Origin: Candidatus Sungiibacteriota bacterium
Lineage (GTDB): Bacteria > Patescibacteriota > Minisyncoccia > Sungbacterales > HO2-52-23
Direction: 5' to 3'
Assembly (NCBI GenBank): GCA_016181585.1
Contig: JACOYX010000016.1
Coordinates: forward strand, 32,467 to 96,466
Length of the DNA: 64,000 bases
Shown: piece by piece, positions 1-64,000 of the stretch
Position numbering within the stretch: the stretch's first letter is position 1
How the letters are laid out: each line of letters starts with the position of its first letter
The notes under the pieces: generated by a model
The model's database searches: none
The model's input: only the letters and a program-made list of their open reading frames with translations
What the model was told of the DNA's origin: nothing
Position numbers and translations under genes: made by a program

Positions 1-2
1 AT

Positions 3-461
3 CCACAAATGCCCCATGATTTATACCCTGATCCGAGATACTTAAACATTACAAAAAAAGCATCACCCGAAATGGTACATGCCGGGTGTCGTGTTGCGGG
101 GACACATATTCACATTGGCGTTCGCAATATGGCACACGCGATTCGTGTATATAATGCGCTGATTCCCCATCTTGATACTTTTTGCTACATTGGAGACCAT
201 TCAAACGGAGAGCGCCTGCGTCTATACCGCGCCATGGCAAAATATTGGAAACCTGAGCCATTAAAAAACAGAGAACATTTTTTTGAAATTGCAAAAGAGC
301 AGGGCTTTACCGATAATCCTAGAAATTGCTGGCAACTTATCAGAATTTCACAACATGGCACTGTTGAATTGAGGATGTTTGGCACCGCAAAACACATCGA
401 AGAGATAATGGGATGGATTCAAATAATTCAAACCATCCTCAACGCAAGCATGGCCGCTTAA
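3..461 (+). CDS. Carboxylate-amine ligase, glutamate-cysteine ligase family 2 (YbdK-like), C-terminal part; 5' end lies outside the window
   Basis: The frame is open to the window edge. Blocks GTHIHIGV and HGTVELRMFGT parallel the GQHVHVG and FGTVEVRVMDT blocks I recall from E. coli YbdK. Confidence 0.55.
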   Translation, partial: PQMPHDLYPDPRYLNITKKASPEMVHAGCRVAGTHIHIGVRNMAHAIRVYNALIPHLDTFCYIGDHSNGERLRLYRAMAKYWKPEPLKNREHFFEIAKEQGFTDNPRNCWQLIRISQHGTVELRMFGTAKHIEEIMGWIQIIQTILNASMAA

Positions 462-494
462 AAACCAATGGATTTTGAAAGGAGAACATAGTTT

Positions 495-917
495 ATGTTT
501 TGTAATCCGCGTAGTTGGAATTCTCACTATACTTCTCGTTTCCCTGACGATTTTGATCACCGCGCAAGCACGACGCCAAAAAAGCGAATAGTGCCCGAAG
601 ATATTGATTTGGAAAGCGTGGTTAAAGAGATAGTAAAAAAAGAAAGATGGAAAACGGCAAGAGCCAAGAGAGCAGAAAAAGAATACCGGTATTTTTTGGC
701 TCTTATCCGCCGTCACTCAACTGCAAAAGCTGTTCCATGGAATAACGATCTTGATACGTTTTGGCATTATCACATTCTCGATACGCAGAAATATGCCGCT
801 GATTGCAAAGCGCTTTTCGGGTATTACCTTCATCACGATCCGCATATAAAAAATATGGCTGAACATAAAGCGGCCGTCCGAAAAACTTTGAAATTGAGAG
901 AAGCGAATAATGTCTAA
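495..917 (+). CDS. GRDP-like (DUF1399-like) protein
   Basis: DLDTFWHYHILDTQKYAADC...LHHDPH resembles the WH-x-H-x-L...Y-x-x-DC signature of the glycine-rich-domain-containing-protein-like family. AGGAG lies 9 nt upstream of the ATG. Confidence 0.45.
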   Translation: MFCNPRSWNSHYTSRFPDDFDHRASTTPKKRIVPEDIDLESVVKEIVKKERWKTARAKRAEKEYRYFLALIRRHSTAKAVPWNNDLDTFWHYHILDTQKYAADCKALFGYYLHHDPHIKNMAEHKAAVRKTLKLREANNV

Positions 918-984
918 ATCTGACCTAGTCCGTACCGTTCGGTACGGACGGTCTAGGACGTTTCGGCCGTTTACGATCTAAAAC
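912..984. repeat. Repeat family R, copy a (hairpin GTCCGTACC-GTTC-GGTACGGAC plus flanks)
   Basis: About 80% identical over about 73 bp to 56227-56301. It overlaps the stop codon of the upstream gene. Confidence 0.8.
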
Positions 985-1096
985 ATAACAGCCGCATGGT
1001 TCGCCCAGCGGTTTTACTGTACGCAAGCAATCCTTGAAATTTGACAAAAAGTTTAAACTGATATAAAATACGGCAACGAACTTTTCCAATTTAATA

Positions 1097-1105
1097 TGGT
1101 AAAAT
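1097..1105 (+). promoter_or_regulatory. Extended -10 promoter element (TGGTAAAAT) for the AAA+ locus
   Basis: TGnTAnnAT-type element sits 19 nt upstream of ATG 1124, followed by AGGAGG. Similar TGGTATAAT or TGGTAAAAT boxes precede other genes in the window. Confidence 0.45.
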
Positions 1106-1123
1106 TTGAAAGGAGGCCTGAAA

Positions 1124-2467
1124 ATGGCACAAGCAAACGCTGATTCATCTGCGATTTTACAAGAAATTTTGGGAGAGGTAGATAAATCGGTCTCGCAACT
1201 GCAAGCGGCCAAGACCGAAGATATCGGTCTAACAATCGAGAATTTGCAGAAAGAGTTTGATAGCGCGGCAAAAATTCAGGACAAGCGGATGCGGGAAGCC
1301 CGTATTAGGGTTCTTACCGCGACATTTGAGGAACTGCAAAAACAGACGAACATAAAACAGGACCTTCTTGCAAAAGGCATGTTCGCCCTGGAAGCATACA
1401 TTGAGAAATTTGGTGATGTTTTTAAGGGGTTGGGGGAACCGAGTGCGGAAGACAAAAATTTGCTTCAGCAATCAGAGCTGGAAGTGAAAGGGGCGGAGGA
1501 GACGCTTGAAGCGGCAAGATATAAGACATTTTTCAAGGGTAGAGCAATTGCAAATGCCGAGACCGAACTCGAAAGCGCAAAAGGTAAGCACGCAGAGCTT
1601 GCCAAAGAAGTTCAAATGCGCACACGGCAAAAACTGCTCTCATCAACCCTTGATGAATTGGCGCAACAATTTTTGCTTTGGTCAAAAAAGACGGGGGATG
1701 CCCTTGAAAAAGATATCTCGGACGAGGGCACGCAAATAGATATTATCGTGCAAAGGAAAACGGTGGCAGTAGATATACAAAAGCAGGCCACTCAAGCGTG
1801 CGAAAAGCTTGGCAGTGAGTTGAAAGCCAAAGAGGCTGATCTAAAAGCCGCGGAAGATAGATTAACCGAACTCGAAAGCGGCACCTCCGAGTTTGTCGCA
1901 CAAGGAGAACTGATCGGCAATCTTCGTTCACAAGTTGAAGATCTCGGCGGACGAGTAAACAATGCCATGATTTTGTCAACAAATAAGTCAAAATATGTTG
2001 ATCACTTGGTGGCAAACGAAATCGCGCACAGAAAAATAAGAGCGAATGCTCGAGCGCTACTTACTATTTTGCGCAGTTCATCGGAGGAGCGCATTGTATT
2101 ATTCAAATCGCGCTTGGAACTTGCCAAAAAAGCCGCCGACCAGGAACTTGGGAAGCAAATCCATACCATGGGTAATGAAATGGATATGGATAACTTAGGA
2201 GCGGCAGTCGCTTATGGCGCGGCTTCCGATAGGTTGATAAATGACATTCTCAAGGCGCTTCCCGGAGAGGCGCGGGAAACGGCGGGAATTCTCGCCGCAC
2301 AGGCCGAGGCCCATGCGCAAACACGCAGGGAACGGCAAGATATACTTGCTGAAATAAAGGAAAGATTTGGCGTTGACTTGTCAACGAAATCTTTCTATTC
2401 GTATGTTGCGGGCGATGGTGGGACAGAAAAGGAACCCGCAAAGCCCGAAGAAGCAAACACGTTCTAA
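1124..2467 (+). CDS. Locus protein A: 447-aa all-alpha coiled-coil protein (possibly TelA-like; unverified)
   Basis: AGGAGG lies 7 nt upstream of ATG 1124. The sequence is long, heptad-like and rich in E/K/A/L/Q with no TM segment. Any resemblance to toxic-anion-resistance TelA is weak and by eye only. Confidence 0.8.
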   Translation: MAQANADSSAILQEILGEVDKSVSQLQAAKTEDIGLTIENLQKEFDSAAKIQDKRMREARIRVLTATFEELQKQTNIKQDLLAKGMFALEAYIEKFGDVFKGLGEPSAEDKNLLQQSELEVKGAEETLEAARYKTFFKGRAIANAETELESAKGKHAELAKEVQMRTRQKLLSSTLDELAQQFLLWSKKTGDALEKDISDEGTQIDIIVQRKTVAVDIQKQATQACEKLGSELKAKEADLKAAEDRLTELESGTSEFVAQGELIGNLRSQVEDLGGRVNNAMILSTNKSKYVDHLVANEIAHRKIRANARALLTILRSSSEERIVLFKSRLELAKKAADQELGKQIHTMGNEMDMDNLGAAVAYGAASDRLINDILKALPGEARETAGILAAQAEAHAQTRRERQDILAEIKERFGVDLSTKSFYSYVAGDGGTEKEPAKPEEANTF

Positions 2468-2531
2468 AACCTTCAGTGGAGGGGGACCATCAAGGTTCCC
2501 CTTTTTAAACAGGAAAAGGGAGGAGTGCATC

Positions 2532-3680
2532 ATGGCTTTAGACAATGATCCAAATTTTGGGACGCTTGAATCGGGAGACGATTATGCACAATACTTCAAT
2601 CTTCTGGCAAACGCCTTCACGTGGCTTCTTGCATGCTACTCAAGCGGAGCCGCCGAAACATACGAAGCCGATATTGTGCCGGGTTTTCTCCGGAAGATGC
2701 TTTATACTATAGAAACGCTCCGCGTTAAATATACCTACGGATCGGCATACAACCGCTCGCTTTGGGTGGATCTTACTGATTCCGGATTTCCCAATTCACA
2801 GGAAGTTACGAACATTGTGGCGGATATTCTTGGTAGAAAAGAACGTCTGCGCGCACTTCCTGCCAAATCGGCAACAAAAGGGCTACTGCTCGATACTATT
2901 TTTTCCCAGTATGAAGCGCCGCGGGAAATGCTGTGGCAACTTTCGGAACGCGAGTACCTTGAGATGCTTGATGAAGAAAAACTTTTTCTTTCGTTCACGC
3001 CGGGAGAATTGATTAACCGCGATGAAGATCAAAAATACCGAAACTACATTTACTCTTGGGCGTGCTACGATTTCCGGTCAAACCGGCCATACATTCATTT
3101 GATGACTTTCGATCAGGACAAGGAAAAACAGCCCCTCGAAGAGAAAGGCGCTTCATATTATGAATTTCTCCAGGTGGTAAAAGGCGAAGGTTCGCGGGCG
3201 CCGGATGTGGCGATTCTTGCAATTGCGATTGATGAGGCGCTGGAAAGCATACACCCTACCGTACTCAAACGGCTTTGCATCGGACCGCTCTATGGAAACT
3301 TGCTGTTAAGCGGCAAAAATATTGAGGAAGAGGATGTGAAGCAATCAACAATGCGGTCGCTTCTTTCGCGCTACAGCCGCGCAAAAAACGATTTTATGCT
3401 TTTCTCAAGCGATGATATAGTTTTTTCCAAATCACGGCAAACTTTTCGCGGGATTTTAAACCCCCGCGGCAAGGTGCGGGAAATTTTTGCCATCACCGAA
3501 ACCGATCCGGAATGTTATGCGCGGCACGCTTCAGTGATAAATCACTACTGCCTTCTGCCGCACTGGGTCCTGCAAAATATCGATCCGCATGAAATCGGGG
3601 AAAATCTTCCTGAATTCAATCGCTGCCAAAAAATCACCTACAACGACAGGAAGGAGGTAGAAATCCATGGCCGAGGCTAA
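2532..3680 (+). CDS. Locus protein B: 382-aa soluble orphan protein
   Basis: GGGAGGAG precedes ATG 2532. The 3' end overlaps the start of the AAA+ gene by 14 nt. I recognise no motif. Confidence 0.75.
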   Translation: MALDNDPNFGTLESGDDYAQYFNLLANAFTWLLACYSSGAAETYEADIVPGFLRKMLYTIETLRVKYTYGSAYNRSLWVDLTDSGFPNSQEVTNIVADILGRKERLRALPAKSATKGLLLDTIFSQYEAPREMLWQLSEREYLEMLDEEKLFLSFTPGELINRDEDQKYRNYIYSWACYDFRSNRPYIHLMTFDQDKEKQPLEEKGASYYEFLQVVKGEGSRAPDVAILAIAIDEALESIHPTVLKRLCIGPLYGNLLLSGKNIEEEDVKQSTMRSLLSRYSRAKNDFMLFSSDDIVFSKSRQTFRGILNPRGKVREIFAITETDPECYARHASVINHYCLLPHWVLQNIDPHEIGENLPEFNRCQKITYNDRKEVEIHGRG

Positions 3681-5643
3681 AAATGCTATACCTATTGCCA
3701 AAAGTGATCTGAAAGATTTTGCGGAACGCGCCACGCGTTTTTTGCAGGTAACGAAGTGGCGTCCAAAACCGGGACTCATGCCAAAAGAAAAACAACCACA
3801 AATTACCGATGCACTTGTCGGCGTTCCGCAACTTAAAGAGACGGTACTCATAACCGCTCCTCAGGAAGAGCAAGTATCCATTCTTGAATCTGCACGGCGC
3901 GTTGCTGGAGATACGGTGTTCTTGTCGGACACATTGAATCATATTTTGCTGACTCTTCGTACCGGCATTCAAATCGGCGCGCATTTATCAAAACTCTATG
4001 AACGTGCATCCAATTTTGATGGACTTAAAGATCTCAATGCACAGGGAAAGATGACCGATCTCCAGCGTACTGAATTTCGCTCAAAAAGTCAGACGGCGTC
4101 CTCCATCGCGCTTTTTGCGCTTGCGTATTATATTGTGTGGGATCTTGAATCGAAAGCGGGAGATGTGGAGAAAGTGAATGTTGATTTCAGCGATGTTCCT
4201 GAATTTGCGCTTCGCGGATCGCTTGATGCTGTTCAGTGCGCGCTGTTTTACTACGGAGCTTACCTTGAAAGCGGGAGTATTCGCACGGAACAAGAATTCA
4301 TCAAACTAACGCTTGTTTATTTTAAGCGTGTGCTCGAAGAATTGAAGTTGCGGAAAGATTCCTTTGCGTATCTCGAGCCTTTTACTTCCTGCACCTACCA
4401 ACTTGAAGAATCGGAATTCAACGTGCAGGGGTTTGAAACAGAAATTTCTGGAGGAAGAGTAAGTGTTGAATTCAAAAGAACATCCATTGAAGAAATGGTG
4501 GGAAACAGAGACGCAAAGCATCATGCATCTCGCCTGACGAATAGCCTGCTAACATATAGTCCCAAGGATAAACGTAATCCTATGTTCGATCTTGGTGGAT
4601 TCACCACGGTTATCCTCGGACACGGAAAGCCCGGTACCGGAAAATCTATGATGATTTCGGTTACTGCCACGCAACTTAATGATCGATGTAAGGAATATAA
4701 TTATCCATTCCTTTTTTGGCAGATGCCGGACACAATGGTTTCATCCTTTCAAGGAAAATCGGCAGAACACATGTATAACTGGATATCGGCATTACGCGAT
4801 ACTTCTAAAATTATTTATGCGCCTATCGACGATGCGGAAAATAATTTGGAAGAACGTACCCGCCAAAATGCATCTGAAGGCACCCGCCAGATTGTGGGCG
4901 TATTCCTCCGTAATAGCGAGAGCGCTGTTGCCGTGTGGAGAGGTAATGCCGTCCTTGCGCTCTACACCAATATCCCAGATCAAATCGATAAAGCTGTGCT
5001 TTCACGTGTACAGACAAGATTTTCAATTGATGGCGCAAAGACCATACATGACTTTCTTGACCAGGATTATCTGTGGTGGAAACGATATTTAGAGATCAAT
5101 CCCGGATTTGTAAATTTGCGAGATCCGGATGATTATGCATATCTCACCGAACAAAAATTGGTGAAGCGTCTTGATGAAATTAAAGAATATGGAGCAGAAA
5201 TAGCCGAAGCGACTATTAGTGATATTGTGAAAAGCGTTGAAAAACGTTATCCGCGCACTTCTCATATGTTTTTCGCGACACTGTTCGCAGAAGTAATGCG
5301 TGCGCATCCGCAATTCAGTTCTCGCGATTTGCGCAATATCCAAAGCGCTGTAAGCATGAGGATTATGGATTTCGACTATCCCGAACATTGGGAGGATCAT
5401 CCGGAAGATTTTTTCTTTCAGCCCTATGATCGCAAAATGGCAATGCTCAAAGAACTCATGATTGCTAATATGCACGGACTTTCCTTTGCCGATATTCGCT
5501 ATCAGGAAACTGTGCGCTACCTGGACGAGATGATAAAAATTACTGAAAAAGGCAAACGCCGAAGAATTGAAGAACGTGCGGAGCAGATTGAAATCGAAGT
5601 TGCCGCGCAAGAGCGCGCCCGGCAAAATGTGACATTACATTAG
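3667..5643 (+). CDS. Locus protein C: classic-clade AAA+ ATPase with about 300-aa N-terminal and about 190-aa C-terminal extensions
   Basis: Walker A is GKPGTGKS (aa 320-327). The Walker B region is IIYAPIDDAE (aa 382-391). Sensor-1/SRH YTNIPDQIDKAVLSRVQTRFSI aligns with [22 protein letters not shown] of Vps4-type AAA proteins. Confidence 0.85.
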   Translation: MAEAKNAIPIAKSDLKDFAERATRFLQVTKWRPKPGLMPKEKQPQITDALVGVPQLKETVLITAPQEEQVSILESARRVAGDTVFLSDTLNHILLTLRTGIQIGAHLSKLYERASNFDGLKDLNAQGKMTDLQRTEFRSKSQTASSIALFALAYYIVWDLESKAGDVEKVNVDFSDVPEFALRGSLDAVQCALFYYGAYLESGSIRTEQEFIKLTLVYFKRVLEELKLRKDSFAYLEPFTSCTYQLEESEFNVQGFETEISGGRVSVEFKRTSIEEMVGNRDAKHHASRLTNSLLTYSPKDKRNPMFDLGGFTTVILGHGKPGTGKSMMISVTATQLNDRCKEYNYPFLFWQMPDTMVSSFQGKSAEHMYNWISALRDTSKIIYAPIDDAENNLEERTRQNASEGTRQIVGVFLRNSESAVAVWRGNAVLALYTNIPDQIDKAVLSRVQTRFSIDGAKTIHDFLDQDYLWWKRYLEINPGFVNLRDPDDYAYLTEQKLVKRLDEIKEYGAEIAEATISDIVKSVEKRYPRTSHMFFATLFAEVMRAHPQFSSRDLRNIQSAVSMRIMDFDYPEHWEDHPEDFFFQPYDRKMAMLKELMIANMHGLSFADIRYQETVRYLDEMIKITEKGKRRRIEERAEQIEIEVAAQERARQNVTLH

Positions 5644-5657
5644 GCCAAGGAGGGTGA

Positions 5658-6905
5658 ATGAAAAAACTGATTGAAGCGGGACTTTTCGGTGCGGGACTTA
5701 CGCCGATAGATACTCCGGAGCTTGCGCGGCGGTACAATATTTGCCTGAAGTTTCTCGGCATTGAACCGACCGCGCTTACGACGTTTTCAGTTGACGGCAT
5801 TGGGTGGAGTCCGGAAATTGCCCTTGAGCGGAAAAATAATTACTATCTTTGCGCGGGAATCGCAAATCCCATGGGGGTTATTATGACTCCCAACCAGCGC
5901 AATAAACCGGTATATTTCCCTTTTAGCTCATACGAACGGCCGATGCTTCGGGCCTATTTCGACCGTCATCACAATGCAATTGCCGATATTACCGCGACTG
6001 CTTTTGTGGGACTCGACATAGATCAGGAGTTGACGCGTTATGAAAGTCCGTACGACCTGACTCTTGTGCGCTATGTCATTCTTCGTTCCATTGCGGGAGG
6101 TCTTTTTGACGCCGCAAAAGAGCAAAAAGCTCTTGTCGGGCGCTTTATGAGCGATACGCTTGATTGGTTCAATACTCCCGTTATTCCGGCGCTTATAAAA
6201 AGTGCCGAAAAATGGGGGGACCTGCGCCATCGGAGCACGGATATTCCGGATTTTAGATTCGATATACATAGCTATTACACGCTTGCTTTTGGCGGAGTAT
6301 TCGTACTGCGCTCCGAACGGACTGGCGGGACGATACTCATTGTTGAAGATGAAAAGATGGAAACTCTAAAAAAGGATATTGAACGAATGGCTTTGTCGGA
6401 TAAAGAATTGCCTTCACGGCTCCGCCGTGAAGGTTTCGCAGAAATCAATCTTGGCTGGTATCGGCAACACCAAGAAGTGCTTACCGAAAAAAAGGAAAAT
6501 TTACTTGCATGGATGCTGTGCAAAAATGACCCGGTGGCGGATTTTGTCAATATGAAAATGGCGCAAAAACGCCAGCACGCGATGAAGCTTGCCGACGACT
6601 TGCCACCGGTATATCACCAGATAGAACGTTTTTCGCGCGAACTTGCGGCGGGGCGTAACCCGAAAATAGATTCGCTTCCAAGCGAACTGCAAGTATTGCT
6701 TCTGCGTCCGCACGCGAAACTTCCGGAAAGCGAACAAGAAGTAGTTTGGATGCTTCTTTCGCACATACAGCAAATTGATGTTTTTCGGCTGTATGCTGCG
6801 GATAAAAATTCATTCTTCACGCAATGTCAAAATTGGCCCGAAAATTTTCTCGACTGGGCCGCAACAATCATCCGCGAGCGATATATTCCCCGGATGAGCC
6901 GGTAA
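5658..6905 (+). CDS. Locus protein D: 415-aa soluble orphan protein
   Basis: AAGGAGGG precedes ATG 5658, which lies 14 nt after the AAA+ stop. I recognise no motif. Confidence 0.75.
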   Translation: MKKLIEAGLFGAGLTPIDTPELARRYNICLKFLGIEPTALTTFSVDGIGWSPEIALERKNNYYLCAGIANPMGVIMTPNQRNKPVYFPFSSYERPMLRAYFDRHHNAIADITATAFVGLDIDQELTRYESPYDLTLVRYVILRSIAGGLFDAAKEQKALVGRFMSDTLDWFNTPVIPALIKSAEKWGDLRHRSTDIPDFRFDIHSYYTLAFGGVFVLRSERTGGTILIVEDEKMETLKKDIERMALSDKELPSRLRREGFAEINLGWYRQHQEVLTEKKENLLAWMLCKNDPVADFVNMKMAQKRQHAMKLADDLPPVYHQIERFSRELAAGRNPKIDSLPSELQVLLLRPHAKLPESEQEVVWMLLSHIQQIDVFRLYAADKNSFFTQCQNWPENFLDWAATIIRERYIPRMSR

Positions 6906-6916
6906 GGAGGTATGTT

Positions 6917-7486
6917 ATGATTTCTTATGGATTTTTTACGGCAATTATTATTGCATTTTTGGTGGGAGGATTTGCTTGCCTGATAGACATGCATTTGGGA
7001 GCATGGCTAAGACGCGGAGTGTATAATTATACGCATAAAGACGCACTCATTGATTCAGACGAAAGCGGATATATTTATCGGCGCAATGCAAATATAAGAT
7101 TTGGTTGGGCGATTGCATTGGTGCTTCTAACGCATTGGTGTTTAATCCACTATGCCATCATAAACATACCAATATCTGTCATCTCTATTCCTCTTGAACT
7201 TGCGGCAATTATGATTGGATTTTACGCCGGACCATTTTTGAATAAAATTTGGGAACGGCGGAAACCGCTTCTTGACACCATCGATAAAATGGACAGCGGA
7301 GAGACCGACGTAAAAAAAGAAGTGCGCAAGGTGGTGGAACAAGTAAAAGACGCATTTCATGTTCCGACCGATTCGGAACAACAAAAGTCCGCGCAAAAAG
7401 AGAGTGCTGTAGAGACTAAAACACTGAGTGCGAAGATAGAGGAAAATCCTCAAAAATATATTGACGCATTTACGAAAGGAACATAA
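6917..7486 (+). CDS. Locus protein E: 189-aa membrane protein with a charged C-terminal tail
   Basis: AAGGAGG precedes ATG 6917. It has about 3 hydrophobic helices followed by a K/E/Q-rich tail. Its stop abuts the next start (TAAATG). Confidence 0.7.
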   Translation: MISYGFFTAIIIAFLVGGFACLIDMHLGAWLRRGVYNYTHKDALIDSDESGYIYRRNANIRFGWAIALVLLTHWCLIHYAIINIPISVISIPLELAAIMIGFYAGPFLNKIWERRKPLLDTIDKMDSGETDVKKEVRKVVEQVKDAFHVPTDSEQQKSAQKESAVETKTLSAKIEENPQKYIDAFTKGT

Positions 7487-9364
7487 ATGAGCGAGCAGGT
7501 GGTGACCATTCCTTCAGAAAATATTCCTGTAAATGGAGAGACGGACCATGGCAAGTTATACTGGGCATTCCGTCATACCAAAGAAAAAATAACTGATCTT
7601 TTGCGAAGGCATAAGATTCTTCTTCTGTTGATGGCTGGTGTCGTGCTCATAACTTCGTTGATCCTTCGTGCGGCCATTCATCCTTATGTGATGGTACTTC
7701 GTACGAGGATTTTTCTTGTGGTTCTGGGCGCGCCTCTTTTCTACATGCTTTGGCAAATGCTCTTCCACGGATCATGGAAACGCCGCATTCTAACGACCAT
7801 GATAACGATACCGCTTCTCTATGGCGCACTGCGATGGGGAGAAGCAATACATGAATACTTGGCACTCTACTGGCGGTATGTAACCATAACACCAGAAAAA
7901 TTTGAACAGGTATCTCTTGTTATGGCAAGTATTGCGAGCGTATCCGCAGCATCCGTCATATTGCACTATCTGAAAAAAAGCTCATGGAAAAGACGGCTGG
8001 CCACATGCGGTATCACAATACCATTGCTGGCAGGCGCCATATACTGGAGAGCGGAAATAATAGATTTTTGGTGGAAGTCGCATCTAACGTATATTCAGGT
8101 TGAATTGGAAGAACTATTGCTTACCGGCCACGAGCGAATACAGCCGCTCCATTCCATATACTCTTTGGCAAATGAGAAAATGGATCAAAATGAATCCCCG
8201 TCAATACCTGACACAGTGCGCATTGGAAAAGAATACCGATGGACTATGGCGGTTGAACCTACTTATGCGCATCGGGCGCTAAGCGGAGTGCATGAACTCT
8301 TCAATGTATCCGTGACGACACCGTCCCCAGATTTTTCGAAAGAAGGGAGCCGTGTGGAAGTAGATTTTCCTACCGGTGAAGGACTTCTTTTCGGAAGAAA
8401 TTCATTTACTGCGACTATTAAAACCCTAAGTTTGTGGTGGAGATACTGGAACTACGAGCCCACTGATGTCGCGTATGTTACGGATGAGAACGGCGAGTGG
8501 GTGCAACTTGTGTCGCTTGTGCGATGGAAAGGCATCTTTTTCCCCCGCCCGGAATTCGGAGGGGTACAAGTGATTCGGCAAATCAGCACGCAGTATGAAA
8601 AAGAAAACAAAATACCGAATTTTCTTGAATTTATATCCCAAGATATATCGTTGATGCTCTTTGGCGTAGGAGAATGGATACCGCCGGAAGAAATCGGAAA
8701 GCACACATTTTTGGTAGGACAGAATGTCCTGCCTCAAATGGTATCGCGCTATATCGGCAACTCATTCAGATTCCAAAATGGATTTTTTGCTCCATTTCCC
8801 TTGTCGCACAAAGGCGATATACGGATTCCTGATCTTTTGGATGATATCAATCCACAGCCCTTCGCGACGTTCTTTTATTTGCCGGATAGAGAAGGAGCTT
8901 TGTGTCACTACTTGTCTCTTGAACCGTATGATCCTGATAAGCAGGGCACGAACACAAGTCTTTTTATCCCCACTGACGGCTCGGGCCCAATCTATGTGTA
9001 TAAGCATTTCCGAAAGGGACGAGACTTGTTGGGTGTCAGCACTATTGCCACAAAAGTAATGGATTCAAAGAAGCTCTATAACTGGGAGAAACATAGGCCC
9101 GTAGAACACCGGCCATTCATCAAACTAATCGATGGAAAGCCAAGATTTTTTTGGCTCACCACCATTGTGACCAAAAAAGATGATGAAACTATAGAGGCAG
9201 AAACTTCAGGAACAGAAAAAATACCTAACCTAAATCGAAAATTTATTGCCGGGGCGAATCCGGAAATTGCCCTTACGGATGGCGTAACCGGTGAACCGAT
9301 TTGGGTGGATCCTGCCGCTCTACAAACGTGGGTGGAGGAGTTGGAAAAACATTTTCAGCATTGA
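7487..9364 (+). CDS. Locus protein F: 625-aa polytopic membrane protein with an internally duplicated N-terminal TM module and a large C-terminal domain
   Basis: SWKRRILTTMITIPLLYGALRW (aa 96-117) repeats as SWKRRLATCGITIPLLAGAIYW (aa 166-187). About 400 aa of soluble domain follow. The gene is followed by a terminator. Confidence 0.75.
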   Translation: MSEQVVTIPSENIPVNGETDHGKLYWAFRHTKEKITDLLRRHKILLLLMAGVVLITSLILRAAIHPYVMVLRTRIFLVVLGAPLFYMLWQMLFHGSWKRRILTTMITIPLLYGALRWGEAIHEYLALYWRYVTITPEKFEQVSLVMASIASVSAASVILHYLKKSSWKRRLATCGITIPLLAGAIYWRAEIIDFWWKSHLTYIQVELEELLLTGHERIQPLHSIYSLANEKMDQNESPSIPDTVRIGKEYRWTMAVEPTYAHRALSGVHELFNVSVTTPSPDFSKEGSRVEVDFPTGEGLLFGRNSFTATIKTLSLWWRYWNYEPTDVAYVTDENGEWVQLVSLVRWKGIFFPRPEFGGVQVIRQISTQYEKENKIPNFLEFISQDISLMLFGVGEWIPPEEIGKHTFLVGQNVLPQMVSRYIGNSFRFQNGFFAPFPLSHKGDIRIPDLLDDINPQPFATFFYLPDREGALCHYLSLEPYDPDKQGTNTSLFIPTDGSGPIYVYKHFRKGRDLLGVSTIATKVMDSKKLYNWEKHRPVEHRPFIKLIDGKPRFFWLTTIVTKKDDETIEAETSGTEKIPNLNRKFIAGANPEIALTDGVTGEPIWVDPAALQTWVEELEKHFQH

Positions 9365-9403
9365 TATAAAAATTAGCTCTTTATCGTTCATTGAACAAAA
9401 ATC

Positions 9404-9431
9404 AAACCGAGGGATTTCCCCTCGGTTTTTA
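9404..9431 (+). terminator. Intrinsic terminator ending the A-F operon
   Basis: ACCGAGGG-loop-CCCTCGGT stem followed by TTTTT. Confidence 0.7.
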
Positions 9432-9464
9432 ATTCATAAATTTGACAGTCAGCAACCATATGCC

Positions 9465-9494
9465 TTGACAAATATATATTAAATAATATATAGT
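9465..9494 (+). promoter_or_regulatory. Putative promoter of the G-H operon
   Basis: TTGACA at 9465-9470 with TATATA/TATAGT-like -10 candidates 16-18 nt downstream. The exact -10 is ambiguous in this AT-rich stretch. Confidence 0.35.
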
Positions 9495-9539
9495 TTATAG
9501 TAGTTTTATTGACATAAAAATGAGTGAAAGGAGGTCGCT

Positions 9540-10622
9540 TTGTACTTAGGATTACTCATGCTATTTCCTGTGATTGTGGGTGTTAGCGGCTTACTATGGT
9601 CTCGCGGAAAAATATCCATCAAAGAATTTTTTGTTCTGGAAGGATCGTGCTTATTTGTACTTACGATTGGATTTTTTATTGCGCGATTTTCTTCTACCGC
9701 TGATGTGGAAATATGGAGCGGACGCATTACGGCTAAAGAGCGAGTACGAGTAAGCTGTGAACATTCGTATAGCTGTAATCCGCATTCCTGTAATTGTGAT
9801 TCGAAAGGCAATTGCTCCACATGCTATGATACATGCTACGAACATTCCAATGACTGGGATTGGGATATTATTACTTCAAATAGTGAAACAATTACAATTG
9901 ACAGGATTGATAGCCGAGGATCTTACGAGCCACCGCGATGGACTCAAGTATCTATAGGCGAAGCTACGGCACAGGCGCACTATTATGAAAATTATATCAA
10001 AGCGCATCCGGAGTCTATACTCCGCACTCATGGCAATAGAAAAGCCTTTGAGAATCTTATCCCGGAGTATCCGTCCATAATTTATGATTATTATCACAAT
10101 AACCGATTTATCACTGTAGGAATAAGAGAGCCGGAAACAAAATTTTTTAATCGAGCATTGCAAGAGATCAATGCGGATCTTGGGGCTAAGAAAAAAGTAA
10201 ATATTATTGTTGTGGCGGTTAATACCGCCGATTCGGCATATGAGTTTGCGCTTGAGGAGGCGTGGATAGGAGGAAAGAAAAATGATCTGGTGGTGATTCT
10301 TGGCGTTCATGAATATCCAAATATCTCGTGGGTCAGAATTATGTCATGGACGCTTGCGGAAGAGTTGAAAGTTGAACTACGCGATACGTTAATAGACATC
10401 GGTTCAATGAAAAAAAATGATGAATTGCTTCGTGCGATTCGCGATCACGTCGACCGCCAATTTGTACATCGCCACATGAGCGATTTTAAATACCTCATGG
10501 CCGGTGCACAACCGGGTATCACAGGAACAATGATTCTGTTTATTATTGGGGTATCTGCATCAAGCGGACTCGCATATTATTTTTATCGCAACGATCCTTT
10601 TGAATGCAGAAGATACGGATAG
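9540..10622 (+). CDS. Locus protein G: membrane protein with a Cys/His cluster and a TPM-like domain
   Basis: AGGAGG lies 6 nt before TTG 9540 (alternative ATG at 9558). It has two N-terminal TM helices and one C-terminal TM helix, and 7 Cys within aa 73-99. NIIVVAVNTADSAYEFALEEAWIGGKKNDLVVILGV follows the TPM-domain pattern by eye. Confidence 0.65.
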   Translation: MYLGLLMLFPVIVGVSGLLWSRGKISIKEFFVLEGSCLFVLTIGFFIARFSSTADVEIWSGRITAKERVRVSCEHSYSCNPHSCNCDSKGNCSTCYDTCYEHSNDWDWDIITSNSETITIDRIDSRGSYEPPRWTQVSIGEATAQAHYYENYIKAHPESILRTHGNRKAFENLIPEYPSIIYDYYHNNRFITVGIREPETKFFNRALQEINADLGAKKKVNIIVVAVNTADSAYEFALEEAWIGGKKNDLVVILGVHEYPNISWVRIMSWTLAEELKVELRDTLIDIGSMKKNDELLRAIRDHVDRQFVHRHMSDFKYLMAGAQPGITGTMILFIIGVSASSGLAYYFYRNDPFECRRYG

Positions 10623-10699
10623 CGAGCACGGGGTTGGCTTTCGCCGCACTGTTTCAAAGTGCTTTCCCGCAACCTTTAACAAAAAAAATGGAGGGTCAC

Positions 10700-11254
10700 A
10701 TGAAGACACTTGCGATACTCGGAACAATCGGGGTATTGGTCTTATTTTTTGTTGTGGGATATTTTGGATTTCAGAATACTGCAAATGTTCACGAAAACGG
10801 GATTATTGCGCAGTATGATGTTAATAAAAATGTGTATGATAATGGGTGGAAAGAGATAAAAGAAATGGCACAGATACCAGATATGTATACCGGACAGCTG
10901 GAAAAGCTCTACAAAGTAGCGCTGGAAGGACGCTATGGTGCAGATGGGTCAAAAGCAATGATGCAATTTATTCAAGAGCAAAATCCAACGATTGACTCAT
11001 CGCTTTTTAGGCAGATTCAGCAGTCAATTGAAATTTTTCGAAAACGATTTACCGCCGAGCAAACCGCGTTGGTATCAAGAAAACAGGCATATAGAAATTA
11101 TCTCACTGGAACATTCAGCGGCCGTTTATACAACTCGATTGCCGGTGGATATCCAAAAATCGACATGACAAAGTATGATATTGTCACGTCCGATAAGACG
11201 GAGGAAGACTTCGGCACTAAGCGGTCGCGGCCGCTTGATTTTAAGCAAGATTAG
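10700..11254 (+). CDS. Locus protein H: LemA-like single-pass membrane protein
   Basis: GGAGGG precedes ATG 10700. It has an N-terminal TM helix. The C-terminal AYRNYLTGTFSGRLYNSIAGGYP parallels the LemA YN..v..YN....FP....A...GF block. The assignment is tentative. Confidence 0.45.
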   Translation: MKTLAILGTIGVLVLFFVVGYFGFQNTANVHENGIIAQYDVNKNVYDNGWKEIKEMAQIPDMYTGQLEKLYKVALEGRYGADGSKAMMQFIQEQNPTIDSSLFRQIQQSIEIFRKRFTAEQTALVSRKQAYRNYLTGTFSGRLYNSIAGGYPKIDMTKYDIVTSDKTEEDFGTKRSRPLDFKQD

Positions 11255-11309
11255 TTAGCGGCCGGCGTAGAGTGGTTGATAGCTGTAAGCTATAAGTATA
11301 TGCAAATAC

Positions 11310-11340
11310 GGACATCCTAATCAGATGTCCATTTCTTTTT
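11310..11340 (+). terminator. Intrinsic terminator after the LemA-like gene
   Basis: GGACATC-loop-GATGTCC followed by a T-rich run. Confidence 0.65.
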
Positions 11341-11488
11341 ACACCACAAACGTTCTCAAATCCGGGATGTAGATATACTCATTTTGCCTTTCAAAAATGG
11401 TTCCAATATTGTTCACAATACGGAGAAAATAACAGCGAATGCCGGCAATTTTGCCGGCGTTTTAAAATTGACAATTTCTTGTGAAATA

Positions 11489-11671
11489 ATGGGTCTGTTG
11501 CCAAATACCATTCGTTCCGAAAATGATGAATTTCTAGACAAAATTGCTGAACAAACTTTGAGGCCTATCTGGAAGATAAGCTAAAAAGTTTTGAAGCTAT
11601 TTTGGCAGAAATTCATATTTTGGCAGAAATTCATCATTTGCAGGAGAAATGGTATTTGGCAACAGACCCAT
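11489..11671. repeat. Repeat family M, copy 1: 183-bp MITE-like palindromic element
   Basis: Perfect 24-bp terminal inverted repeats (ATGGGTCTGTTGCCAAATACCATT and its reverse complement). The centre is homologous to 18000-18151. An internal 17-bp tandem (ATTTTGGCAGAAATTCA) lies at 11599-11632, two copies abutting without overlap. Confidence 0.85.
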
Positions 11672-11772
11672 AAAAGAACGCTGGCCAAAGGCAGGCATTT
11701 TTATTTTTCTTGACTGTTATCATTAAATAGGGTATAAAGAAAATAGGTCATTACAGAACCGGAGGCAGGTTT

Positions 11773-12078
11773 ATGGAAATTGAAACATTGGAATATATCG
11801 GACAATTTTGGGTGGAGTTTGAGCCTACATTCCAATTAAACGGTTTGGAAAACGTTTCATTTGTTGCGAGCGTGCGAAAAGACACAAATGCTACATTGCT
11901 TCATTTCAAATGGGCGCGCGTGGTTCTACCGCCAGATGCAGATGAATTGAGTTTATATGCCGGAGACATGCAGTATTCTTTGCCGAAAAGCAAAATTGTA
12001 CGAGTTTTTTATCCCGGCGGAATATTTTTTAAACAGCCAGTTCAGCGTAGAGAAGGGGAGACGACTTACATTGGCTAG
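11773..12078 (+). CDS. Hypothetical 101-aa protein
   Basis: GGAGG precedes the ATG. The 3' end overlaps the probable TTG start of the HD hydrolase. Confidence 0.55.
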   Translation: MEIETLEYIGQFWVEFEPTFQLNGLENVSFVASVRKDTNATLLHFKWARVVLPPDADELSLYAGDMQYSLPKSKIVRVFYPGGIFFKQPVQRREGETTYIG

Positions 12079-12700
12079 CATAAATAAATCATTTTCCTTT
12101 CTTGCGGCAGGGGAAAATAGGGAGACTTTTTTTAAACGTATTGAATATTTTTTCCCTTCGCTTGATCCGCGGTATCAGATGATCACAAGAGCGTATGATA
12201 CTTCAAAAGACGCCTTTCACGGAAAGAAGCGGGAAGGCGGAGAGCGGTATTTTGAGCATCTTCGCGCGGTGGCATTAATTCTTATCGACTATCTCCGTGT
12301 TCGCGACTATGAGCTTTTGGTTGCGGCACTTCTCCACGATATTGTCGAGGATATAATGATGTGGAGCGTAGCAAGGGTGCAAAGGGAATTCGGAGACCGC
12401 ATAGCGCTTCTGATACAGTGGTTAAGTAAATCCAGTGCTCTGTTTGATTTGAATGGAGAAAGGGAACATTTATATCACCGGCGATTCCAATTTGCCCCGC
12501 GGGATTTTTTTCTCATAAAACTTGCTGATCGTTGGCACAATCTTTTGACGTTGCATTATTGCTCAAAAGCAAAACAGCGCCGCAAGATTGTGGAAACAAA
12601 ACTGTACTACTTGCCGTATGCGGAAAGGGAATTGATTTTGCTTCATGAGATAGAAGCGGCAATCGATTCAATTGAAAAAACATGGAGCAAGAAACAATAA
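12071..12700 (+). CDS. RelA/SpoT-type HD-domain (p)ppGpp hydrolase-like protein (small alarmone hydrolase-like)
   Basis: YFEHLRAVALIL and LLHDIVEDI match the HD and ED motifs of the RSH hydrolase domain. The start is uncertain: TTG 12071 has GGGGAG upstream, the ORF is open from 11957, and ATG 12179 is an alternative. Confidence 0.65.
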   Translation: MASINKSFSFLAAGENRETFFKRIEYFFPSLDPRYQMITRAYDTSKDAFHGKKREGGERYFEHLRAVALILIDYLRVRDYELLVAALLHDIVEDIMMWSVARVQREFGDRIALLIQWLSKSSALFDLNGEREHLYHRRFQFAPRDFFLIKLADRWHNLLTLHYCSKAKQRRKIVETKLYYLPYAERELILLHEIEAAIDSIEKTWSKKQ

Positions 12701-12724
12701 CCTTGAATACTATAGGTCAACCAG

Positions 12725-12748
12725 AAAGCGGAACCACTCCGCTTTTTA
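12725..12748 (+). terminator. Intrinsic terminator
   Basis: AGCGGA-loop-TCCGCT followed by TTTTT. Confidence 0.6.
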
Positions 12749-12838
12749 TTTTGCTAATTTTTGAAATAAGGTATAATGGCATAAGGTCGAGGGTGACGAG
12801 CAATATTAATTTAAGCAGTAGGTCTAATATCTAAAACT

Positions 12839-13012
12839 ATGGACGAGCAAAAATGCAAAAATTGTCACAAGGACACTATGGGGCACAAATGCGATATGTG
12901 CGGGGAAGAAGCCGAGGCGCACAATGCGGATCATTCCTGTGGCGGAAATCATTGTGTTGGCAAATGCTCCGGATGCAGTGAGGCGGAAACGAACTGTAAA
13001 TGTGAGGCATAG
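12839..13012 (+). CDS. 57-aa Cys/His-rich small protein (putative metal-binding; below the ORF-track cutoff)
   Basis: Hand translation gives MDEQKCKNCHKDTMGHKCDMCGEEAEAHNADHSCGGNHCVGKCSGCSEAETNCKCEA, with 10 Cys arranged as CxxC pairs. It has its own TATAAT box at about 12770 and a terminator at 13028-13056. There is no clear SD. Confidence 0.6.
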   Translation: MDEQKCKNCHKDTMGHKCDMCGEEAEAHNADHSCGGNHCVGKCSGCSEAETNCKCEA

Positions 13013-13027
13013 ACTGCAAGCTAAAGA

Positions 13028-13056
13028 AAAATCCCGGTACGCCGGGACTTTTCTTT
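13028..13056 (+). terminator. Intrinsic terminator
   Basis: TCCCGG-TACG-CCGGGA followed by a T-rich run. Confidence 0.6.
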
Positions 13057-13083
13057 ATATCAACATGCTACTATACTGATCCC

Positions 13084-13314
13084 ATGACGTATACGATCAC
13101 CGTGTTTGCAAAACCGGCGTCGCGGGAAAATAATGTCGAAAAAATCGGCAATGCGGAATTCAGAGTATCCGTGAAGGAGCCGCCGATTCAGGGACGCGCC
13201 AATGCGGCTGTTATCGCGCTCCTTGCAGAATATTTTAATGTTTCGCGCGCGCAAATTCAGATTATCCGCGGGCACGCTTCGCGGGAAAAAATTATTCGTA
13301 TTAGCACACCCTAA
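13084..13314 (+). CDS. DUF167 / YggU-family protein
   Basis: 76 aa. The pattern KPASRENNVEKI...VSVKEPPIQGRANAAVIALLAEYF...IIRGHASREKII is typical of UPF0235/YggU. Confidence 0.7.
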   Translation: MTYTITVFAKPASRENNVEKIGNAEFRVSVKEPPIQGRANAAVIALLAEYFNVSRAQIQIIRGHASREKIIRISTP

Positions 13315-13315
13315 T

Positions 13316-13393
13316 GTGCATACGGTAACTATCTACACCACCCTTTCATGCGTTCATTGCAAAATGGCAAAAGAATTTTTCAAAATTAAATAA
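13316..13393 (+). pseudogene. Glutaredoxin/NrdH-like N-terminal remnant (25 codons)
   Basis: VHTVTIYTTLSCVHCKMAKEFFKIK-stop is the beta1-CxxC-alpha1 start of a glutaredoxin fold and then terminates. Confidence 0.4.
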
Positions 13394-13416
13394 CTATTTT
13401 TCTATAGTCTAAATAT

Positions 13417-13869
13417 ATGAAAACTGGATTGGTGATAGGGAAATTTTATCCGCCGCATAAGGGACATAAATATCTTATCGGTACTGCGGAAAAGGCGGTG
13501 GATCGGCTCATTATTATTGTTTGTGAACGGGATGATCAGAAAATTTCCGGCGATCTGCGCGCCAAGTGGCTTCGCGCAATACACCCGCACGCAGAAGTGC
13601 TCATAGCCGAAGACATTAAAAAAGACAACGATCCCTATGCATGGGCGGAATATATAAAAAAACTTCTCGGGCTTACGCCGGATGTGCTCTTTACTTCCGA
13701 AGATTATGGCGAGCGCTATGCGGGGATTTTAGGATCGCGGCATACAATGGTGGATAGGGAGCGGACTATGGTGCCCATTACTGCCACTGAAATAAGGGAA
13801 AATCCGCTGGAATACAAGGAATACTTGGAACCCTGCGTCTATGAATATTTTCTGAAAAATCGCAACTAA
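13417..13869 (+). CDS. NadR-type nicotinamide-nucleotide adenylyltransferase domain protein (no kinase domain)
   Basis: GKFYPPHKGHKYLI (the GxFxPxHxGH motif) and ITATEIRENP (ISATxIR-like motif). Confidence 0.75.
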   Translation: MKTGLVIGKFYPPHKGHKYLIGTAEKAVDRLIIIVCERDDQKISGDLRAKWLRAIHPHAEVLIAEDIKKDNDPYAWAEYIKKLLGLTPDVLFTSEDYGERYAGILGSRHTMVDRERTMVPITATEIRENPLEYKEYLEPCVYEYFLKNRN

Positions 13870-13978
13870 CGAATAATAATCTTTAACATTAGATATTATT
13901 CACCAAACTCCGCACACGCTCATTGACATATAGATTAAAAAATTGTACTATCGGGGATAGTGAGAAATGGAGGTTTAC

Positions 13979-14590
13979 ATGACAGAAAAAGCCTTTTTTG
14001 ATCCGAAAAAGACAGCGTTTATTATCGTGGATATGCAGAGGGATTTTTGCCGAGGCGGGGCGCTTGCCGTGCCAGAGGCGGATCGTTTAATTAAGCCGAT
14101 AAATCGGTTAAAGCGGCTTTTTCAAAGTCAAGGCGCATTGGTCATGGCCAGCAGATGCTGGCATCCGCAAGAAAGCGTACATTTTGAAGACTTCGCTGTG
14201 CATGGAGTGCAAAATACCAAGGGTGCCGAATTTAATCCCGGGCTTGATCTTGAAGGCGTTATGCTGATTTCTAAGGGTATGGATCCTGCCGAACAAGGCT
14301 TTTCGGTGTTTGACGGCAGGAGCGAAAATGGAAATCCGTTTGATGCTATTCTTGAGTGGAATAAAATTGAGACGGTGCTATTTGGCGGTGTTGCTCTTGA
14401 GTATTGCGTGGCTTCAAGCGTGCGTGATGCTCGTGGGAAAGGGTATCGAGTTGTATTGGTCGAAGACGCGGTGCGCGCCTTTGATCCTAAAAAAAGAATC
14501 GATACTTTGTATGAGATGGTGCATGGCGATGTGGAGCTTGTACAATGCTCCGAAGTAATAAAAAAGTTCTTTCCGAAACCAAAAAAATAA
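13979..14590 (+). CDS. pncA: Nicotinamidase / isochorismatase-family hydrolase
   Basis: FIIVDMQRDFCRGGALAVPEA is a PncA-type N-terminal motif. GGAGG lies 6 nt before ATG 13979. Confidence 0.75.
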   Translation: MTEKAFFDPKKTAFIIVDMQRDFCRGGALAVPEADRLIKPINRLKRLFQSQGALVMASRCWHPQESVHFEDFAVHGVQNTKGAEFNPGLDLEGVMLISKGMDPAEQGFSVFDGRSENGNPFDAILEWNKIETVLFGGVALEYCVASSVRDARGKGYRVVLVEDAVRAFDPKKRIDTLYEMVHGDVELVQCSEVIKKFFPKPKK

Positions 14591-14594
14591 CAAG

Positions 14595-14620
14595 CGGGGA
14601 GCGCGGCAGGCGCCCGCTCC
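14595..14620 (+). terminator. GC-rich hairpin after pncA
   Basis: GGGAGCG-loop-CGCTCCC stem. The T-run is weak. Confidence 0.45.
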
Positions 14621-14790
14621 CTTAGAAACCGTCCAAAAAGTCCATATTCTACTGCAAATCTTTAACTTCGGCTGCAAAACCTTCAGAGTTCGCCAGATTA
14701 TTGTCCTAATAGTCTTTCCACACTCTTCAGGTTTTTCTCTCGAAATTAAAGATTTTCGTAACGAAAGAGACTTTTTAGACGGTTTCTTAG
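14621..14790. repeat. Repeat family T, copy 1: 170-bp element with CTWAGAAACCGTCYAAAAAGTC terminal inverted repeats
   Basis: The arms at 14621-14642 and 14769-14790 pair at 20 of 22 positions. The same arms occur at 46729-46810. The TTTTCGTAACGAAA core lies at 14753-14766. Confidence 0.8.
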
Positions 14791-14911
14791 AGAATTGCCG
14801 CGGAATTTTCGGAGACGTGGTCTCCGAAACATATTCGGCTTCAATTCTCTTCCTCTAATATAAAATATCGGAGGAGGCGTTCTTTACATAAAACCCAAAA
14901 AGGAGAAAAAT

Positions 14912-15175
14912 ATGGCACTTTCCAAGAGAGAATTGGTGGAGAGAGAGAATGCACAAGAGGAGAACAAAATAAAAGAATTGGAGATATTTATTGACGAACA
15001 ACTTCGGAAAAAATTCGAGTTGGATGGCAAAGTAACTATATCTTTTAACCATAGTAGCGGTCAGATGTCCGAACGTCAGATGAACATAATTAAGCGGATA
15101 TATGAATTACCTGAAATTGGCTGGAAAATATCTGTTGAGATTACATCTTGTGATATTATTTTGACTTTCGAATAA
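14912..15175 (+). CDS. Hypothetical 87-aa protein
   Basis: AAGGAG precedes the ATG. The gene sits inside the NAD island. Confidence 0.55.
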   Translation: MALSKRELVERENAQEENKIKELEIFIDEQLRKKFELDGKVTISFNHSSGQMSERQMNIIKRIYELPEIGWKISVEITSCDIILTFE

Positions 15176-15185
15176 GATTTGTAAT

Positions 15186-16583
15186 ATGCCCACCATTGCA
15201 CTCTTTGGAACAAGCGCTAATCCGCCCGGTGAACATCATAGGGAAATAGTACGCGCGGCGGCAAGGATGTTTGATAAAGTAATTATTGTGCCTTGCGGCC
15301 CGCGGACGGATGGAAAACTTACCGTAAACGATATCGCGCCAATTCATCGTGCGATCATGAGTGATTTGGCATTTCGCACAATTGCGCCGAATGTCGAGGT
15401 TGATCTTTCGGATCTGGAGCGCAAATCTTTTACGAAAACCTATGAACTGGATGAGCGTTATCGGCGATATGGGGACGCATATCACATTGTAGGCATGGAT
15501 CTTGTATCGAGAGATATTGGGGGGATCCCGCAAGTTCAAACATGGGAACATGGGTTGGATTTATGGAATAATGCGCGATTTGCCGTTGTGCTTCGCGTGG
15601 GGATACCGTTTAATCCACAAGATATGCCGCCGAACCACATCTTAATTTCCCCGGAAAGAAGCGGTTCGAGTACTGAAATTCGCCGCAACATATTTGAGCA
15701 TAAATCGATTATCGGATTGGTCTCTCCCGAAATTGAAACATATATCGGGCAGTTCGGTCTTTACCGAGAATACAAAAAACACGACCGCATTTTTGTGAAC
15801 ATTTCCGAGCCGCGTATTATTTTCTTTGTGAATCAGCACAGCGAAGAGGCAAGGCGGCTTTACCAAGAAGTCAGGCATCTTGAAAATCAGGAAAATCCGA
15901 ATCTTGTGGTAACGATAGGCGGGGATGGTATCATGACGCATGCTATTCGCGCGCATTGGCGCAGGCGCGTTCCGTTTCTTGGGATTAATGCGGGGCATGA
16001 AGGATTTTTACTGAATGAAAGAGTAGGGCACTTGACTGCGGATTTTTTTAAACAAGAATTTGTTTTGAGAAGTTCGCCTCTCTTGCATGTACGCGCTGTT
16101 GGCGACGATGGCGGGGTGCAGGAAATCATGGCAGTCAACGATGCTTGGATGCAGGTTGAGCCGGGAAATACGGGTTGGTTTGAGTTGTATGTGGACGGAC
16201 GCAGAAAGTTTTCCGAAATCGACCCGGTGGAGGGTGATGGAGTTCTTGTTGCCACTGCGGCGGGATCAACGGCTTACGCCAGAACCATGGGCGCAACACC
16301 CATGCATTACAGCGAGGATAAACTGGTGCTTGTGGGATCGCACATTATCAAACCGTTTTCTTGGAAACAGGGGACTCATTTGCATAACGACGACGCCGAA
16401 GTGCGCATAGTCAATGCCGATAAAAGCGGTTGGCGCAAACTTTTTGGCTTTGCGGACAATCTAAAGCTCGGTCAAGTGAACGAGATGCAAATTCGTTTAA
16501 GCCGTATTGCATCCGCGCACCTTTTGTTTACTCCGCAAAGCGACCGGGAAAAAATCGACAAATACCGATTTCCGAAAAACTAG
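15186..16583 (+). CDS. Fusion protein: NadD-type NMN/NaMN adenylyltransferase (N-terminal) plus NAD kinase (C-terminal)
   Basis: N-terminal half: FGTSANPPGEHH and GSSTEIRRNI (the ISSTxIR motif). C-terminal half: VVTIGGDGIM, GINAGHEGFL and VATAAGSTAYARTMGA (the NAD kinase GGDG, NE/D-like and GSTAY motifs). Confidence 0.8.
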   Translation: MPTIALFGTSANPPGEHHREIVRAAARMFDKVIIVPCGPRTDGKLTVNDIAPIHRAIMSDLAFRTIAPNVEVDLSDLERKSFTKTYELDERYRRYGDAYHIVGMDLVSRDIGGIPQVQTWEHGLDLWNNARFAVVLRVGIPFNPQDMPPNHILISPERSGSSTEIRRNIFEHKSIIGLVSPEIETYIGQFGLYREYKKHDRIFVNISEPRIIFFVNQHSEEARRLYQEVRHLENQENPNLVVTIGGDGIMTHAIRAHWRRRVPFLGINAGHEGFLLNERVGHLTADFFKQEFVLRSSPLLHVRAVGDDGGVQEIMAVNDAWMQVEPGNTGWFELYVDGRRKFSEIDPVEGDGVLVATAAGSTAYARTMGATPMHYSEDKLVLVGSHIIKPFSWKQGTHLHNDDAEVRIVNADKSGWRKLFGFADNLKLGQVNEMQIRLSRIASAHLLFTPQSDREKIDKYRFPKN

Positions 16584-16595
16584 AAAGGAGGATGT

Positions 16596-17840
16596 ATGTC
16601 TCTATTATGGCAGCCAATCATCCAGTCTCGGCTTGATACCGATTTTTACAAATTGACCATGGGTCAATTTGTCTACCATCGTTACCCTGAAGTTCGGGTA
16701 ATGTATGAAATGAAAAACCGCACTAAGAGCGTGCGGATCGCTAATTTTGTAGATGAAAACGATTTGCGAAAGGAATTGAATCATCTGCAGGGGATATGCC
16801 TTACTCCTAAAGAATATTTTAATCTGCGCGATCTTCGTTTTGATGGGCGGAGACGAATGTTTCAAGATGATTATCTGGATTTTTTTCGGGGTCTATTTTT
16901 ACCTGACTACCGCCTTGAAAAAGAAGACGGCGAATATAAGCTCACGTTTCCGGGAAAATGGAGCGAAGCAATATATTGGGAATCGCCGGCGCTTGCCATC
17001 GTTACAGAGCTGACGTACCAAGGCATGATGAAGCAAATGAGTTCTGCAGAACGATCCTTGCATATTGCAACCGGCGCGGAACGAATGGTGAACAAATTAA
17101 AAATCATCCAGAATTATCCCGGAATCAGCTTTATGGAATTCGGTACCAGAAGGCGTTTTAGCCGCGAATGGCAGGATTATGTTATAGCCTCTGCTAAAAT
17201 GCTTGTGCCGCAGCATCTTCTCGGCACTTCGAATGTGTGGATGGCTATGAAGCATGGCATCAAGTCTGGTGGTACGGTAGCGCACGAGACCAGCATGGCT
17301 TTTGCTTGCATTTACCACTCGAACGATGATGAAATTCGCGCTTCGCAAATGAAAATGCTGGATGAGTGGGTACAGGAGTATAGCCCTTATCTTCTTACCG
17401 CTCTCACCGATCTTTATGGCAGCGCATTTTTCTTCTCCGAATTTAAAAGTCGCGCCGCCAAATGGCAGGGCATGCGCCAAGATTCCGGCGATCCTTTTGC
17501 GTTCGCGAAGGCCGCAATCAAGTTCTTTGAGGATTTGTGGATTAATCCGAAAACAAAAACAGTCTTGTTTAGTGACGGACTTGATGTAGACACAATCATA
17601 AAACTACATCTTGCTTTCAGCCAAAGCATTCAGTGCGCTTTTGGCTGGGGAACAAATCTCACGAATGATTTAGATTTTCCTCCGATATCGCTGGTGATAA
17701 AACTAATCGAATGTTGCGGATACCCCGCAGTAAAATTGAGTGACAATCTCGCCAAAGCCACCGGCCCCGCGGAAGAGATTGAGCGGTATAAAAAGATCTT
17801 TCGCCATACCGGAACACTATACGAACCGTGTACGTATTAA
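16596..17840 (+). CDS. pncB: Nicotinate phosphoribosyltransferase
   Basis: LDTDFYKLTMGQ at the N-terminus, FGTRRR, and a length of 414 aa. AGGAGG precedes the ATG. Confidence 0.85.
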   Translation: MSLLWQPIIQSRLDTDFYKLTMGQFVYHRYPEVRVMYEMKNRTKSVRIANFVDENDLRKELNHLQGICLTPKEYFNLRDLRFDGRRRMFQDDYLDFFRGLFLPDYRLEKEDGEYKLTFPGKWSEAIYWESPALAIVTELTYQGMMKQMSSAERSLHIATGAERMVNKLKIIQNYPGISFMEFGTRRRFSREWQDYVIASAKMLVPQHLLGTSNVWMAMKHGIKSGGTVAHETSMAFACIYHSNDDEIRASQMKMLDEWVQEYSPYLLTALTDLYGSAFFFSEFKSRAAKWQGMRQDSGDPFAFAKAAIKFFEDLWINPKTKTVLFSDGLDVDTIIKLHLAFSQSIQCAFGWGTNLTNDLDFPPISLVIKLIECCGYPAVKLSDNLAKATGPAEEIERYKKIFRHTGTLYEPCTY

Positions 17841-17869
17841 ACAACTTTGAGTGAAGCGCATGGCACTTC

Positions 17870-17992
17870 ACTCCTTTATGAAGTTTTTATTCTAACGACC
17901 TACTGCGTAAAGATTTTCGTTACGAAAATCTTTACGCAGTAGGTCTTAAATTTCGTGAAATAAAAACTTCTTGAGGAAAAGTTCTTTACAAA
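17870..17992. repeat. Repeat family S, copy 1: long hairpin element containing a 49-bp near-perfect palindrome (17897-17945)
   Basis: GACCTACTGCGTAAAGATTTTCGT, then T, then ACGAAAATCTTTACGCAGTAGGTC. The outer arms CCTTTATGAAGTTTTTATT and its complement also pair. It is homologous to 19003-19073 and 61547-61612. Confidence 0.85.
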
Positions 17993-17999
17993 ATAGAAA

Positions 18000-18151
18000 G
18001 GGACTGTTGCCGAATTATCTTTGAAGCGAAATTTCAGAAATTCGAGGCAAATTTTTCAAACAAAATTCGAGGCCTACCTGCAAGGTAAGCCAAGAAAAAA
18101 TTTGACCGAATTTATGGAATTGCAGCCAAAGTATAATTCGGCAACAGTCCC
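18000..18151. repeat. Repeat family M, copy 2: 152-bp MITE-like palindromic element
   Basis: Perfect 19-bp terminal inverted repeats (GGGACTGTTGCCGAATTAT). The centre AAATTCGAGGCCTACCTGCAAGGTAAGCC is homologous to copy 1. Confidence 0.85.
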
Positions 18152-18169
18152 AGAAAGGAAAATAATAAT

Positions 18170-18973
18170 ATGATGCCGATAGATTTAGTATTACTCCGTC
18201 ATGGCGAAGCCGAAGGCAACATTGCGGCGGATCGCTCGAAGAAAGGGGACCACGCGCTCTTTACTCCCGAATTTAAGCAACGGCATAGTTCCATTTGGCG
18301 CTTGACCGACAGGGGGATAAAGCAGGCGCAAGCGGCAGGGGTCTGGATGAAAAACCATCTCGGAGTACATTTTTTTGATCGATACCATACTTCCACCCAT
18401 CTTCGCTCAATGGAAACCGCATACAATCTCAATCTGCCCGCCATATGGTATCCAGACATTGATCTCCGCGAACGGGACTGGGGCATATTTGACTGTATGT
18501 CCCAGGAGGAGCGCCATGAAAAATTCGCGGAAGTATTCAAGCGGCGCTCTATTGACGGCTTTTATTGGCGGCCAACAGGCGGAGAAACCATGGCGGAGCT
18601 TTATATCCGCGCATTCAAAATCCCGATTGACACGCTTCACCGCGAATGTTCGGCGAAGCGAGTGCTGATTGTTTCGCACGGCGAAGTCATGTGGATATGG
18701 CGCTTTGGACTCGAACGCATGTATCTTGATCAATATCGCGATCTGGACAATTCCAAAAATACTTTTGATAAAATTCATAATTGCCAGATTTTGCACTATA
18801 GCCGCAGAGATCCCGTAAGCGGAGAATTGTCGCCGCACCTTGACTGGATGCGCTCGATATGTCCGTGGGACATCTCGATTTCTTCCAATGAATGGAGAGA
18901 AATCAAGCGACCCATATATACCAATAGCGAACTTGAACGAATTGTAAGCCAAGTTCCCCGCGTCATTTATTAA
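18170..18973 (+). CDS. Histidine phosphatase superfamily (phosphoglycerate-mutase-like) protein
   Basis: LVLLRHGEAEGN is the RHG catalytic motif, and IVSHGEVM is the second His motif. Confidence 0.7.
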   Translation: MMPIDLVLLRHGEAEGNIAADRSKKGDHALFTPEFKQRHSSIWRLTDRGIKQAQAAGVWMKNHLGVHFFDRYHTSTHLRSMETAYNLNLPAIWYPDIDLRERDWGIFDCMSQEERHEKFAEVFKRRSIDGFYWRPTGGETMAELYIRAFKIPIDTLHRECSAKRVLIVSHGEVMWIWRFGLERMYLDQYRDLDNSKNTFDKIHNCQILHYSRRDPVSGELSPHLDWMRSICPWDISISSNEWREIKRPIYTNSELERIVSQVPRVIY

Positions 18974-19002
18974 TTCTTTTGCGCGAGTTCCGTTTTCAAC
19001 GG

Positions 19003-19073
19003 GACTCCTTTATGGAGCGGCTTATTCTTACGAGAGCAGGTCTCGTGAGAATAGGAAACTCCTTGAGGAAAAG
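19003..19073. repeat. Repeat family S, copy 2
   Basis: ACTCCTTTATGGAG...TTATTCTTACGAGA-GCAGG-TCTCGTGAGAATAGG...CTCCTTGAGGAAAAG is collinear with copy 1. Confidence 0.7.
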
Positions 19074-19106
19074 ATTTTTGAAAACTTAAAACGAGAGGAG
19101 AACAAC

Positions 19107-20069
19107 ATGAAGCGGAAAGAAAAGTCTCCTGTTATTTTCCACTGCCCGCAAATGGAGAATTTAGCCAAGGCGGTTATTACGAGATCCGGAGTATACGCGC
19201 TTGCAAAAGGTATAATTGATTGGAACATATTTCCTGATGGCTCGCTCGACGCGGTGATTGGCGGGCGCGAAAAACGCAGCGGATATATTGCGAGTATGGT
19301 GCGGGGGCGCGATGTAGTGTTTCTTGCATCATTCGATTCACCGGCAGATATCCAGAATCAAATGCTGGTGATCTATCAGCTTGCGCGCCACGAGGCGCAT
19401 TCGCTGAAGATTATTCTGCCGTATTTTCCCGGCACGATGGACCGGGAAGATCAGGAAGGCAGAGTGGTAAACGCAGTAGGATATATGGATCAACTGGCCA
19501 ATATACCGCTCCAGCGCGGTCCGGCTATTGTCATTACGTTTGACTTGCATGTGCCGCATGAGCTTTTCTACCTCGGTCATAACGCGCGATGTCGCGCATT
19601 GAGCGCCTTGCCGCTTTTGAAGGGGCAACGCGCACTTTTGCTATCGCAGGAAAACCATACCGCAGTTGCGTTTCCTGATGACGGTGCATACAAGCGCTTT
19701 GCTCACCTGATGGAACCATTACACAAAATAATATGTTATAAAAAGCGCAACAGAGACGCTCGTAAAGTAGTTATTGTCGAGGGAGATCCGAAGGATCAGC
19801 ATGTCATTATTGTCGATGATATTATTATGACGGGAGCAACCATGCTTGAGTGCAAGAATGTTTTGCTCGAAGCGGGTGCCGCAAGCGTGAGTCTTTTTGC
19901 TTCGCACGGCATTTTTCCGCAGGAATCATGGAAAAAATTTATTGATGCGGGATTTAAGCACATTTGGATCACCGATTCGTGCCCTGAAAGCGCGGGTGCG
20001 GTGCGAGGCCAGAAACCTTTTGAAGTGCTTTCGCTTGCATCGCTTATCGCACATGCAATAACCGAATAG
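19107..20069 (+). CDS. Divergent ribose-phosphate pyrophosphokinase (Prs)-like protein
   Basis: VIIVDDIIMTGATM is a PRPP/ribose-5-P loop, and ITFDLHVPHE corresponds to the DLH motif. The flexible-loop region is TMDREDQEG rather than the canonical ARQDRK. Confidence 0.65.
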   Translation: MKRKEKSPVIFHCPQMENLAKAVITRSGVYALAKGIIDWNIFPDGSLDAVIGGREKRSGYIASMVRGRDVVFLASFDSPADIQNQMLVIYQLARHEAHSLKIILPYFPGTMDREDQEGRVVNAVGYMDQLANIPLQRGPAIVITFDLHVPHELFYLGHNARCRALSALPLLKGQRALLLSQENHTAVAFPDDGAYKRFAHLMEPLHKIICYKKRNRDARKVVIVEGDPKDQHVIIVDDIIMTGATMLECKNVLLEAGAASVSLFASHGIFPQESWKKFIDAGFKHIWITDSCPESAGAVRGQKPFEVLSLASLIAHAITE

Positions 20070-20083
20070 CAATGAGGAAAAAC

Positions 20084-22060
20084 ATGGATATTGGAAAAAA
20101 CAACTATGGATTTATCCGCGTAGCGGCAGTATCTCCGGAAATTAAGATTGGCAACCCGAAGCATAATGCGGAAAACATCATACAATGGCTTCCGACACTG
20201 CGTGATAATGCAATCGCCGTATTTCCGGAAATGTGCCTAACCGGCTATACGGTTGGCGATTTATTTTTTTCGGAGACACTGCAGAAAGCGGCATTGGACG
20301 CGCTCCGCAGACTTCGCAGGGCATCGGGACATTTTGACACTGTTCTGGTCGTTGGGCTTCCTTTAGCAGTTGGCGGCAAACTTTTTAATGTTGCGGCTGT
20401 GGTGCACCATGGAATGATTCTTGGCTTCGTGCCAAAAACATATCTCCCAACCTACAAGGAATTTTACGAAAAGCGCTGGTTCTATTCAGCACGAGAACTT
20501 ACTGAAAGCTTTGTAGAGTTTGATGGACTGCGTATTCCTATCGGAGCAGATCTGCTATTTCCCATGAAAGGCACGCCTGGTGCAGTGCTCGGAGTAGAAA
20601 TTTGTGAGGATCTGTGGGCGGCGATTCCGCCGAGTTCTCTGCAAGCGCTTCATGGCGCGACGATCATCGCCAATATCTCCGCATCAAATGATCTTATCGG
20701 TAAATCGGATTATCGGCGGAAACTTGTAGAACAGCAGTCCGCTCGAGGAATGTGCGGATACATATATTCATCCTGCGGATCGGGAGAATCTTCAACCGAT
20801 GTGGTATTCGGCGGACATCTCATGATTGCAGAGAACGGAACCATTTTAGAGGAACGCAGGGGTAATTATTTTGGTCCGCTCCATGCGGCAATAGAAATAG
20901 ACATTTGGCATCTTCTCCATGATCGCGGACAAACTTCTGATTTCGGCGAGGGTGTGCGCACGGTGAAGCTTGAAAAACCATTTCGAAGGCAGGAAATCAA
21001 AAATACTGATAAGATTATCACATCGCTTTCCCGGATTATCGATCCTATGCCGTTTGTGCCCTATGGCGGAGATGAGCGTAACATAAGGACGGCGGAAATT
21101 TTCTCAATTCAGGTGCGCGGACTTGTACAACGCATGAGGGCAACAGGAATCAAAGACCTTGTTCTGGGGCTTTCGGGAGGGCTTGATTCCACTCTTGCGT
21201 TTCTTTTGGCGGCAGAAGCGGCCAACATTCTTGAAGGTCGAGTATTCATATTTTCTCTGCCTGCCGCAGCGACCTCGCCGCGTACGAAAAACAACGCAAA
21301 ACGTCTGGCAGACGAGCTTCAGGATTTGAAAGGGACACCCGTGCTATTTAAAGAAATAGATATTCGTGCAGGAGTTCGCCAGCAATTGCAAGATTTGGAG
21401 AGAAGCGAATCTGCCGAAGATACCGTATTTGAAAACACGCAGGCGCGGTATCGGACGATGCTTCTTTTGAACCACGCAAATTCTGTGCACGGACTTGTAG
21501 TTGGCACTGGAGATCTTTCGGAGCTTGCACTCGGCTGGTGCACATTCAATGGCGACCATATAAGCCACTACAATGTAAATTGCAGTATACCAAAAACGCT
21601 TGTGAAACATATTGTGGAGTGGTATGCGAAAAAATGTGCTCCGGATAAACTTGGGCGGGTGTTGGAAGATGTATTGAATACCGAGTATTCGCCTGAATTA
21701 ACCGGAGACGGTGCGGCTCTTACCCAAAAAACCGAAGAGTTAATCGGCCCCTACAAACTTCACGACTTCTTTTTATATCACTTCATTCGCTGGGGATCTG
21801 GTCCGGAAAAGATTTTCTTTCTGGCCAAAGAGGCCTTTAAAGAAAAATATTCCGGACAGGAAATTAGAAAATGGCTCGGCGTGTTTTTTAAAAGGTTTTT
21901 TGAAAACCAATGGAAGCGATCGGTAATGCCTGATGGTCCGAAAGTGGGTTCGGTATCGCTCTCGCCGCGCGGCGATTGGCGCATGCCGTCGGATATGGAC
22001 GGCGCGCTATGGCTTGCGGCAGTAGATAACATACAAGTAGAAGAGCAAAATAAAAAATAA
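20084..22060 (+). CDS. nadE: Glutamine-dependent NAD+ synthetase (nitrilase domain plus PP-loop synthetase domain)
   Basis: N-terminal CN-hydrolase features (EICEDLW) and the C-terminal LGLSGGLDSTLA PP-loop. About 658 aa. Confidence 0.85.
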   Translation: MDIGKNNYGFIRVAAVSPEIKIGNPKHNAENIIQWLPTLRDNAIAVFPEMCLTGYTVGDLFFSETLQKAALDALRRLRRASGHFDTVLVVGLPLAVGGKLFNVAAVVHHGMILGFVPKTYLPTYKEFYEKRWFYSARELTESFVEFDGLRIPIGADLLFPMKGTPGAVLGVEICEDLWAAIPPSSLQALHGATIIANISASNDLIGKSDYRRKLVEQQSARGMCGYIYSSCGSGESSTDVVFGGHLMIAENGTILEERRGNYFGPLHAAIEIDIWHLLHDRGQTSDFGEGVRTVKLEKPFRRQEIKNTDKIITSLSRIIDPMPFVPYGGDERNIRTAEIFSIQVRGLVQRMRATGIKDLVLGLSGGLDSTLAFLLAAEAANILEGRVFIFSLPAAATSPRTKNNAKRLADELQDLKGTPVLFKEIDIRAGVRQQLQDLERSESAEDTVFENTQARYRTMLLLNHANSVHGLVVGTGDLSELALGWCTFNGDHISHYNVNCSIPKTLVKHIVEWYAKKCAPDKLGRVLEDVLNTEYSPELTGDGAALTQKTEELIGPYKLHDFFLYHFIRWGSGPEKIFFLAKEAFKEKYSGQEIRKWLGVFFKRFFENQWKRSVMPDGPKVGSVSLSPRGDWRMPSDMDGALWLAAVDNIQVEEQNKK

Positions 22061-22092
22061 ATCCTATGAGGCTAAGCCTCATAGGATTTTTA
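22061..22092. terminator. Bidirectional terminator between nadE and the convergent PLP-enzyme gene
   Basis: 12-bp stem ATCCTATGAGGC / GCCTCATAGGAT with T-runs on both strands. Confidence 0.75.
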
Positions 22093-22136
22093 TTGTTCAA
22101 AGATAATTCTACACGAAAATATTTGATTAGCAGGTT

Positions 22137-23435
22137 TTATGAATTTACTGCAGCCAACGCCTCATCAAGTGCATCCATAATGGTGCTGAGCTCCGGAAGA
22201 GGGTTTCCGTCTCCGAAATCCGCAACAATCCGTCCCGATGAAAACCGCACCAGATTATTTTTTATATCGCTCTGAAAATTGTCTACCGCATCGCATGTGG
22301 CGTGGCTTAATCCAGCAGGGGATTCAACCGAGTACACCGATCCGCCGAGCGATGCCTTGTGCATGATTTGCGAATTATTGTTGAGGTGATACAGAAACCG
22401 CATTGTCCGTTGAAAATCGGCATTTTTCAGATAAAACGCAACCATGCCGCCATGATATTTTTTGCCGTCAATCGTCTCGAGATACTTTAATGCGTTAGCT
22501 CGCTGGGGATAGGAACCAAGCCCTGGATATGTTACGCGTTCTACCAGGAAATGCTGTTCGAGAAAATACGCAATGGCAAGCGCGTTGTGGCTCTGCTGTC
22601 GTATTCGCTCCATTAGGGTTGGCAGACAGAAGTTATAAGTAAGCCATGCTTCTATCGGTCCCAAGACCGCGCCGAGCTCTGTGCTATATTCCATGAGTTC
22701 CTGCCAAAATCGCGGACAACGCTCAAAAAACGCTTTCGAAACACTGCAATGCCCCATGAGCCACGACGATTCGCCGACAAAATATTTGGTATCGCTCGCG
22801 ACCGCGATATCTATGCCCCATTTAAAAGGCTGAAATAACCCGTAGAGAAATGTTGTATCGCAAATCACCATGATATCGCGCACGCATTTGTGGGCGATAT
22901 GCACAATCCCTTCTACATCCGGCATTGTGAGTGTTGGGTTGCCTGCCATTTCAAAAAATATGGCGCGTGTTGCGGGACCGATAGCATCGGAGAGTTTGAA
23001 TCGCAAGTTTGGATCATTTGCCTGAAGAAAAGTGACTAAAATATTATGCGAAGCGCTTCGCGTGAGTTTGCGGAGCCACATGTAGGTGCCTCCGTACACG
23101 GGAAGCAAAACAATGATATGGATCGGTCCTTTTATCTCCGCCGCGGCGGCAAGAGCGGCGGTAACCGCCGCCATTCCTGAAGCAAACACACGGCACTTTG
23201 CCGCTCCTTCAAAATTGCAAATCCATTGTTCAAGATTGTCCACATCCGGCTGTCCCGCAACCCTAGAATAAAGATTATATTCCCCACGAAGCCCCCTCTT
23301 AAATGCGTCGTCATCCTGAATAGGATCGGAAACGTGCAAGTGAGGCGGGGGAAGATCGTATGCCGCCGCCAGTTTTTCAATGGACAACAGCGCTTCGGCG
23401 CCAGTACGTTGTCTTATTTTTTTCTTTCGTGCCAT
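22137..23435 (-). CDS. Cys/Met-metabolism PLP-dependent enzyme (cystathionine gamma-synthase / methionine gamma-lyase family), divergent
   Basis: DIAVASDTKYFVGES approximates the family PLP-lysine signature with two deviations. GGAGG precedes ATG 23435. Confidence 0.65.
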   Translation of the reverse strand: MARKKKIRQRTGAEALLSIEKLAAAYDLPPPHLHVSDPIQDDDAFKRGLRGEYNLYSRVAGQPDVDNLEQWICNFEGAAKCRVFASGMAAVTAALAAAAEIKGPIHIIVLLPVYGGTYMWLRKLTRSASHNILVTFLQANDPNLRFKLSDAIGPATRAIFFEMAGNPTLTMPDVEGIVHIAHKCVRDIMVICDTTFLYGLFQPFKWGIDIAVASDTKYFVGESSWLMGHCSVSKAFFERCPRFWQELMEYSTELGAVLGPIEAWLTYNFCLPTLMERIRQQSHNALAIAYFLEQHFLVERVTYPGLGSYPQRANALKYLETIDGKKYHGGMVAFYLKNADFQRTMRFLYHLNNNSQIMHKASLGGSVYSVESPAGLSHATCDAVDNFQSDIKNNLVRFSSGRIVADFGDGNPLPELSTIMDALDEALAAVNS

Positions 23436-23640
23436 ACCGCCTCCAATATCGTTATATAGTAGTACGAACTGGCTAGACTCTAGCACAATAAGCTGGTAAA
23501 AACAAACGAAAAAGCGGGCATCGTTGCGCCCGCATTTTTTTCTAAAGAATACTCAACTGTAATTCCGCTCTTGACGTCGCTCATGGTCGTCTTGCTCCTC
23601 GAATAACCGGTTTTTAGGTCCATAATGGACTGTAGAACTT
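23436..23640 (-). promoter_or_regulatory. About 200-nt 5' leader containing an intrinsic terminator (23499-23541) upstream of the PLP-enzyme gene
   Basis: On the minus strand, GCGGGC-loop-GCCCGC followed by TTTTTCGTTTGTTTTT lies about 60 nt before the start codon. A 34-codon ORF (23584-23480) with a GAGGAG SD runs through the hairpin. Confidence 0.4.
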
Positions 23641-23813
23641 CCCGAACAGTAATACATTATATTATATCAATTATTGTCAAACAAAAAATCAGGGCTGATA
23701 CTGTTAATAACTGCTGTTTCTGCATGGTTTAAAATATGGTACTATAAAATTATAGTTAGAATTTTCATCTCTCACTACGATAAAATGTTTAACAAAACTC
23801 CTATTGGACATCA

Positions 23814-24077
23814 ATGAAATCCGTATCACTTGAAGAACTTTCCTCGCCCGGATGCCATGTTTGCAAGGCGTTTGAAGAGTTTTGGCATTCTATAGAAAAA
23901 GATTGGCCGAATGTGGCTTATAAAAATATCAGCGTCATAACGCCGGAAGGGCAGGCGCTTGCCGGGAAGCACATGATTTTCGCTTCCCCGGGAATCATTA
24001 TAAACGGAGAACTTTTTTCCACAGGAGGGTTTGATAAAAGCAAATTTTTGCAAAAATTAAAAGAGGCTTCGACTTAG
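23814..24077 (+). CDS. Thioredoxin-fold protein (glutaredoxin-like, CHVC active site)
   Basis: 87 aa. SSPGCHVCKAFEE is followed by a beta-strand pattern typical of small thioredoxin-like proteins. Confidence 0.6.
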   Translation: MKSVSLEELSSPGCHVCKAFEEFWHSIEKDWPNVAYKNISVITPEGQALAGKHMIFASPGIIINGELFSTGGFDKSKFLQKLKEAST

Positions 24078-24095
24078 TAATTAATAATTTATTGT

Positions 24096-24233
24096 ATGTC
24101 TCCCGCACGCAAATACCAAAAACCCTACGTGCTGATAGCGCTTGGAGTGCTTCTTATCGCACTAAGTTCACTCTTTATGCTTTTGGGCGGCAACTGCCGG
24201 CATTGTGTTCTTTGCGGTTTGGAAGTTTCTTGA
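24096..24233 (+). CDS. 45-aa single-TM peptide with C-terminal CRHCVLC (below the ORF-track cutoff)
   Basis: Hand translation gives MSPARKYQKPYVLIALGVLLIALSSLFMLLGGNCRHCVLCGLEVS. It lies between two redox genes. There is no strong SD. Confidence 0.35.
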   Translation: MSPARKYQKPYVLIALGVLLIALSSLFMLLGGNCRHCVLCGLEVS

Positions 24234-24272
24234 ATTAGCAAAGAAAAAATATGGTAAAATAATTTTTATATT

Positions 24273-24662
24273 ATGATTCAAAATTTCATACAAAAATTGA
24301 ATCCCATGTGGACGCTTCGTTTGGGCTTGGGCCTTATGTATTTGTATTCCGGTTATGATCTTTTTTATAATCCACAGCATTGGTACGGCTTTATCCCGCG
24401 CTGGCTTTCGCAATTTATCACGCCGTTTATGTCAATCGAATCATATCTGCGGCTTCAAGGAACAGGGGAGTTTATTATTGGCCTTTTGTTTCTCGCATGG
24501 TTTTCTGGCACCAAAGGAGTGCGCATTGCCGCCGCTCTGGCGGTGCTTGAAATGGCAGGCATCTTGCTTTTTGTCGGTATCGATCTTATCACCTTCCGCG
24601 ATATCGGACTTTTGGGAGGCGCTATAGCGCTTTTGATCATGAGTTTTCAGAATAGGCAATAG
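24273..24662 (+). CDS. DoxX/MauE-like small membrane protein
   Basis: 129 aa with 4 predicted TM helices. The pattern LRLGLGLMYLYSGYDLF is DoxX-like. Tentative. Confidence 0.45.
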   Translation: MIQNFIQKLNPMWTLRLGLGLMYLYSGYDLFYNPQHWYGFIPRWLSQFITPFMSIESYLRLQGTGEFIIGLLFLAWFSGTKGVRIAAALAVLEMAGILLFVGIDLITFRDIGLLGGAIALLIMSFQNRQ

Positions 24663-24681
24663 TTTTAACACAGCAATTTAA

Positions 24682-26856
24682 ATGCAGGAGACAAAACTTA
24701 AATCAACGCTTGCAGTGTTCACTCTCGGAATTTTTGCCGTTATCACCTTTGGCTTGATTTGGTTTTTCTTTTTGGAGCCCTCTGCGCCTGTCGGGCTTGG
24801 GTGGTATTTGTTTGGCTTTGCCTCCGGGCTCTCAATGATTGTGCTTCCATGCACACTTCCACTTGCGTTTGTGATTGTTCCGCTTTCGATGGGAAAAGGC
24901 GCGGCAAAGGGCCTAGGGATTGCGCTCATGTTCGGTTTAGGCGTGGCGATTATGTTGAGCATATACGGCGTTATTGCCGCGGTTATTGGTGAAGTTGCCA
25001 TAGGGACGCTTGGTGCGCCGCTTGAGGTGGTAAAAAACTGGCTCTACCTTTTTGCAGGGCTTTTTGCTTATCTTTTTGCGCTTGGTGAAATTGGGCTTAT
25101 CAAATTTCATATGCCCACCTATACAGGTTCTGCTCCCGCATTTATCCAAAAACAGCAGGACTACATAAAAGCGCTTATGCTCGGACTTTTCTTGGGCAAT
25201 GTTGGCGTCGGCTGTCCGCATCCCGCCACACCCGTGCTTTTAACGCGTATCGCGGCATCAGGCGATATTTTTTACGGCTGGCTTTTGTTCTTTGTGCATG
25301 CGGTAGGACGGGTATTGCCGCTGTTGCTTCTGGCGCTACTTGGCATTCTCGGCGTAAATGCGCTCTCGTGGCTGGTTGCGCGGAAAGAAAAAATAGAAAA
25401 AGCCACCGGCTGGGCAATGGTTTTTGTAGCGGCGTTTATTTTAGTGCTTGGCCTTTTTTCGCACGATTGGTGGGTTTATTCCGGCCAGCATACGCTACTG
25501 GAAGAAATTACGGGAGAAGAAAAATTCCTCGGCATTATTATCGATCGGTTTAATTTGGCGGGGATTCCGCATACGCATGGAATACCTACCGGCACAGGAC
25601 TTTTTGGTTTGCCATTATGGCTCGGAAATTGGGTCTTGGTGTTTCTCTGGGTATTTCCCATCTGGTGGGCGTTGATAAAGCAGGAAAAAGCGCTTATGCA
25701 GGAAAATAGCGGAGCGGCGGCTCTTCCAAAACTTGGTTCCGGAATTTCGTCTTCGCCAAGTCTCAAGCGGGACGTCGAATTAAAAGTGATGCCGTATGCG
25801 CTTGCCAACGTGATTACACTTACGCTTCTTCTCGCCGTCATTTTTATTTGGGCGCTTCCGGCACGGTTTTACCATCAAGAACTTTCAGCGATACGCGAGG
25901 AATCCATGGAGAGTGGGGAGCATTCGGTTATGCTTCATGAGGGGACGGTGATTCATGAAGAAAACGAAGTAACGGAAGGACTCGCAATAAATTTTTTGCC
26001 GCATACACTGTCATCTGTTGTCGGTACATCTTCCGATTTTGATTTTTTTGTAAATATGAAACCGGAAAATACCCCCATTCCCGCATCCTCGCTCCAAATC
26101 GATCACGAAAAACTCATGCATGTTATTGGCGTGCGTGACGATCTGAATGAGTTTCTTCATATTCATCCTGCCCCCGTTGCCACAACTGGCGTACTTGCCG
26201 TGAGTTACACCTTTAAAAAACCGGGGAAATATAAATTATGGTCGGAAATTACCAAAGACGGTATTCTCCACGCTTTCGGACATCCCATGATTACCGTTTC
26301 CGGTACCGGCAATACGGCTCAAAAAATAATTTCGTATGCGAAATCGGTAAGCGTGGACGGATATCAAGCGGTACTCGACTATACTTCTCCTATTGCAAAA
26401 GACAAAGAAGTGGAACTGATTATCGATGTGCACGACTTCTTTGACAATGACGGGGTGCTTGATCAGTATCTCGGCTCTCCAATGCATTTGACCATTATTA
26501 AAGATGACCTGCGCCATTTTATTCATACTCACCCGGAGGGATCGCATACGGCGTCGTCCCATGATTTTATTTCCCAAGCGCATGCGCATGGAGAAGAGGC
26601 AACGCCTTTGGATACCGCGCATGGGGTACATTTTCAAGTTGCATTTCCTGAAGAAGGCAACTATAAACTTTTTGCGCAGTTTCGTCCGCAGGGCATTGGC
26701 CTGCCGGCCGATGAAGCGTTGCTGGCAAGTTTTTGGGTAAAAGTAGAGGCAGAAAAACCGTTTAGCTTATCGAACTGGTGGGTGAATTTGGTAATTTCAT
26801 TGATTTTAATTGTACTATTAAGCGCAGGGGTGAGAAAATATTTGATGGTAAAATAG
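24682..26856 (+). CDS. CcdA/DsbD-like thiol-disulfide transporter fused to two tandem His-rich extracytoplasmic modules and a C-terminal TM anchor
   Basis: TM cysteines lie in LPCTLPL (C57) and VGCPHPATP (C178). The repeated module MH-x(5)-DL-x(2)-F-x-H-x-HP ... G-x-YKL(W/F) occurs at about aa 478-520 and 601-664. 724 aa. Confidence 0.65.
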   Translation: MQETKLKSTLAVFTLGIFAVITFGLIWFFFLEPSAPVGLGWYLFGFASGLSMIVLPCTLPLAFVIVPLSMGKGAAKGLGIALMFGLGVAIMLSIYGVIAAVIGEVAIGTLGAPLEVVKNWLYLFAGLFAYLFALGEIGLIKFHMPTYTGSAPAFIQKQQDYIKALMLGLFLGNVGVGCPHPATPVLLTRIAASGDIFYGWLLFFVHAVGRVLPLLLLALLGILGVNALSWLVARKEKIEKATGWAMVFVAAFILVLGLFSHDWWVYSGQHTLLEEITGEEKFLGIIIDRFNLAGIPHTHGIPTGTGLFGLPLWLGNWVLVFLWVFPIWWALIKQEKALMQENSGAAALPKLGSGISSSPSLKRDVELKVMPYALANVITLTLLLAVIFIWALPARFYHQELSAIREESMESGEHSVMLHEGTVIHEENEVTEGLAINFLPHTLSSVVGTSSDFDFFVNMKPENTPIPASSLQIDHEKLMHVIGVRDDLNEFLHIHPAPVATTGVLAVSYTFKKPGKYKLWSEITKDGILHAFGHPMITVSGTGNTAQKIISYAKSVSVDGYQAVLDYTSPIAKDKEVELIIDVHDFFDNDGVLDQYLGSPMHLTIIKDDLRHFIHTHPEGSHTASSHDFISQAHAHGEEATPLDTAHGVHFQVAFPEEGNYKLFAQFRPQGIGLPADEALLASFWVKVEAEKPFSLSNWWVNLVISLILIVLLSAGVRKYLMVK

Positions 26857-26898
26857 ATTGAATCATGCGGCATTAAATTCAACCATGATTCTTGATTC

Positions 26899-27345
26899 AT
26901 GTTTTTTATGAACAAGTACTTCATTCTTATCATCATAGGCAGTCTTATCATAGGTGGCGGAGTTGTCTATCGTAATTTTTTAATTCCCGAATCTTCAATT
27001 CCCGTAACGAGCGGAAAGGTGCGGGAAATCACTATTGTTGCTGAAAAAGATGCATGGAAGTTTGAACCGGAAATAATTGAAGCAGCGCGGGGAGATAAAA
27101 TAATAGCGACGGTGATAAACGAAGATGACTACGATCACGGCATCGCGCTCGACGCTTTCGGCGTATCCCAGCGCATGCCGGCAAATGCAACTATAAAAAT
27201 AGAATTTGTCGTTACCCAAGAAGGGGACTTTCCTTTTTACTGCTCTGTTCCTTGCGGCGAGGGAGAAGTAGACGGCAAAAAACGCACCCACTTCGATATG
27301 ATCGGAAAATTGCATGTGAGAAGTGCTGTGAGCGGAACGGAGTAA
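26899..27345 (+). CDS. Cupredoxin-domain protein (signal-anchored)
   Basis: FPFYCSVPCGEG...HFDMIGKLHV resembles a C-terminal cupredoxin Cys/His/Met ligand loop. It has an N-terminal TM helix. Confidence 0.55.
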   Translation: MFFMNKYFILIIIGSLIIGGGVVYRNFLIPESSIPVTSGKVREITIVAEKDAWKFEPEIIEAARGDKIIATVINEDDYDHGIALDAFGVSQRMPANATIKIEFVVTQEGDFPFYCSVPCGEGEVDGKKRTHFDMIGKLHVRSAVSGTE

Positions 27346-27348
27346 AAT

Positions 27349-27376
27349 AAAAAAACCGATAAATATTATCGGTTTA
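27349..27376. terminator. Hairpin between convergent genes
   Basis: AAACCGATAA-ATA-TTATCGGTTT stem. Confidence 0.55.
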
Positions 27377-27650
27377 CTGCAGGCATCCTTCCACTGCACT
27401 TACAAAAACCCAATTGAAGTACTGCTATCTCAATTAACGGCACAACAGCAAGAAGCAGTGTTATAAAACCACCCAGAATTCCAAAATAAAATCTCCAATA
27501 ATTCCATGAATAGTAACTATAAATCCACCAGCCATGTATATTTCCGTGCGACTCATTGCGCCGCTTTACCACATAATCTCTAAGCAATATGATGCTAACC
27601 GATGAAAAACCTGCACAAAGCCACCATAAAATTATAGTTAAGATAGTCAT
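27366..27650 (-). CDS. Hypothetical 94-aa membrane protein
   Basis: Three hydrophobic, Trp/Tyr-rich segments. Confidence 0.45.
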   Translation of the reverse strand: MTILTIILWWLCAGFSSVSIILLRDYVVKRRNESHGNIHGWWIYSYYSWNYWRFYFGILGGFITLLLAVVPLIEIAVLQLGFCKCSGRMPAVNR

Positions 27651-27740
27651 ACTCGACCCTTTCCTAAAAAGAACAGTAGTTCACTGTAACATAATCAATA
27701 TATGATGGGCAAATTTCTATTGAAGTGAGACTTCAATAGA

Positions 27741-28430
27741 CTATTCCAAAGTTTTGCCTTCAAGAATCGCAAAATCTATGTTCTGAACCCATGATTTCAT
27801 ATCATTTAAAAAATCTATGGAGCTACCAACATAATCTTGTAAAAAATCCCTTGCTATAACCGTTGGAAAGTTTTGAATTCCAATATAATCCAAGAGGCTT
27901 GACCAGCGATAGTTTTTGAGTAACATAGTCGCTTTATCAAAATCTGTAACGTTATGATTCCGCCATTCAGGCATTGTTAAATCAAGTGGATTTAAATGAA
28001 TATAATGAGGCAAATGAATAAAATGTGCTTCATCTTCCAACAATATTGCTTTAAATTTCCCTTGGAATAATGGACCCACACGGTTATAATTAGTATTGAA
28101 ATAGTTTGTATATCCTGTCCCCAGTTTACGCATAAAAAGAGTGATGCCCTGATCAATCACTTGTCGCACCATCAAATGATAGTGATTTGGCATGAGACAA
28201 AAGGCAAGAATCTCTACTAACACTTCTTTTCTCGGATATTGAAGTCTCACTTCAATAGGTGTGCGATTAAATTGATACCCCAAATTTAAAGCCGGAGCTT
28301 TACTATTGAACTCGTATAAATTTAAAATGAATCGTAAATAATCCTTTTCACTTAAAAATATATCTCGCTTCTCAACACCTCGATTATAAATATGATAAAT
28401 ATGATCATCCGCAAAAGATACGTGCTTCAT
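27741..28430 (-). CDS. IS200-like / REP-associated tyrosine (Y1, HUH) transposase, COG1943-type
   Basis: YHIYNRGVEKRDIF, CLMPNHYHLMV (the HUH motif), YTNYFNTNYNRVGPLFQGKFK and YIHLNP. Confidence 0.8.
   Translation of the reverse strand: MKHVSFADDHIYHIYNRGVEKRDIFLSEKDYLRFILNLYEFNSKAPALNLGYQFNRTPIEVRLQYPRKEVLVEILAFCLMPNHYHLMVRQVIDQGITLFMRKLGTGYTNYFNTNYNRVGPLFQGKFKAILLEDEAHFIHLPHYIHLNPLDLTMPEWRNHNVTDFDKATMLLKNYRWSSLLDYIGIQNFPTVIARDFLQDYVGSSIDFLNDMKSWVQNIDFAILEGKTLE
28237..28259. repeat. Third copy of the transposase-flanking hairpin, inside the transposase coding sequence (opposite loop orientation)
   Basis: TATTGAAGTCTCACTTCAATAGG is the reverse complement of the flanking hairpin. It encodes PIEVRLQY. 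Confidence 0.8.
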
Positions 28431-28645
28431 ACATTAATTGTAATCCTATTGAAGTGAGACTTCAATACTTCAATATTTTACATGATTCTTACTTATTTTA
28501 TTTTTGCAACCATGTTTTTTATCCCTGCTTTTCCTTATATTTCCGAGCCTGAAAAATTTATGTTGCTTCCTTATTTTTAACATAGTCCGCGCGAACAGAG
28601 ATTTTTAATCCGGAAATCATTTCCTCTATTTTACTTCTTTCTTTT

Positions 28646-28660
28646 TACAATTCAATTGTA
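28646..28660. promoter_or_regulatory. 15-bp palindrome TACAATTCAATTGTA upstream of copA (candidate operator)
   Basis: Perfect 7-bp arms 58 nt upstream of ATG 28718. The TACA...TGTA ends recall the CopY cop box, but the spacing differs. Confidence 0.3.
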
Positions 28661-28717
28661 TTTTTTACGTTACTTTTTTGCTTTACGGGCTAACATCAGG
28701 AGATAATAAAAAACCAT

Positions 28718-31045
28718 ATGACTAAACTTGTTTTAAAAGTCAAAGGAATGCATTGTGCATCGTGCTCGACGCTCATCGACAAACTCATTGGAAAACAGGA
28801 GGGGGTTTTATCAATTAAAACCAATTATGGCGCTGAGAAAACCGCAATCGAGTTCGATGAAACCAGAATTACGCTGGAAAAAGTTGATGAGCTTTTGCAT
28901 AAGCTTGGCTACGATTTGATCCGGCCGAATGAGGCGCTCAATGTGGAAGACGAGGAGAAAAAAGAAGCGCGAAAAACCGATGAAGCGCGGCGGCGCGCTA
29001 TTGCTGCCTTTGTGCTTTCCGCGCCTATCATTGCCTATTACATGCTAATTCACATGTTCAATTTAAAGCATGTGCACGAGCTCTACGGAATTGATTTGAA
29101 TTATCTCTATTGGATTCTTTCCACGCCGATTCAATTTATCATCGCATGGCCTTTTTATCGAAATACATTTACCGCAATTCGCGTGGGTTCCGCCAATATG
29201 GATGTCTTGGTGGTGCTGGGGACTTCCGCGGCATATTTTTATTCGGCAGTTGGTTTTCTATTTTTCAATATTGATCATCCGTTTTGGGAGTCATCCGCGG
29301 CGCTTCTGTTTTTCATAATATTGGGAAGATATTTTGAGGCGGTATCGCGCGGAAGGGCTTCGGTCGCCATTAAAGAGCTTTTGAAACTAGAAGCGAAAGA
29401 AGCGCATGTTTTGCGCGGCGGACAGGAAGCTACGGTGCCGATTGATCAGATCCAAAAAGGGGAGACTGTGGTGGTGCGTCCCGGAGAAAAAATACCGGTG
29501 GATGGCGTCATACTCGAAGGCAAAACGCATATCGATGAAAAAGTGGTTACCGGCGAATCGTTTCCTGTGGGAAAAACGGTCGGCGACGAAGTGATCGGAG
29601 CCACGGTCAATCAGGAAGGCCTCATTAAATTTAAGGCAACAAAAGTCGGCAAGGAAACATTGCTCTATCAAATTATCAGTATGGTGGAAGAAGCGCAGGC
29701 GACGCGGGCGCCCATACAAAATCTGGTGGATAAAATCAGTGAATCGTTTGTGCCTGCTGTGGTGGTGCTCTCGATCGTCACGTTTGTCGTGTGGTACTTT
29801 GTTTTCGCGTTTCCTTTCAACGCAGCACTTCGCTTTATGATTGCGGTGTTGGTGATCTCCTGCCCGTGCGCGATGGGCCTTGCCACTCCCACCGCGCTTA
29901 TTGTCGGCATAGGCCGCGCGGCGCGTTTCGGTATTATTTTAAAAGGAGGCGAGGCATTGGAGAAAGCATATAAAATACAGGCGATTGCATTTGATAAAAC
30001 CGGTACGCTTACCATTGGGAAACCTGTGGTTACGGATTTTATCCCCATTCATTTTCCAGAAAATGAGGCGCTCATGTATTCTGCCGCCATTGAAACCGGA
30101 TCCGAGCATCCGCTTGCGCGCGCGGTGATTGAAAAAGCAAAAAATGCAAATATAAATCTTCCGCAAGTGCAAAATGTGCAGGCAATGGCGGGACTTGGCA
30201 TTTCGGGATCGGTAAATGGAAAGATGGTTGCGGTGGGCAATGCGGCGTTTATGCAGTCGCTTGGCATAGACACTGCAGGGCATATGCCGGAAGTTGAAAA
30301 ATTGCAAAATCAAGCAAAAACCGTGGTTTTTGCCTCTATTGACAAGCGGCTTATGGCGGTGATCGCCATGGCCGATACCTTGAAGCCTTTCGCACGCGAA
30401 GCGATACAAGCATTGAAGAATATGGGCAAAGAAATTGTTATGATCACTGGCGACAATCCAAAAACAGCCGAAGCAATTGCCAAGGAAATCGGCGTTGATC
30501 GCGTGCTTGCGCAGGTGCTTCCCCGGCAAAAAGCGGAAGTGATCAAAAAAATTCAGCAGGAGGGGAAAACGGTTGCGATGGTAGGGGATGGCATAAACGA
30601 TTCCCCCGCGCTCGCGCAAGCGGATGTCGGCATTGCGGTTGGTTCCGGCACCGACGTTGCGGTGCAAACGGGACAAGTGGTTTTGGTGAAAGATGATTTG
30701 CGCGATGTGGTGACTGCAATCCAGCTCTCGGGAAAAACCATCCGCAAAGTATGGCAGAATCTTTTTTGGGCATTTGCTTATAACGTGGTTGCGATTCCCA
30801 TTGCCGCAGGATTTCATCTTTTCTTCACCACGCAAATTTTGACCGCGCAGACTTTTCTCCCGGCGGCTTGGACCCACGGGCTTAAAAATTATGGAGGCAT
30901 AGGTAACATGCTCTTTAGTTTTACACAGTCCACCCTGCGCCCTGAAATTGCGGGGTTTGCCATGGCTTTCAGTTCGGTCTCGGTAGTCACCAACTCGCTT
31001 CTTTTGCGCCGCTATGTTCCGCCAATGGAAAAGGAATCGCAATAA
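28718..31045 (+). CDS. copA: Copper-translocating P1B-type ATPase
   Basis: N-terminal HMA GMHCASC, TM CPC motif [18 protein letters not shown] and [10 protein letters not shown]. Confidence 0.9.
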
Positions 31046-31063
31046 TTTTTATATTTGAAGAGT

Positions 31064-31294
31064 TTGGTGTGTTGGGAGTATAATATAGCCGAGGACGACA
31101 AAGCAATATATGTTATAGAAGTGAAACCCGCCGTTAACGCCAAAGCGTTGGGACAAGCTATCGCTTATGCGATGCTGTATCAATAAGAAAACAACCCTCG
31201 CATACCGATAATTCCGGTGGTGCTCACCGATCATATAATTTCAACAACCAAGAGAATCCCTGACAAGAAAGGGGTCGAGCTGTGGGTGGCTTAA
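31064..31294 (+). pseudogene. Small PD-(D/E)xK-like ORF interrupted by an in-frame TAA at 31184
   Basis: (L)VCWEYNIAEDDKAIYVIEVKPAVNAKALGQAIAYAMLYQ-stop-ENNPRIPIIPVVLTDHIISTTKRIPDKKGVELWVA. The D...E-V-K spacing is nuclease-like. Tentative. Confidence 0.3.
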
Positions 31295-31456
31295 CCCCAG
31301 AAAAAACCTAAACGAGAAAGCACCCATAACATAAATTTTATATACAAAACAATCGCCAGCACAAACCACAACACCGAGAAAAATAGTTTAATCATGCATA
31401 ATATACTATCACGTGGGAGCGTTATAGAAACAGTAGATAGTAATGTAGAAAATATT

Positions 31457-31466
31457 TTGGTATAAT
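31457..31466 (+). promoter_or_regulatory. Extended -10 (TTGGTATAAT) upstream of copZ
   Basis: TGnTATAAT lies 10 nt before ATG 31476, which implies a very short or absent leader. Confidence 0.45.
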
Positions 31467-31475
31467 GGCTGTATT

Positions 31476-31682
31476 ATGGAAAAACTTGAACTGCACATAG
31501 AAGGAATGCATTGCGGATCGTGCGCTATCGGCATTCAGATGCTGGTTTCTCAAATGGAAGGCGTGAAATCCGTTGAGGTGAGTTACGAAGGGAAGAAGGG
31601 CGCATTTGAATTCGATTCTGCGAAAGTGAGCAAAGATCAAATTGTGAAGGCGATCAGTGAATTGGGGTATACCGCAACGTAA
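31476..31682 (+). CDS. copZ: Copper chaperone, HMA domain
   Basis: 68 aa with GMHCGSC in a ferredoxin-like HMA pattern. Confidence 0.8.
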   Translation: MEKLELHIEGMHCGSCAIGIQMLVSQMEGVKSVEVSYEGKKGAFEFDSAKVSKDQIVKAISELGYTAT

Positions 31683-31683
31683 T

Positions 31684-33258
31684 ATGTCCTACGACATTCT
31701 TATTAAATCCGGATCGGTGGTTGACGGTACGGGCAAAAAACCGGAGGTTTTCGATGTCGGCGTTTCGGAAGATAAAATTGCCGATATAGGCCATTTCGAA
31801 AATGCTGACGCAAAAATCATCATCAACGCCGCCGGTAAGTTTGTGACACCAGGATTTATTGATATTACCAATCATTCTGATACTCATTTGACGCTTTTTC
31901 GCGAACCAGGACAAGAATCGCTGGTTATGCAGGGAATTACTTCCGTTATCGGTGGCAATTGTGGGGCGTCCCTTGCACCGCTTGCATCCATGCAGGCGAT
32001 TCATGCAATTAAGAAGTGGGCGGACCCCTCCGAAATAAATTGCGATTGGAGCACAACGAAAGAATTTTTGGATAGGATCGAAACGATGCAATTTGGGGTA
32101 AACTTTGGAACCTTTGCGGGCTTTGGCACAATGCGCCGCGGGGTTATTGGCGACGAAATTCGCGCGTTGAATACGGAGGAGCAAAATCAGATAAAACTTT
32201 TGGCAAGTGAATCGCTGAGTGCAGGCGCTTTTGGAATTTCATTCGGTCTTTCGTATGGCCACGAGAGAGCATCAACCACTGAAGAACTTATTGAAATTAC
32301 CCGTGTTATGCAAGGTACAAAAGGAGTTGCAAAATTACATTTGCGATCCGAAGGGACGGAAATTCTTGCGGCGGTAAACGAAACGATTCGCATCGGCAGA
32401 GAAGCGGGAGTTCCTGTTCACATAAGCCATTTAAAGGCGATAGGTAAAAAAGCATGGGAACTGGTTCCCAAAGTGCTTGAACTTATCGACAACGCCCGTG
32501 CATCCGGTCTAAATATAATGTTTGATGTATCGCCTTACCATACAACCGGATCACTTCTCTATCTTCTGCTTCCGCCGTGGGCGCGAGAGGGGGGATTTGC
32601 AGGGCTTTTCCAAAGAATAGAACGTGAAACCGAGCGCGAGAAAATGATGGAAGAACTTCAGCGTATGACTCTTCATTACGATAAGATCCTTATCACCTCG
32701 GCTAAAATAAAAGATTCTGTGGGACGTACGATCAAAGAACTTGCGGATGAGGCTGGGCTCACGCCGGAGGAAACAGTAATTAATCTTGTTCGTGCCAACG
32801 AAGGCAGGGTAAATATTCTCGGCCGCACGGTTTCAGCAAAAAATACTGTTCTGCAATTGCAAAATCCCAATTCGCTTCTTGCCACGGATGGTGAAGGGTA
32901 TCGCCAGGAAGAATTCAAGTCCGGAAACCTCGTGCATCCGCGTTCATTCGGAGCACTTCCTCATTTTTGGCATCGTTTTGTTATGGATCGGGAACTGCTT
33001 TCTCCTGAAGCGGCAATTCAGAAAGCCACTGGCGGGCCTGCGGTATGGCTCGGCATAAAAAATCGTGGGGTTATTGCAAAAGGGAATTTTGCGGATATTG
33101 TAGTATTTGATTCACAACTTTATCGCGACCGTTCAACATATAGAAATCCATATCGTTATCCGGCAGGAATGGAATGGGTTGTACTAAATGGAAAAGTTGC
33201 GGTGGAGCAAGGAAAACATATGAACGCTCGTGCAGGACGAGTATTGCGGCGGGAATAA
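31684..33258 (+). CDS. N-acyl-D-amino-acid deacylase (D-aminoacylase)-family amidohydrolase
   Basis: MSYDILIKSGSVVDGTG...VSEDKIADIG and PGFIDITNHSD, where the family HxH is TNH here. The length and C-terminal beta-barrel-like tail also fit. Confidence 0.65.
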   Translation: MSYDILIKSGSVVDGTGKKPEVFDVGVSEDKIADIGHFENADAKIIINAAGKFVTPGFIDITNHSDTHLTLFREPGQESLVMQGITSVIGGNCGASLAPLASMQAIHAIKKWADPSEINCDWSTTKEFLDRIETMQFGVNFGTFAGFGTMRRGVIGDEIRALNTEEQNQIKLLASESLSAGAFGISFGLSYGHERASTTEELIEITRVMQGTKGVAKLHLRSEGTEILAAVNETIRIGREAGVPVHISHLKAIGKKAWELVPKVLELIDNARASGLNIMFDVSPYHTTGSLLYLLLPPWAREGGFAGLFQRIERETEREKMMEELQRMTLHYDKILITSAKIKDSVGRTIKELADEAGLTPEETVINLVRANEGRVNILGRTVSAKNTVLQLQNPNSLLATDGEGYRQEEFKSGNLVHPRSFGALPHFWHRFVMDRELLSPEAAIQKATGGPAVWLGIKNRGVIAKGNFADIVVFDSQLYRDRSTYRNPYRYPAGMEWVVLNGKVAVEQGKHMNARAGRVLRRE

Positions 33259-33283
33259 AAATTTGCTTATAAATTATTTTTTA

Positions 33284-33310
33284 AAAATCCGGCACAGTGC
33301 CGGATTTTTA
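33284..33310 (+). terminator. Intrinsic terminator
   Basis: TCCGGC-ACAGT-GCCGGA followed by TTTTT. Confidence 0.7.
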
Positions 33311-33371
33311 TTGACTTTATATAAAATATAGTATACTATATTGCTAGAATTCTTTTATCGGAGGAGACGGA

Positions 33372-34067
33372 ATGAGTGATTTAATGTTGCGGTATCTTGC
33401 CTTGTGGAATCGCGTATGTCATCCAAGAAGCGAACCGTTCCGGTCGTGGTCGAATCTCTATGTAAAATATGCTCAACCATATCGTTGTTATCACAACATG
33501 CGGCACATTGTGCGATGTCTGCAAAAGCTAGATGAGGTACCTTCAAAATATTTTCAGGAATTAGATCTTTGGTTATTTCATCAGGGAAATTCTCACCTGC
33601 GGAGTCGCGATGTGACTGAAATGGGGCTTGTCTGGCACGACGAAACCTATGAGCCGGGTGCCAAGGATAATGAGATGCGGAGTGCGGCAAATATGCGTTG
33701 TTTCCTAGAAAAAGGCAAAGCCTTTCCTTTTTTTATTTGCTGTATCGAAGATGGAATACTCGCCACTCGACATTATAGCGTTCCGAGCAATCCGCTCTAT
33801 TGGTTTATTTTGGATATTGATCTATCATCCTTTGGCGAATCTTATGAGGTGTTTATGCAGGATTCACTCAATATCCGCGAAGAATATCGCATAGCCATAC
33901 CTTCAGACTATGATTTTGCGCTTGGCCGTAATGATGTTCTAAAAGCATTTTATGAGCGCAAGTCGCTCTATCTAACGGAATATTTTTGCGGGAAATGGGA
34001 AAGCCGCGCAAAAGAAAACCTTGAACGCGCCATGGAAGAAGCTAGAAAAGCATATAGACTTCCGTAG
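33372..34067 (+). CDS. Predicted HD-type metal-dependent phosphohydrolase (COG4339-like)
   Basis: PYRCYHNMRHI and VWHDETYEPGAKDNEMRSA resemble the R-YH-x-x-HI and HD-x-x-Y...NE-x-x-SA blocks of that family. Confidence 0.45.
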   Translation: MSDLMLRYLALWNRVCHPRSEPFRSWSNLYVKYAQPYRCYHNMRHIVRCLQKLDEVPSKYFQELDLWLFHQGNSHLRSRDVTEMGLVWHDETYEPGAKDNEMRSAANMRCFLEKGKAFPFFICCIEDGILATRHYSVPSNPLYWFILDIDLSSFGESYEVFMQDSLNIREEYRIAIPSDYDFALGRNDVLKAFYERKSLYLTEYFCGKWESRAKENLERAMEEARKAYRLP

Positions 34068-34109
34068 TGTATTGCTCCGCTCATCGCGGAGCTTTTAAAA
34101 TTATGTAAA

Positions 34110-35408
34110 TTGTGGTATAATTTGTACGTGAGACCCGCTGAAGCAACCTTTGTATTTAAGGAATATAAAAGCGACTTTTCTCGGGGAAAAGTTGATTTTT
34201 GTTATGAAATAAAAAGCGGCGGCAGAACCGCGATAGAATTTATTGAAACTCTGAAATTTAAAAAACCATTTGAAGGATCAAATAATGTTCCGCTTGAACT
34301 GCTTGCGAAGGCTCTCGATAATCTATTTTTGATTCTCGGCATCAGTTACTGGAAAACGTATTGTCCGCATAAAATTGAAATACTTCCATTCACGCTTTCA
34401 AAAAAGGAAGCGGAATTTTGGGATATGGTATATACGAAGGGGCTTGGGGAATTTTTTTATAAAAATAACATAAATTTTAGAGGCATTATTAAATTTCCTT
34501 ACAGCGCCGGTGCAAAAAATTATCCGATACATTTTAAAGCGGGAAAGCGAGCACTCCTTCTTTTTGGCGGTGGAAAAGATTCTCTTGTTGCGGCGGAAAT
34601 GCTTAAAAAAAAGAAAAAAGATTTTGTACTATTTAGAGTGGGGGAGAGTGCCATTCAAAAAAAAACCGCTTCATTGGCTGGTAAATCCTCGATTATATTT
34701 GAGCGCGCACTCGACCCGAAGCTCATTGTATTAAACAAAAAAAAAGGCGTCTACAACGGACATATCCCCGCGTCAGCCATTTATGCATTTGCCGGGGTTT
34801 TTGCGGGGATTCTGCATGGATATGGCAAAGTAATCGCGTCCAATGAGAAAAGCGCAAATTACGGTAATGTGGAATACAAAGGGGTAATGGTAAATCATCA
34901 GTGGAGCAAATCTCAGGAATTTGAAGCCTTGCTTGGGGCGTATCTACGCGAATTTTTAACGCCGGATATCCATTACCATTCCATCCTTAGATCTTTTACC
35001 GAACTGGAGATTGTAAAAAAATTCGTAAATTATCCATTTTATTTCAAATATTTTTCAAGCTGTAACCGCAATTTTAGCATTACTAAAAAGGCGGAGAGAA
35101 AATGGTGCGGCGAATGCCCAAAATGCGCGTTTGTTTTTGTCGCGCTTGCGGCATACCTTTCTAAGGAAGAGGTTAGAAAAATTTTCGGTAAAAATTTATT
35201 TGCGGATAAAAATCTTATATCGCTCTATAAAGAACTGCTCGGTCTTGAAAAATTCAAACCATTTGAGTGCGTAGGAACACCAATGGAGACAAAAAAAGCA
35301 TTCGAACTAATTTGGAAAAAAGGCGAATATAACCAAGCACCAGTGATAAGATATTTACAAGGTATAGCATTGCAAAGCAACCATGCTTTTACGCGATCTA
35401 AAAAATAA
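34110..35408 (+). CDS. PP-loop ATP pyrophosphatase-like protein, candidate MurL (UDP-MurNAc-L-Ala-L-Glu epimerase)-like
   Basis: LLFGGGKDSLVAAEM is an SGGxDS-like PP-loop, and a C-terminal cluster reads C-x17-CGECPKC. 432 aa, overlapping murD by 26 nt. The start is uncertain because 34112-34120 looks like a TGGTATAAT promoter; GTG 34128 is possible. Confidence 0.4.
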   Translation: MWYNLYVRPAEATFVFKEYKSDFSRGKVDFCYEIKSGGRTAIEFIETLKFKKPFEGSNNVPLELLAKALDNLFLILGISYWKTYCPHKIEILPFTLSKKEAEFWDMVYTKGLGEFFYKNNINFRGIIKFPYSAGAKNYPIHFKAGKRALLLFGGGKDSLVAAEMLKKKKKDFVLFRVGESAIQKKTASLAGKSSIIFERALDPKLIVLNKKKGVYNGHIPASAIYAFAGVFAGILHGYGKVIASNEKSANYGNVEYKGVMVNHQWSKSQEFEALLGAYLREFLTPDIHYHSILRSFTELEIVKKFVNYPFYFKYFSSCNRNFSITKKAERKWCGECPKCAFVFVALAAYLSKEEVRKIFGKNLFADKNLISLYKELLGLEKFKPFECVGTPMETKKAFELIWKKGEYNQAPVIRYLQGIALQSNHAFTRSKK

Positions 35409-36618
35409 AAATATCCTTATATTGGGTTATGGCGTGGAAGGGCAAAGCACTATGCGCTTTTTAAAGCATGTACTGTCCAGACAATGCACGGTAGATATTG
35501 CCGATCAAAAAAACGGTCCGGATTATCTGGAAAAACAAAAAAACTATGATCTTGTTATTCGCTCTCCCGGCATCCCTAAAAGCCTTGTCACGCGGCCGTC
35601 CACCACTGCTACAAATATATTTTTCGCCAATACCAAGGGAATAACCGTAGGGATTACCGGCTCGAAAGGGAAGAGCACCACCGCATCGCTTCTACATGCC
35701 TTTCTCCATGCGGGCGGGCTTCCGGTGCGTTTAGTTGGTAATATCGGTAACCCCATGCTTGACGCGCTTATTGAACGGAATACTCCTGAAGATATTTTTG
35801 TTTGTGAACTTTCAAGTTATCAGCTAGATGATATTGAATACTCTCCGCATATATCGCTAATTCTCAATTTTTTTCCAGAACACATGGATTACCATGGCGG
35901 TGTGCGCAACTATTGGGATGCAAAAAAACGTATTACTGCGAAAGCCGCCGGAAAAGACTATTTTGTTTATAATCCAGAATATTCGAAGCTCACGGAGCTT
36001 GCGCGCAGAACAAAGGCGCGTGCCGTTCCTTTTATTGCCGAAATGCCGTTTCCCGAGGAAGATATCCCGCTTATTGGTGTCCATAACCGCGGCAATATTC
36101 GCGCCGCGGCAACCGTCGCGCTTCTTTTTAATATATCGTATTCTGCGATGAGCGACGCTCTGAAGAAATTTAAACCGCTCCCGCACCGACTTGAATCGGT
36201 CGGGATATTCAACGGCATTGCGTTTTACGATGATGCGATTTCCACGACTCCGGAATCAGCAATTGCCGCGATCCGCTCTCTGCCGAATATCGGGACGATA
36301 TTCCTGGGCGGCAAAGACAGGGGATATGATTTCAGCGCATTGGCTCGGGAAATTATTACGGCGCATATTGAAAATATTGTGCTTTTTCCGGAAAGCGGAG
36401 TAAAAATAAAGGAAGCGCTCGAAAAAACAAAAGAAAAAATCCCGAATATACTAGAAACCTTAAGCATGAAAGAAGCGGTGCATTTCGCATACGAACGGAC
36501 CAATCAGGGAGCAGTTTGTCTGCTCTCCTCCGCATCGCCAAGCTATAGTTTGTGGAAAAATTTTGAGGAAAAAGGGAATGACTTTCAAAATTGCGTTCGC
36601 ATGTTTTCGCAAAAATAA
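35383..36618 (+). CDS. murD: UDP-N-acetylmuramoylalanine--glutamate ligase
   Basis: ILILGYGVEGQS and GITGSKGKSTT match the Mur ligase P-loop. The length fits. Confidence 0.85.
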   Translation: MLLRDLKNKNILILGYGVEGQSTMRFLKHVLSRQCTVDIADQKNGPDYLEKQKNYDLVIRSPGIPKSLVTRPSTTATNIFFANTKGITVGITGSKGKSTTASLLHAFLHAGGLPVRLVGNIGNPMLDALIERNTPEDIFVCELSSYQLDDIEYSPHISLILNFFPEHMDYHGGVRNYWDAKKRITAKAAGKDYFVYNPEYSKLTELARRTKARAVPFIAEMPFPEEDIPLIGVHNRGNIRAAATVALLFNISYSAMSDALKKFKPLPHRLESVGIFNGIAFYDDAISTTPESAIAAIRSLPNIGTIFLGGKDRGYDFSALAREIITAHIENIVLFPESGVKIKEALEKTKEKIPNILETLSMKEAVHFAYERTNQGAVCLLSSASPSYSLWKNFEEKGNDFQNCVRMFSQK

Positions 36619-36686
36619 ACCACACTTAAAATCTATCCAAAATATCAATATTGTCTTAGCAAGGTTTTATTGTTATAGTGGAAAGG

Positions 36687-37775
36687 ATGCCGAGGACTAT
36701 TGATCTACCGTTGCTTTTTACTACTATCGTGCTTTTGCTTGGCGGTTTTTTGGTCCTTGCTTCCGCATCCATGGTCATAGCGGAGAAAAATTTTGGCTCC
36801 TTGACTTACTATACAGCACGCCAGCTTTTTTTGGGCGGTTTGCTTGGGGCTGTTGCCTGTTTTATCGCGTCTCGCATTTCCTATCGGGTGTGGCGCACGT
36901 GGTCACCGGCGCTCATGCTTATTGCGTTTATATTGCTTGCGCTTCTTTTTGTGCCAAGCATAAGTTATAGCGTGGGCGGAGCGACGCGATGGCTTACTAT
37001 CTATGGAATAAGTTTCCAGCCCTCCGAATTTCTTAAATTTGCTTTTATAATCTATCTAGCAAGTTGGCTGGATGCGCGAAGAAGGGAGGCGGGCACAGTT
37101 TCTTACGGCATGATACCGTTTGCAATTATGCTCGCGATTGTGAGTGTCTTTCTCGCCATGCAGCCGGATATCGGGACGCTGGGAATTATTGCGCTTACCG
37201 CACTTTTTCTCTATTTTCTTGGGGGAGGCAAGGTATATCAAATATCCACACTTGCGGCATTTGGCGTTGCGGTACTGTATTTCCTTATACAGCTCGCTCC
37301 TTACCGACTTAACCGTATTTTGGTATTTTTAAATCCCGGTACCGATCCGCAAGGAATTGGATACCAAATAAATCAAGCGCTTATCGCCATTGGCTCCGGC
37401 GGTTTTTGGGGTCTCGGCTTCGGTAAGGGACTGCAAAAATATCATTATTTACCGGAACCCATGGGGGATTCCATTTTTGCAATTTATGCGGAAGAGATGG
37501 GGCTTGTGGGTGCTTTCATTCTCATTGGAGCATTTCTCTTTTTCTGTATGCGGGGATTTTTAATTGCAAAAAAAGCACCGGATCAATTTGGTAAATTGCT
37601 GGCTGCGGGCATTACGGTAAGTATAACGTTACAGGCGTTTATAAACATGGCGGCAATTTCCGGAATGTTGCCCCTAACAGGTATTCCTCTGCCGTTTGTA
37701 AGCTATGGCGGCACATCGCTTGCGATAACGCTTGCGAGCGTGGGAGTACTGCTCAATATTTCTCGCTATATTTAA
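36687..37775 (+). CDS. ftsW: SEDS-family peptidoglycan polymerase / lipid II flippase FtsW/RodA
   Basis: About 10 TM helices, PSEFLK, and the C-terminal LPLTGIPLPFVSYGGTS motif. Confidence 0.85.
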   Translation: MPRTIDLPLLFTTIVLLLGGFLVLASASMVIAEKNFGSLTYYTARQLFLGGLLGAVACFIASRISYRVWRTWSPALMLIAFILLALLFVPSISYSVGGATRWLTIYGISFQPSEFLKFAFIIYLASWLDARRREAGTVSYGMIPFAIMLAIVSVFLAMQPDIGTLGIIALTALFLYFLGGGKVYQISTLAAFGVAVLYFLIQLAPYRLNRILVFLNPGTDPQGIGYQINQALIAIGSGGFWGLGFGKGLQKYHYLPEPMGDSIFAIYAEEMGLVGAFILIGAFLFFCMRGFLIAKKAPDQFGKLLAAGITVSITLQAFINMAAISGMLPLTGIPLPFVSYGGTSLAITLASVGVLLNISRYI

Positions 37776-37803
37776 CGGCTTTTTTGCTAAGCAAACATAA
37801 TCT

Positions 37804-38919
37804 ATGCGTATTCTTTTTACTGGCGGAGGAACAGGAGGGCATTTTTTCCCGCTTCTTGCTGTTATTCGAGAACTGAAACAAGCGGCGGAAGAACAGCAGA
37901 TATTGGATATCGAGCTTTTTTACATGGGACCCAAAACGCCGTATGAAACATTGCTCTTGGACGAGGGTGTTGGTATTTTCCATGTTACCAGCGGGAAAGT
38001 GCGCCGCTATTTTTCACTTTTGAATATAGTGGATATATTTCGCTTGTTTTTGGGAACTGCAAAAGCTTTTTGGAAAATGTTTTTTCTTGTTCCGGATGTT
38101 GTCTTTTCAAAAGGAGGATATGCCGCTCTTCCCGCGGTTATTGCCGCAATAATTTTTCGTATACCGCTCGTTATCCATGAGTCGGACGCGGTTCCAGGCA
38201 TGGTGACAAAGTTTTCTGCGCGTTTCGCAGATCGCATTGGTATAGCATTTCCATCCGCTTACGAAAATCTTCCCAAGGAGAAAACTGCATTGGTTGGCGT
38301 GCCCATCCGCAAGCGTATACTTGGGGGGATAAAGGAAAATGCCAAAGAAGAACTGGATATTTTTTCTGCACTGCCGGTGATTGGAATTATCGGGTCTTCG
38401 CAGGGCGCGCAAAAAATCAATGATGCGATTTTGGGCATTGTAAAAGAACTCACCGCGAAATACGAGGTTTTGCATCAAACGGGAGAAAATAATTTGGAAG
38501 ATGTGGCGGGCGAGGCAAAAACAATTCTTGAAGCCGGTCTTAGTGAGCATTATCATCCCGTCGCATTTCTTGATGAAAGAAACTTACGGAATTTTTATTT
38601 GACTTCAGATCTTATCATATCACGTGCATCTTCGCTTATTTTCGAAATTGCGGCGTGGGGCAAACCTTCTATAGTAATTCCCTTGCGTAATGCCGCACAG
38701 GATCACCAGACCCAAAATGCCTACACCTTTGCAGGTGAAGGCGCTTGTGTGGTGATTCAGGAAGAAAACTTAACGCCGCATCTTTTGATGGCGGAAATCG
38801 ATAAGTTGATTTCAGATCCGGAGCGTATGAAAAAAATGGGGGAGGCGGCGCAGAGATTTGCGAGGGTGGACGCGGCGGCAGTGGTTGCCAAAGAAATTTT
38901 AAAGGTGGGAATGCATTAG
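37804..38919 (+). CDS. murG: UDP-GlcNAc:undecaprenyl-PP-MurNAc-pentapeptide GlcNAc transferase
   Basis: MRILFTGGGTGGHFFPLLAV at the N-terminus. Confidence 0.9.
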   Translation: MRILFTGGGTGGHFFPLLAVIRELKQAAEEQQILDIELFYMGPKTPYETLLLDEGVGIFHVTSGKVRRYFSLLNIVDIFRLFLGTAKAFWKMFFLVPDVVFSKGGYAALPAVIAAIIFRIPLVIHESDAVPGMVTKFSARFADRIGIAFPSAYENLPKEKTALVGVPIRKRILGGIKENAKEELDIFSALPVIGIIGSSQGAQKINDAILGIVKELTAKYEVLHQTGENNLEDVAGEAKTILEAGLSEHYHPVAFLDERNLRNFYLTSDLIISRASSLIFEIAAWGKPSIVIPLRNAAQDHQTQNAYTFAGEGACVVIQEENLTPHLLMAEIDKLISDPERMKKMGEAAQRFARVDAAAVVAKEILKVGMH

Positions 38920-38995
38920 TTATGGGAGTGTTTTGGCGCGACACGGCTCACTCGGCTTTTTAGTCTCCAGACCAGCTCATCGTTTCGCTTCCGAC

Positions 38996-39052
38996 AGCTA
39001 AACCCGGGGGAATTCTTAACGCTCCGTGAGGACTCGTCGCTAAATTTCCCAT
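38996..39052. repeat. Repeat family U, copy 1
   Basis: CCCGGGGGAATTCTTAACGCTCCGTGAGGACTCGTCGCTAAATTTCCC is collinear with 56416-56474. Confidence 0.65.
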
Positions 39053-39129
39053 CGAAGCCAAACAGTTGGATCCGACCCAGCGCCGGAATTTCGCTAACAG
39101 TCGGATGAATTTTTTTCGCATCACTATTT

Positions 39130-40581
39130 ATGTCAAACATTCGTGTTCGTATAGCGCCAAGCCCTACGGGGCCTCTGCATATCGGTACCGCGCGCACCGC
39201 GCTTTTTAATTATCTTTTTGCAAGACATTTGGGCGGTAAATTTATAATCCGTATAGAGGACACCGACCTTCTGCGCTCTGATCCAAAGTTTGAAAAAAAT
39301 ATTTTAGAAGGTTTGGAATGGCTTGGCATTGAAGCGGACGAAAGCCCGATTGTCGGCGGCCCAGATGCTCCGTATCGCCAAACCGAGCGTATTGAGTCTT
39401 ATGCGCATTATTTGAAAAAACTGCTTGCCGAGGGAAAAGTTTTTTATTGTTTTCACACCGAAGCGGAGCTGGAAGAGGAAAAAAGAGAACTTCTCGAGAC
39501 CAAACACTCACCAATTCATCTGTGCGAATACCGCACCATGGATATAAAAGAAGCGGAAACGCTTGCGGAAATAAACTCCAATTACGTTATTCGATTTAAA
39601 ACTCCGGCCGGGCGGATTATTGCGTTTAACGATCTTATCCGCGGAGAACTTTCTTTCCAGTCGGATTTGCTCGGCGATTTTTCTGTTGCAAAAAAAATTG
39701 ACGTTCCATTGTATCACTTTGCCGTGGTGGTGGACGATGAAGCAATGGACATCACGCATGTTATTCGCGGGGAAGATCATATTGCCAATACGCCGAAGCA
39801 TATTTTACTCATCGAAGCATTGGGATTTTGCATACCGCAGTATGCACACTTACCGCTTGTTTTAGGCACAGATCGCTCCAAGCTTTCCAAGCGCCACGGC
39901 GCAACTTCGATAGATGAATATCGAGAACAGGGATATCTCCCCGAGGCGCTTTTTAATTTTTTGGCGCTTTTGGGGTGGAATCCGGGCGATAACCGCGAAA
40001 TTCTGTCCAAAGAAGAATTGATTCGTGAATTTTCGATTGAAAAAATCCAGAAAGCGGGCGCCGTTTTTGATTTCGTAAAACTGGACTGGATGAATGGGGA
40101 ATACATCCGGAAGAAGACATCTGATGAGCTTACGCGCATTGCTCTGCCATTCATAGAAACCCTGCTTTCCGGTAAACAATTTTCATTGGACTACATTACG
40201 AAAGTGATCGCACTGGAACAGCCGCGGCTTAAAAAACTTTCCGAACTTTTGGAGAAAATTGATTATTTTTTTGAAGAGCCTCAGTATGACGTTTCGCTCC
40301 TTCTTTGGAAAAAAATGACTGCCGAAAATGCTGTAGCGGCGCTTGATGTCGCGAAAAAACTGCTTGAACAAAATAAAGAAAAGCCGATAACCGCGATGAA
40401 AGAAATATTTCTCCAAAAAGGCAAAGAAATGGGGGATAAGGGATCTTTGCTCTGGCCACTGCGTGTGGCGCTTTCCGGTAAAAAGGCGTCACCGGATCCG
40501 TTTGAAATTATGGAAATTTTGGGGATAGAGAAGGCGGCTCGGCGCATAGAATATGCGAAAAAGATTGCGGTTTTGTCATGA
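39130..40581 (+). CDS. gltX: Glutamyl-tRNA synthetase
   Basis: RIAPSPTGPLHIGTAR (the HIGH motif) and KLSKRHG (the KMSKS motif). Confidence 0.9.
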   Translation: MSNIRVRIAPSPTGPLHIGTARTALFNYLFARHLGGKFIIRIEDTDLLRSDPKFEKNILEGLEWLGIEADESPIVGGPDAPYRQTERIESYAHYLKKLLAEGKVFYCFHTEAELEEEKRELLETKHSPIHLCEYRTMDIKEAETLAEINSNYVIRFKTPAGRIIAFNDLIRGELSFQSDLLGDFSVAKKIDVPLYHFAVVVDDEAMDITHVIRGEDHIANTPKHILLIEALGFCIPQYAHLPLVLGTDRSKLSKRHGATSIDEYREQGYLPEALFNFLALLGWNPGDNREILSKEELIREFSIEKIQKAGAVFDFVKLDWMNGEYIRKKTSDELTRIALPFIETLLSGKQFSLDYITKVIALEQPRLKKLSELLEKIDYFFEEPQYDVSLLLWKKMTAENAVAALDVAKKLLEQNKEKPITAMKEIFLQKGKEMGDKGSLLWPLRVALSGKKASPDPFEIMEILGIEKAARRIEYAKKIAVLS

Positions 40582-40608
40582 TTGGCGTTTTTTTGGTATG
40601 ATACGAGG

Positions 40609-41931
40609 GTGAGGAGCAGCATAAAAAGGATATATAGTATATTTTTCTCCGTGATATTTGCGGTGTTTTTGCTTTCGCCGCAAATAGCGCGTTCCGCGAC
40701 TATTGAAGAACTTAGAAAATCTATAGAGCAGAAAAATCAGGAGATACAAAAACTTGAGGCCGATATTAAAAAATATCGGCAAGAACTTTCCACAACCCAG
40801 ACTCGCGGTAAAACTCTTAAGGAAGAAATCGCGCGTCTTGATCGAGAAATAAAAAAAATAAATAGCAATATAACACTTACTGAACGACAGGTTCAAAAAA
40901 AAGAACTTGAAATAAGTGCATTGGGGCTGGATATCCAGGAGTCGGAACGAAAGTTGGTAAGTTTGCGCAGGGGGCTTGCCGGGTTAATACAATCGCTTTT
41001 TGAGCAGGACCAAACTTCGCTGGTGGCTGTTATGATGCGTTATGGTATTCTTTCCGACTTTTTCCGGCACATCGGTTATATTGATCTTTTACAAAATAAA
41101 ATAATATCCTCCGTTGAAACGCTCCAAACTATTCAGCGCGATCTCAACAAAAAAAAGGAAGCCAGTGAGGCAAGAAAAGAGGAACTTGCGGATTTAAGCA
41201 AACTCCTGCGTACTCGCCGCAGTGCGCAAAGTTCTGCAAAGGAGGATAAAAACACTATATTGTCTCTGACAAAAAACCAAGAGCAGGCATACCAAAAACT
41301 TCTGAAAAGCCAAGAAGCGCGCCGTGAGGCGCTTGAAGATGAGGTTCGTGATATAGAGATCAAAATTAAAATTGCAATCGATCCCGCGTCACTTCCTTCA
41401 AAGGGGCACGGCATATTGGGATCACCACTTCCGGATGTTGGTCTTTTGTCCTGCTGGCAAGGTGGAGGCGGTTTCAAAAACTGCCTTACCCAGTTTTTTG
41501 GCTATACTTCGTTTGCGGCCGCGGGAGCATATGCGGGAAATGGCCATAACGGGGTTGATTTTCGCGCGGAAAACGGCACTCCTGTACTTGCGGCGGAAAC
41601 AGGAACTATCCAAGCAACCGGCGATACGGATATTGGCTGTAAGCGCGCATCATACGGCAAATGGATTTTAGTGAAACATTCCAATAATCTTACCACACTC
41701 TATGCCCATCTTTCTGCCATTAGCGTATCACAAGGACAGTCTATAAAACGAGGAGAACGAATCGGCCTTTCTGGACAATCGGGTTACGCCACAGGTCCGC
41801 ATCTGCACTTTGGGCTTTATGCGTCACAGGCGGTAAGCGTGGAAGCAATTCGCTCTAAAGTCTGCGGCAGGCTTATGACCCTCCCAATCGCCGCAATTAA
41901 CGGCTATTTGAATCCCCTAGATTATCTTTAA
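40609..41931 (+). CDS. M23-family peptidoglycan endopeptidase with an N-terminal coiled coil (EnvC-like)
   Basis: GHNGVDFRAENGTPV and GPHLHFGLY match M23 motifs. It has a signal/TM segment and a long coiled coil. The start is uncertain: GTG 40609 lies after a GAGGG box. Confidence 0.8.
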   Translation: MRSSIKRIYSIFFSVIFAVFLLSPQIARSATIEELRKSIEQKNQEIQKLEADIKKYRQELSTTQTRGKTLKEEIARLDREIKKINSNITLTERQVQKKELEISALGLDIQESERKLVSLRRGLAGLIQSLFEQDQTSLVAVMMRYGILSDFFRHIGYIDLLQNKIISSVETLQTIQRDLNKKKEASEARKEELADLSKLLRTRRSAQSSAKEDKNTILSLTKNQEQAYQKLLKSQEARREALEDEVRDIEIKIKIAIDPASLPSKGHGILGSPLPDVGLLSCWQGGGGFKNCLTQFFGYTSFAAAGAYAGNGHNGVDFRAENGTPVLAAETGTIQATGDTDIGCKRASYGKWILVKHSNNLTTLYAHLSAISVSQGQSIKRGERIGLSGQSGYATGPHLHFGLYASQAVSVEAIRSKVCGRLMTLPIAAINGYLNPLDYL

Positions 41932-41958
41932 ATTATATCTAGGTATATACTTATTAGT

Positions 41959-42321
41959 ATGCCGAATCGCAATTCCATAATTCTCTTCGCCGCCTTATTT
42001 TCTTTTGCGGTGATAGTACTTCCGATCGTTATCTTCGACCTCACATCTTCATCGTACAATCAGTATGCCGGCGTTTTAGATTATTTTCGATTTGATATGG
42101 GTAGTGAAATTCCTTCCAATAGCTGGAAAAACATAGAATATAATCCTCTAAAAGGCGTACGTAGCCTGCCGATCGGCGAGGGATCGCTGAATGACATGCA
42201 GGAACAAGCACCCGACTTTGAGCAAATTAACAAAGACGTTGATAAAAAAACCAGCACTAACTTATTTGAATTTTTTAAATGGATAGGCAGGGGATCAAGG
42301 CGCTTATTGGATTTGCTTTAG
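41959..42321 (+). CDS. Hypothetical membrane-anchored 120-aa protein
   Basis: N-terminal TM helix. No recognised motif. Confidence 0.5.
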   Translation: MPNRNSIILFAALFSFAVIVLPIVIFDLTSSSYNQYAGVLDYFRFDMGSEIPSNSWKNIEYNPLKGVRSLPIGEGSLNDMQEQAPDFEQINKDVDKKTSTNLFEFFKWIGRGSRRLLDLL

Positions 42322-42340
42322 GATTAATCCAATAAGCCAT

Positions 42341-43384
42341 TTACATCAAAGGATGAAACTTTCTATGCGTGCTTTCCGCATATTTGTCCGAGGCATGGAC
42401 ATAGCGAGTGGTTGTGTGAAGCGACTGATGGCCTAGAAGCACCTGGATTGCAGCGGGGTTTGCGCCTTGTTCCGCAAGATAAGTAGCAAAGCCGTGACGC
42501 AGGGAGTGCGCAGAAGTTGGCACGCTGATACCGAGCATTTCTCGGTACTTTTTTATTTTCATCTGGAGATAATTGGTAGAGATGCGCGCTTTTTCTTTGC
42601 CAGCATTGCGGCCGCTGTAGGGGATAAATAGTGCAGGGCTTTCATCGGTGCGCATGGAGAGGTATTCATCAATATGTTTTTTTGCGCGATCGGTTAAATA
42701 AGCGAAACGTTCTTTATTCCCCTTTCCGCGAATAAAAATTCTCCCGGTTTTATCGATCTGATCACGGTTTAAAGAAATCAGCTCCGCGATACGCATGCCG
42801 GTTGCAAAAAGAGTTTCAAGCATTGCGCGATTGCGCACCCTTATCTCTTTTATTTTTTCAAATTTGGCGGGGGATTCAATCAGGCGCACAAGCTCTTCAA
42901 ATTCCGCCACTCGTGCATGGTTTTTGGGCATTTTGGACAGCCTTACCGCTTCCGGCGGTATGGGAACATCATAGTCATAGTCAATTAAATATTTTAAATA
43001 CCTGCGAAGTGCTGAAAGCATTCGGTTCATTGAACTCACCGAAAGACGCTTCTGCGTATCGTATCCTTGCGGTGTCTTTCGATCTTCCGAGGATAGATAC
43101 GCTTTAAAACGGTCTATAACTACTTTATTTGTCTGTGAGAAGGATATTCCCATGTCTTCGTCAAGAAAGAAGCTGAAAAGCCGCAAATCGCGTTCGTAAT
43201 TATAGACGGTTTCGGGAGAGAAGTTGCTGGTTTGAAGATGGAGTAAAAAATCATCAAGATGCGGCAATGTATTCACACGCGCTTTAGAACGCGGATAGCT
43301 ATTTGAATCATCAGAGGCAAGTAAATCTTTTTTAAGTGTCATAAGTTTGAATATATAATTGAGTGTAAGGGATATTATACTCAA
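42341..43384 (-). CDS. Tyrosine site-specific recombinase (XerC/XerD-like)
   Basis: ATGMRIAEL, HSLRHGFATYL and LLGHQSLHTTTRYVH match the R..HxxR..Y catalytic signature. ATG 43342 is an alternative start. Confidence 0.8.
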   Translation of the reverse strand: MSIISLTLNYIFKLMTLKKDLLASDDSNSYPRSKARVNTLPHLDDFLLHLQTSNFSPETVYNYERDLRLFSFFLDEDMGISFSQTNKVVIDRFKAYLSSEDRKTPQGYDTQKRLSVSSMNRMLSALRRYLKYLIDYDYDVPIPPEAVRLSKMPKNHARVAEFEELVRLIESPAKFEKIKEIRVRNRAMLETLFATGMRIAELISLNRDQIDKTGRIFIRGKGNKERFAYLTDRAKKHIDEYLSMRTDESPALFIPYSGRNAGKEKARISTNYLQMKIKKYREMLGISVPTSAHSLRHGFATYLAEQGANPAAIQVLLGHQSLHTTTRYVHASDKYAESTHRKFHPLM

Positions 43385-43843
43385 TTATAGGGCTAAGAAA
43401 AAAGAGCGTAAAGCTCTTGTTATCCACACTCCGATCTCCAAATAAATATCAGTTTTAGTATCAACCGCTAGAAAAATAATTTTTTTACAACAACGCCAAG
43501 CGCCAGGAAAAAAGCGACTGTCCCAGCATTTACTACAAACCAAAGTCCTATTGGCCCCAGAATATTTTTGTTAAACATTGCTGTAGATGTACTATTTATT
43601 GCGTATAGCACACTCCCCTTTCAATAAACTCATGAAAAGTGGTGCGAATACAATTCGCACCAAATAAAATAACCAAACATTTTTATAAAAATTTTCGAAT
43701 AAGAATCATGGTTGCCGCTACTACGATACTCCCGCTTATCCACATAACCGGATCGCACAATACTGTAATTAGGAAATCCATTGGAAAATCTACTGAAAAA
43801 CTGTATTATTACAAGAACCCTTTTATCTACAGTAAAATATACC

Positions 43844-45097
43844 ATGCGTACCTCGTATTCTGCAATAGAAACCTATCTCCAGTGCCCGCAAAAATATAAA
43901 TTTCAGGAAATAGATCGTATTCGTGTTCCTAAGTCGCGGGAGGCTATTTTTGGAACACTCATCCACGAGTCTCTCAAATTTATGTTTGAGCGAAGCCCTT
44001 TGTATCCCACACTTGATGAGGTGGTATCTCATTTTCGCGAGCGCTGGCCAAAGCATGAAACACTGCTTAATGCCGGAGGCGGCGATCCTCTGAAGCGTCC
44101 GTGGTCTGAAGCGGAGGAAAAGATTTTATTTGAAGAGGGCGTAAAAATGCTCAAGCTCTTTTATGAAAAAAATGCGCCATGGAATTTTAATATCGTCGAT
44201 CTAGAATCACGATTTGAAGTGATCCTTGCCGACGAAAAAACCGGAGAAACCCATGTTCTTGCGGGAATTATCGACCGCATCGACAAGGATGCCGATGGCG
44301 TCTATGAAATTATAGATTACAAAACCTCAAAACGCATGCCTTCGCAGGACATGCTTGATAAAAATCTCCAGCTCTCGCTATATTCTCTCGGTCTCACCAA
44401 ACGCTGGCCGCATATAAACATCGAAGATATCAAATTAAGTCTCTATTTTGTAAAGCATGAAGAAAAACTTTCCACCAAGCGTACCACAGAGCAAATCGAA
44501 AAGACCAAAGCTGAAATTTTAACCTCAATACAGGATATTCAAAACCGCCTAGCGCAAAATAAAGAATTCGAGCCGATGCCCAGCATGCTCTGCAATTGGT
44601 GTGAATATCGTCCCCAATGCCCCGCGTGGCGGCATTTATATCGGAATACGACGCCGATTTCTGAGAAGAGCAAGGAAGAAATGGATGAAATACTGAAAGA
44701 ATATTTTGAAAAGAAAAAAATGATAAAAACTCACGAGACACGGCTTGCCGCGCTTCAAGTCGTCATTAAAGAATATATGGAAAAAGAAAAACTTACGCGG
44801 GTCTTCGGCGAGGAAGGATATATATCAAAAAAACTAATTCAGCGCTTTGCCTACGATCCTGAAAAGGTGAAGTCCGCACTCTCCCCTTTCGGAAAGTGGG
44901 AAGAAATTTTGAAAATGGACGAAACAAAACTAAAGAAAATTTTGAAAGAAGTTCCGCCATATGTACGCGACGCGGTTGCCAAAGCCCGAGAGCTCTCAAA
45001 GGAATATATTGTGATGACCGCATCGCTCAAAGCGATAAAAGGACCCGCGGATGCCGCTGATGACGCTGAAAATTCAGATGAAGCGGACACCATATAA
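43844..45097 (+). CDS. PD-(D/E)xK nuclease family protein (RecB/AddB/Cas4-like, 4-Cys signature)
   Basis: YLQCPQKY, GIIDRID...YEIIDYKTS (the D...ExK motif) and CNWCEYRPQCPAW. Confidence 0.7.
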   Translation: MRTSYSAIETYLQCPQKYKFQEIDRIRVPKSREAIFGTLIHESLKFMFERSPLYPTLDEVVSHFRERWPKHETLLNAGGGDPLKRPWSEAEEKILFEEGVKMLKLFYEKNAPWNFNIVDLESRFEVILADEKTGETHVLAGIIDRIDKDADGVYEIIDYKTSKRMPSQDMLDKNLQLSLYSLGLTKRWPHINIEDIKLSLYFVKHEEKLSTKRTTEQIEKTKAEILTSIQDIQNRLAQNKEFEPMPSMLCNWCEYRPQCPAWRHLYRNTTPISEKSKEEMDEILKEYFEKKKMIKTHETRLAALQVVIKEYMEKEKLTRVFGEEGYISKKLIQRFAYDPEKVKSALSPFGKWEEILKMDETKLKKILKEVPPYVRDAVAKARELSKEYIVMTASLKAIKGPADAADDAENSDEADTI

Positions 45098-45102
45098 AGA
45101 AA

Positions 45103-45135
45103 ACCACCCCGGAATATTAGGGGTGTTGCTTTTTG
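45103..45135. terminator. Bidirectional hairpin terminator
   Basis: CACCCC-loop-GGGGTG with a T-rich tail. Confidence 0.6.
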
Positions 45136-45137
45136 TT

Positions 45138-45434
45138 TTATATATTTTCCTCAATAAGAAGTTTTTCAGGAGTAATCTGATCCCAGCCGGACAATTCAGG
45201 AAATGCTGTTTTTAGCACTTCTATATTAGATGCGCGAAGGATCATAACATCATACCGTGCCGCTGGAAAATTTTTATCCAACTCTCGTGCTTTATGCACG
45301 AGTGCGGCATCAATTTCCATGAGCCTTACTTTTCGTGCTTTTCTTTCGCTAGGCGCCTCTATAATTTTTTTGACAAGTCTATTTTTAAGCTCTGCCACGA
45401 GAATAAAATTATTTTTAGCCTTGTTTCGCGCCAT
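45138..45434 (-). CDS. Hypothetical 98-aa protein
   Basis: ATG 45434 lies 5 nt downstream of the stop of the upstream gene, so the two are probably co-transcribed. Confidence 0.5.
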   Translation of the reverse strand: MARNKAKNNFILVAELKNRLVKKIIEAPSERKARKVRLMEIDAALVHKARELDKNFPAARYDVMILRASNIEVLKTAFPELSGWDQITPEKLLIEENI

Positions 45435-45438
45435 GCCA

Positions 45439-46557
45439 TTATTCCTTTCTTGCCAATGCATAGTTAGAATATCTATCGTCAGAGGTAACGTCCGCCGCCA
45501 CATCAAGAAATGGTGGAAGCTCCACTTTGTCATGCTCATCCGTAAGTTCAATTTCGAGCAATGTCAACCCTTTATGCCGCAATGGTTCATGAAAAATATC
45601 CAGTTCAAAATACTGATTCCTCCAGGGGAAACAGTAGCGATCTTTCTTAATGGTTACTCCCGCTTCATCGGATTCATCTGCAAGTAAAAATGAATATTCA
45701 GCCGCATTGATAATGCGCCCTGTTTCAATGCGCACTCCGGGTCTCACCATCTTTTTTTCTTCATAGTAATAGATGCATGCACCGTCTTGTCCCCGCGCTC
45801 TGATTCTTCGTATGCCATCCGTATCGGTTTTAAGATACGTTTGCTCAATATCAATTTTTACATAAGGTATGCCAAGTTGTGCCTGCAGTGATCCTAATTC
45901 TATTGAACGCAAAAGATATTTTCGCTCAATTTCAAGCGGCGCGGGAATACCTATTCTACGGCATAACTTTTGCAATAACCGATGCTTTTTACCTTCAAAA
46001 TCGGTGGAATTGTCGATTGCCCGCCAATGTGGATGTCCATTCCACGCTTGTTGGGTTTTTCTGTCAACATTAAGCGCTTCTTCAGGAGTTTTTTCTTTGC
46101 GCTCCTTATTGTTTGCTAAGGTATAAAACTCTTCTGCGCCATCGGCTGCGGTAACTAAGTGAAAAACCCCATCATAGCGTTGATCGCGCAACTCCGGCTT
46201 AATGAAACCCAGCCGAATTATCATAGCGTCAAAAATATCGGGATCAATATAGGCGCGCCCATCCATGATACCCCTGTCACAAACTATAATTTTTTTATCT
46301 CCTTTATGCCGCTTCGCAAGTTCCAAATACCGATTTTCCTGTTCCATCTGCTTCAAAAATTGCTGTTCCTGGAAATCTATATTCGAAATACCTTCGCATC
46401 CCACTTCAACTCCATTTGTAAAAAGCTCTGTAGAAACTTCAGGGATGGTAAAAACCTTAAAACCAAAATTCCTAAGTTTTTCCACCACGAACACAAGAGA
46501 ACTTGTCTTCCCGCCGCATGGGCCACCGGTCAGCACATAGAATCTAATGTCATTCAC
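45439..46557 (-). CDS. Fusion of a NadR-kinase-like P-loop ATPase (AAA_28-like) and a CYTH triphosphate-tunnel domain
   Basis: N-terminus: YVLTGGPCGGKTS (Walker A) and IIVCDRG. C-terminus: LEIERKYLL (the ExExK motif) and LLEIEL, both typical of CYTH. Confidence 0.65.
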   Translation of the reverse strand: MNDIRFYVLTGGPCGGKTSSLVFVVEKLRNFGFKVFTIPEVSTELFTNGVEVGCEGISNIDFQEQQFLKQMEQENRYLELAKRHKGDKKIIVCDRGIMDGRAYIDPDIFDAMIIRLGFIKPELRDQRYDGVFHLVTAADGAEEFYTLANNKERKEKTPEEALNVDRKTQQAWNGHPHWRAIDNSTDFEGKKHRLLQKLCRRIGIPAPLEIERKYLLRSIELGSLQAQLGIPYVKIDIEQTYLKTDTDGIRRIRARGQDGACIYYYEEKKMVRPGVRIETGRIINAAEYSFLLADESDEAGVTIKKDRYCFPWRNQYFELDIFHEPLRHKGLTLLEIELTDEHDKVELPPFLDVAADVTSDDRYSNYALARKE

Positions 46558-46635
46558 TCTTCACCTCTATGGTAATGAACTTACAGCATTATATATAATT
46601 TTCCACGTTTAGTAAACCTATGAGAGCAAAATCAA

Positions 46636-46687
46636 AACCATTAATGACATTAACCCCGCGATCATGGGGTTAATGTCATTAATGGTT
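46636..46687. repeat. Perfect 22-bp-stem hairpin (AACCATTAATGACATTAACCCC, 8-nt loop)
   Basis: The arms at 46636-46657 and 46666-46687 are exact reverse complements. Confidence 0.85.
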
Positions 46688-46728
46688 GGGAGATGTGCTG
46701 ATTTAAAATTTGTGTTTTTGTCGTGTCG

Positions 46729-46810
46729 CTAAGAAACCGTCTAAAAAGTCTTTTTTGTGACGAAATTCTGCAATTGTAGCAGAAAAGCGGCTTTTTAGAC
46801 GGTTTCTAAA
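46729..46810. repeat. Repeat family T, copy 2 (82 bp)
   Basis: CTAAGAAACCGTCTAAAAAGTC ... GCTTTTTAGACGGTTTCTA. The internal TTTTGTGACGAAA core lies at 46753-46765. The right arm overlaps the stop of the adjacent gene. Confidence 0.8.
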
Positions 46811-47189
46811 GTCCTTCGCAATTTCCTGCGGCTTTATATCCCTTCGCTTCCGCCTCTTCTTTGGAATTGAACCAAATTTTATTCGCCTCTTTTATTTTCT
46901 GTGCTCCGGGACACCATGGAAAATGGTAGGCACTTCCCGATTTTGAGGCGACGTATCTTCCTTGAGTAGAATTGATAATTGCCGATGATTCACGTCCTTC
47001 CGAAGTTGTATTCTTTTCCTCTTTTTTGTTCCCCGCTTCTTCCGGTTCTTCGATAGTTATTGGTTCTGATTGCGGCCAAACTATCGATAATCTACCCAGA
47101 CCGAAACCGATAATTCCTACCAAAAAGATGATTACGGCGATAAAAAGGTCGTTTTGGCTGTTTATAACCCATGCTTTGACTTTTTCCAT
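46806..47189 (-). CDS. Membrane-anchored protein with a C-terminal Ada-type Zn-binding-like motif
   Basis: A TM helix is followed by YHFPWCPGAQKIKEANKIWFNSKEEAEAKGYKAAGNC. Confidence 0.5.
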   Translation of the reverse strand: MEKVKAWVINSQNDLFIAVIIFLVGIIGFGLGRLSIVWPQSEPITIEEPEEAGNKKEEKNTTSEGRESSAIINSTQGRYVASKSGSAYHFPWCPGAQKIKEANKIWFNSKEEAEAKGYKAAGNCEGL

Positions 47190-47334
47190 AGAGTTTGCTA
47201 GCATATATATTATAGGATATAGCACAGCTTTTACATCTTATCAATTGAAATTTAAGATATTCCGATTGATATCGGGATGCTCATAATTGCAGCGAAATTT
47301 ATTTCGCTGCAAGCTCATAAATTTCGGCAATTAT

Positions 47335-47607
47335 ATGGCACATACAAAATCCTCTGGTGCAGCGAAAAACGCCCGAGACTCACAACCAAAATACTTAGGA
47401 ATAAAAAAATATGCCGGTGAAGCAGTGAAGGCTGGCAGTATTGTCGTGCGTCAGCGCGGCTCAAAATTTTTAGCAGGAGAAGGCATCCGCCGCGGAGGCG
47501 ACGATACGCTTTACGCGATTCGTACAGGGAAAATTGAATTTGTCACTAAACGACGTATCGGTTTCGATGGTTCGCTGAAGTATAAAAAAATGGTGACTGT
47601 GGTCTAA
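47335..47607 (+). CDS. rpmA: 50S ribosomal protein L27
   Basis: MAHTKSSGAAKNARDSQPKYLGIK...VRQRGSKF. Confidence 0.9.
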   Translation: MAHTKSSGAAKNARDSQPKYLGIKKYAGEAVKAGSIVVRQRGSKFLAGEGIRRGGDDTLYAIRTGKIEFVTKRRIGFDGSLKYKKMVTVV

Positions 47608-47665
47608 AAACCTCTTGCAAAATAATTTTTCTGCTGCAATTTTCAAATTTTGCAAGAGGTTTTAA
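47608..47665 (+). terminator. 16-bp-stem hairpin after rpmA
   Basis: AAACCTCTTGCAAAAT ... ATTTTGCAAGAGGTTT. Confidence 0.6.
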
Positions 47666-47674
47666 ATTATAAAC

Positions 47675-47705
47675 AAAAATCGCTCCATGCTTGGAGCGAT
47701 TTTTG
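47675..47705 (-). terminator. Intrinsic terminator of pyrG
   Basis: CGCTCCA-TGCT-TGGAGCG flanked by A/T runs. Confidence 0.7.
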
Positions 47706-49322
47706 TTATACGACGGCAGATTTTATAAACTCTACAAATAAAGGATGAGGGTTGAGAGGACGGGATTTTAATTCAGGATGAAATTGTGTAGCCACAAAAA
47801 AGGGGTGGTTTTTTAGTTCGATTATTTCCACCAAATTTCGTTCGGGATTAATGCCGGAAAATACCATACCCTTTTTCTCGAGCAGCTCACGAAATTCATT
47901 GTTCACTTCATAGCGGTGGCGGTGGCGTTCGGTAATAAGCTTTGTGCCATACGCCGCTTGCGCTCGTGTCCCCTCTTTTAATTCACAGGTATAGGCACCA
48001 AGGCGCATAGAGCCTCCCATGCGTTTTTCCTGAATATTAACCAATTGTTCCGGGAGTGTATGGATGACGGGATGCGTTGTTTTCGGATTCACTTCTGTGG
48101 TATGCGCATCTTTAAATCCGCATACATTGCGGGCAAATTCAATGACCGCCATATGAAGACCATAGCAAAGCCCCAAATAAGGAATTTTATTTTTCCGACA
48201 AAATTCCGCAACGTTAATTTTTCCTTCCACTCCGCGTTCTCCAAATCCGCCGGGAACGATAATTCCATCAAAAGATTTCAGTTCTTTAAATGCCGTCGTG
48301 CCATTTTCATATTTTTCCGCATCGAGCCAAACTATTTCCGGCTTGCATCCATTCGCCCATGCCCCATGCTTTACCGCCTCGATCACGGAAATATATGAAT
48401 CAGAAAGCGTGAAATTTCCCGACCCGAAGTATTTGCCAACAATACCTATTTTAACTGCCTGCTTCGCGTTGGATGCTTTTTCCACAAAAGCGTGCCATTC
48501 GCGCAGGTCTTGAACTTTTGCCTTGAGGCCGAATTTTTGTAATATACGCTCGCTTAACTTATCATTTTCAAAATTAATAGGAACCTCGTAAATATTTTTT
48601 GTATCCGGCGCTGAAATCACGTCTTCCTCGGATATATTGCAGAAAATTCCAATTTTTTTCTTTCGCGGATCATCTAAAGGCAAAAGAGAGCGCGCAACTA
48701 TAATATCAGGCTGAATGCCAGCATAATTTAACGATCGGGCCGCTTGCTGTGTCGGTTTTGTTTTCATTTCTCCAAGAGTTCCCGGAATCGGCAAATAACT
48801 CACCAACACAAACAGCACATCACGGGGATTTTTGAGTTTCATCATTCGGCCCGCTTCGAGAAAAAGTATATTTTGGTACTCACCCACCGTACCGCCGATT
48901 TCAACCAACACAATATCGGCCTTGGCTTTTTTTGCGGCCAGATTAAGGCGTCTGATTACCTCTTCGGGGATATCTGGAACCACTTCGACGCATCTTCCAT
49001 TATATTCAAGGTTTCGCTCGCGCTGAATGACTGCCTGATACACCGCGCCAGTTGTTATATAGTTTTCTCTGGGGATATTTTCACATAAAAACCGTTCATA
49101 ATTGCCTACGTCCTGATCACACTCCATACCGTCTTCTGTAACAAAAACCTCCCCATGCTCAATTGGGTTCATAGTGCCGGCATCTACATTGATATATTGA
49201 TCAATTTTAACTGCCGTTACGCGAAAACCTCGGCTCTTTAAAATCCGCGCCATTGAGGAAGTAGTAATCCCTTTCCCAATGCCGGACATGACACCGCCGC
49301 AAACAAAAATATACTTTGCCAT
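47706..49322 (-). CDS. pyrG: CTP synthase
   Basis: MAKYIFVCGGVMSGIGKGITTSS at the N-terminus. The C-terminal glutamine amidotransferase domain shows GLCYGLH. Confidence 0.9.
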   Translation of the reverse strand: MAKYIFVCGGVMSGIGKGITTSSMARILKSRGFRVTAVKIDQYINVDAGTMNPIEHGEVFVTEDGMECDQDVGNYERFLCENIPRENYITTGAVYQAVIQRERNLEYNGRCVEVVPDIPEEVIRRLNLAAKKAKADIVLVEIGGTVGEYQNILFLEAGRMMKLKNPRDVLFVLVSYLPIPGTLGEMKTKPTQQAARSLNYAGIQPDIIVARSLLPLDDPRKKKIGIFCNISEEDVISAPDTKNIYEVPINFENDKLSERILQKFGLKAKVQDLREWHAFVEKASNAKQAVKIGIVGKYFGSGNFTLSDSYISVIEAVKHGAWANGCKPEIVWLDAEKYENGTTAFKELKSFDGIIVPGGFGERGVEGKINVAEFCRKNKIPYLGLCYGLHMAVIEFARNVCGFKDAHTTEVNPKTTHPVIHTLPEQLVNIQEKRMGGSMRLGAYTCELKEGTRAQAAYGTKLITERHRHRYEVNNEFRELLEKKGMVFSGINPERNLVEIIELKNHPFFVATQFHPELKSRPLNPHPLFVEFIKSAVV

Positions 49323-49336
49323 ACGCCGTTAAAATT

Positions 49337-49780
49337 TTATTCAGATTCTATAACAACCTTAAGCTCTCCAACTATACCGTACGGAAAAGTGATTTTTACG
49401 GTATGCTCCCCGGTGGTTTTTATATGCTCCTCCAGCTCAATCCATTCCTTTTCTATTTCGATATGCGCTTTTTTGAGCGCCTCGGTAATTTTAGCGGCGC
49501 TTACCGAGCCGAATGCAGTTCCTTTATCACCCACTTTCATTTTAAAGATCATCGGGGTATTTTTCAATTTTTCAGCAATAGCTTTATATGCCGCTTCCTC
49601 TGTACTCTTCGCTTCGGCTATTGTTGCTTGCCGTTTGGAAAACGAAGCGACCGCCTGTGGCGTAGCAGGTTCCGCCAATTTTTTAGGAAACAAAAAATTA
49701 CGAGCATAGCCGTCATTAACTTCCTTTATATCATTCCTCCGCGCCACATGCGGGATATCTTTGAGAAAAATTACTTTCAT
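49337..49780 (-). CDS. rplI: 50S ribosomal protein L9
   Basis: [36 protein letters not shown]. Confidence 0.9.
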
Positions 49781-49830
49781 AATACTCCCTACGTTAATCT
49801 ATTTTATCAGTTTTTGCAATAACAATAACA

Positions 49831-49860
49831 AAAACCATGCGCATTGTGCGCATGGTTTTA
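49831..49860 (-). terminator. Intrinsic terminator after the S41 protease gene
   Basis: ACCATGCGCA-TTG-TGCGCATGGT followed by a T-run on the minus strand. Confidence 0.65.
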
Positions 49861-49921
49861 ATTTCTATCTCAGTTTCTTTGGTATAAAATGGTGAAGAAA
49901 AAGCGGGAAGCCGAAGTCGTA

Positions 49922-51193
49922 TCACATTCCATTTATCACCTCCAAGGCTTTTTTCATCACCGGATCACCTTGAATTTTTTCTCGATCTTCCGGCAGTTCC
50001 ACTTTTACATCCGGTTCAAGTCCTTTGCCGTCAATTTCTATGCCCTTCGGGGTGAGCCATTTGGCGATGGTAATTTTGAGCGAAGCATCCTTTGGCAACG
50101 GTACCACTTCCTGCACCGATCCTTTGCCAAACGATTTGGCGCCGATAAGTTTTGACCCTCTTGAATCGCGCAGTGCTCCGGCTAAAATTTCCGAGGCAGA
50201 TGCCGATCCTTCGTTTATCAAAACTACCGTTGGCACATTTTCCAAGAGCTTATACCCGCTTGAGCGGTGCTCTTCTTTTGAGCCATCGGCAAATCTTTCC
50301 TGCACCACCACATCTCCCGCCGGTAAAAACCAGCTTGCTATATCAACAGAAACTTGTAAATAACCGCCAGGATTGTTTCGCAAATCAAGCACTAATTTTT
50401 TTGAATTGGTCACGTAAAACTCCTGCACCGCTTTGCGAAATGCTGTTGCCGCGTCTTCGTTAAAGTGGTTCAGTGTAATGACAAATACGCCTTCAGGAAG
50501 CGCCTCTTTTTCCTCGGGCTTGTCCCCGCCTCCGCTTGTGATAGTTTTTGATTCTGTTGCCACCGATTCTATCTTAATTGTATCACGGGTAATGCTGATT
50601 TCCTTTGCCTGGTCCAATCCATCGCGAACAATGGTAAGTTTAACTTGAGTTCCTTTTTCTCCGCGGATTAAACGCACCGCTTCATCCAATGCCAAATCTA
50701 TCGCCGCAGTGTCGTTAATTTTAAAAACCTTATCTCCCGCTTTCAAACCTGCCCGCTCCGCCGGACTGTTTTTTAAGGGAGAAATAATCGTAAGAATACT
50801 TTTACGAATGCCGATTTCGGCACCAATGCCGCTAAACGAACCTTTTACATCCTCCTGAAACTGCCTGGATATCTCCGGTGTGAAAAAATCGGTATAAGGA
50901 TCTTTGAGCGCATGTACCATTCCAGCGATTGCGCCATATACCATTTTCTCGCGATCGAGTTTAGATTTATCCACATATTTTTCTTCCACACGTGTCCAAA
51001 CATCCCAAAAAAGATTGAAATCAACATCACGGTATCGCGGGGGCGGCTCTTTGCCTGCGACGCCCAGCACTTTTTCAACTGACGGGCGATGATCGTAGCC
51101 GTACCACACGCCCAAACCAAACGTACCCCCGAGCATGGCGAGAGTTACGATTATTACAGCAATTTTTGCAGATAATTTATTTGTTTCAAACAT
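49922..51193 (-). CDS. Carboxy-terminal processing (S41, tail-specific) peptidase with a PDZ domain
   Basis: SPAERAGLKAGDKV marks the PDZ domain. VLINEGSASASEILAGALRD is the S41 catalytic Ser region. Confidence 0.85.
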   Translation of the reverse strand: MFETNKLSAKIAVIIVTLAMLGGTFGLGVWYGYDHRPSVEKVLGVAGKEPPPRYRDVDFNLFWDVWTRVEEKYVDKSKLDREKMVYGAIAGMVHALKDPYTDFFTPEISRQFQEDVKGSFSGIGAEIGIRKSILTIISPLKNSPAERAGLKAGDKVFKINDTAAIDLALDEAVRLIRGEKGTQVKLTIVRDGLDQAKEISITRDTIKIESVATESKTITSGGGDKPEEKEALPEGVFVITLNHFNEDAATAFRKAVQEFYVTNSKKLVLDLRNNPGGYLQVSVDIASWFLPAGDVVVQERFADGSKEEHRSSGYKLLENVPTVVLINEGSASASEILAGALRDSRGSKLIGAKSFGKGSVQEVVPLPKDASLKITIAKWLTPKGIEIDGKGLEPDVKVELPEDREKIQGDPVMKKALEVINGM

Positions 51194-51371
51194 GGTAATT
51201 TGTTAAATCAAAAATGTAAATATCCTTAAGCCGTCTGTGACCTGGTCTGACTGTCGCAGACGATCTAAGACGACAGGCTAGACAAAATGGAAAATGCTAA
51301 AATATAAATTTATCGTGAAGCGATACCTTAATTTTGCATTTTCCATTAATAGTACTATATCTCATCGGAGT

Positions 51372-52676
51372 CTATACTTCCACAAGACAATCTGCGAGTT
51401 TATAAATATCCCCCGCTCCCATCACTAAAACCACATCGCCTGCCCTTGCTTCCGCTGACAATAGTTTTTTCGCTTTTTTAAAATCTGCAGTGTGCCGCAC
51501 ATTTTTCCCACGCTTGGCTATCTCTCTTGAAAGTTTTAGCGAAGTCACCGCTGTCTTAATACTTTTTATTTCCCGTCCGGCAACGTCGTATACCGGAAGC
51601 AAACACACGCGATCCGCCAAGTCGAAAGCATCGGTAAAATCGTTCCAAAGATACTGCAAACGCTGGAATTGGTGCGGTTGATAGACGCACCAAACGCGCC
51701 GCAGAGGGAATCGGCTCCGCGCGGCCGCAATGGTTGCCCTAATTTCCGTCGGATGATGCGCATAGTCGCTAAATATATGCGCGCCGTTTAATACTCCTTT
51801 AAATTCAAATCGGCGCCATGTTCCATTGAAATGCGAAAGCGACTCGAGAATGTGCGCTTCGGCAATGCCCAAATATCTTCCCAGTGTTGCCGCCGCAAGC
51901 GCATTGTAAACATTATGTTCGCCGGGAATCCGCAATACCTTGCGCACAGCCGTAGAAGCTACTCCATCTTTTGCGGAGTACCAGCGCACTTTCGCGCCAA
52001 AAGGCGCGGCCACGCGCCGAAGGCGTTCGTCATCGGCATTGGCAATGATCACACCACCCTCGGGAACTTTTTTTAAAAATTCAGTAAATGTGCGCTCAAT
52101 ATCTTCAGCAGTTTTATATGTATCCATGTGCTCGACATCAATATTGGTTACTACCGCAATATGCGGAGAATAATTAAGAAATGATTTATTCCATTCGTCC
52201 GCCTCAAGCACTAGATAGCCTCCATGTCCATGGCGGAAATTTGAATTGCCAAATTCTTTTATTTTTGTACCAGCAATAACCATTGGATCACAAAATCCCT
52301 CTTCCAAAACCAACGCTGAAAGCGCCGTAGTGGTGCTTTTTCCGTGTGATCCGGAAATAGTAATGGTTTTGTGCTTTTTTGTAATGTCGCCGATCGCTTC
52401 GGCATAACTTTGCACCGCCATCCCCTGTTCGCGTGCCGCCCTAAGCTCCGGATTAGCTGTCTTTACCGCCGCCGTATGAACTACTTTTTTGGTATTTTGC
52501 GGGATATTTTTTCTGGAGTGCTTGCCGATAATGATTTTCGCTCCTAGTTTTTCCAAGTCTTTCACGATCTCCGAATATGCCAAATCCGACCCGCTAACCG
52601 TGTCTTTTTTATGGAGATGATATTTCGCCAGGGCGGATACTCCTATACCACCGATGCCGATAAAGTGGATATGCAT
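51372..52676 (-). CDS. murC: UDP-N-acetylmuramate--L-alanine ligase
   Basis: MHIHFIGIGGIGVSALA and ISGSHGKSTTT. Confidence 0.9.
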   Translation of the reverse strand: MHIHFIGIGGIGVSALAKYHLHKKDTVSGSDLAYSEIVKDLEKLGAKIIIGKHSRKNIPQNTKKVVHTAAVKTANPELRAAREQGMAVQSYAEAIGDITKKHKTITISGSHGKSTTTALSALVLEEGFCDPMVIAGTKIKEFGNSNFRHGHGGYLVLEADEWNKSFLNYSPHIAVVTNIDVEHMDTYKTAEDIERTFTEFLKKVPEGGVIIANADDERLRRVAAPFGAKVRWYSAKDGVASTAVRKVLRIPGEHNVYNALAAATLGRYLGIAEAHILESLSHFNGTWRRFEFKGVLNGAHIFSDYAHHPTEIRATIAAARSRFPLRRVWCVYQPHQFQRLQYLWNDFTDAFDLADRVCLLPVYDVAGREIKSIKTAVTSLKLSREIAKRGKNVRHTADFKKAKKLLSAEARAGDVVLVMGAGDIYKLADCLVEV

Positions 52677-52880
52677 GGAGAATAGATTATAGATTTATTA
52701 GGTATTATCTTGAATCTCCTAACAAGCTAACGAAGCTAAAAGCTATTTGCTGATAATATTATACACCAAATCCACCTCCAACTCAAATCCGGTCGGAAAC
52801 ATATACAAATTCTTTTACATCTGCCAGAAATAATGTACAATATAGGCTACTAAGATCTTTGCCGTTGGACGGAGAAGAAT

Positions 52881-53108
52881 ATGGCGCAGATAATTGACTA
52901 TCAAGATTTTTTTGCTGATGAAAAATCGCGACGTATGATAGATGCGGTTTTGGCGCATCCCAACGAATCGCTTGAGAGATTAATCGAACTCGCCGGCATC
53001 GTAGAAGATGATCTACAGGATATTTTGCCGTTGCTTGATGAAGATACTCGAGCGCAATTTACCCTAGCCTTTAAAAAGGCACAAAAGCCCTCATCGGCAT
53101 TACCATAA
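52881..53108 (+). CDS. Hypothetical 75-aa protein
   Basis: GGAGAAG precedes the ATG. Acidic helical protein. Confidence 0.5.
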   Translation: MAQIIDYQDFFADEKSRRMIDAVLAHPNESLERLIELAGIVEDDLQDILPLLDEDTRAQFTLAFKKAQKPSSALP

Positions 53109-53201
53109 CCGATTTGACTGAAATACTATAAGTAAACCAAATTCCGCATAATGCGGAATTTTAATTTGTAAAAAAGCGTAATCTGAGTTATAATTTTTTG
53201 T

Positions 53202-53552
53202 ATGGATTTAAGCGGCTTGAAGATAACCCCGAACAAAAAACTGCATTCGCGGGATCATCTTTTGGCGGAAGATTTATCCAAAATGCTGGGAGAAGCAAAA
53301 CGGTTTTCCGCGTATCTAGGCATTGCAAAGCGCTACCACGAATCCGATCTTCGTGGTCTCGCGCGGTATGTGCTTGAAAAGGAAAATCTGCCGCTTGAAG
53401 CGCGCGGGAAATACTTTTTTGCGGCGCTTCGCGGTTTAATTCAGAGACGAGATTTACGGCGAAAGCCAAAAAATTCAAAAAAGAAGAAAAATACAGGCTC
53501 CGCCCGCAAAAAGCCCCAGGAAAAGAAGAAAATTAAAATGCGGCAGGCATAG
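53202..53552 (+). CDS. Hypothetical 116-aa protein with a Lys/Arg-rich tail
   Basis: TATAAT lies 5-10 nt before the ATG, suggesting a leaderless transcript. The hairpin at 53538-53568 overlaps the stop. Confidence 0.5.
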   Translation: MDLSGLKITPNKKLHSRDHLLAEDLSKMLGEAKRFSAYLGIAKRYHESDLRGLARYVLEKENLPLEARGKYFFAALRGLIQRRDLRRKPKNSKKKKNTGSARKKPQEKKKIKMRQA

Positions 53553-53577
53553 AATGCCGCCGCATACTTTCAGTTTT

Positions 53578-53931
53578 TTACTGCTGTACTACTTCAGATT
53601 TTTCTGCAAGAGCTTGGGCGCGATTATCTGCCCTTGTTCCGAGTATCGCGCATAGCGCTACGAATGCAAGAACATACACTGCGTGATAAAATTCATGATT
53701 TCCCGTGTCTTCGGTAAAATAGGTTAGCATAACCCCAGCCAAAGCCACTCCGGCAAAAAAGCTGAAATCCTCGATTTTTACTGTCAATGGGGTTTTGGTC
53801 ATGCAGGAAATCGCAACCCCGAATACAGATATAATATAAAATAGATACGCAACCGATGCATTCAACGCATGCGGTCCATACAGTCCGATTAAATAGAAAA
53901 CGAAATAAAGAACTAGTCCATTGAGCCTCAT
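53578..53931 (-). CDS. Hypothetical 117-aa membrane protein
   Basis: Four hydrophobic helices. GGAGGA precedes the ATG. Confidence 0.55.
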   Translation of the reverse strand: MRLNGLVLYFVFYLIGLYGPHALNASVAYLFYIISVFGVAISCMTKTPLTVKIEDFSFFAGVALAGVMLTYFTEDTGNHEFYHAVYVLAFVALCAILGTRADNRAQALAEKSEVVQQ

Positions 53932-53954
53932 TTTTCCTCCTCACTTATTATGTT

Positions 53955-54521
53955 ATGCCAAATAAACTACAAATAATTTATACACCAAATTCAATATTGC
54001 GTCAAGAAGCACAAGATGTTGCCGTTGACCAGATCAAGAGCAAGAAAATCCAATCGCTTATTGTAAATATGAAAGAAACTTTGAAAGTTACCCCCGACGG
54101 GGTCGGTCTTGCCGCACCACAAGTAAATGAATCTTTGCGTATTTTCATCGTTTCGGAAGAGGCTGAAGAGATCGACAGGTTAGAGCTTAAAAAACAAGCC
54201 GCTAAAGGCGTTGAATCGGAAGATGTTGATTCTTATGAGCATAGAGAGTGGAAATACTATGTTTTTATCAATCCCATAGTCAAAAAGACCGCTAAGCGAA
54301 AGCTTTCCGGCACCGAAGGATGTCTTTCCGTACCCGGGAAATTCGGCTCGCTTGCTAGGCAGGAAAAAATTATCGTTGAGGCCTACAACGAGCATGGGAA
54401 AAAATTTACCCGCGGAGCAACGCGTTTTTTTGCACGCGTGCTACAGCACGAGCTCGACCATCTGGAGGGAATACTTTTTATTGACAAAGCCGAAGAACTT
54501 TTTAATTCCGATAAATCTTAG
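53955..54521 (+). CDS. def: Peptide deformylase
   Basis: GVGLAAPQV, EGCLSVPG and HELDHL motifs. Confidence 0.9.
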   Translation: MPNKLQIIYTPNSILRQEAQDVAVDQIKSKKIQSLIVNMKETLKVTPDGVGLAAPQVNESLRIFIVSEEAEEIDRLELKKQAAKGVESEDVDSYEHREWKYYVFINPIVKKTAKRKLSGTEGCLSVPGKFGSLARQEKIIVEAYNEHGKKFTRGATRFFARVLQHELDHLEGILFIDKAEELFNSDKS

Positions 54522-54575
54522 ACAGTTTCTTGGCTTATTTTCCACTTGGAAGCTAAGCTTCCAAGTAAAATTTAT

Positions 54576-55535
54576 ATGCAGAACATAAAGCAAATAAAAA
54601 TAATTTTTATCGGAACGCCGCAGTTTGCGGTTCCTGCACTTGAAGCATTGCTACAAGCCGGTTTAAACGTGGTTGGCGTAGTCACCCGCCCCGATGAACC
54701 GGTGGGCCGTGAACAAATTATAACTCCGCCTCCGGTAAAAGTTGCCGCAAAAAAATACGCCATTCCCGTCTTCCAGCCGGAAACGCTTGCAATTGAATCA
54801 TGGGCTGCCGAACTTCCGTCTGCGGATTGTTTCGTTGTGGCGGCTTATGGCAAGTTGATTCCTGCTTCTGTCGTCGAACTTCCCCGTTTTGGCGCGATCA
54901 ATATTCACCCCTCGCTTCTTCCGCACCTCCGCGGGCCCTCGCCTATACAATACGCAATTCTTCGCGGCGAAGCAGAAACAGGGGTTTCTATCATGCAGAT
55001 TGATAAGCTGCTGGATCATGGGCCTATTTTTGCCCAGACAATAATTTCACTTCGCGAAAAAATAGGATATAAAGCACTGCACGACGTGCTTGCGACAGAA
55101 GGCGCACGACTTCTTGTTGAAACACTTCCGAAAATATTTTCTGGAGCCCTTTCGTCCATACCGCAAAATGATGATCAAGCAACGTATTCAAAAATTTTAA
55201 AAAAAGATGACGGCAGGGTAAATTGGACGCGCCCCGCGGAAGAAATTGAGCGGATGGTGCGTGCTTTTGAACAGTGGCCGGGAAGCTGGACGCTCTGGCC
55301 GACCGAAAAACAAATTTATCGCATTCGTATTGAGGAGGCAAGCATAAGCGAGAATGAGCCTCCTCATGGCTCTCCCGGCCATGTGTGGCAGGAGCAGGGC
55401 GTATCTTATCCCTTTGTCAAAACCGGCCGCGGAAGCTTGGTGATAAAAAAACTTACGGCAGGCGGGAAAAAAGCGGTGGATGCACGTGAATTTCTCCGCG
55501 GCTATCCGCAATTTATCGGAACCACGCTGATTTAG
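54576..55535 (+). CDS. fmt: Methionyl-tRNA formyltransferase
   Basis: IIFIGTPQFAVPAL, INIHPSLLPHLRGPSPIQ. Confidence 0.9.
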   Translation: MQNIKQIKIIFIGTPQFAVPALEALLQAGLNVVGVVTRPDEPVGREQIITPPPVKVAAKKYAIPVFQPETLAIESWAAELPSADCFVVAAYGKLIPASVVELPRFGAINIHPSLLPHLRGPSPIQYAILRGEAETGVSIMQIDKLLDHGPIFAQTIISLREKIGYKALHDVLATEGARLLVETLPKIFSGALSSIPQNDDQATYSKILKKDDGRVNWTRPAEEIERMVRAFEQWPGSWTLWPTEKQIYRIRIEEASISENEPPHGSPGHVWQEQGVSYPFVKTGRGSLVIKKLTAGGKKAVDAREFLRGYPQFIGTTLI

Positions 55536-55657
55536 CGGCTGGGGATAAACATTCCTGAAAAGAAGTTGGAAAAGGCATATAATAGAAAGCGTTAAGCTAA
55601 AAGGTCGAGTGGTCATAAGGTCTTTTGGTTACTATAATATAATTATTAGCATATCAC

Positions 55658-56053
55658 ATGAATCCTAAACAATTTCTTACTCTAGGCGGAATAGTGCTCG
55701 CGCTTGTGGGCATTCTTGGAATGATCGGCATTCTTGGGCCTACGGCAGATCAGAGTATATTTGGCTCATCATGGTGGTTCGATGCAGGTGAAAACTGGGC
55801 GCACTTGGTACTCGGTATCGTAGCGCTCATTGCCGCGTTTGCTTTTGGCTCCGGTTTTCAGTCAATCATTGCCATGCTGGTGGGTGTCGTTGGTATTATT
55901 ATCGGCCTTCTTGGTTTTTTTCTTGGAAGTGACACGATGTTTAATTTTTACGGCCTTGCAAATCTTGAAAATCCCCTTGATAACATCTTGCACCTTGCGG
56001 TCGGCGCATGGGCGCTGATTGCATGGTGGAAAGTGAAATCCGGAGGAATGTAA
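55658..56053 (+). CDS. Small 4-TM membrane protein
   Basis: 131 aa of Gly/Ile/Leu-rich helices. The terminator at 56072-56107 follows. Confidence 0.6.
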   Translation: MNPKQFLTLGGIVLALVGILGMIGILGPTADQSIFGSSWWFDAGENWAHLVLGIVALIAAFAFGSGFQSIIAMLVGVVGIIIGLLGFFLGSDTMFNFYGLANLENPLDNILHLAVGAWALIAWWKVKSGGM

Positions 56054-56071
56054 TTGTTTTTACGATTACGA

Positions 56072-56107
56072 AAAATCGTTCCGCACAGCGCGGAACGATT
56101 TTTATTT
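56072..56107 (+). terminator. Intrinsic terminator
   Basis: 13-bp stem AAAATCGTTCCGC / GCGGAACGATTTT followed by a T-run. Confidence 0.8.
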
Positions 56108-56110
56108 TAT

Positions 56111-56127
56111 GGGTCTGTTGCCGAATA
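56111..56127. repeat. Repeat family M, solo left arm (GGGTCTGTTGCCGAATA)
   Basis: It matches the terminal repeat of the 11.5-kb and 18.0-kb elements. I see no matching right arm nearby. Confidence 0.6.
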
Positions 56128-56226
56128 GCCTACGTCGCGAAGTTGCAGAAATTCGGAGACGGGGCGATTTCGCTGCTACGAAATAAACCTCGCGTCTGGC
56201 AGGCAAATACTCACACAAACTATGCG

Positions 56227-56301
56227 GTCTAAAACCTGACATGGTCCGTACCGTTCGGTACGAACGGTCTGGGACTGATCGACCGTTTAATGCCTATCTA
56301 G
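56227..56301. repeat. Repeat family R, copy b
   Basis: GTCTAAAACCTGACATGGTCCGTACCGTTCGGTACGAACGGTCTGGGAC... is collinear with 912-984. Confidence 0.8.
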
Positions 56302-56415
56302 ATAGATACTTCGTATAATCGGTTCACTCGGTGAATGTAAAAGTATGCTTTTACATTCATCTCCCTGCCAATGATAAGCCAAGAAATTTTTTGAAAAATT
56401 CTTTTGTTTCCTTGA

Positions 56416-56474
56416 GCAAAAGCCGGGGAAATTTTACGCTTCGCATGGGAATACCCGGCTTCGCTAAATTTCCC
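56416..56474. repeat. Repeat family U, copy 2
   Basis: GCCGGGGAAATTTTACGCTTCGCATGGGAATACCCGGCTTCGCTAAATTTCCC. It also forms a GGGAAATTT/AAATTTCCC hairpin. Confidence 0.65.
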
Positions 56475-56613
56475 GCGAATCACTATTATGATTAGCCAGA
56501 ATTTATGGAATTATAGCTCATAAGCGGTATTCGGCAGGAGACCCATTAATCAAAGAACAATAACCAAACTCTAGAATTTGACTAAGTGCTATTAATATTA
56601 TATCATATTTCTT

Positions 56614-57540
56614 ATGGCGACTTCGGCTATCACTTTGCAAAATATTAAAAAAATATATGCAACCGGCGTCTCGGCGCTGAAAGGGATTTATCTTGATATT
56701 CCCGAAGGAGATTGTTTTGCGCTTCTCGGACCCAATGGCGCGGGTAAAACCACCATTATCGGTATTATTTCCGGTTTGGTAGAAAAGACTGAAGGCGAGG
56801 TGCATGTCTTTGATTTAAATATCGACGAGCACCCCGAGGAAGCGCGCGCTTGCATTGGCGTCGTGCCGCAAGAATTTAATTTTAACATTTTTGAAAACTG
56901 CATTGACATTGTGGTAAACCAAGCGGGATACTACGGCATTCCCCGCAAAAAAGCATTTGAAAGAACGGAATGGGCTTTTAAAGAGCTCGGACTTTGGGAA
57001 AAACGCAATGTGCCGTCGCGCACCCTTTCCGGCGGCATGAAGCGGCGTCTCTTGATAGCACGCGCTCTTGTGCACGATCCCAAAATACTTATTTTAGACG
57101 AACCAACGGCAGGGGTGGATATCGAGCTTCGCCGGAGCATGTGGGAGTTTATCCGCTCGCTGATCAATCGCGGCGTTACTATTATTCTCACCACCCACTA
57201 TCTAGAAGAAGCGGAGAGCTTGTGCAAAAATGTCGCTATTATCAATAAAGGGGAAATAGTTGAATCAGGCTCCATGAAATCTCTGCTTTCGCGAATGAAA
57301 TCCGAAGCATTTATTATTTATACCGCAAAACCTCTGCCGGAAGGTGTGGCAAAAAATCTTCTCCCTTTTGACACAGTGCCTGTCGATTCTACAACACTCG
57401 AAGTAAATATTCGCGAACACGAATCGCTTCATTCTTTTTTGCGCTTGCTCGATCTTCAGGAAATTGAAATCGTGAGTATGAAAAATAAAACTAATCGGCT
57501 TGAGGAAATTTTTGTAAATTTAATAGCCCAAAACAAATGA
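56614..57540 (+). CDS. ABC transporter ATP-binding protein (ABC-2 type)
   Basis: GPNGAGKTT, LSGGMKRRL and ILILDEPT. Confidence 0.9.
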   Translation: MATSAITLQNIKKIYATGVSALKGIYLDIPEGDCFALLGPNGAGKTTIIGIISGLVEKTEGEVHVFDLNIDEHPEEARACIGVVPQEFNFNIFENCIDIVVNQAGYYGIPRKKAFERTEWAFKELGLWEKRNVPSRTLSGGMKRRLLIARALVHDPKILILDEPTAGVDIELRRSMWEFIRSLINRGVTIILTTHYLEEAESLCKNVAIINKGEIVESGSMKSLLSRMKSEAFIIYTAKPLPEGVAKNLLPFDTVPVDSTTLEVNIREHESLHSFLRLLDLQEIEIVSMKNKTNRLEEIFVNLIAQNK

Positions 57541-58310
57541 CCAGATATGAAAAATGGATCGCATATAGCACCATTGCGCGAAAAGAAATTACGCGGTTTT
57601 TACGTATATGGACGCAAACCCTTATTCCGCCGGTTATCACGTCACTGCTCTACTACTTGATTTTCGGCGCTTTTATCGGCTCGCAGGTATCCGCTATCCG
57701 AGGTGTTACCTATATGCAATTTCTGGTACCTGGTTTGGTGATGATGGCAGTCATCAACAATGCCTACACCAATGTCTCAAGTTCCTTTTTTAGCTCGAAA
57801 TTCATGAAAAACTACGAGGAAATACTCGTCTCCCCCACGCCGCCATGGATTATCGTGGCAGGCTATGTAACCGGCGGCGTGGCGCGAAGCGTTATCGTCG
57901 GGCTTATCACACTCGCCATCGGCCTTTTTTTCACGCATCTCTCGGTTTACAACATTACCATTATTGTCGCCTTTATTTTGCTCACCGCACTGCTTTTTTC
58001 GGTGGCAGGACTTTTTAATGCGCTTTTCGCTAAAAATTTTGATGACATCGGCATTATTCCGATATTTGTTTTAACACCACTGACGTATTTGGGCGGAGTA
58101 TTTTATTCAATTGAAGCACTCTCCCCTTTCTGGCGCACTCTTTCGCAGTTTAATCCCATCCTCTACCTGATTAACGGCTTTCGTTACGGGTTTTTAGGGT
58201 TTTCCGATGTAAATGTTTGGATCAGTTTCGGCATTCTTATTGCTTCAACGGCAATATTTACCTTCACTGCCTGCTATTTGTTTAAACGAGGATATGGATT
58301 GAAAAGTTAA
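57537..58310 (+). CDS. ABC-2 type transporter permease
   Basis: Six TM helices. The start overlaps the ATPase stop by 4 nt. Confidence 0.8.
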   Translation: MTRYEKWIAYSTIARKEITRFLRIWTQTLIPPVITSLLYYLIFGAFIGSQVSAIRGVTYMQFLVPGLVMMAVINNAYTNVSSSFFSSKFMKNYEEILVSPTPPWIIVAGYVTGGVARSVIVGLITLAIGLFFTHLSVYNITIIVAFILLTALLFSVAGLFNALFAKNFDDIGIIPIFVLTPLTYLGGVFYSIEALSPFWRTLSQFNPILYLINGFRYGFLGFSDVNVWISFGILIASTAIFTFTACYLFKRGYGLKS

Positions 58311-58370
58311 AGTACGGCCATGCTTTTCTCTGTTTTTTGTGATAGTATAGGAGCACGAGGAGATGTAGAA

Positions 58371-58529
58371 ATGACTGATAAAGATAATAAAAATAGTGAT
58401 TCAGCGAGTATTAGCTCCTTAATTTTTATCGTCGTCGTGTTTGCACTTTTTATTTCCGTAATTATTTGGACATGCGGTGCGCCACAGCCACCGCCCGAAG
58501 GAACGCAATTTTTCTTCGGAGTAAACTAA
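58371..58529 (+). CDS. Hypothetical 52-aa single-TM protein
   Basis: GGAG precedes ATG 58371. It has a hydrophobic core LIFIVVVFALFISVIIW. Confidence 0.35.
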   Translation: MTDKDNKNSDSASISSLIFIVVVFALFISVIIWTCGAPQPPPEGTQFFFGVN

Positions 58530-58548
58530 TGCATTAAAGGAGGGGAAA

Positions 58549-58749
58549 ATGAGTGCGGGGAATCGGGTACAAACACGGTCGGGAGGGATAGGCTTCGTGT
58601 TTGCATGGAGCCTGCAAGGCGTTGTCTTAGTAAGCCATACGGCGATCGGCACACCTCCCAATTGGGCTCGCAAGCGCGCCCAATGGCTCGCCGAAAAAAT
58701 CCTGCGCAATCGCTTTTGCGCGGGAAATAAAAAAACAATGGAAAAGTAA
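58549..58749 (+). CDS. Hypothetical 66-aa protein
   Basis: Strong AAGGAGGGG SD 4 nt before the ATG. Confidence 0.5.
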   Translation: MSAGNRVQTRSGGIGFVFAWSLQGVVLVSHTAIGTPPNWARKRAQWLAEKILRNRFCAGNKKTMEK

Positions 58750-58781
58750 AAAGATAGAACAGCTTCGACTGTTCCGATAAC

Positions 58782-58809
58782 AAAAGGACTCCCAATAAGG
58801 AGTCCTTTT
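58782..58809. terminator. Bidirectional terminator
   Basis: AAAAGGACTCC-CAATAA-GGAGTCCTTTT. Confidence 0.75.
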
Positions 58810-58836
58810 TCAGTATTAGACCTACTTATTTTTTAT

Positions 58837-59301
58837 TCATTTTTTTCGCCGGTCACCCAAAACCTCTTCAGCATGCTCCGCGGGCTTCACCTCCTCATAT
58901 ATTTTGGCGATATTGCCTTTGGGATCGATCAAAAACGATTGCCGCTTTGTGCCCATATATTCCCTCCCCATAAATTTCTTTTTTCCCCATGTGCCGTACA
59001 TTTTTACCACCTCCTTTTTTTCATCTGCAAGCAGGGTAAACGGAAGCTGATACTTCGTCTCAAATTTTTTATGCGACGCGGTGGAATCCACGCTTACTCC
59101 CAAAACATCGGTCTTAACATCTTTAAATCCGGAAAAATTGTCGCGGATCGCGCATGCCTCTTTAGTGCATCCGGTTGTGTCATCCTTCGGATAAAAATAT
59201 AAAAGGATCCACTTGCCGCGATAATCGGCGAGCGAATGCTGTTTGCCGTTTTGATCCGGAAGTGAAAATTCCGGAGCTTTCATGCCAACGGTGAGTTTCA
59301 T
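58837..59301 (-). CDS. bcp: Peroxiredoxin Bcp (thiol peroxidase, AhpC/TSA family)
   Basis: FYPKDDTTGCTKEAC active-site motif. Confidence 0.85.
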   Translation of the reverse strand: MKLTVGMKAPEFSLPDQNGKQHSLADYRGKWILLYFYPKDDTTGCTKEACAIRDNFSGFKDVKTDVLGVSVDSTASHKKFETKYQLPFTLLADEKKEVVKMYGTWGKKKFMGREYMGTKRQSFLIDPKGNIAKIYEEVKPAEHAEEVLGDRRKK

Positions 59302-59355
59302 AGTTGTGTGTGTTAAGCTAAGAAAAGTCCCGAATAATTCGGGACAATATAAAAT

Positions 59356-59742
59356 TTATTTACCACTTGAACCCTGTTCTCGCATACGTTTTATTTCCCT
59401 ATGCGCGTGGACAAGAAGAGCGATAACTTTTTCAAGTTTTTTTTCCCCATTAAAAAACTTCTTCATTATCGATAAAATTTCATCCTCAAGGCTGTCAAGC
59501 ACTGCTAATATTTCTTCTCCTTCAGGAGTTTTATTTAACTGCGCAACCATATAACGCCACTGAGGATTCTCCATCACATTATCTGTTAAGTTTAAATCCC
59601 CGCGTGATTTTTCTATGATTCCTCCAACCGCAGCAACTTCTTTTTCTATTTCCTCTTCCTCTTTTAAAAATTCTTGTGTTTCTGGCGGCACCATAATAAA
59701 CTTCCCCCCTTCTAAATTGTTCCCTGTTTTTTCTATGTTCAT
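59356..59742 (-). CDS. Hypothetical 128-aa acidic protein
   Basis: ORF with coding-like composition. No recognised motif. Confidence 0.5.
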   Translation of the reverse strand: MNIEKTGNNLEGGKFIMVPPETQEFLKEEEEIEKEVAAVGGIIEKSRGDLNLTDNVMENPQWRYMVAQLNKTPEGEEILAVLDSLEDEILSIMKKFFNGEKKLEKVIALLVHAHREIKRMREQGSSGK

Positions 59743-59826
59743 CGCATTAAAATGATCTTCTGTGATTATATATCTATTAACTAAAAATACAATAGTAAAT
59801 TACTATATCTCTTTCCATACAACATC

Positions 59827-60360
59827 TTATTTTTTCGGCGCACGGGATAAATTGATAACCGTCACAATCGAACCGTTTGGGATAAAATAAAGCTTTCCCT
59901 GGTCATCGCGAAGCACGGTCGAACGCACGGTCATACGCGCTACTACCCCTTCGGCATTGCCGATTTGCACCATGTCTCCAATGTTATATTGATTTTCAAA
60001 AAGAATCAAAAGTCCCGCGATAAAATCTTTAACCAACGACTGCGCACCGAAACCCACTGCAAGTCCCACAATACCAGCTCCCGCCAAAATTGGCGTAGTA
60101 TCAAAACCAAAAAATCGCAAACCCAAGAGAATAATGATGAAATAGAGCACTACATCCCCCATTGCCGTCAAAACTCCGGCCAAAGTTGCCGCACGGCGCC
60201 TTCCGGTGCTTCCATGGCTCACTAGTTTTTTTACTACTTCATGAAAAAGGCTTTTGAAAATGAGAAGTAACACCAAAACCGCGGCTATTTTCCAGCCATA
60301 CGATACAACACGCTCTGCATTAAAAATATCAGTGAATATTTCCACGTGTGCATTATACAA
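59827..60360 (-). CDS. Small-conductance mechanosensitive channel (MscS family, short form)
   Basis: Three TM helices followed by NIGDMVQIGNAEGVVARMTVRSTVLRDDQGKLYFIPNG. The start codon is uncertain (TTG at 60360). Confidence 0.75.
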   Translation of the reverse strand: MYNAHVEIFTDIFNAERVVSYGWKIAAVLVLLLIFKSLFHEVVKKLVSHGSTGRRRAATLAGVLTAMGDVVLYFIIILLGLRFFGFDTTPILAGAGIVGLAVGFGAQSLVKDFIAGLLILFENQYNIGDMVQIGNAEGVVARMTVRSTVLRDDQGKLYFIPNGSIVTVINLSRAPKK

Positions 60361-60436
60361 TTATAAAAAGATTATGGCAAATTAACTGTGCACAAAACCG
60401 CTTGTGCCAAATACCCCGCTCAAGTAGAATTGTTAT

Positions 60437-61537
60437 ATGGAATCTGTGCGAGATTTTATTCTTTCCATAGGGTGGCCTATTTTATTGCTGGGAAGCGTTT
60501 ATATTGTCGGCGTTTCAATCCGATTTTGGCGTAAAATGGAAAAGGGTGTAGTGGGACGGCTTGTTTTGGGAATGGTTGTCGGGTGGCTCCTTACCATGTA
60601 TTCCCTAGGCATCACCGCAACCGCTTACATGTTTACCGATATTGAAAACGGCGTGCCTATCGTGCTTCCTGTGTTCATTGTCTGGTTCATTACCATGGTG
60701 ATCATTGTGTGGAGCGTTATACGCTGGAGTAAAGAGGCGGCCACACTTAATGCATTTTATCGCGGTTTGGAAGATCTCATAAAAAAACGCACGGCAGAAC
60801 TTGAGAAAACATATACCATCCAGTTAAAAAAAGAACAGGAAATACGGGAACTTCGCGAAAAATTCGTATCAATCGCGGCGCATGAATTGAGAACCCCAGT
60901 GACTGCCATCGAGTGGGGACTTGCAACGATCGTTGAGGATGAAAAACTCAAAGCCATATTGCCGCCGGATTATCTGGTGCTTCTGCAGGATCTTCGCACC
61001 AAAAATCAAAACCTGCTTGACTTGATTGTGGATATTTTAAAACTCGCCCGCGTGCAAAGTGGCGAAAAGATATTTGAAAACGAACCGGTTTCCATTCGCA
61101 AAATTATTGAAGAAATACGGGATATGGTAGCGAAAAAGGCGGGGGAAAGCAAAGTTTCGCTTTCCTGGCCGATTCTTGAAACCAAGCTCCCCGATATCAA
61201 GGCGCATCCGATATATTTAAAAGAGGTGCTTGTTAATTTGGTGGTAAACGCAATCCGCTACAACAAACCAAACGGGTGGGTGCGGGTGGAAGCGGAATTA
61301 AAAGCTGGAGAGATTGCCATACTGGTGAAAGACGGCGGTATCGGTATGGATGCGGCTGAAATGAAGAATTTATTTAAAGAATTTTACCGTGTAAAAAATG
61401 AGAAAACAAAAAATATCGACGGCACCGGACTCGGACTTTTTATTTCTCGCCAGCTTATTGAACGCATGGGCGGAACAATTTCCGTAGTTTCCGAAAAAGA
61501 CAAAGGAACCGAATTCACTATTTCTCTTAAACGATAA
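60437..61537 (+). CDS. Sensor histidine kinase
   Basis: N-terminal TM helices, H-box AAHELRTPVTAI, N-box VVNAIRYN, and G-boxes DGGIGM and GTGLGLFISRQLIE. Confidence 0.85.
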   Translation: MESVRDFILSIGWPILLLGSVYIVGVSIRFWRKMEKGVVGRLVLGMVVGWLLTMYSLGITATAYMFTDIENGVPIVLPVFIVWFITMVIIVWSVIRWSKEAATLNAFYRGLEDLIKKRTAELEKTYTIQLKKEQEIRELREKFVSIAAHELRTPVTAIEWGLATIVEDEKLKAILPPDYLVLLQDLRTKNQNLLDLIVDILKLARVQSGEKIFENEPVSIRKIIEEIRDMVAKKAGESKVSLSWPILETKLPDIKAHPIYLKEVLVNLVVNAIRYNKPNGWVRVEAELKAGEIAILVKDGGIGMDAAEMKNLFKEFYRVKNEKTKNIDGTGLGLFISRQLIERMGGTISVVSEKDKGTEFTISLKR

Positions 61538-61546
61538 TCAAAAGAT

Positions 61547-61612
61547 ATACTTACTTATTAAAGATTTTCATCACGAAATTAGAAAAATTGTCTTTAATTA
61601 GTAGGTCTAATA
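61547..61612. repeat. Repeat family S, copy 3, ending 3 nt before the response-regulator start codon
   Basis: ATACTTACTTATTAAAGATTTTCATCACGAAATT...TCTTTAATTAGTAGGTCTAATA forms an imperfect hairpin with the TTTTCATCACGAAA core. Confidence 0.65.
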
Positions 61613-61615
61613 GCC

Positions 61616-61999
61616 ATGCCCAACAAAAAAATTATATTTCTTTTGGAAGACGATGAGGCTTTTACCGTTATTTTCCGCCGATGGCTTGAGGAAGCCAACT
61701 ACCGCGTCATAACGGCAAAAACCTTAGAAGAAGCAAAAAAACTCGCCGAAAATGAATCCCCTTCGCTTTTTTGGCTCGATTATTATCTGGGTGAAAACAA
61801 CGGAAACGGCATGGAATTCTTTCATTGGCTTAAAACACAAGAGCGTTTTAAGGGTATACCGACTATTATGGTTTCTATCACCATAGATATGGAAAAACTG
61901 AAAGAATTCGAAGAACAAGGTATCCACAAAACATTTTCAAAAACAGAAACCGACCGCAAGGCGATATTGGAGTATATTAAGGAAACGGTAGGTGAATAG
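61616..61999 (+). CDS. Receiver-domain-only response regulator (CheY-like)
   Basis: IIFLLEDDE, LFWLDYYL (the phospho-acceptor Asp region), and 127 aa with no output domain. Confidence 0.8.
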   Translation: MPNKKIIFLLEDDEAFTVIFRRWLEEANYRVITAKTLEEAKKLAENESPSLFWLDYYLGENNGNGMEFFHWLKTQERFKGIPTIMVSITIDMEKLKEFEEQGIHKTFSKTETDRKAILEYIKETVGE

Positions 62000-62016
62000 C
62001 GAGTTTTTGCTGTTTT

Positions 62017-62493
62017 CTATTCCGTGTGGCGCAGATGATACGCCGCAATGCCAAAAGCCACCGCTACATTAAGTGACTCTTTGCTCCCATGCATGGGAAT
62101 CTCTAAAATTTTATCCGCGCGCTTGAGAAGCGCGCGAGAAATTCCGGTGCGCTCATGCCCCGCAACAAGCGCCGTTTTTTCCCATTCTTCATCGGTAAAA
62201 TGGACTGTATAATATGGCATTGAATTTCTGTCCTGTTCCAGGGCATAAATGCGGTAACCCTCTTTTTTAAGACGAGCCAAAAGTCCGGCGCAAGACCGGA
62301 CTTTTTCCCACAGGAGTGTTTGTTCCGCTCCTAGAGACACTTTGGTAAATTTTTCAACAGGCTTTCCTAAGGAGTCAACGGGAGAAGGAGTAATGCCGCA
62401 AAGATATATTTTTTCAATCCCCGCTCCATTCGCCGTTCTAAAAATCGAACCGACATTATGTATACTGCGAATGTTATAAAGTATGGCGATCAT
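62017..62493 (-). CDS. SpoU/TrmH-family RNA 2'-O-methyltransferase
   Basis: NVGSIFRTANGAG, LVAGHERTGIS and IPMHGSKESLNVAVA match the SPOUT motifs. Confidence 0.8.
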   Translation of the reverse strand: MIAILYNIRSIHNVGSIFRTANGAGIEKIYLCGITPSPVDSLGKPVEKFTKVSLGAEQTLLWEKVRSCAGLLARLKKEGYRIYALEQDRNSMPYYTVHFTDEEWEKTALVAGHERTGISRALLKRADKILEIPMHGSKESLNVAVAFGIAAYHLRHTE

Positions 62494-62502
62494 AGTGGTT
62501 TC

Positions 62503-63792
62503 TTAAAGTCCGCTGATATATGCCACTCGATAAATAACTCCCGCTTTGTCGTCTGAAATATATAATACTCCGCCGGGGAGCGCCAAAATATCCGCCGGCC
62601 TGCCAAGCGCGGCTTCAGAAGCCTGTGCAGGCAATGGCAATCCTCTTCCCGCCACCAGCCAGCCGGTAATAAAGTCTGTAGGATTTTGACCTTTGTCCCC
62701 TGCCAAATTACCATCGGGATCGAGCTTGTACCGCACCACTTTATATCCCGTGGGTATATTGCGATTCCAAGATCCGTGGTATGCCACCAAAAGATTATGC
62801 CAATACTCTTCCGGCCAACCCTCTTCCGGTATAAACGCAAGCCCCAGCGGCGCGGAATGTGCGGGAATATCGATATGGCTTGGCATTTCAAAAGGCTCCA
62901 TACAAGGAGCGCGGATATAGATATTTTTATCGTATTCGGTATCGTGAATATTTTTCCCGAAGCACGTCGGCCAGCCGTAATTTTTCCCCTCTTCCAGAAT
63001 ATTAATTTCATCAGGCGGCAAGTTGTCTCCCAAAAGATCACGCCCCATTTCCGTAGCCCACACTTTCCCGTCAATAGGCCGCTGGGCCATAAATACAGCA
63101 TTGCGAAGACCGAAAGCAAATGTCTCCATTCCCGTACCATCAGTATTCATTACTAATATTTTTGCACGCCGCTCGTCATCCTCGGTGCAGGCATTACAGC
63201 TTGATCCGACAGAAACAAGAAGTTTATCCCCTTCGGGCGGGGTAAGGACCAGAAGAGAACGTGTTATGTGGTTGCCGCCGGATGGCAGATCGGCAATTTT
63301 TCTTTTATTCCCCGCCTTCATATCGGTCGAATTATAATCATACGCATTCACGCGATCAGTTTCGGCGACAAAAAGCGTGCATTGCGGCGTGTCTCCGCAT
63401 CGAAGCGCAAGACCATGAGGTTTATTCAAACCGGCAAGCACATTTACCACCGCATCCGCCGTCCCATCGCGATCATTGTCCGGAAGCGCCACCACCTTCC
63501 CTTCCTGTGGCACACTCACGAGCATGTGTCCTGCCGCATCCTGCATAAGCACGCGCGGGCCATTGAGGTCTTTGGCGAAAATAGAAATCGAAAATTCGCG
63601 CGGAATATTCAGCGGCATAGCGGTTGTATTTTGCCGGATTTTTTTCGCATTTTCGATCAATTTTGCGATATCGTCGGGGCTTCCCTGCAATGCCGGCCCA
63701 ATTCCGCGCAAATTTTCCCAATAAAAAGACACTCCGTAAAAACCAAGAAAGAAAACAATTAATATAAAAAATATCCAATATGATTTTCCCAT
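62503..63792 (-). CDS. PQQ-dependent sugar (glucose/sorbosone) dehydrogenase-family beta-propeller, signal-anchored
   Basis: EGKNYGWPTCFG motif plus repeated propeller-like blades. ATG 63792 precedes a TM helix. Confidence 0.75.
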   Translation of the reverse strand: MGKSYWIFFILIVFFLGFYGVSFYWENLRGIGPALQGSPDDIAKLIENAKKIRQNTTAMPLNIPREFSISIFAKDLNGPRVLMQDAAGHMLVSVPQEGKVVALPDNDRDGTADAVVNVLAGLNKPHGLALRCGDTPQCTLFVAETDRVNAYDYNSTDMKAGNKRKIADLPSGGNHITRSLLVLTPPEGDKLLVSVGSSCNACTEDDERRAKILVMNTDGTGMETFAFGLRNAVFMAQRPIDGKVWATEMGRDLLGDNLPPDEINILEEGKNYGWPTCFGKNIHDTEYDKNIYIRAPCMEPFEMPSHIDIPAHSAPLGLAFIPEEGWPEEYWHNLLVAYHGSWNRNIPTGYKVVRYKLDPDGNLAGDKGQNPTDFITGWLVAGRGLPLPAQASEAALGRPADILALPGGVLYISDDKAGVIYRVAYISGL

Positions 63793-64000
63793 AAATGTGC
63801 TAGACTTGTTCCCTAGTAATCTTTCTACTGCAATTTCCTTATTTCGGCTGCGACTTTGCAAAAATTATTCAACAGATACGCTGTATATGCTTCATAATTT
63901 TTAGCAACACTCGCACGAAGCAGTGAAATTTCGTAACGAATGTTACTGGGGAGCAAGTCTACCTCTAATAATCTATCACATATTGAACCAATATTAAAGT

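What the first reader, a model, noticed from the sequence alone, without database searches (positions are those of the whole stretch)
15186..16583. Single polypeptide fusing NMN/NaMN adenylyltransferase (NadD-type) to NAD kinase
Residues 1 to about 195 carry the nucleotidyltransferase motifs: PPGEHH (the (H/T)xGH motif) and SSTEIR (the ISSTxIR motif). Residues from about 200 to 465 carry the NAD kinase GGDG, GINxGxxGFL-like and GSTAY motifs. There is no stop or frameshift between the halves. The fusion would channel NaMN/NMN toward NAD(P), although NadE acts between the two steps in the Preiss-Handler route. I do not know of a characterised NadD-NadK fusion and cannot check databases here.
Basis: partly seen in the sequence, partly recalled or inferred. 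Interest (0 to 1): 0.6.

Follow-up and report, generated by a model that had tools for sequence, protein, structure and literature searches.

The report
NadD-like adenylyltransferase fused to NAD kinase
One gene in a Candidatus Sungbacteria genome joins a NadD-like adenylyltransferase to an NAD kinase inside a nicotinamide-to-NADP salvage operon; the fusion is real and widespread in public data but I found no study that characterises it.

Summary
Window 15186-16583 (+) is one uninterrupted 465-aa ORF. Residues 1-193 align end to end with NadD models and crystal structures. Residues 202-465 are a complete NAD kinase with GGDG, GINAGHEGFL and GSTAY.

It is not an assembly artefact. More than 100 full-length homologues (40-49% identity) exist in independent assemblies named Patescibacteria, Verrucomicrobiota, Planctomycetota (including Gemmata sp. 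IIL30, a record not labelled as a MAG), Acidobacteriota and Binatia.

The window is a Candidatus Sungbacteria MAG contig. The protein is deposited as MBI2056215.1, "NAD(+)/NADH kinase", so the N-terminal half is not named.

The gene sits in a cluster that covers the whole route from nicotinamide to NADP: pncA, the fusion, pncB, a histidine phosphatase, prs and nadE.

The N domain belongs to a distinct NadD-like clade. That clade also occurs alone next to pncB, and fused to NadE or Nudix. Its HxGH motif is usually rewritten as GxHH, and a His or Thr at position 1 never co-occurs with a His at position 3.

No solved structure spans both halves, and the papers I could search do not describe the fusion. 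I rate it a new variant of a known kind, of moderate interest.

The parts
15186..16583 (+). Whole fusion ORF, 465 aa plus stop (MBI2056215.1, deposited as 'NAD(+)/NADH kinase')
15186..15764 (+). N-terminal NadD-like nucleotidyltransferase domain (residues 1-193)
   Evidence: PF01467 and TIGR00482 over the full model length. The family profile matches NadD structure 1kam, profile positions 2-194 to chain residues 6-193, E 1.5e-17. AF2 model pLDDT is above 90 over most of the domain.
15222..15239 (+). PPGEHH: ATP-binding motif, a permuted HxGH (G-E-H-H)
   Evidence: H18 is invariant and H17 at least 90% conserved in 27 homologues. GxHH occurs in 96 of 151 clade representatives.
15291..15305 (+). 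PCGPR, start of the clade-specific VVPCGPRPDK segment (my reading: it corresponds to the mononucleotide-binding PxxxPxK region of NadD)
   Evidence: P36, G38 and R40 invariant, C37 and P39 nearly invariant, K44 invariant
15666..15683 (+). SSTEIR, the ISSTxIR-type second ATP-binding motif
   Evidence: R166 invariant, S162 and I165 at least 90% conserved. SS(I/V)R dominates in 151 representatives.
15765..15788 (+). Short interdomain linker (residues 194-201) following the conserved GLYR
   Evidence: pLDDT dips to 71 in residues 191-200. L192 invariant, Y193 and R194 at least 90% conserved.
15789..16580 (+). C-terminal NAD kinase domain (residues 202-465)
   Evidence: PRK04761 residues 212-453, E 1.3e-27. 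PDB NAD kinases E 5e-23. Foldseek top 50 hits are all NAD kinases.
15918..15929 (+). GGDG catalytic motif
   Evidence: invariant in 27 of 27 homologues
15981..16010 (+). GINAGHEGFL (NxGxxGFL NAD-binding motif)
   Evidence: G266, N268, G270, G273 and L275 invariant
16236..16295 (+). DGVLVATAAGSTAYARTMGA, the glycine-rich GSTAY motif
   Evidence: T357, G360, S361, R366 and G369 invariant
13417..13869 (+). Context: NadR/NadM-type NMN adenylyltransferase, 150 aa
   Evidence: TIGR01526 E 1.9e-29, below cut-off
13967..14590 (+). Context: PncA nicotinamidase
   Evidence: PF00857; PRK11609 E 3e-29
14912..15175 (+). Context: 87-aa ORF with a good ribosome-binding site, no family, not found in related loci
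16596..17840 (+). Context: PncB nicotinate phosphoribosyltransferase, starting 12 nt after the fusion's stop codon
   Evidence: NF003704 407 bits against cut-off 379
18170..18973 (+). Context: histidine-phosphatase family protein, recurrent in the CPR versions of the cluster
   Evidence: PF00300. 58% identity in L081 and 52% in L085.
19107..20069 (+). Context: Prs-like ribose-phosphate diphosphokinase
   Evidence: TIGR01251 111.8 bits against cut-off 113
20072..22060 (+). Context: glutamine-dependent NAD synthetase NadE
   Evidence: PF00795 plus PF02540

Best explanation
This is a genuine bifunctional enzyme of NAD(P) salvage. The steps below are inferred from homology and context, not assayed.

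1. The N-terminal NadD-like domain adenylylates nicotinate mononucleotide with ATP to give NaAD. The NaMN comes from PncA and PncB, and the PRPP from the clustered Prs.
2. The separately encoded NadE, three genes downstream, amidates NaAD to NAD.
3. The C-terminal NAD kinase domain phosphorylates NAD to NADP.

The two active sites therefore work on non-consecutive steps. The likely benefit of the fusion is fixed 1:1 co-expression and co-assembly of late pathway enzymes, rather than direct substrate tunnelling. NAD kinases are oligomers, so each particle would probably carry several NadD domains; this is inference.

In the N domain, the catalytic His normally at position 1 of HxGH has moved to position 3 (GxHH).
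For: Shown:
- The ORF is continuous and has two domains.
- All catalytic or ligand-binding motifs of both halves are invariant or nearly so across 27 homologues at 40-78% identity.
- The AF2 model is confident (pLDDT 88.7, pTM 0.88), with a short conserved linker. This suggests a fixed interdomain arrangement.
- The C half has the NAD kinase fold.
- The gene lies 12 nt upstream of pncB, in a same-strand cluster pncA-fusion-pncB-hisPhos-prs-nadE.
- Fusion plus pncB recurs in L001, L004, L081, L083, L084 and L085. Most of these also carry pncA, prs and/or nadE. An NrtR regulator gene accompanies the cluster in L001, L004, L083, L084 and L085.
- No other NadD-like or NadK-like ORF exists in the 64-kb window.
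- The same N-domain clade occurs stand-alone directly upstream of pncB (L086). It also occurs fused to NadE (P0214, P0215, P0231). This ties the clade to the NaMN to NaAD to NAD segment.
- Motif covariation in 151 clade representatives: position 1 is H/T with a non-His at position 3 in 32; position 1 is G/A/C/S with His at position 3 in 110; both together in 0; neither in 6. This pattern argues for a retained catalytic His rather than a decayed site.

Precedent: NrtR-controlled nadD2 / pncA-pncB1-nadE salvage genes in Pseudomonas aeruginosa (PMC6363681) and nrtR-pncA-pncB-nadD-nadE in Clostridium (PMC2330246).
Against: - No enzymatic data exist for any member.
- Both halves score below every curated NCBIfam equivalog cut-off: 54.5 against 112.45 for NadD, and 96.6 against 211 for NadK.
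- The literal (H/T)xGH motif is absent.
- NaMN versus NMN preference cannot be read from the sequence.
- A NadR-type NMNAT sits three genes upstream, so adenylyltransferase functions may be partitioned differently from what I assume.
- One clade member (P0256) carries a canonical NadD domain in front of the NadD-like domain and NadK. This hints that the two NadD types are not simply redundant.
- In several Verrucomicrobiota and Planctomycetota genomes the fusion is not next to NAD genes.
- Fused and stand-alone forms interleave on a rough tree, with 21 architecture changes. The fusion is therefore not obligatory for function.
Confidence: 0.7

Rival explanations
1. The N domain prefers NMN or is fully dual-specific. 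The polypeptide would then catalyse two consecutive steps, NMN to NAD to NADP, and could hand NAD directly to the kinase site.
For: Fusions of consecutive steps are the more usual pattern (general knowledge). NadD-family enzymes often accept both substrates (general knowledge). P0256 carries a canonical NadD in front of the NadD-like domain, which suggests distinct roles. The fusion occurs without pncB or nadE neighbours in PVC genomes.
Against: The window already encodes a NadR-type NMNAT at 13417-13869. Apart from that NadR-type enzyme, the pncA/pncB/nadE cluster has no other adenylyltransferase to act on NaMN. NadE fusions and pncB adjacency of the same clade point to the deamido route.
Confidence: 0.15
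2. The N domain is a non-catalytic nucleotide-sensing module derived from NadD. It would regulate the fused NAD kinase allosterically, for example by binding NaAD, NAD or ATP.
For: The canonical first His/Thr of HxGH is missing in the window protein. Scores fall below curated NadD cut-offs.
Against: Motif residues H18, R166, S162 and the PCGPRxxK segment are invariant or nearly so across phyla. The His position 1 / position 3 swap looks compensatory. The same clade exists as a free-standing protein next to pncB, where no kinase is present to regulate.
Confidence: 0.08
3. The pathway order is changed. The kinase domain phosphorylates NaAD made by the N domain to give NaADP (NAADP), and NadE then amidates it to NADP. 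The fused steps would then be consecutive.
For: Only the logic of fusing neighbouring steps, plus the constant co-clustering with NadE. Nothing in the data excludes it.
Against: The NAD-binding motifs of the kinase half are the standard ones. By my own knowledge, no known NAD kinase or NadE has these substrate specificities.
Confidence: 0.04
4. Artefact: two adjacent genes were joined by a sequencing or assembly indel in the A6/T5 runs at the junction.
For: Homopolymer runs lie at nt 15773-15795. Stand-alone versions of the N domain do exist elsewhere.
Against: The same continuous architecture, with similar length (450-492 aa) and a conserved linker, is seen in more than 100 proteins from NCBI, JGI, ENA and Logan assemblies. 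Some of these sit on many contigs; P0088 is on 13.
Confidence: 0.01

Closest known systems
Bacterial NadD, nicotinate-mononucleotide adenylyltransferase (e.g. Bacillus subtilis 1kam, Staphylococcus aureus 2h29, PDB 8aih; TIGR00482)
   Same: Full-length alignment of residues 2-194, the same GGSFNPP start, the ISSTxIR-type motif and a similar length of about 190 aa.
   Different: HxGH is replaced by GxHH. There is a clade-specific PCGPRPDK segment and W120/W127. Scores are below all curated NadD cut-offs. The domain is fused to a kinase.
Salvage-dedicated NadD2 of the Pseudomonas aeruginosa NrtR regulon (nadD2-nrtR / pncA-pncB1-nadE), and the nrtR-pncA-pncB-nadD-nadE operon of Clostridium
   Same: A NadD-type gene embedded in a pncA/pncB/nadE salvage cluster. 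In relatives of this window the cluster is headed by NrtR (PMC6363681, PMC2330246).
   Different: Those NadD proteins are stand-alone and no NAD kinase is part of those operons. I could not test sequence relatedness of NadD2 to this clade. The window itself has no nrtR.
Short NAD kinases of the PRK04761 type (Alphaproteobacteria) and solved NAD kinases (7mh7, 2i2a, 1yt5)
   Same: GGDG, NxGxxGFL and GSTAY motifs, and a two-lobed NAD kinase fold. The C half is 27-31% identical to alphaproteobacterial NadK.
   Different: It carries an N-terminal adenylyltransferase domain and scores below the curated cut-off.
Known bifunctional NAD(P) enzymes: the NADP phosphatase/NAD kinase family (NCBIfam PRK14076; Methanocaldococcus jannaschii MJ0917, from my own knowledge), NadR, and NadM-Nudix
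   Same: The principle of fusing two NAD(P)-pathway activities in one polypeptide. PRK14076 matches the kinase half, E 9e-10.
   Different: The partner domain is different. None of them combines a NadD-type adenylyltransferase with NAD kinase.
VPA0413 of Vibrio parahaemolyticus (PDB 3h05; PRK08887-type NadD-like protein)
   Same: A similar N-terminal 'FGSAFNPPSLGH' segment, with a non-His/Thr residue at motif position 1.
   Different: Only the first ~80 and the last ~40 residues align. It is stand-alone, 177 aa, and deposited as uncharacterised.

Membership tests
NadD (nicotinate-nucleotide adenylyltransferase, TIGR00482 / PF01467) | End-to-end homology to NadD models and structures | tested here: met
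   TIGR00482 model positions 1-194 of 194, E 1.5e-14. Profile against 1kam, positions 2-194 to residues 6-193, E 1.5e-17. PF01467 is above its gathering score.
NadD (nicotinate-nucleotide adenylyltransferase, TIGR00482 / PF01467) | Score above a curated equivalog cut-off | tested here: not met
   54.5 bits against 112.45 for TIGR00482. All other NadD models are also below cut-off. The same holds for stand-alone clade members.
NadD (nicotinate-nucleotide adenylyltransferase, TIGR00482 / PF01467) | (H/T)xGH ATP-binding motif | tested here: not met
   The window has G15-E16-H17-H18. Across the clade, GxHH occurs in 96 of 151, with H/T at position 1 only when position 3 is not His. I read this as a functional permutation, which is an inference.
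NadD (nicotinate-nucleotide adenylyltransferase, TIGR00482 / PF01467) | ISSTxIR second motif | tested here: met
   SSTEIR at residues 161-166; R166 invariant.
NadD (nicotinate-nucleotide adenylyltransferase, TIGR00482 / PF01467) | NaMN (or NMN) adenylyltransferase activity | not testable with these tools
   Needs an enzyme assay.
NAD kinase (NadK/PpnK, PF01513 + PF20143) | GGDG, NxGxxGFL and GSTAY motifs | tested here: met
   Residues 245-248, 266-275 and 360-364. The key positions (GGDG; G266, N268, G270, G273, L275; G360, S361) are invariant in 27 homologues.
NAD kinase (NadK/PpnK, PF01513 + PF20143) | Complete two-lobed NAD kinase fold | tested here: met
   Foldseek against PDB: the top 50 hits are all NAD kinases, E about 1e-15, target-normalised TM 0.63-0.78. 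PRK04761 positions 8-245 of 257. Pfam PF20143 itself was not reported for the window protein at E <= 0.01, but it is precomputed for several homologues.
NAD kinase (NadK/PpnK, PF01513 + PF20143) | Score above curated cut-offs | tested here: inconclusive
   Pfam PF01513 gives 32 bits against 25.5, which is met. The best NCBIfam model gives 96.6 against 211, which is not met.
NAD kinase (NadK/PpnK, PF01513 + PF20143) | ATP- or polyP-dependent phosphorylation of NAD(H) | not testable with these tools
   Needs an enzyme assay.
NrtR-controlled Preiss-Handler salvage operon | Clustered pncA, pncB, nadD-type gene and nadE | tested here: met
   Window 13967-22060, all on the + strand. The arrangement recurs in L001, L004, L081 and L083-L085.
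NrtR-controlled Preiss-Handler salvage operon | NrtR (Nudix + winged-helix) regulator gene at the locus | tested here: not met
   tblastn with three NrtR proteins finds nothing in the window. NrtR is present in L001, L004, L083, L084 and L085.
Bifunctional NADP phosphatase/NAD kinase (PRK14076) | Inositol-monophosphatase-like NADP phosphatase domain N-terminal to NadK | tested here: not met
   PRK14076 matches only residues 209-408, at model positions 319-517. The N half is NadD-like.

The most novel reading that the evidence does not exclude
The fusion marks a re-ordered late pathway. NaAD made by the N domain would be phosphorylated in cis to NaADP (NAADP) and only then amidated by the co-clustered NadE. 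The polypeptide would then catalyse consecutive steps, and a bacterium would make NAADP as a regular intermediate. A milder version is a NadD'-NadK-NadE metabolon, hinted at by the NadE-NadD' fusions in the same clade.
Probability: 0.04. Interest if true: 0.8.

Novelty: new variant of a known kind. Interest (0 to 1): 0.35.

Why it matters
**Annotation.** Hundreds of proteins named only "NAD(+)/NADH kinase" probably also carry the NaMN adenylyltransferase activity. Metabolic reconstructions of Patescibacteria and of PVC and Acidobacteriota genomes may therefore wrongly score NadD as missing.

**Physiology.** Reduced-genome CPR bacteria would carry a compact, self-contained module running from nicotinamide to NADP.

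**Enzymology.** The GxHH form of the HxGH motif is a natural experiment on where the catalytic histidine of class-I-like nucleotidyltransferases can sit.

**Evolution.** The clade's fusions to NadK, NadE and Nudix suggest that late NAD(P) enzymes may associate physically.

None of this overturns current understanding. It is a testable extension of known pathways.

Tried and rejected
- **Phage or counter-defence origin (NARP-like, because of the Prs-like plus phosphoribosyltransferase pair).** Rejected. The window carries murD, ftsW, murG, gltX, pyrG, murC, def and fmt, and it is a Candidatus Sungbacteria contig. PncB passes its curated cut-off. tblastn against 50,697 phage records finds NAD kinases only, and none covers 80% or more of the query.
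- **Foreign island by composition.** The cluster's GC (0.43-0.475) equals that of the rest of the window.
- **Riboswitch upstream.** An Rfam E-value scan of 11000-23000 gives only sub-threshold chance hits.
- **A second NadD or NadK in the window.** None found with HMMs built from either half.
- **Solved structure of a fusion.** None by sequence or by fold.
- **Searches that could not run.** The MMBR review on microbial NAD metabolism is not held.
- **Literature queries for the fusion under several names.** Only irrelevant hits.
- **Conservation of the 87-aa ORF upstream.** No homologue in any fetched locus.
- **Conservation of the 16-nt palindromic core in relatives.** No match in 87 loci.
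- **Single-origin test for the fusion.** A rough NJ tree gives 21 architecture changes against 41 for shuffled labels. Architecture is clustered but not monophyletic, and the tree is too crude to count events.
Full report
**1. Observation.** Window 15186-16583 (+) is a single ORF of 465 codons with no internal stop.

Pfam finds CTP_transf_like (PF01467, residues 6-167) and NAD_kinase (PF01513), both above their gathering scores. NCBIfam aligns residues 6-193 to the entire NadD model TIGR00482 (E 1.5e-14). It aligns residues 212-453 to nearly the entire short NAD kinase model PRK04761 (E 1.3e-27). Both scores are below the curated equivalog cut-offs, so the halves are divergent members of their superfamilies.

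**2. Not an artefact.** The junction contains A6 and T5 runs. Even so, a protein search returned 582 hits, and all 120 listed ones cover 94-100% of the query. Most of them have both Pfam domains precomputed. They come from NCBI, JGI, ENA and Logan assemblies.

In an alignment of 27 of them (40-78% identity), the linker GLYR is itself conserved (L192 invariant) and no gap separates the halves. A scan of one genome per GTDB species found 16 full-length fusions:
- a Patescibacteria MAG;
- Verrucomicrobiota (Luteolibacter, Prosthecobacter, Chthoniobacteraceae);
- Blastocatellia and Binatia;
- Planctomycetia, including Gemmata sp. IIL30, a record not labelled as a MAG.

Below these came only half-length matches of the kinase part, almost all to Alphaproteobacteria at 26-31% identity.

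**3. Source.** Exact look-up shows that ten window proteins belong to one 97,537-bp contig of a Candidatus Sungbacteria MAG (Patescibacteria/CPR). The fusion is MBI2056215.1, named "NAD(+)/NADH kinase". The window carries ordinary cellular genes (murD, ftsW, murG, gltX, pyrG, murC, def, fmt). The cluster's GC content does not differ from the rest of the window.

**4. Anatomy of the two halves.**

*N half.* The family consensus is FGGSFNPPGxHHRxIA ... VVPCGPRPDK ... GSSxxIR. Against canonical NadD (GGxFxPxHxGH), the first His is Gly and the Gly is His.

I aligned the N domains of the 150 best 50%-identity cluster representatives plus the window protein. The four motif positions fall into these classes:

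| Motif class | Count (of 151) |
|---|---|
| Position 1 is G/A/C/S and position 3 is His (GxHH alone: 96) | 110 |
| Position 1 is H/T and position 3 is not His | 32 |
| Position 1 is H/T and position 3 is His | 0 |
| Neither | 6 |
| Gapped | 3 |

The last His of the motif is almost invariant. This mutually exclusive pattern is what a relocated catalytic His would produce, and it is not what a decaying site would produce. The sequences are phylogenetically related, so the counts are not independent events.

*C half.* GGDG, G266/N268/G270/G273/L275, D319 and T357/G360/S361 are invariant.

*Structure.* An AlphaFold2 model built on this alignment has mean pLDDT 88.7 and pTM 0.88. It shows a short linker at about residues 191-201. 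The high pTM for a two-domain chain suggests a defined interdomain packing. Foldseek against the PDB returns NAD kinases as the top 50 hits. The query-normalised TM is at most 0.47, so they cover only the C half. The profile search of PDB sequences finds NadD chains for positions 2-194 and NAD kinase chains for positions 224-435, and no chain with both.

**5. Genomic context.** On the + strand the window encodes, in order:

| Coordinates | Gene product |
|---|---|
| 13417-13869 | NadR-type NMNAT, 150 aa |
| 13967-14590 | PncA |
| 14912-15175 | 87-aa ORF |
| 15186-16583 | the fusion |
| 16596-17840 | PncB, above its curated cut-off, starting 12 nt after the fusion's stop codon |
| 18170-18973 | histidine-phosphatase family protein |
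| 19107-20069 | Prs-like protein |
| 20072-22060 | glutamine-dependent NadE |

Every step from nicotinamide to NADP is therefore encoded here. The fusion supplies steps 3 and 5, with NadE in between. No second NadD-like or NadK-like ORF exists in the 64 kb.

Versions of the arrangement recur elsewhere:
- in the closest relative (L081, 78% identity);
- in Uhrbacteria, Sungbacteria and other Patescibacteria contigs (L083, L084, L085);
- in L001 and L004.

An NrtR regulator gene (Nudix + NrtR winged helix) lies at or near the cluster in L001, L004, L083, L084 and L085. Several clusters include an extra Nudix gene. The window itself has no NrtR. In PVC genomes the fusion is usually away from pncB and nadE. 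In one Planctomycetota contig it overlaps, by 4 nt, the end of a gene for an adenosine-deaminase + Nudix protein, and a histidine phosphatase gene lies nearby.

**6. The N domain is a clade of its own.** A full HMMER scan of 1.84 billion representatives with residues 1-198 gave only 730 hits at E <= 1e-3, 315 at E <= 1e-10 and 113 at E <= 1e-30. Canonical NadD proteins are therefore mostly out of reach.

Architectures among the best 150 plus the window:

| Architecture | Count |
|---|---|
| N-terminal to a C-terminal extension of at least 230 aa (NAD kinase in the window and every member checked) | 83 |
| Stand-alone proteins of about 190-210 aa | 52 |
| C-terminal to NadE (P0214, P0215, P0231) | 3 |
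| Following a canonical NadD domain and preceding NadK (P0256) | 1 |
| Partial or other, including one fused to Nudix (P0210) | 12 |

One stand-alone member is a complete internal gene directly upstream of pncB (L086). Neither the stand-alone nor the fused members reach any NCBIfam NadD cut-off. That explains why automated annotation names the fusion after its kinase half only. On a rough NJ tree the fused and free forms are clustered but interleaved, with 21 changes against 41 for shuffled labels. Fusion or fission seems to have happened more than once, but the tree is crude.

**7. Mechanism (inferred).** The N domain most likely adenylylates NaMN produced by PncB. NadE amidates NaAD. The C domain phosphorylates NAD.

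The association of the clade with pncB, and its independent fusions to NadE, support the deamido route. The conserved motifs support activity of both halves. Because the fused steps are not consecutive, I favour co-expression and co-assembly over direct channelling.

Four rivals remain:
- an NMN-preferring N domain, which would make the steps consecutive (0.15);
- a regulatory, non-catalytic N domain (0.08);
- a re-ordered pathway through NaADP (0.04);
- an artefact (0.01).

**8. Comparison with what is known.** The nearest described systems are:
- stand-alone NadD;
- the NrtR-controlled salvage genes nadD2-nrtR / pncA-pncB1-nadE of P. aeruginosa (PMC6363681), and nrtR-pncA-pncB-nadD-nadE of Clostridium (PMC2330246), none of which includes NAD kinase;
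- short NAD kinases;
- other bifunctional NAD(P) enzymes, namely NADP phosphatase/NAD kinase, NadR and NadM-Nudix.

Searches of 8 million full texts under several names found no description of a NadD-NadK fusion. One JGI record does carry the automatic name [quoted passage not shown] (P0094).

**9. Verdict.** The architecture is already abundant in public data, but I found no study or solved structure of it, and it is under-annotated. It also carries a permuted HxGH motif. I rate it a new variant of a known kind and of moderate interest (0.35). It is useful for annotation and for a neat piece of enzymology, but it does not change how the field thinks about NAD metabolism.

Noticed in passing
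window 17897-17945 and 14751-14766: A perfect 24+24-nt inverted repeat lies between the pncB stop and the histidine-phosphatase gene. Its core GATTTTCGTWACGAAA recurs exactly once more, in the 320-bp intergenic region upstream of the 87-aa ORF and the fusion. These are the only exact sites in 64 kb (0.3 expected even allowing 2 mismatches), and there are none in the 87 related loci. It could be a cluster-specific operator or a terminator. The window lacks the NrtR gene found in relatives.
   Followed up: partly
L081 3818-4726; L083 6959-7858; L085 6936-7829: A conserved ~300-aa protein with no Pfam or NCBIfam match (36-56% identity between loci) sits between pncA and the fusion in three CPR clusters. 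It is absent from the window, where an unrelated 87-aa ORF (14912-15175) occupies that place.
   Followed up: partly
window 18170-18973; L081 8041-8844; L085 11555-12352; L088 1500-2189: A histidine-phosphatase (His_Phos_1) gene recurs inside or beside the NAD(P) clusters that carry the fusion. The L081 and L085 copies are 58% and 52% identical to the window's. The L088 copy is a His_Phos_1 protein that my search did not detect as similar to the window's. Its role is unknown; an NADP or mononucleotide phosphatase is one guess.
   Followed up: partly
proteins P0214, P0215, P0231, P0210, P0256 (metagenomic representatives); L087 131-2623: The same NadD-like clade also occurs fused C-terminally to NadE (830-836 aa and 509 aa) and N-terminally to a Nudix domain (397 aa). 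Once it occurs as canonical NadD + NadD-like + NAD kinase in one 633-aa protein.
   Followed up: partly
window 13417-13869 and 45439-46557 (-): A 150-aa NadR-type NMN adenylyltransferase heads the cluster. About 30 kb away lies a 372-aa protein with an AAA_28 domain (to my knowledge the family of NadR's ribosylnicotinamide-kinase domain) and no NCBIfam match. Together they might be a split NadR-like nicotinamide riboside route.
   Followed up: partly
L081 6335-7933: In the closest relative (fusion 78% identical), the gene after the fusion is a 532-aa NAPRTase_N protein. tblastn with the window's PncB does not detect it, so the phosphoribosyltransferase in the cluster appears to have been exchanged for a different type.
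   Followed up: no
window 42341-45097: A tyrosine integrase (42341-43384, - strand) lies next to a PD-(D/E)XK/Cas4-like nuclease (43781-45097, + strand). This may be the edge of an integrated element.
   Followed up: no
window 3667-6905: An AAA ATPase (658 aa) is followed by a DUF6638 protein (415 aa). Several large neighbouring ORFs (1106-3680, 7487-10622) have no Pfam match.
   Followed up: no
window 14594-14622: A GC-rich inverted repeat (GCGGGGAGCGC...GCGCCCGCTCC) lies directly after the pncA stop codon. It suggests a transcript end before the 320-bp intergenic region, so the fusion probably starts a new transcription unit with the 87-aa ORF.
   Followed up: no
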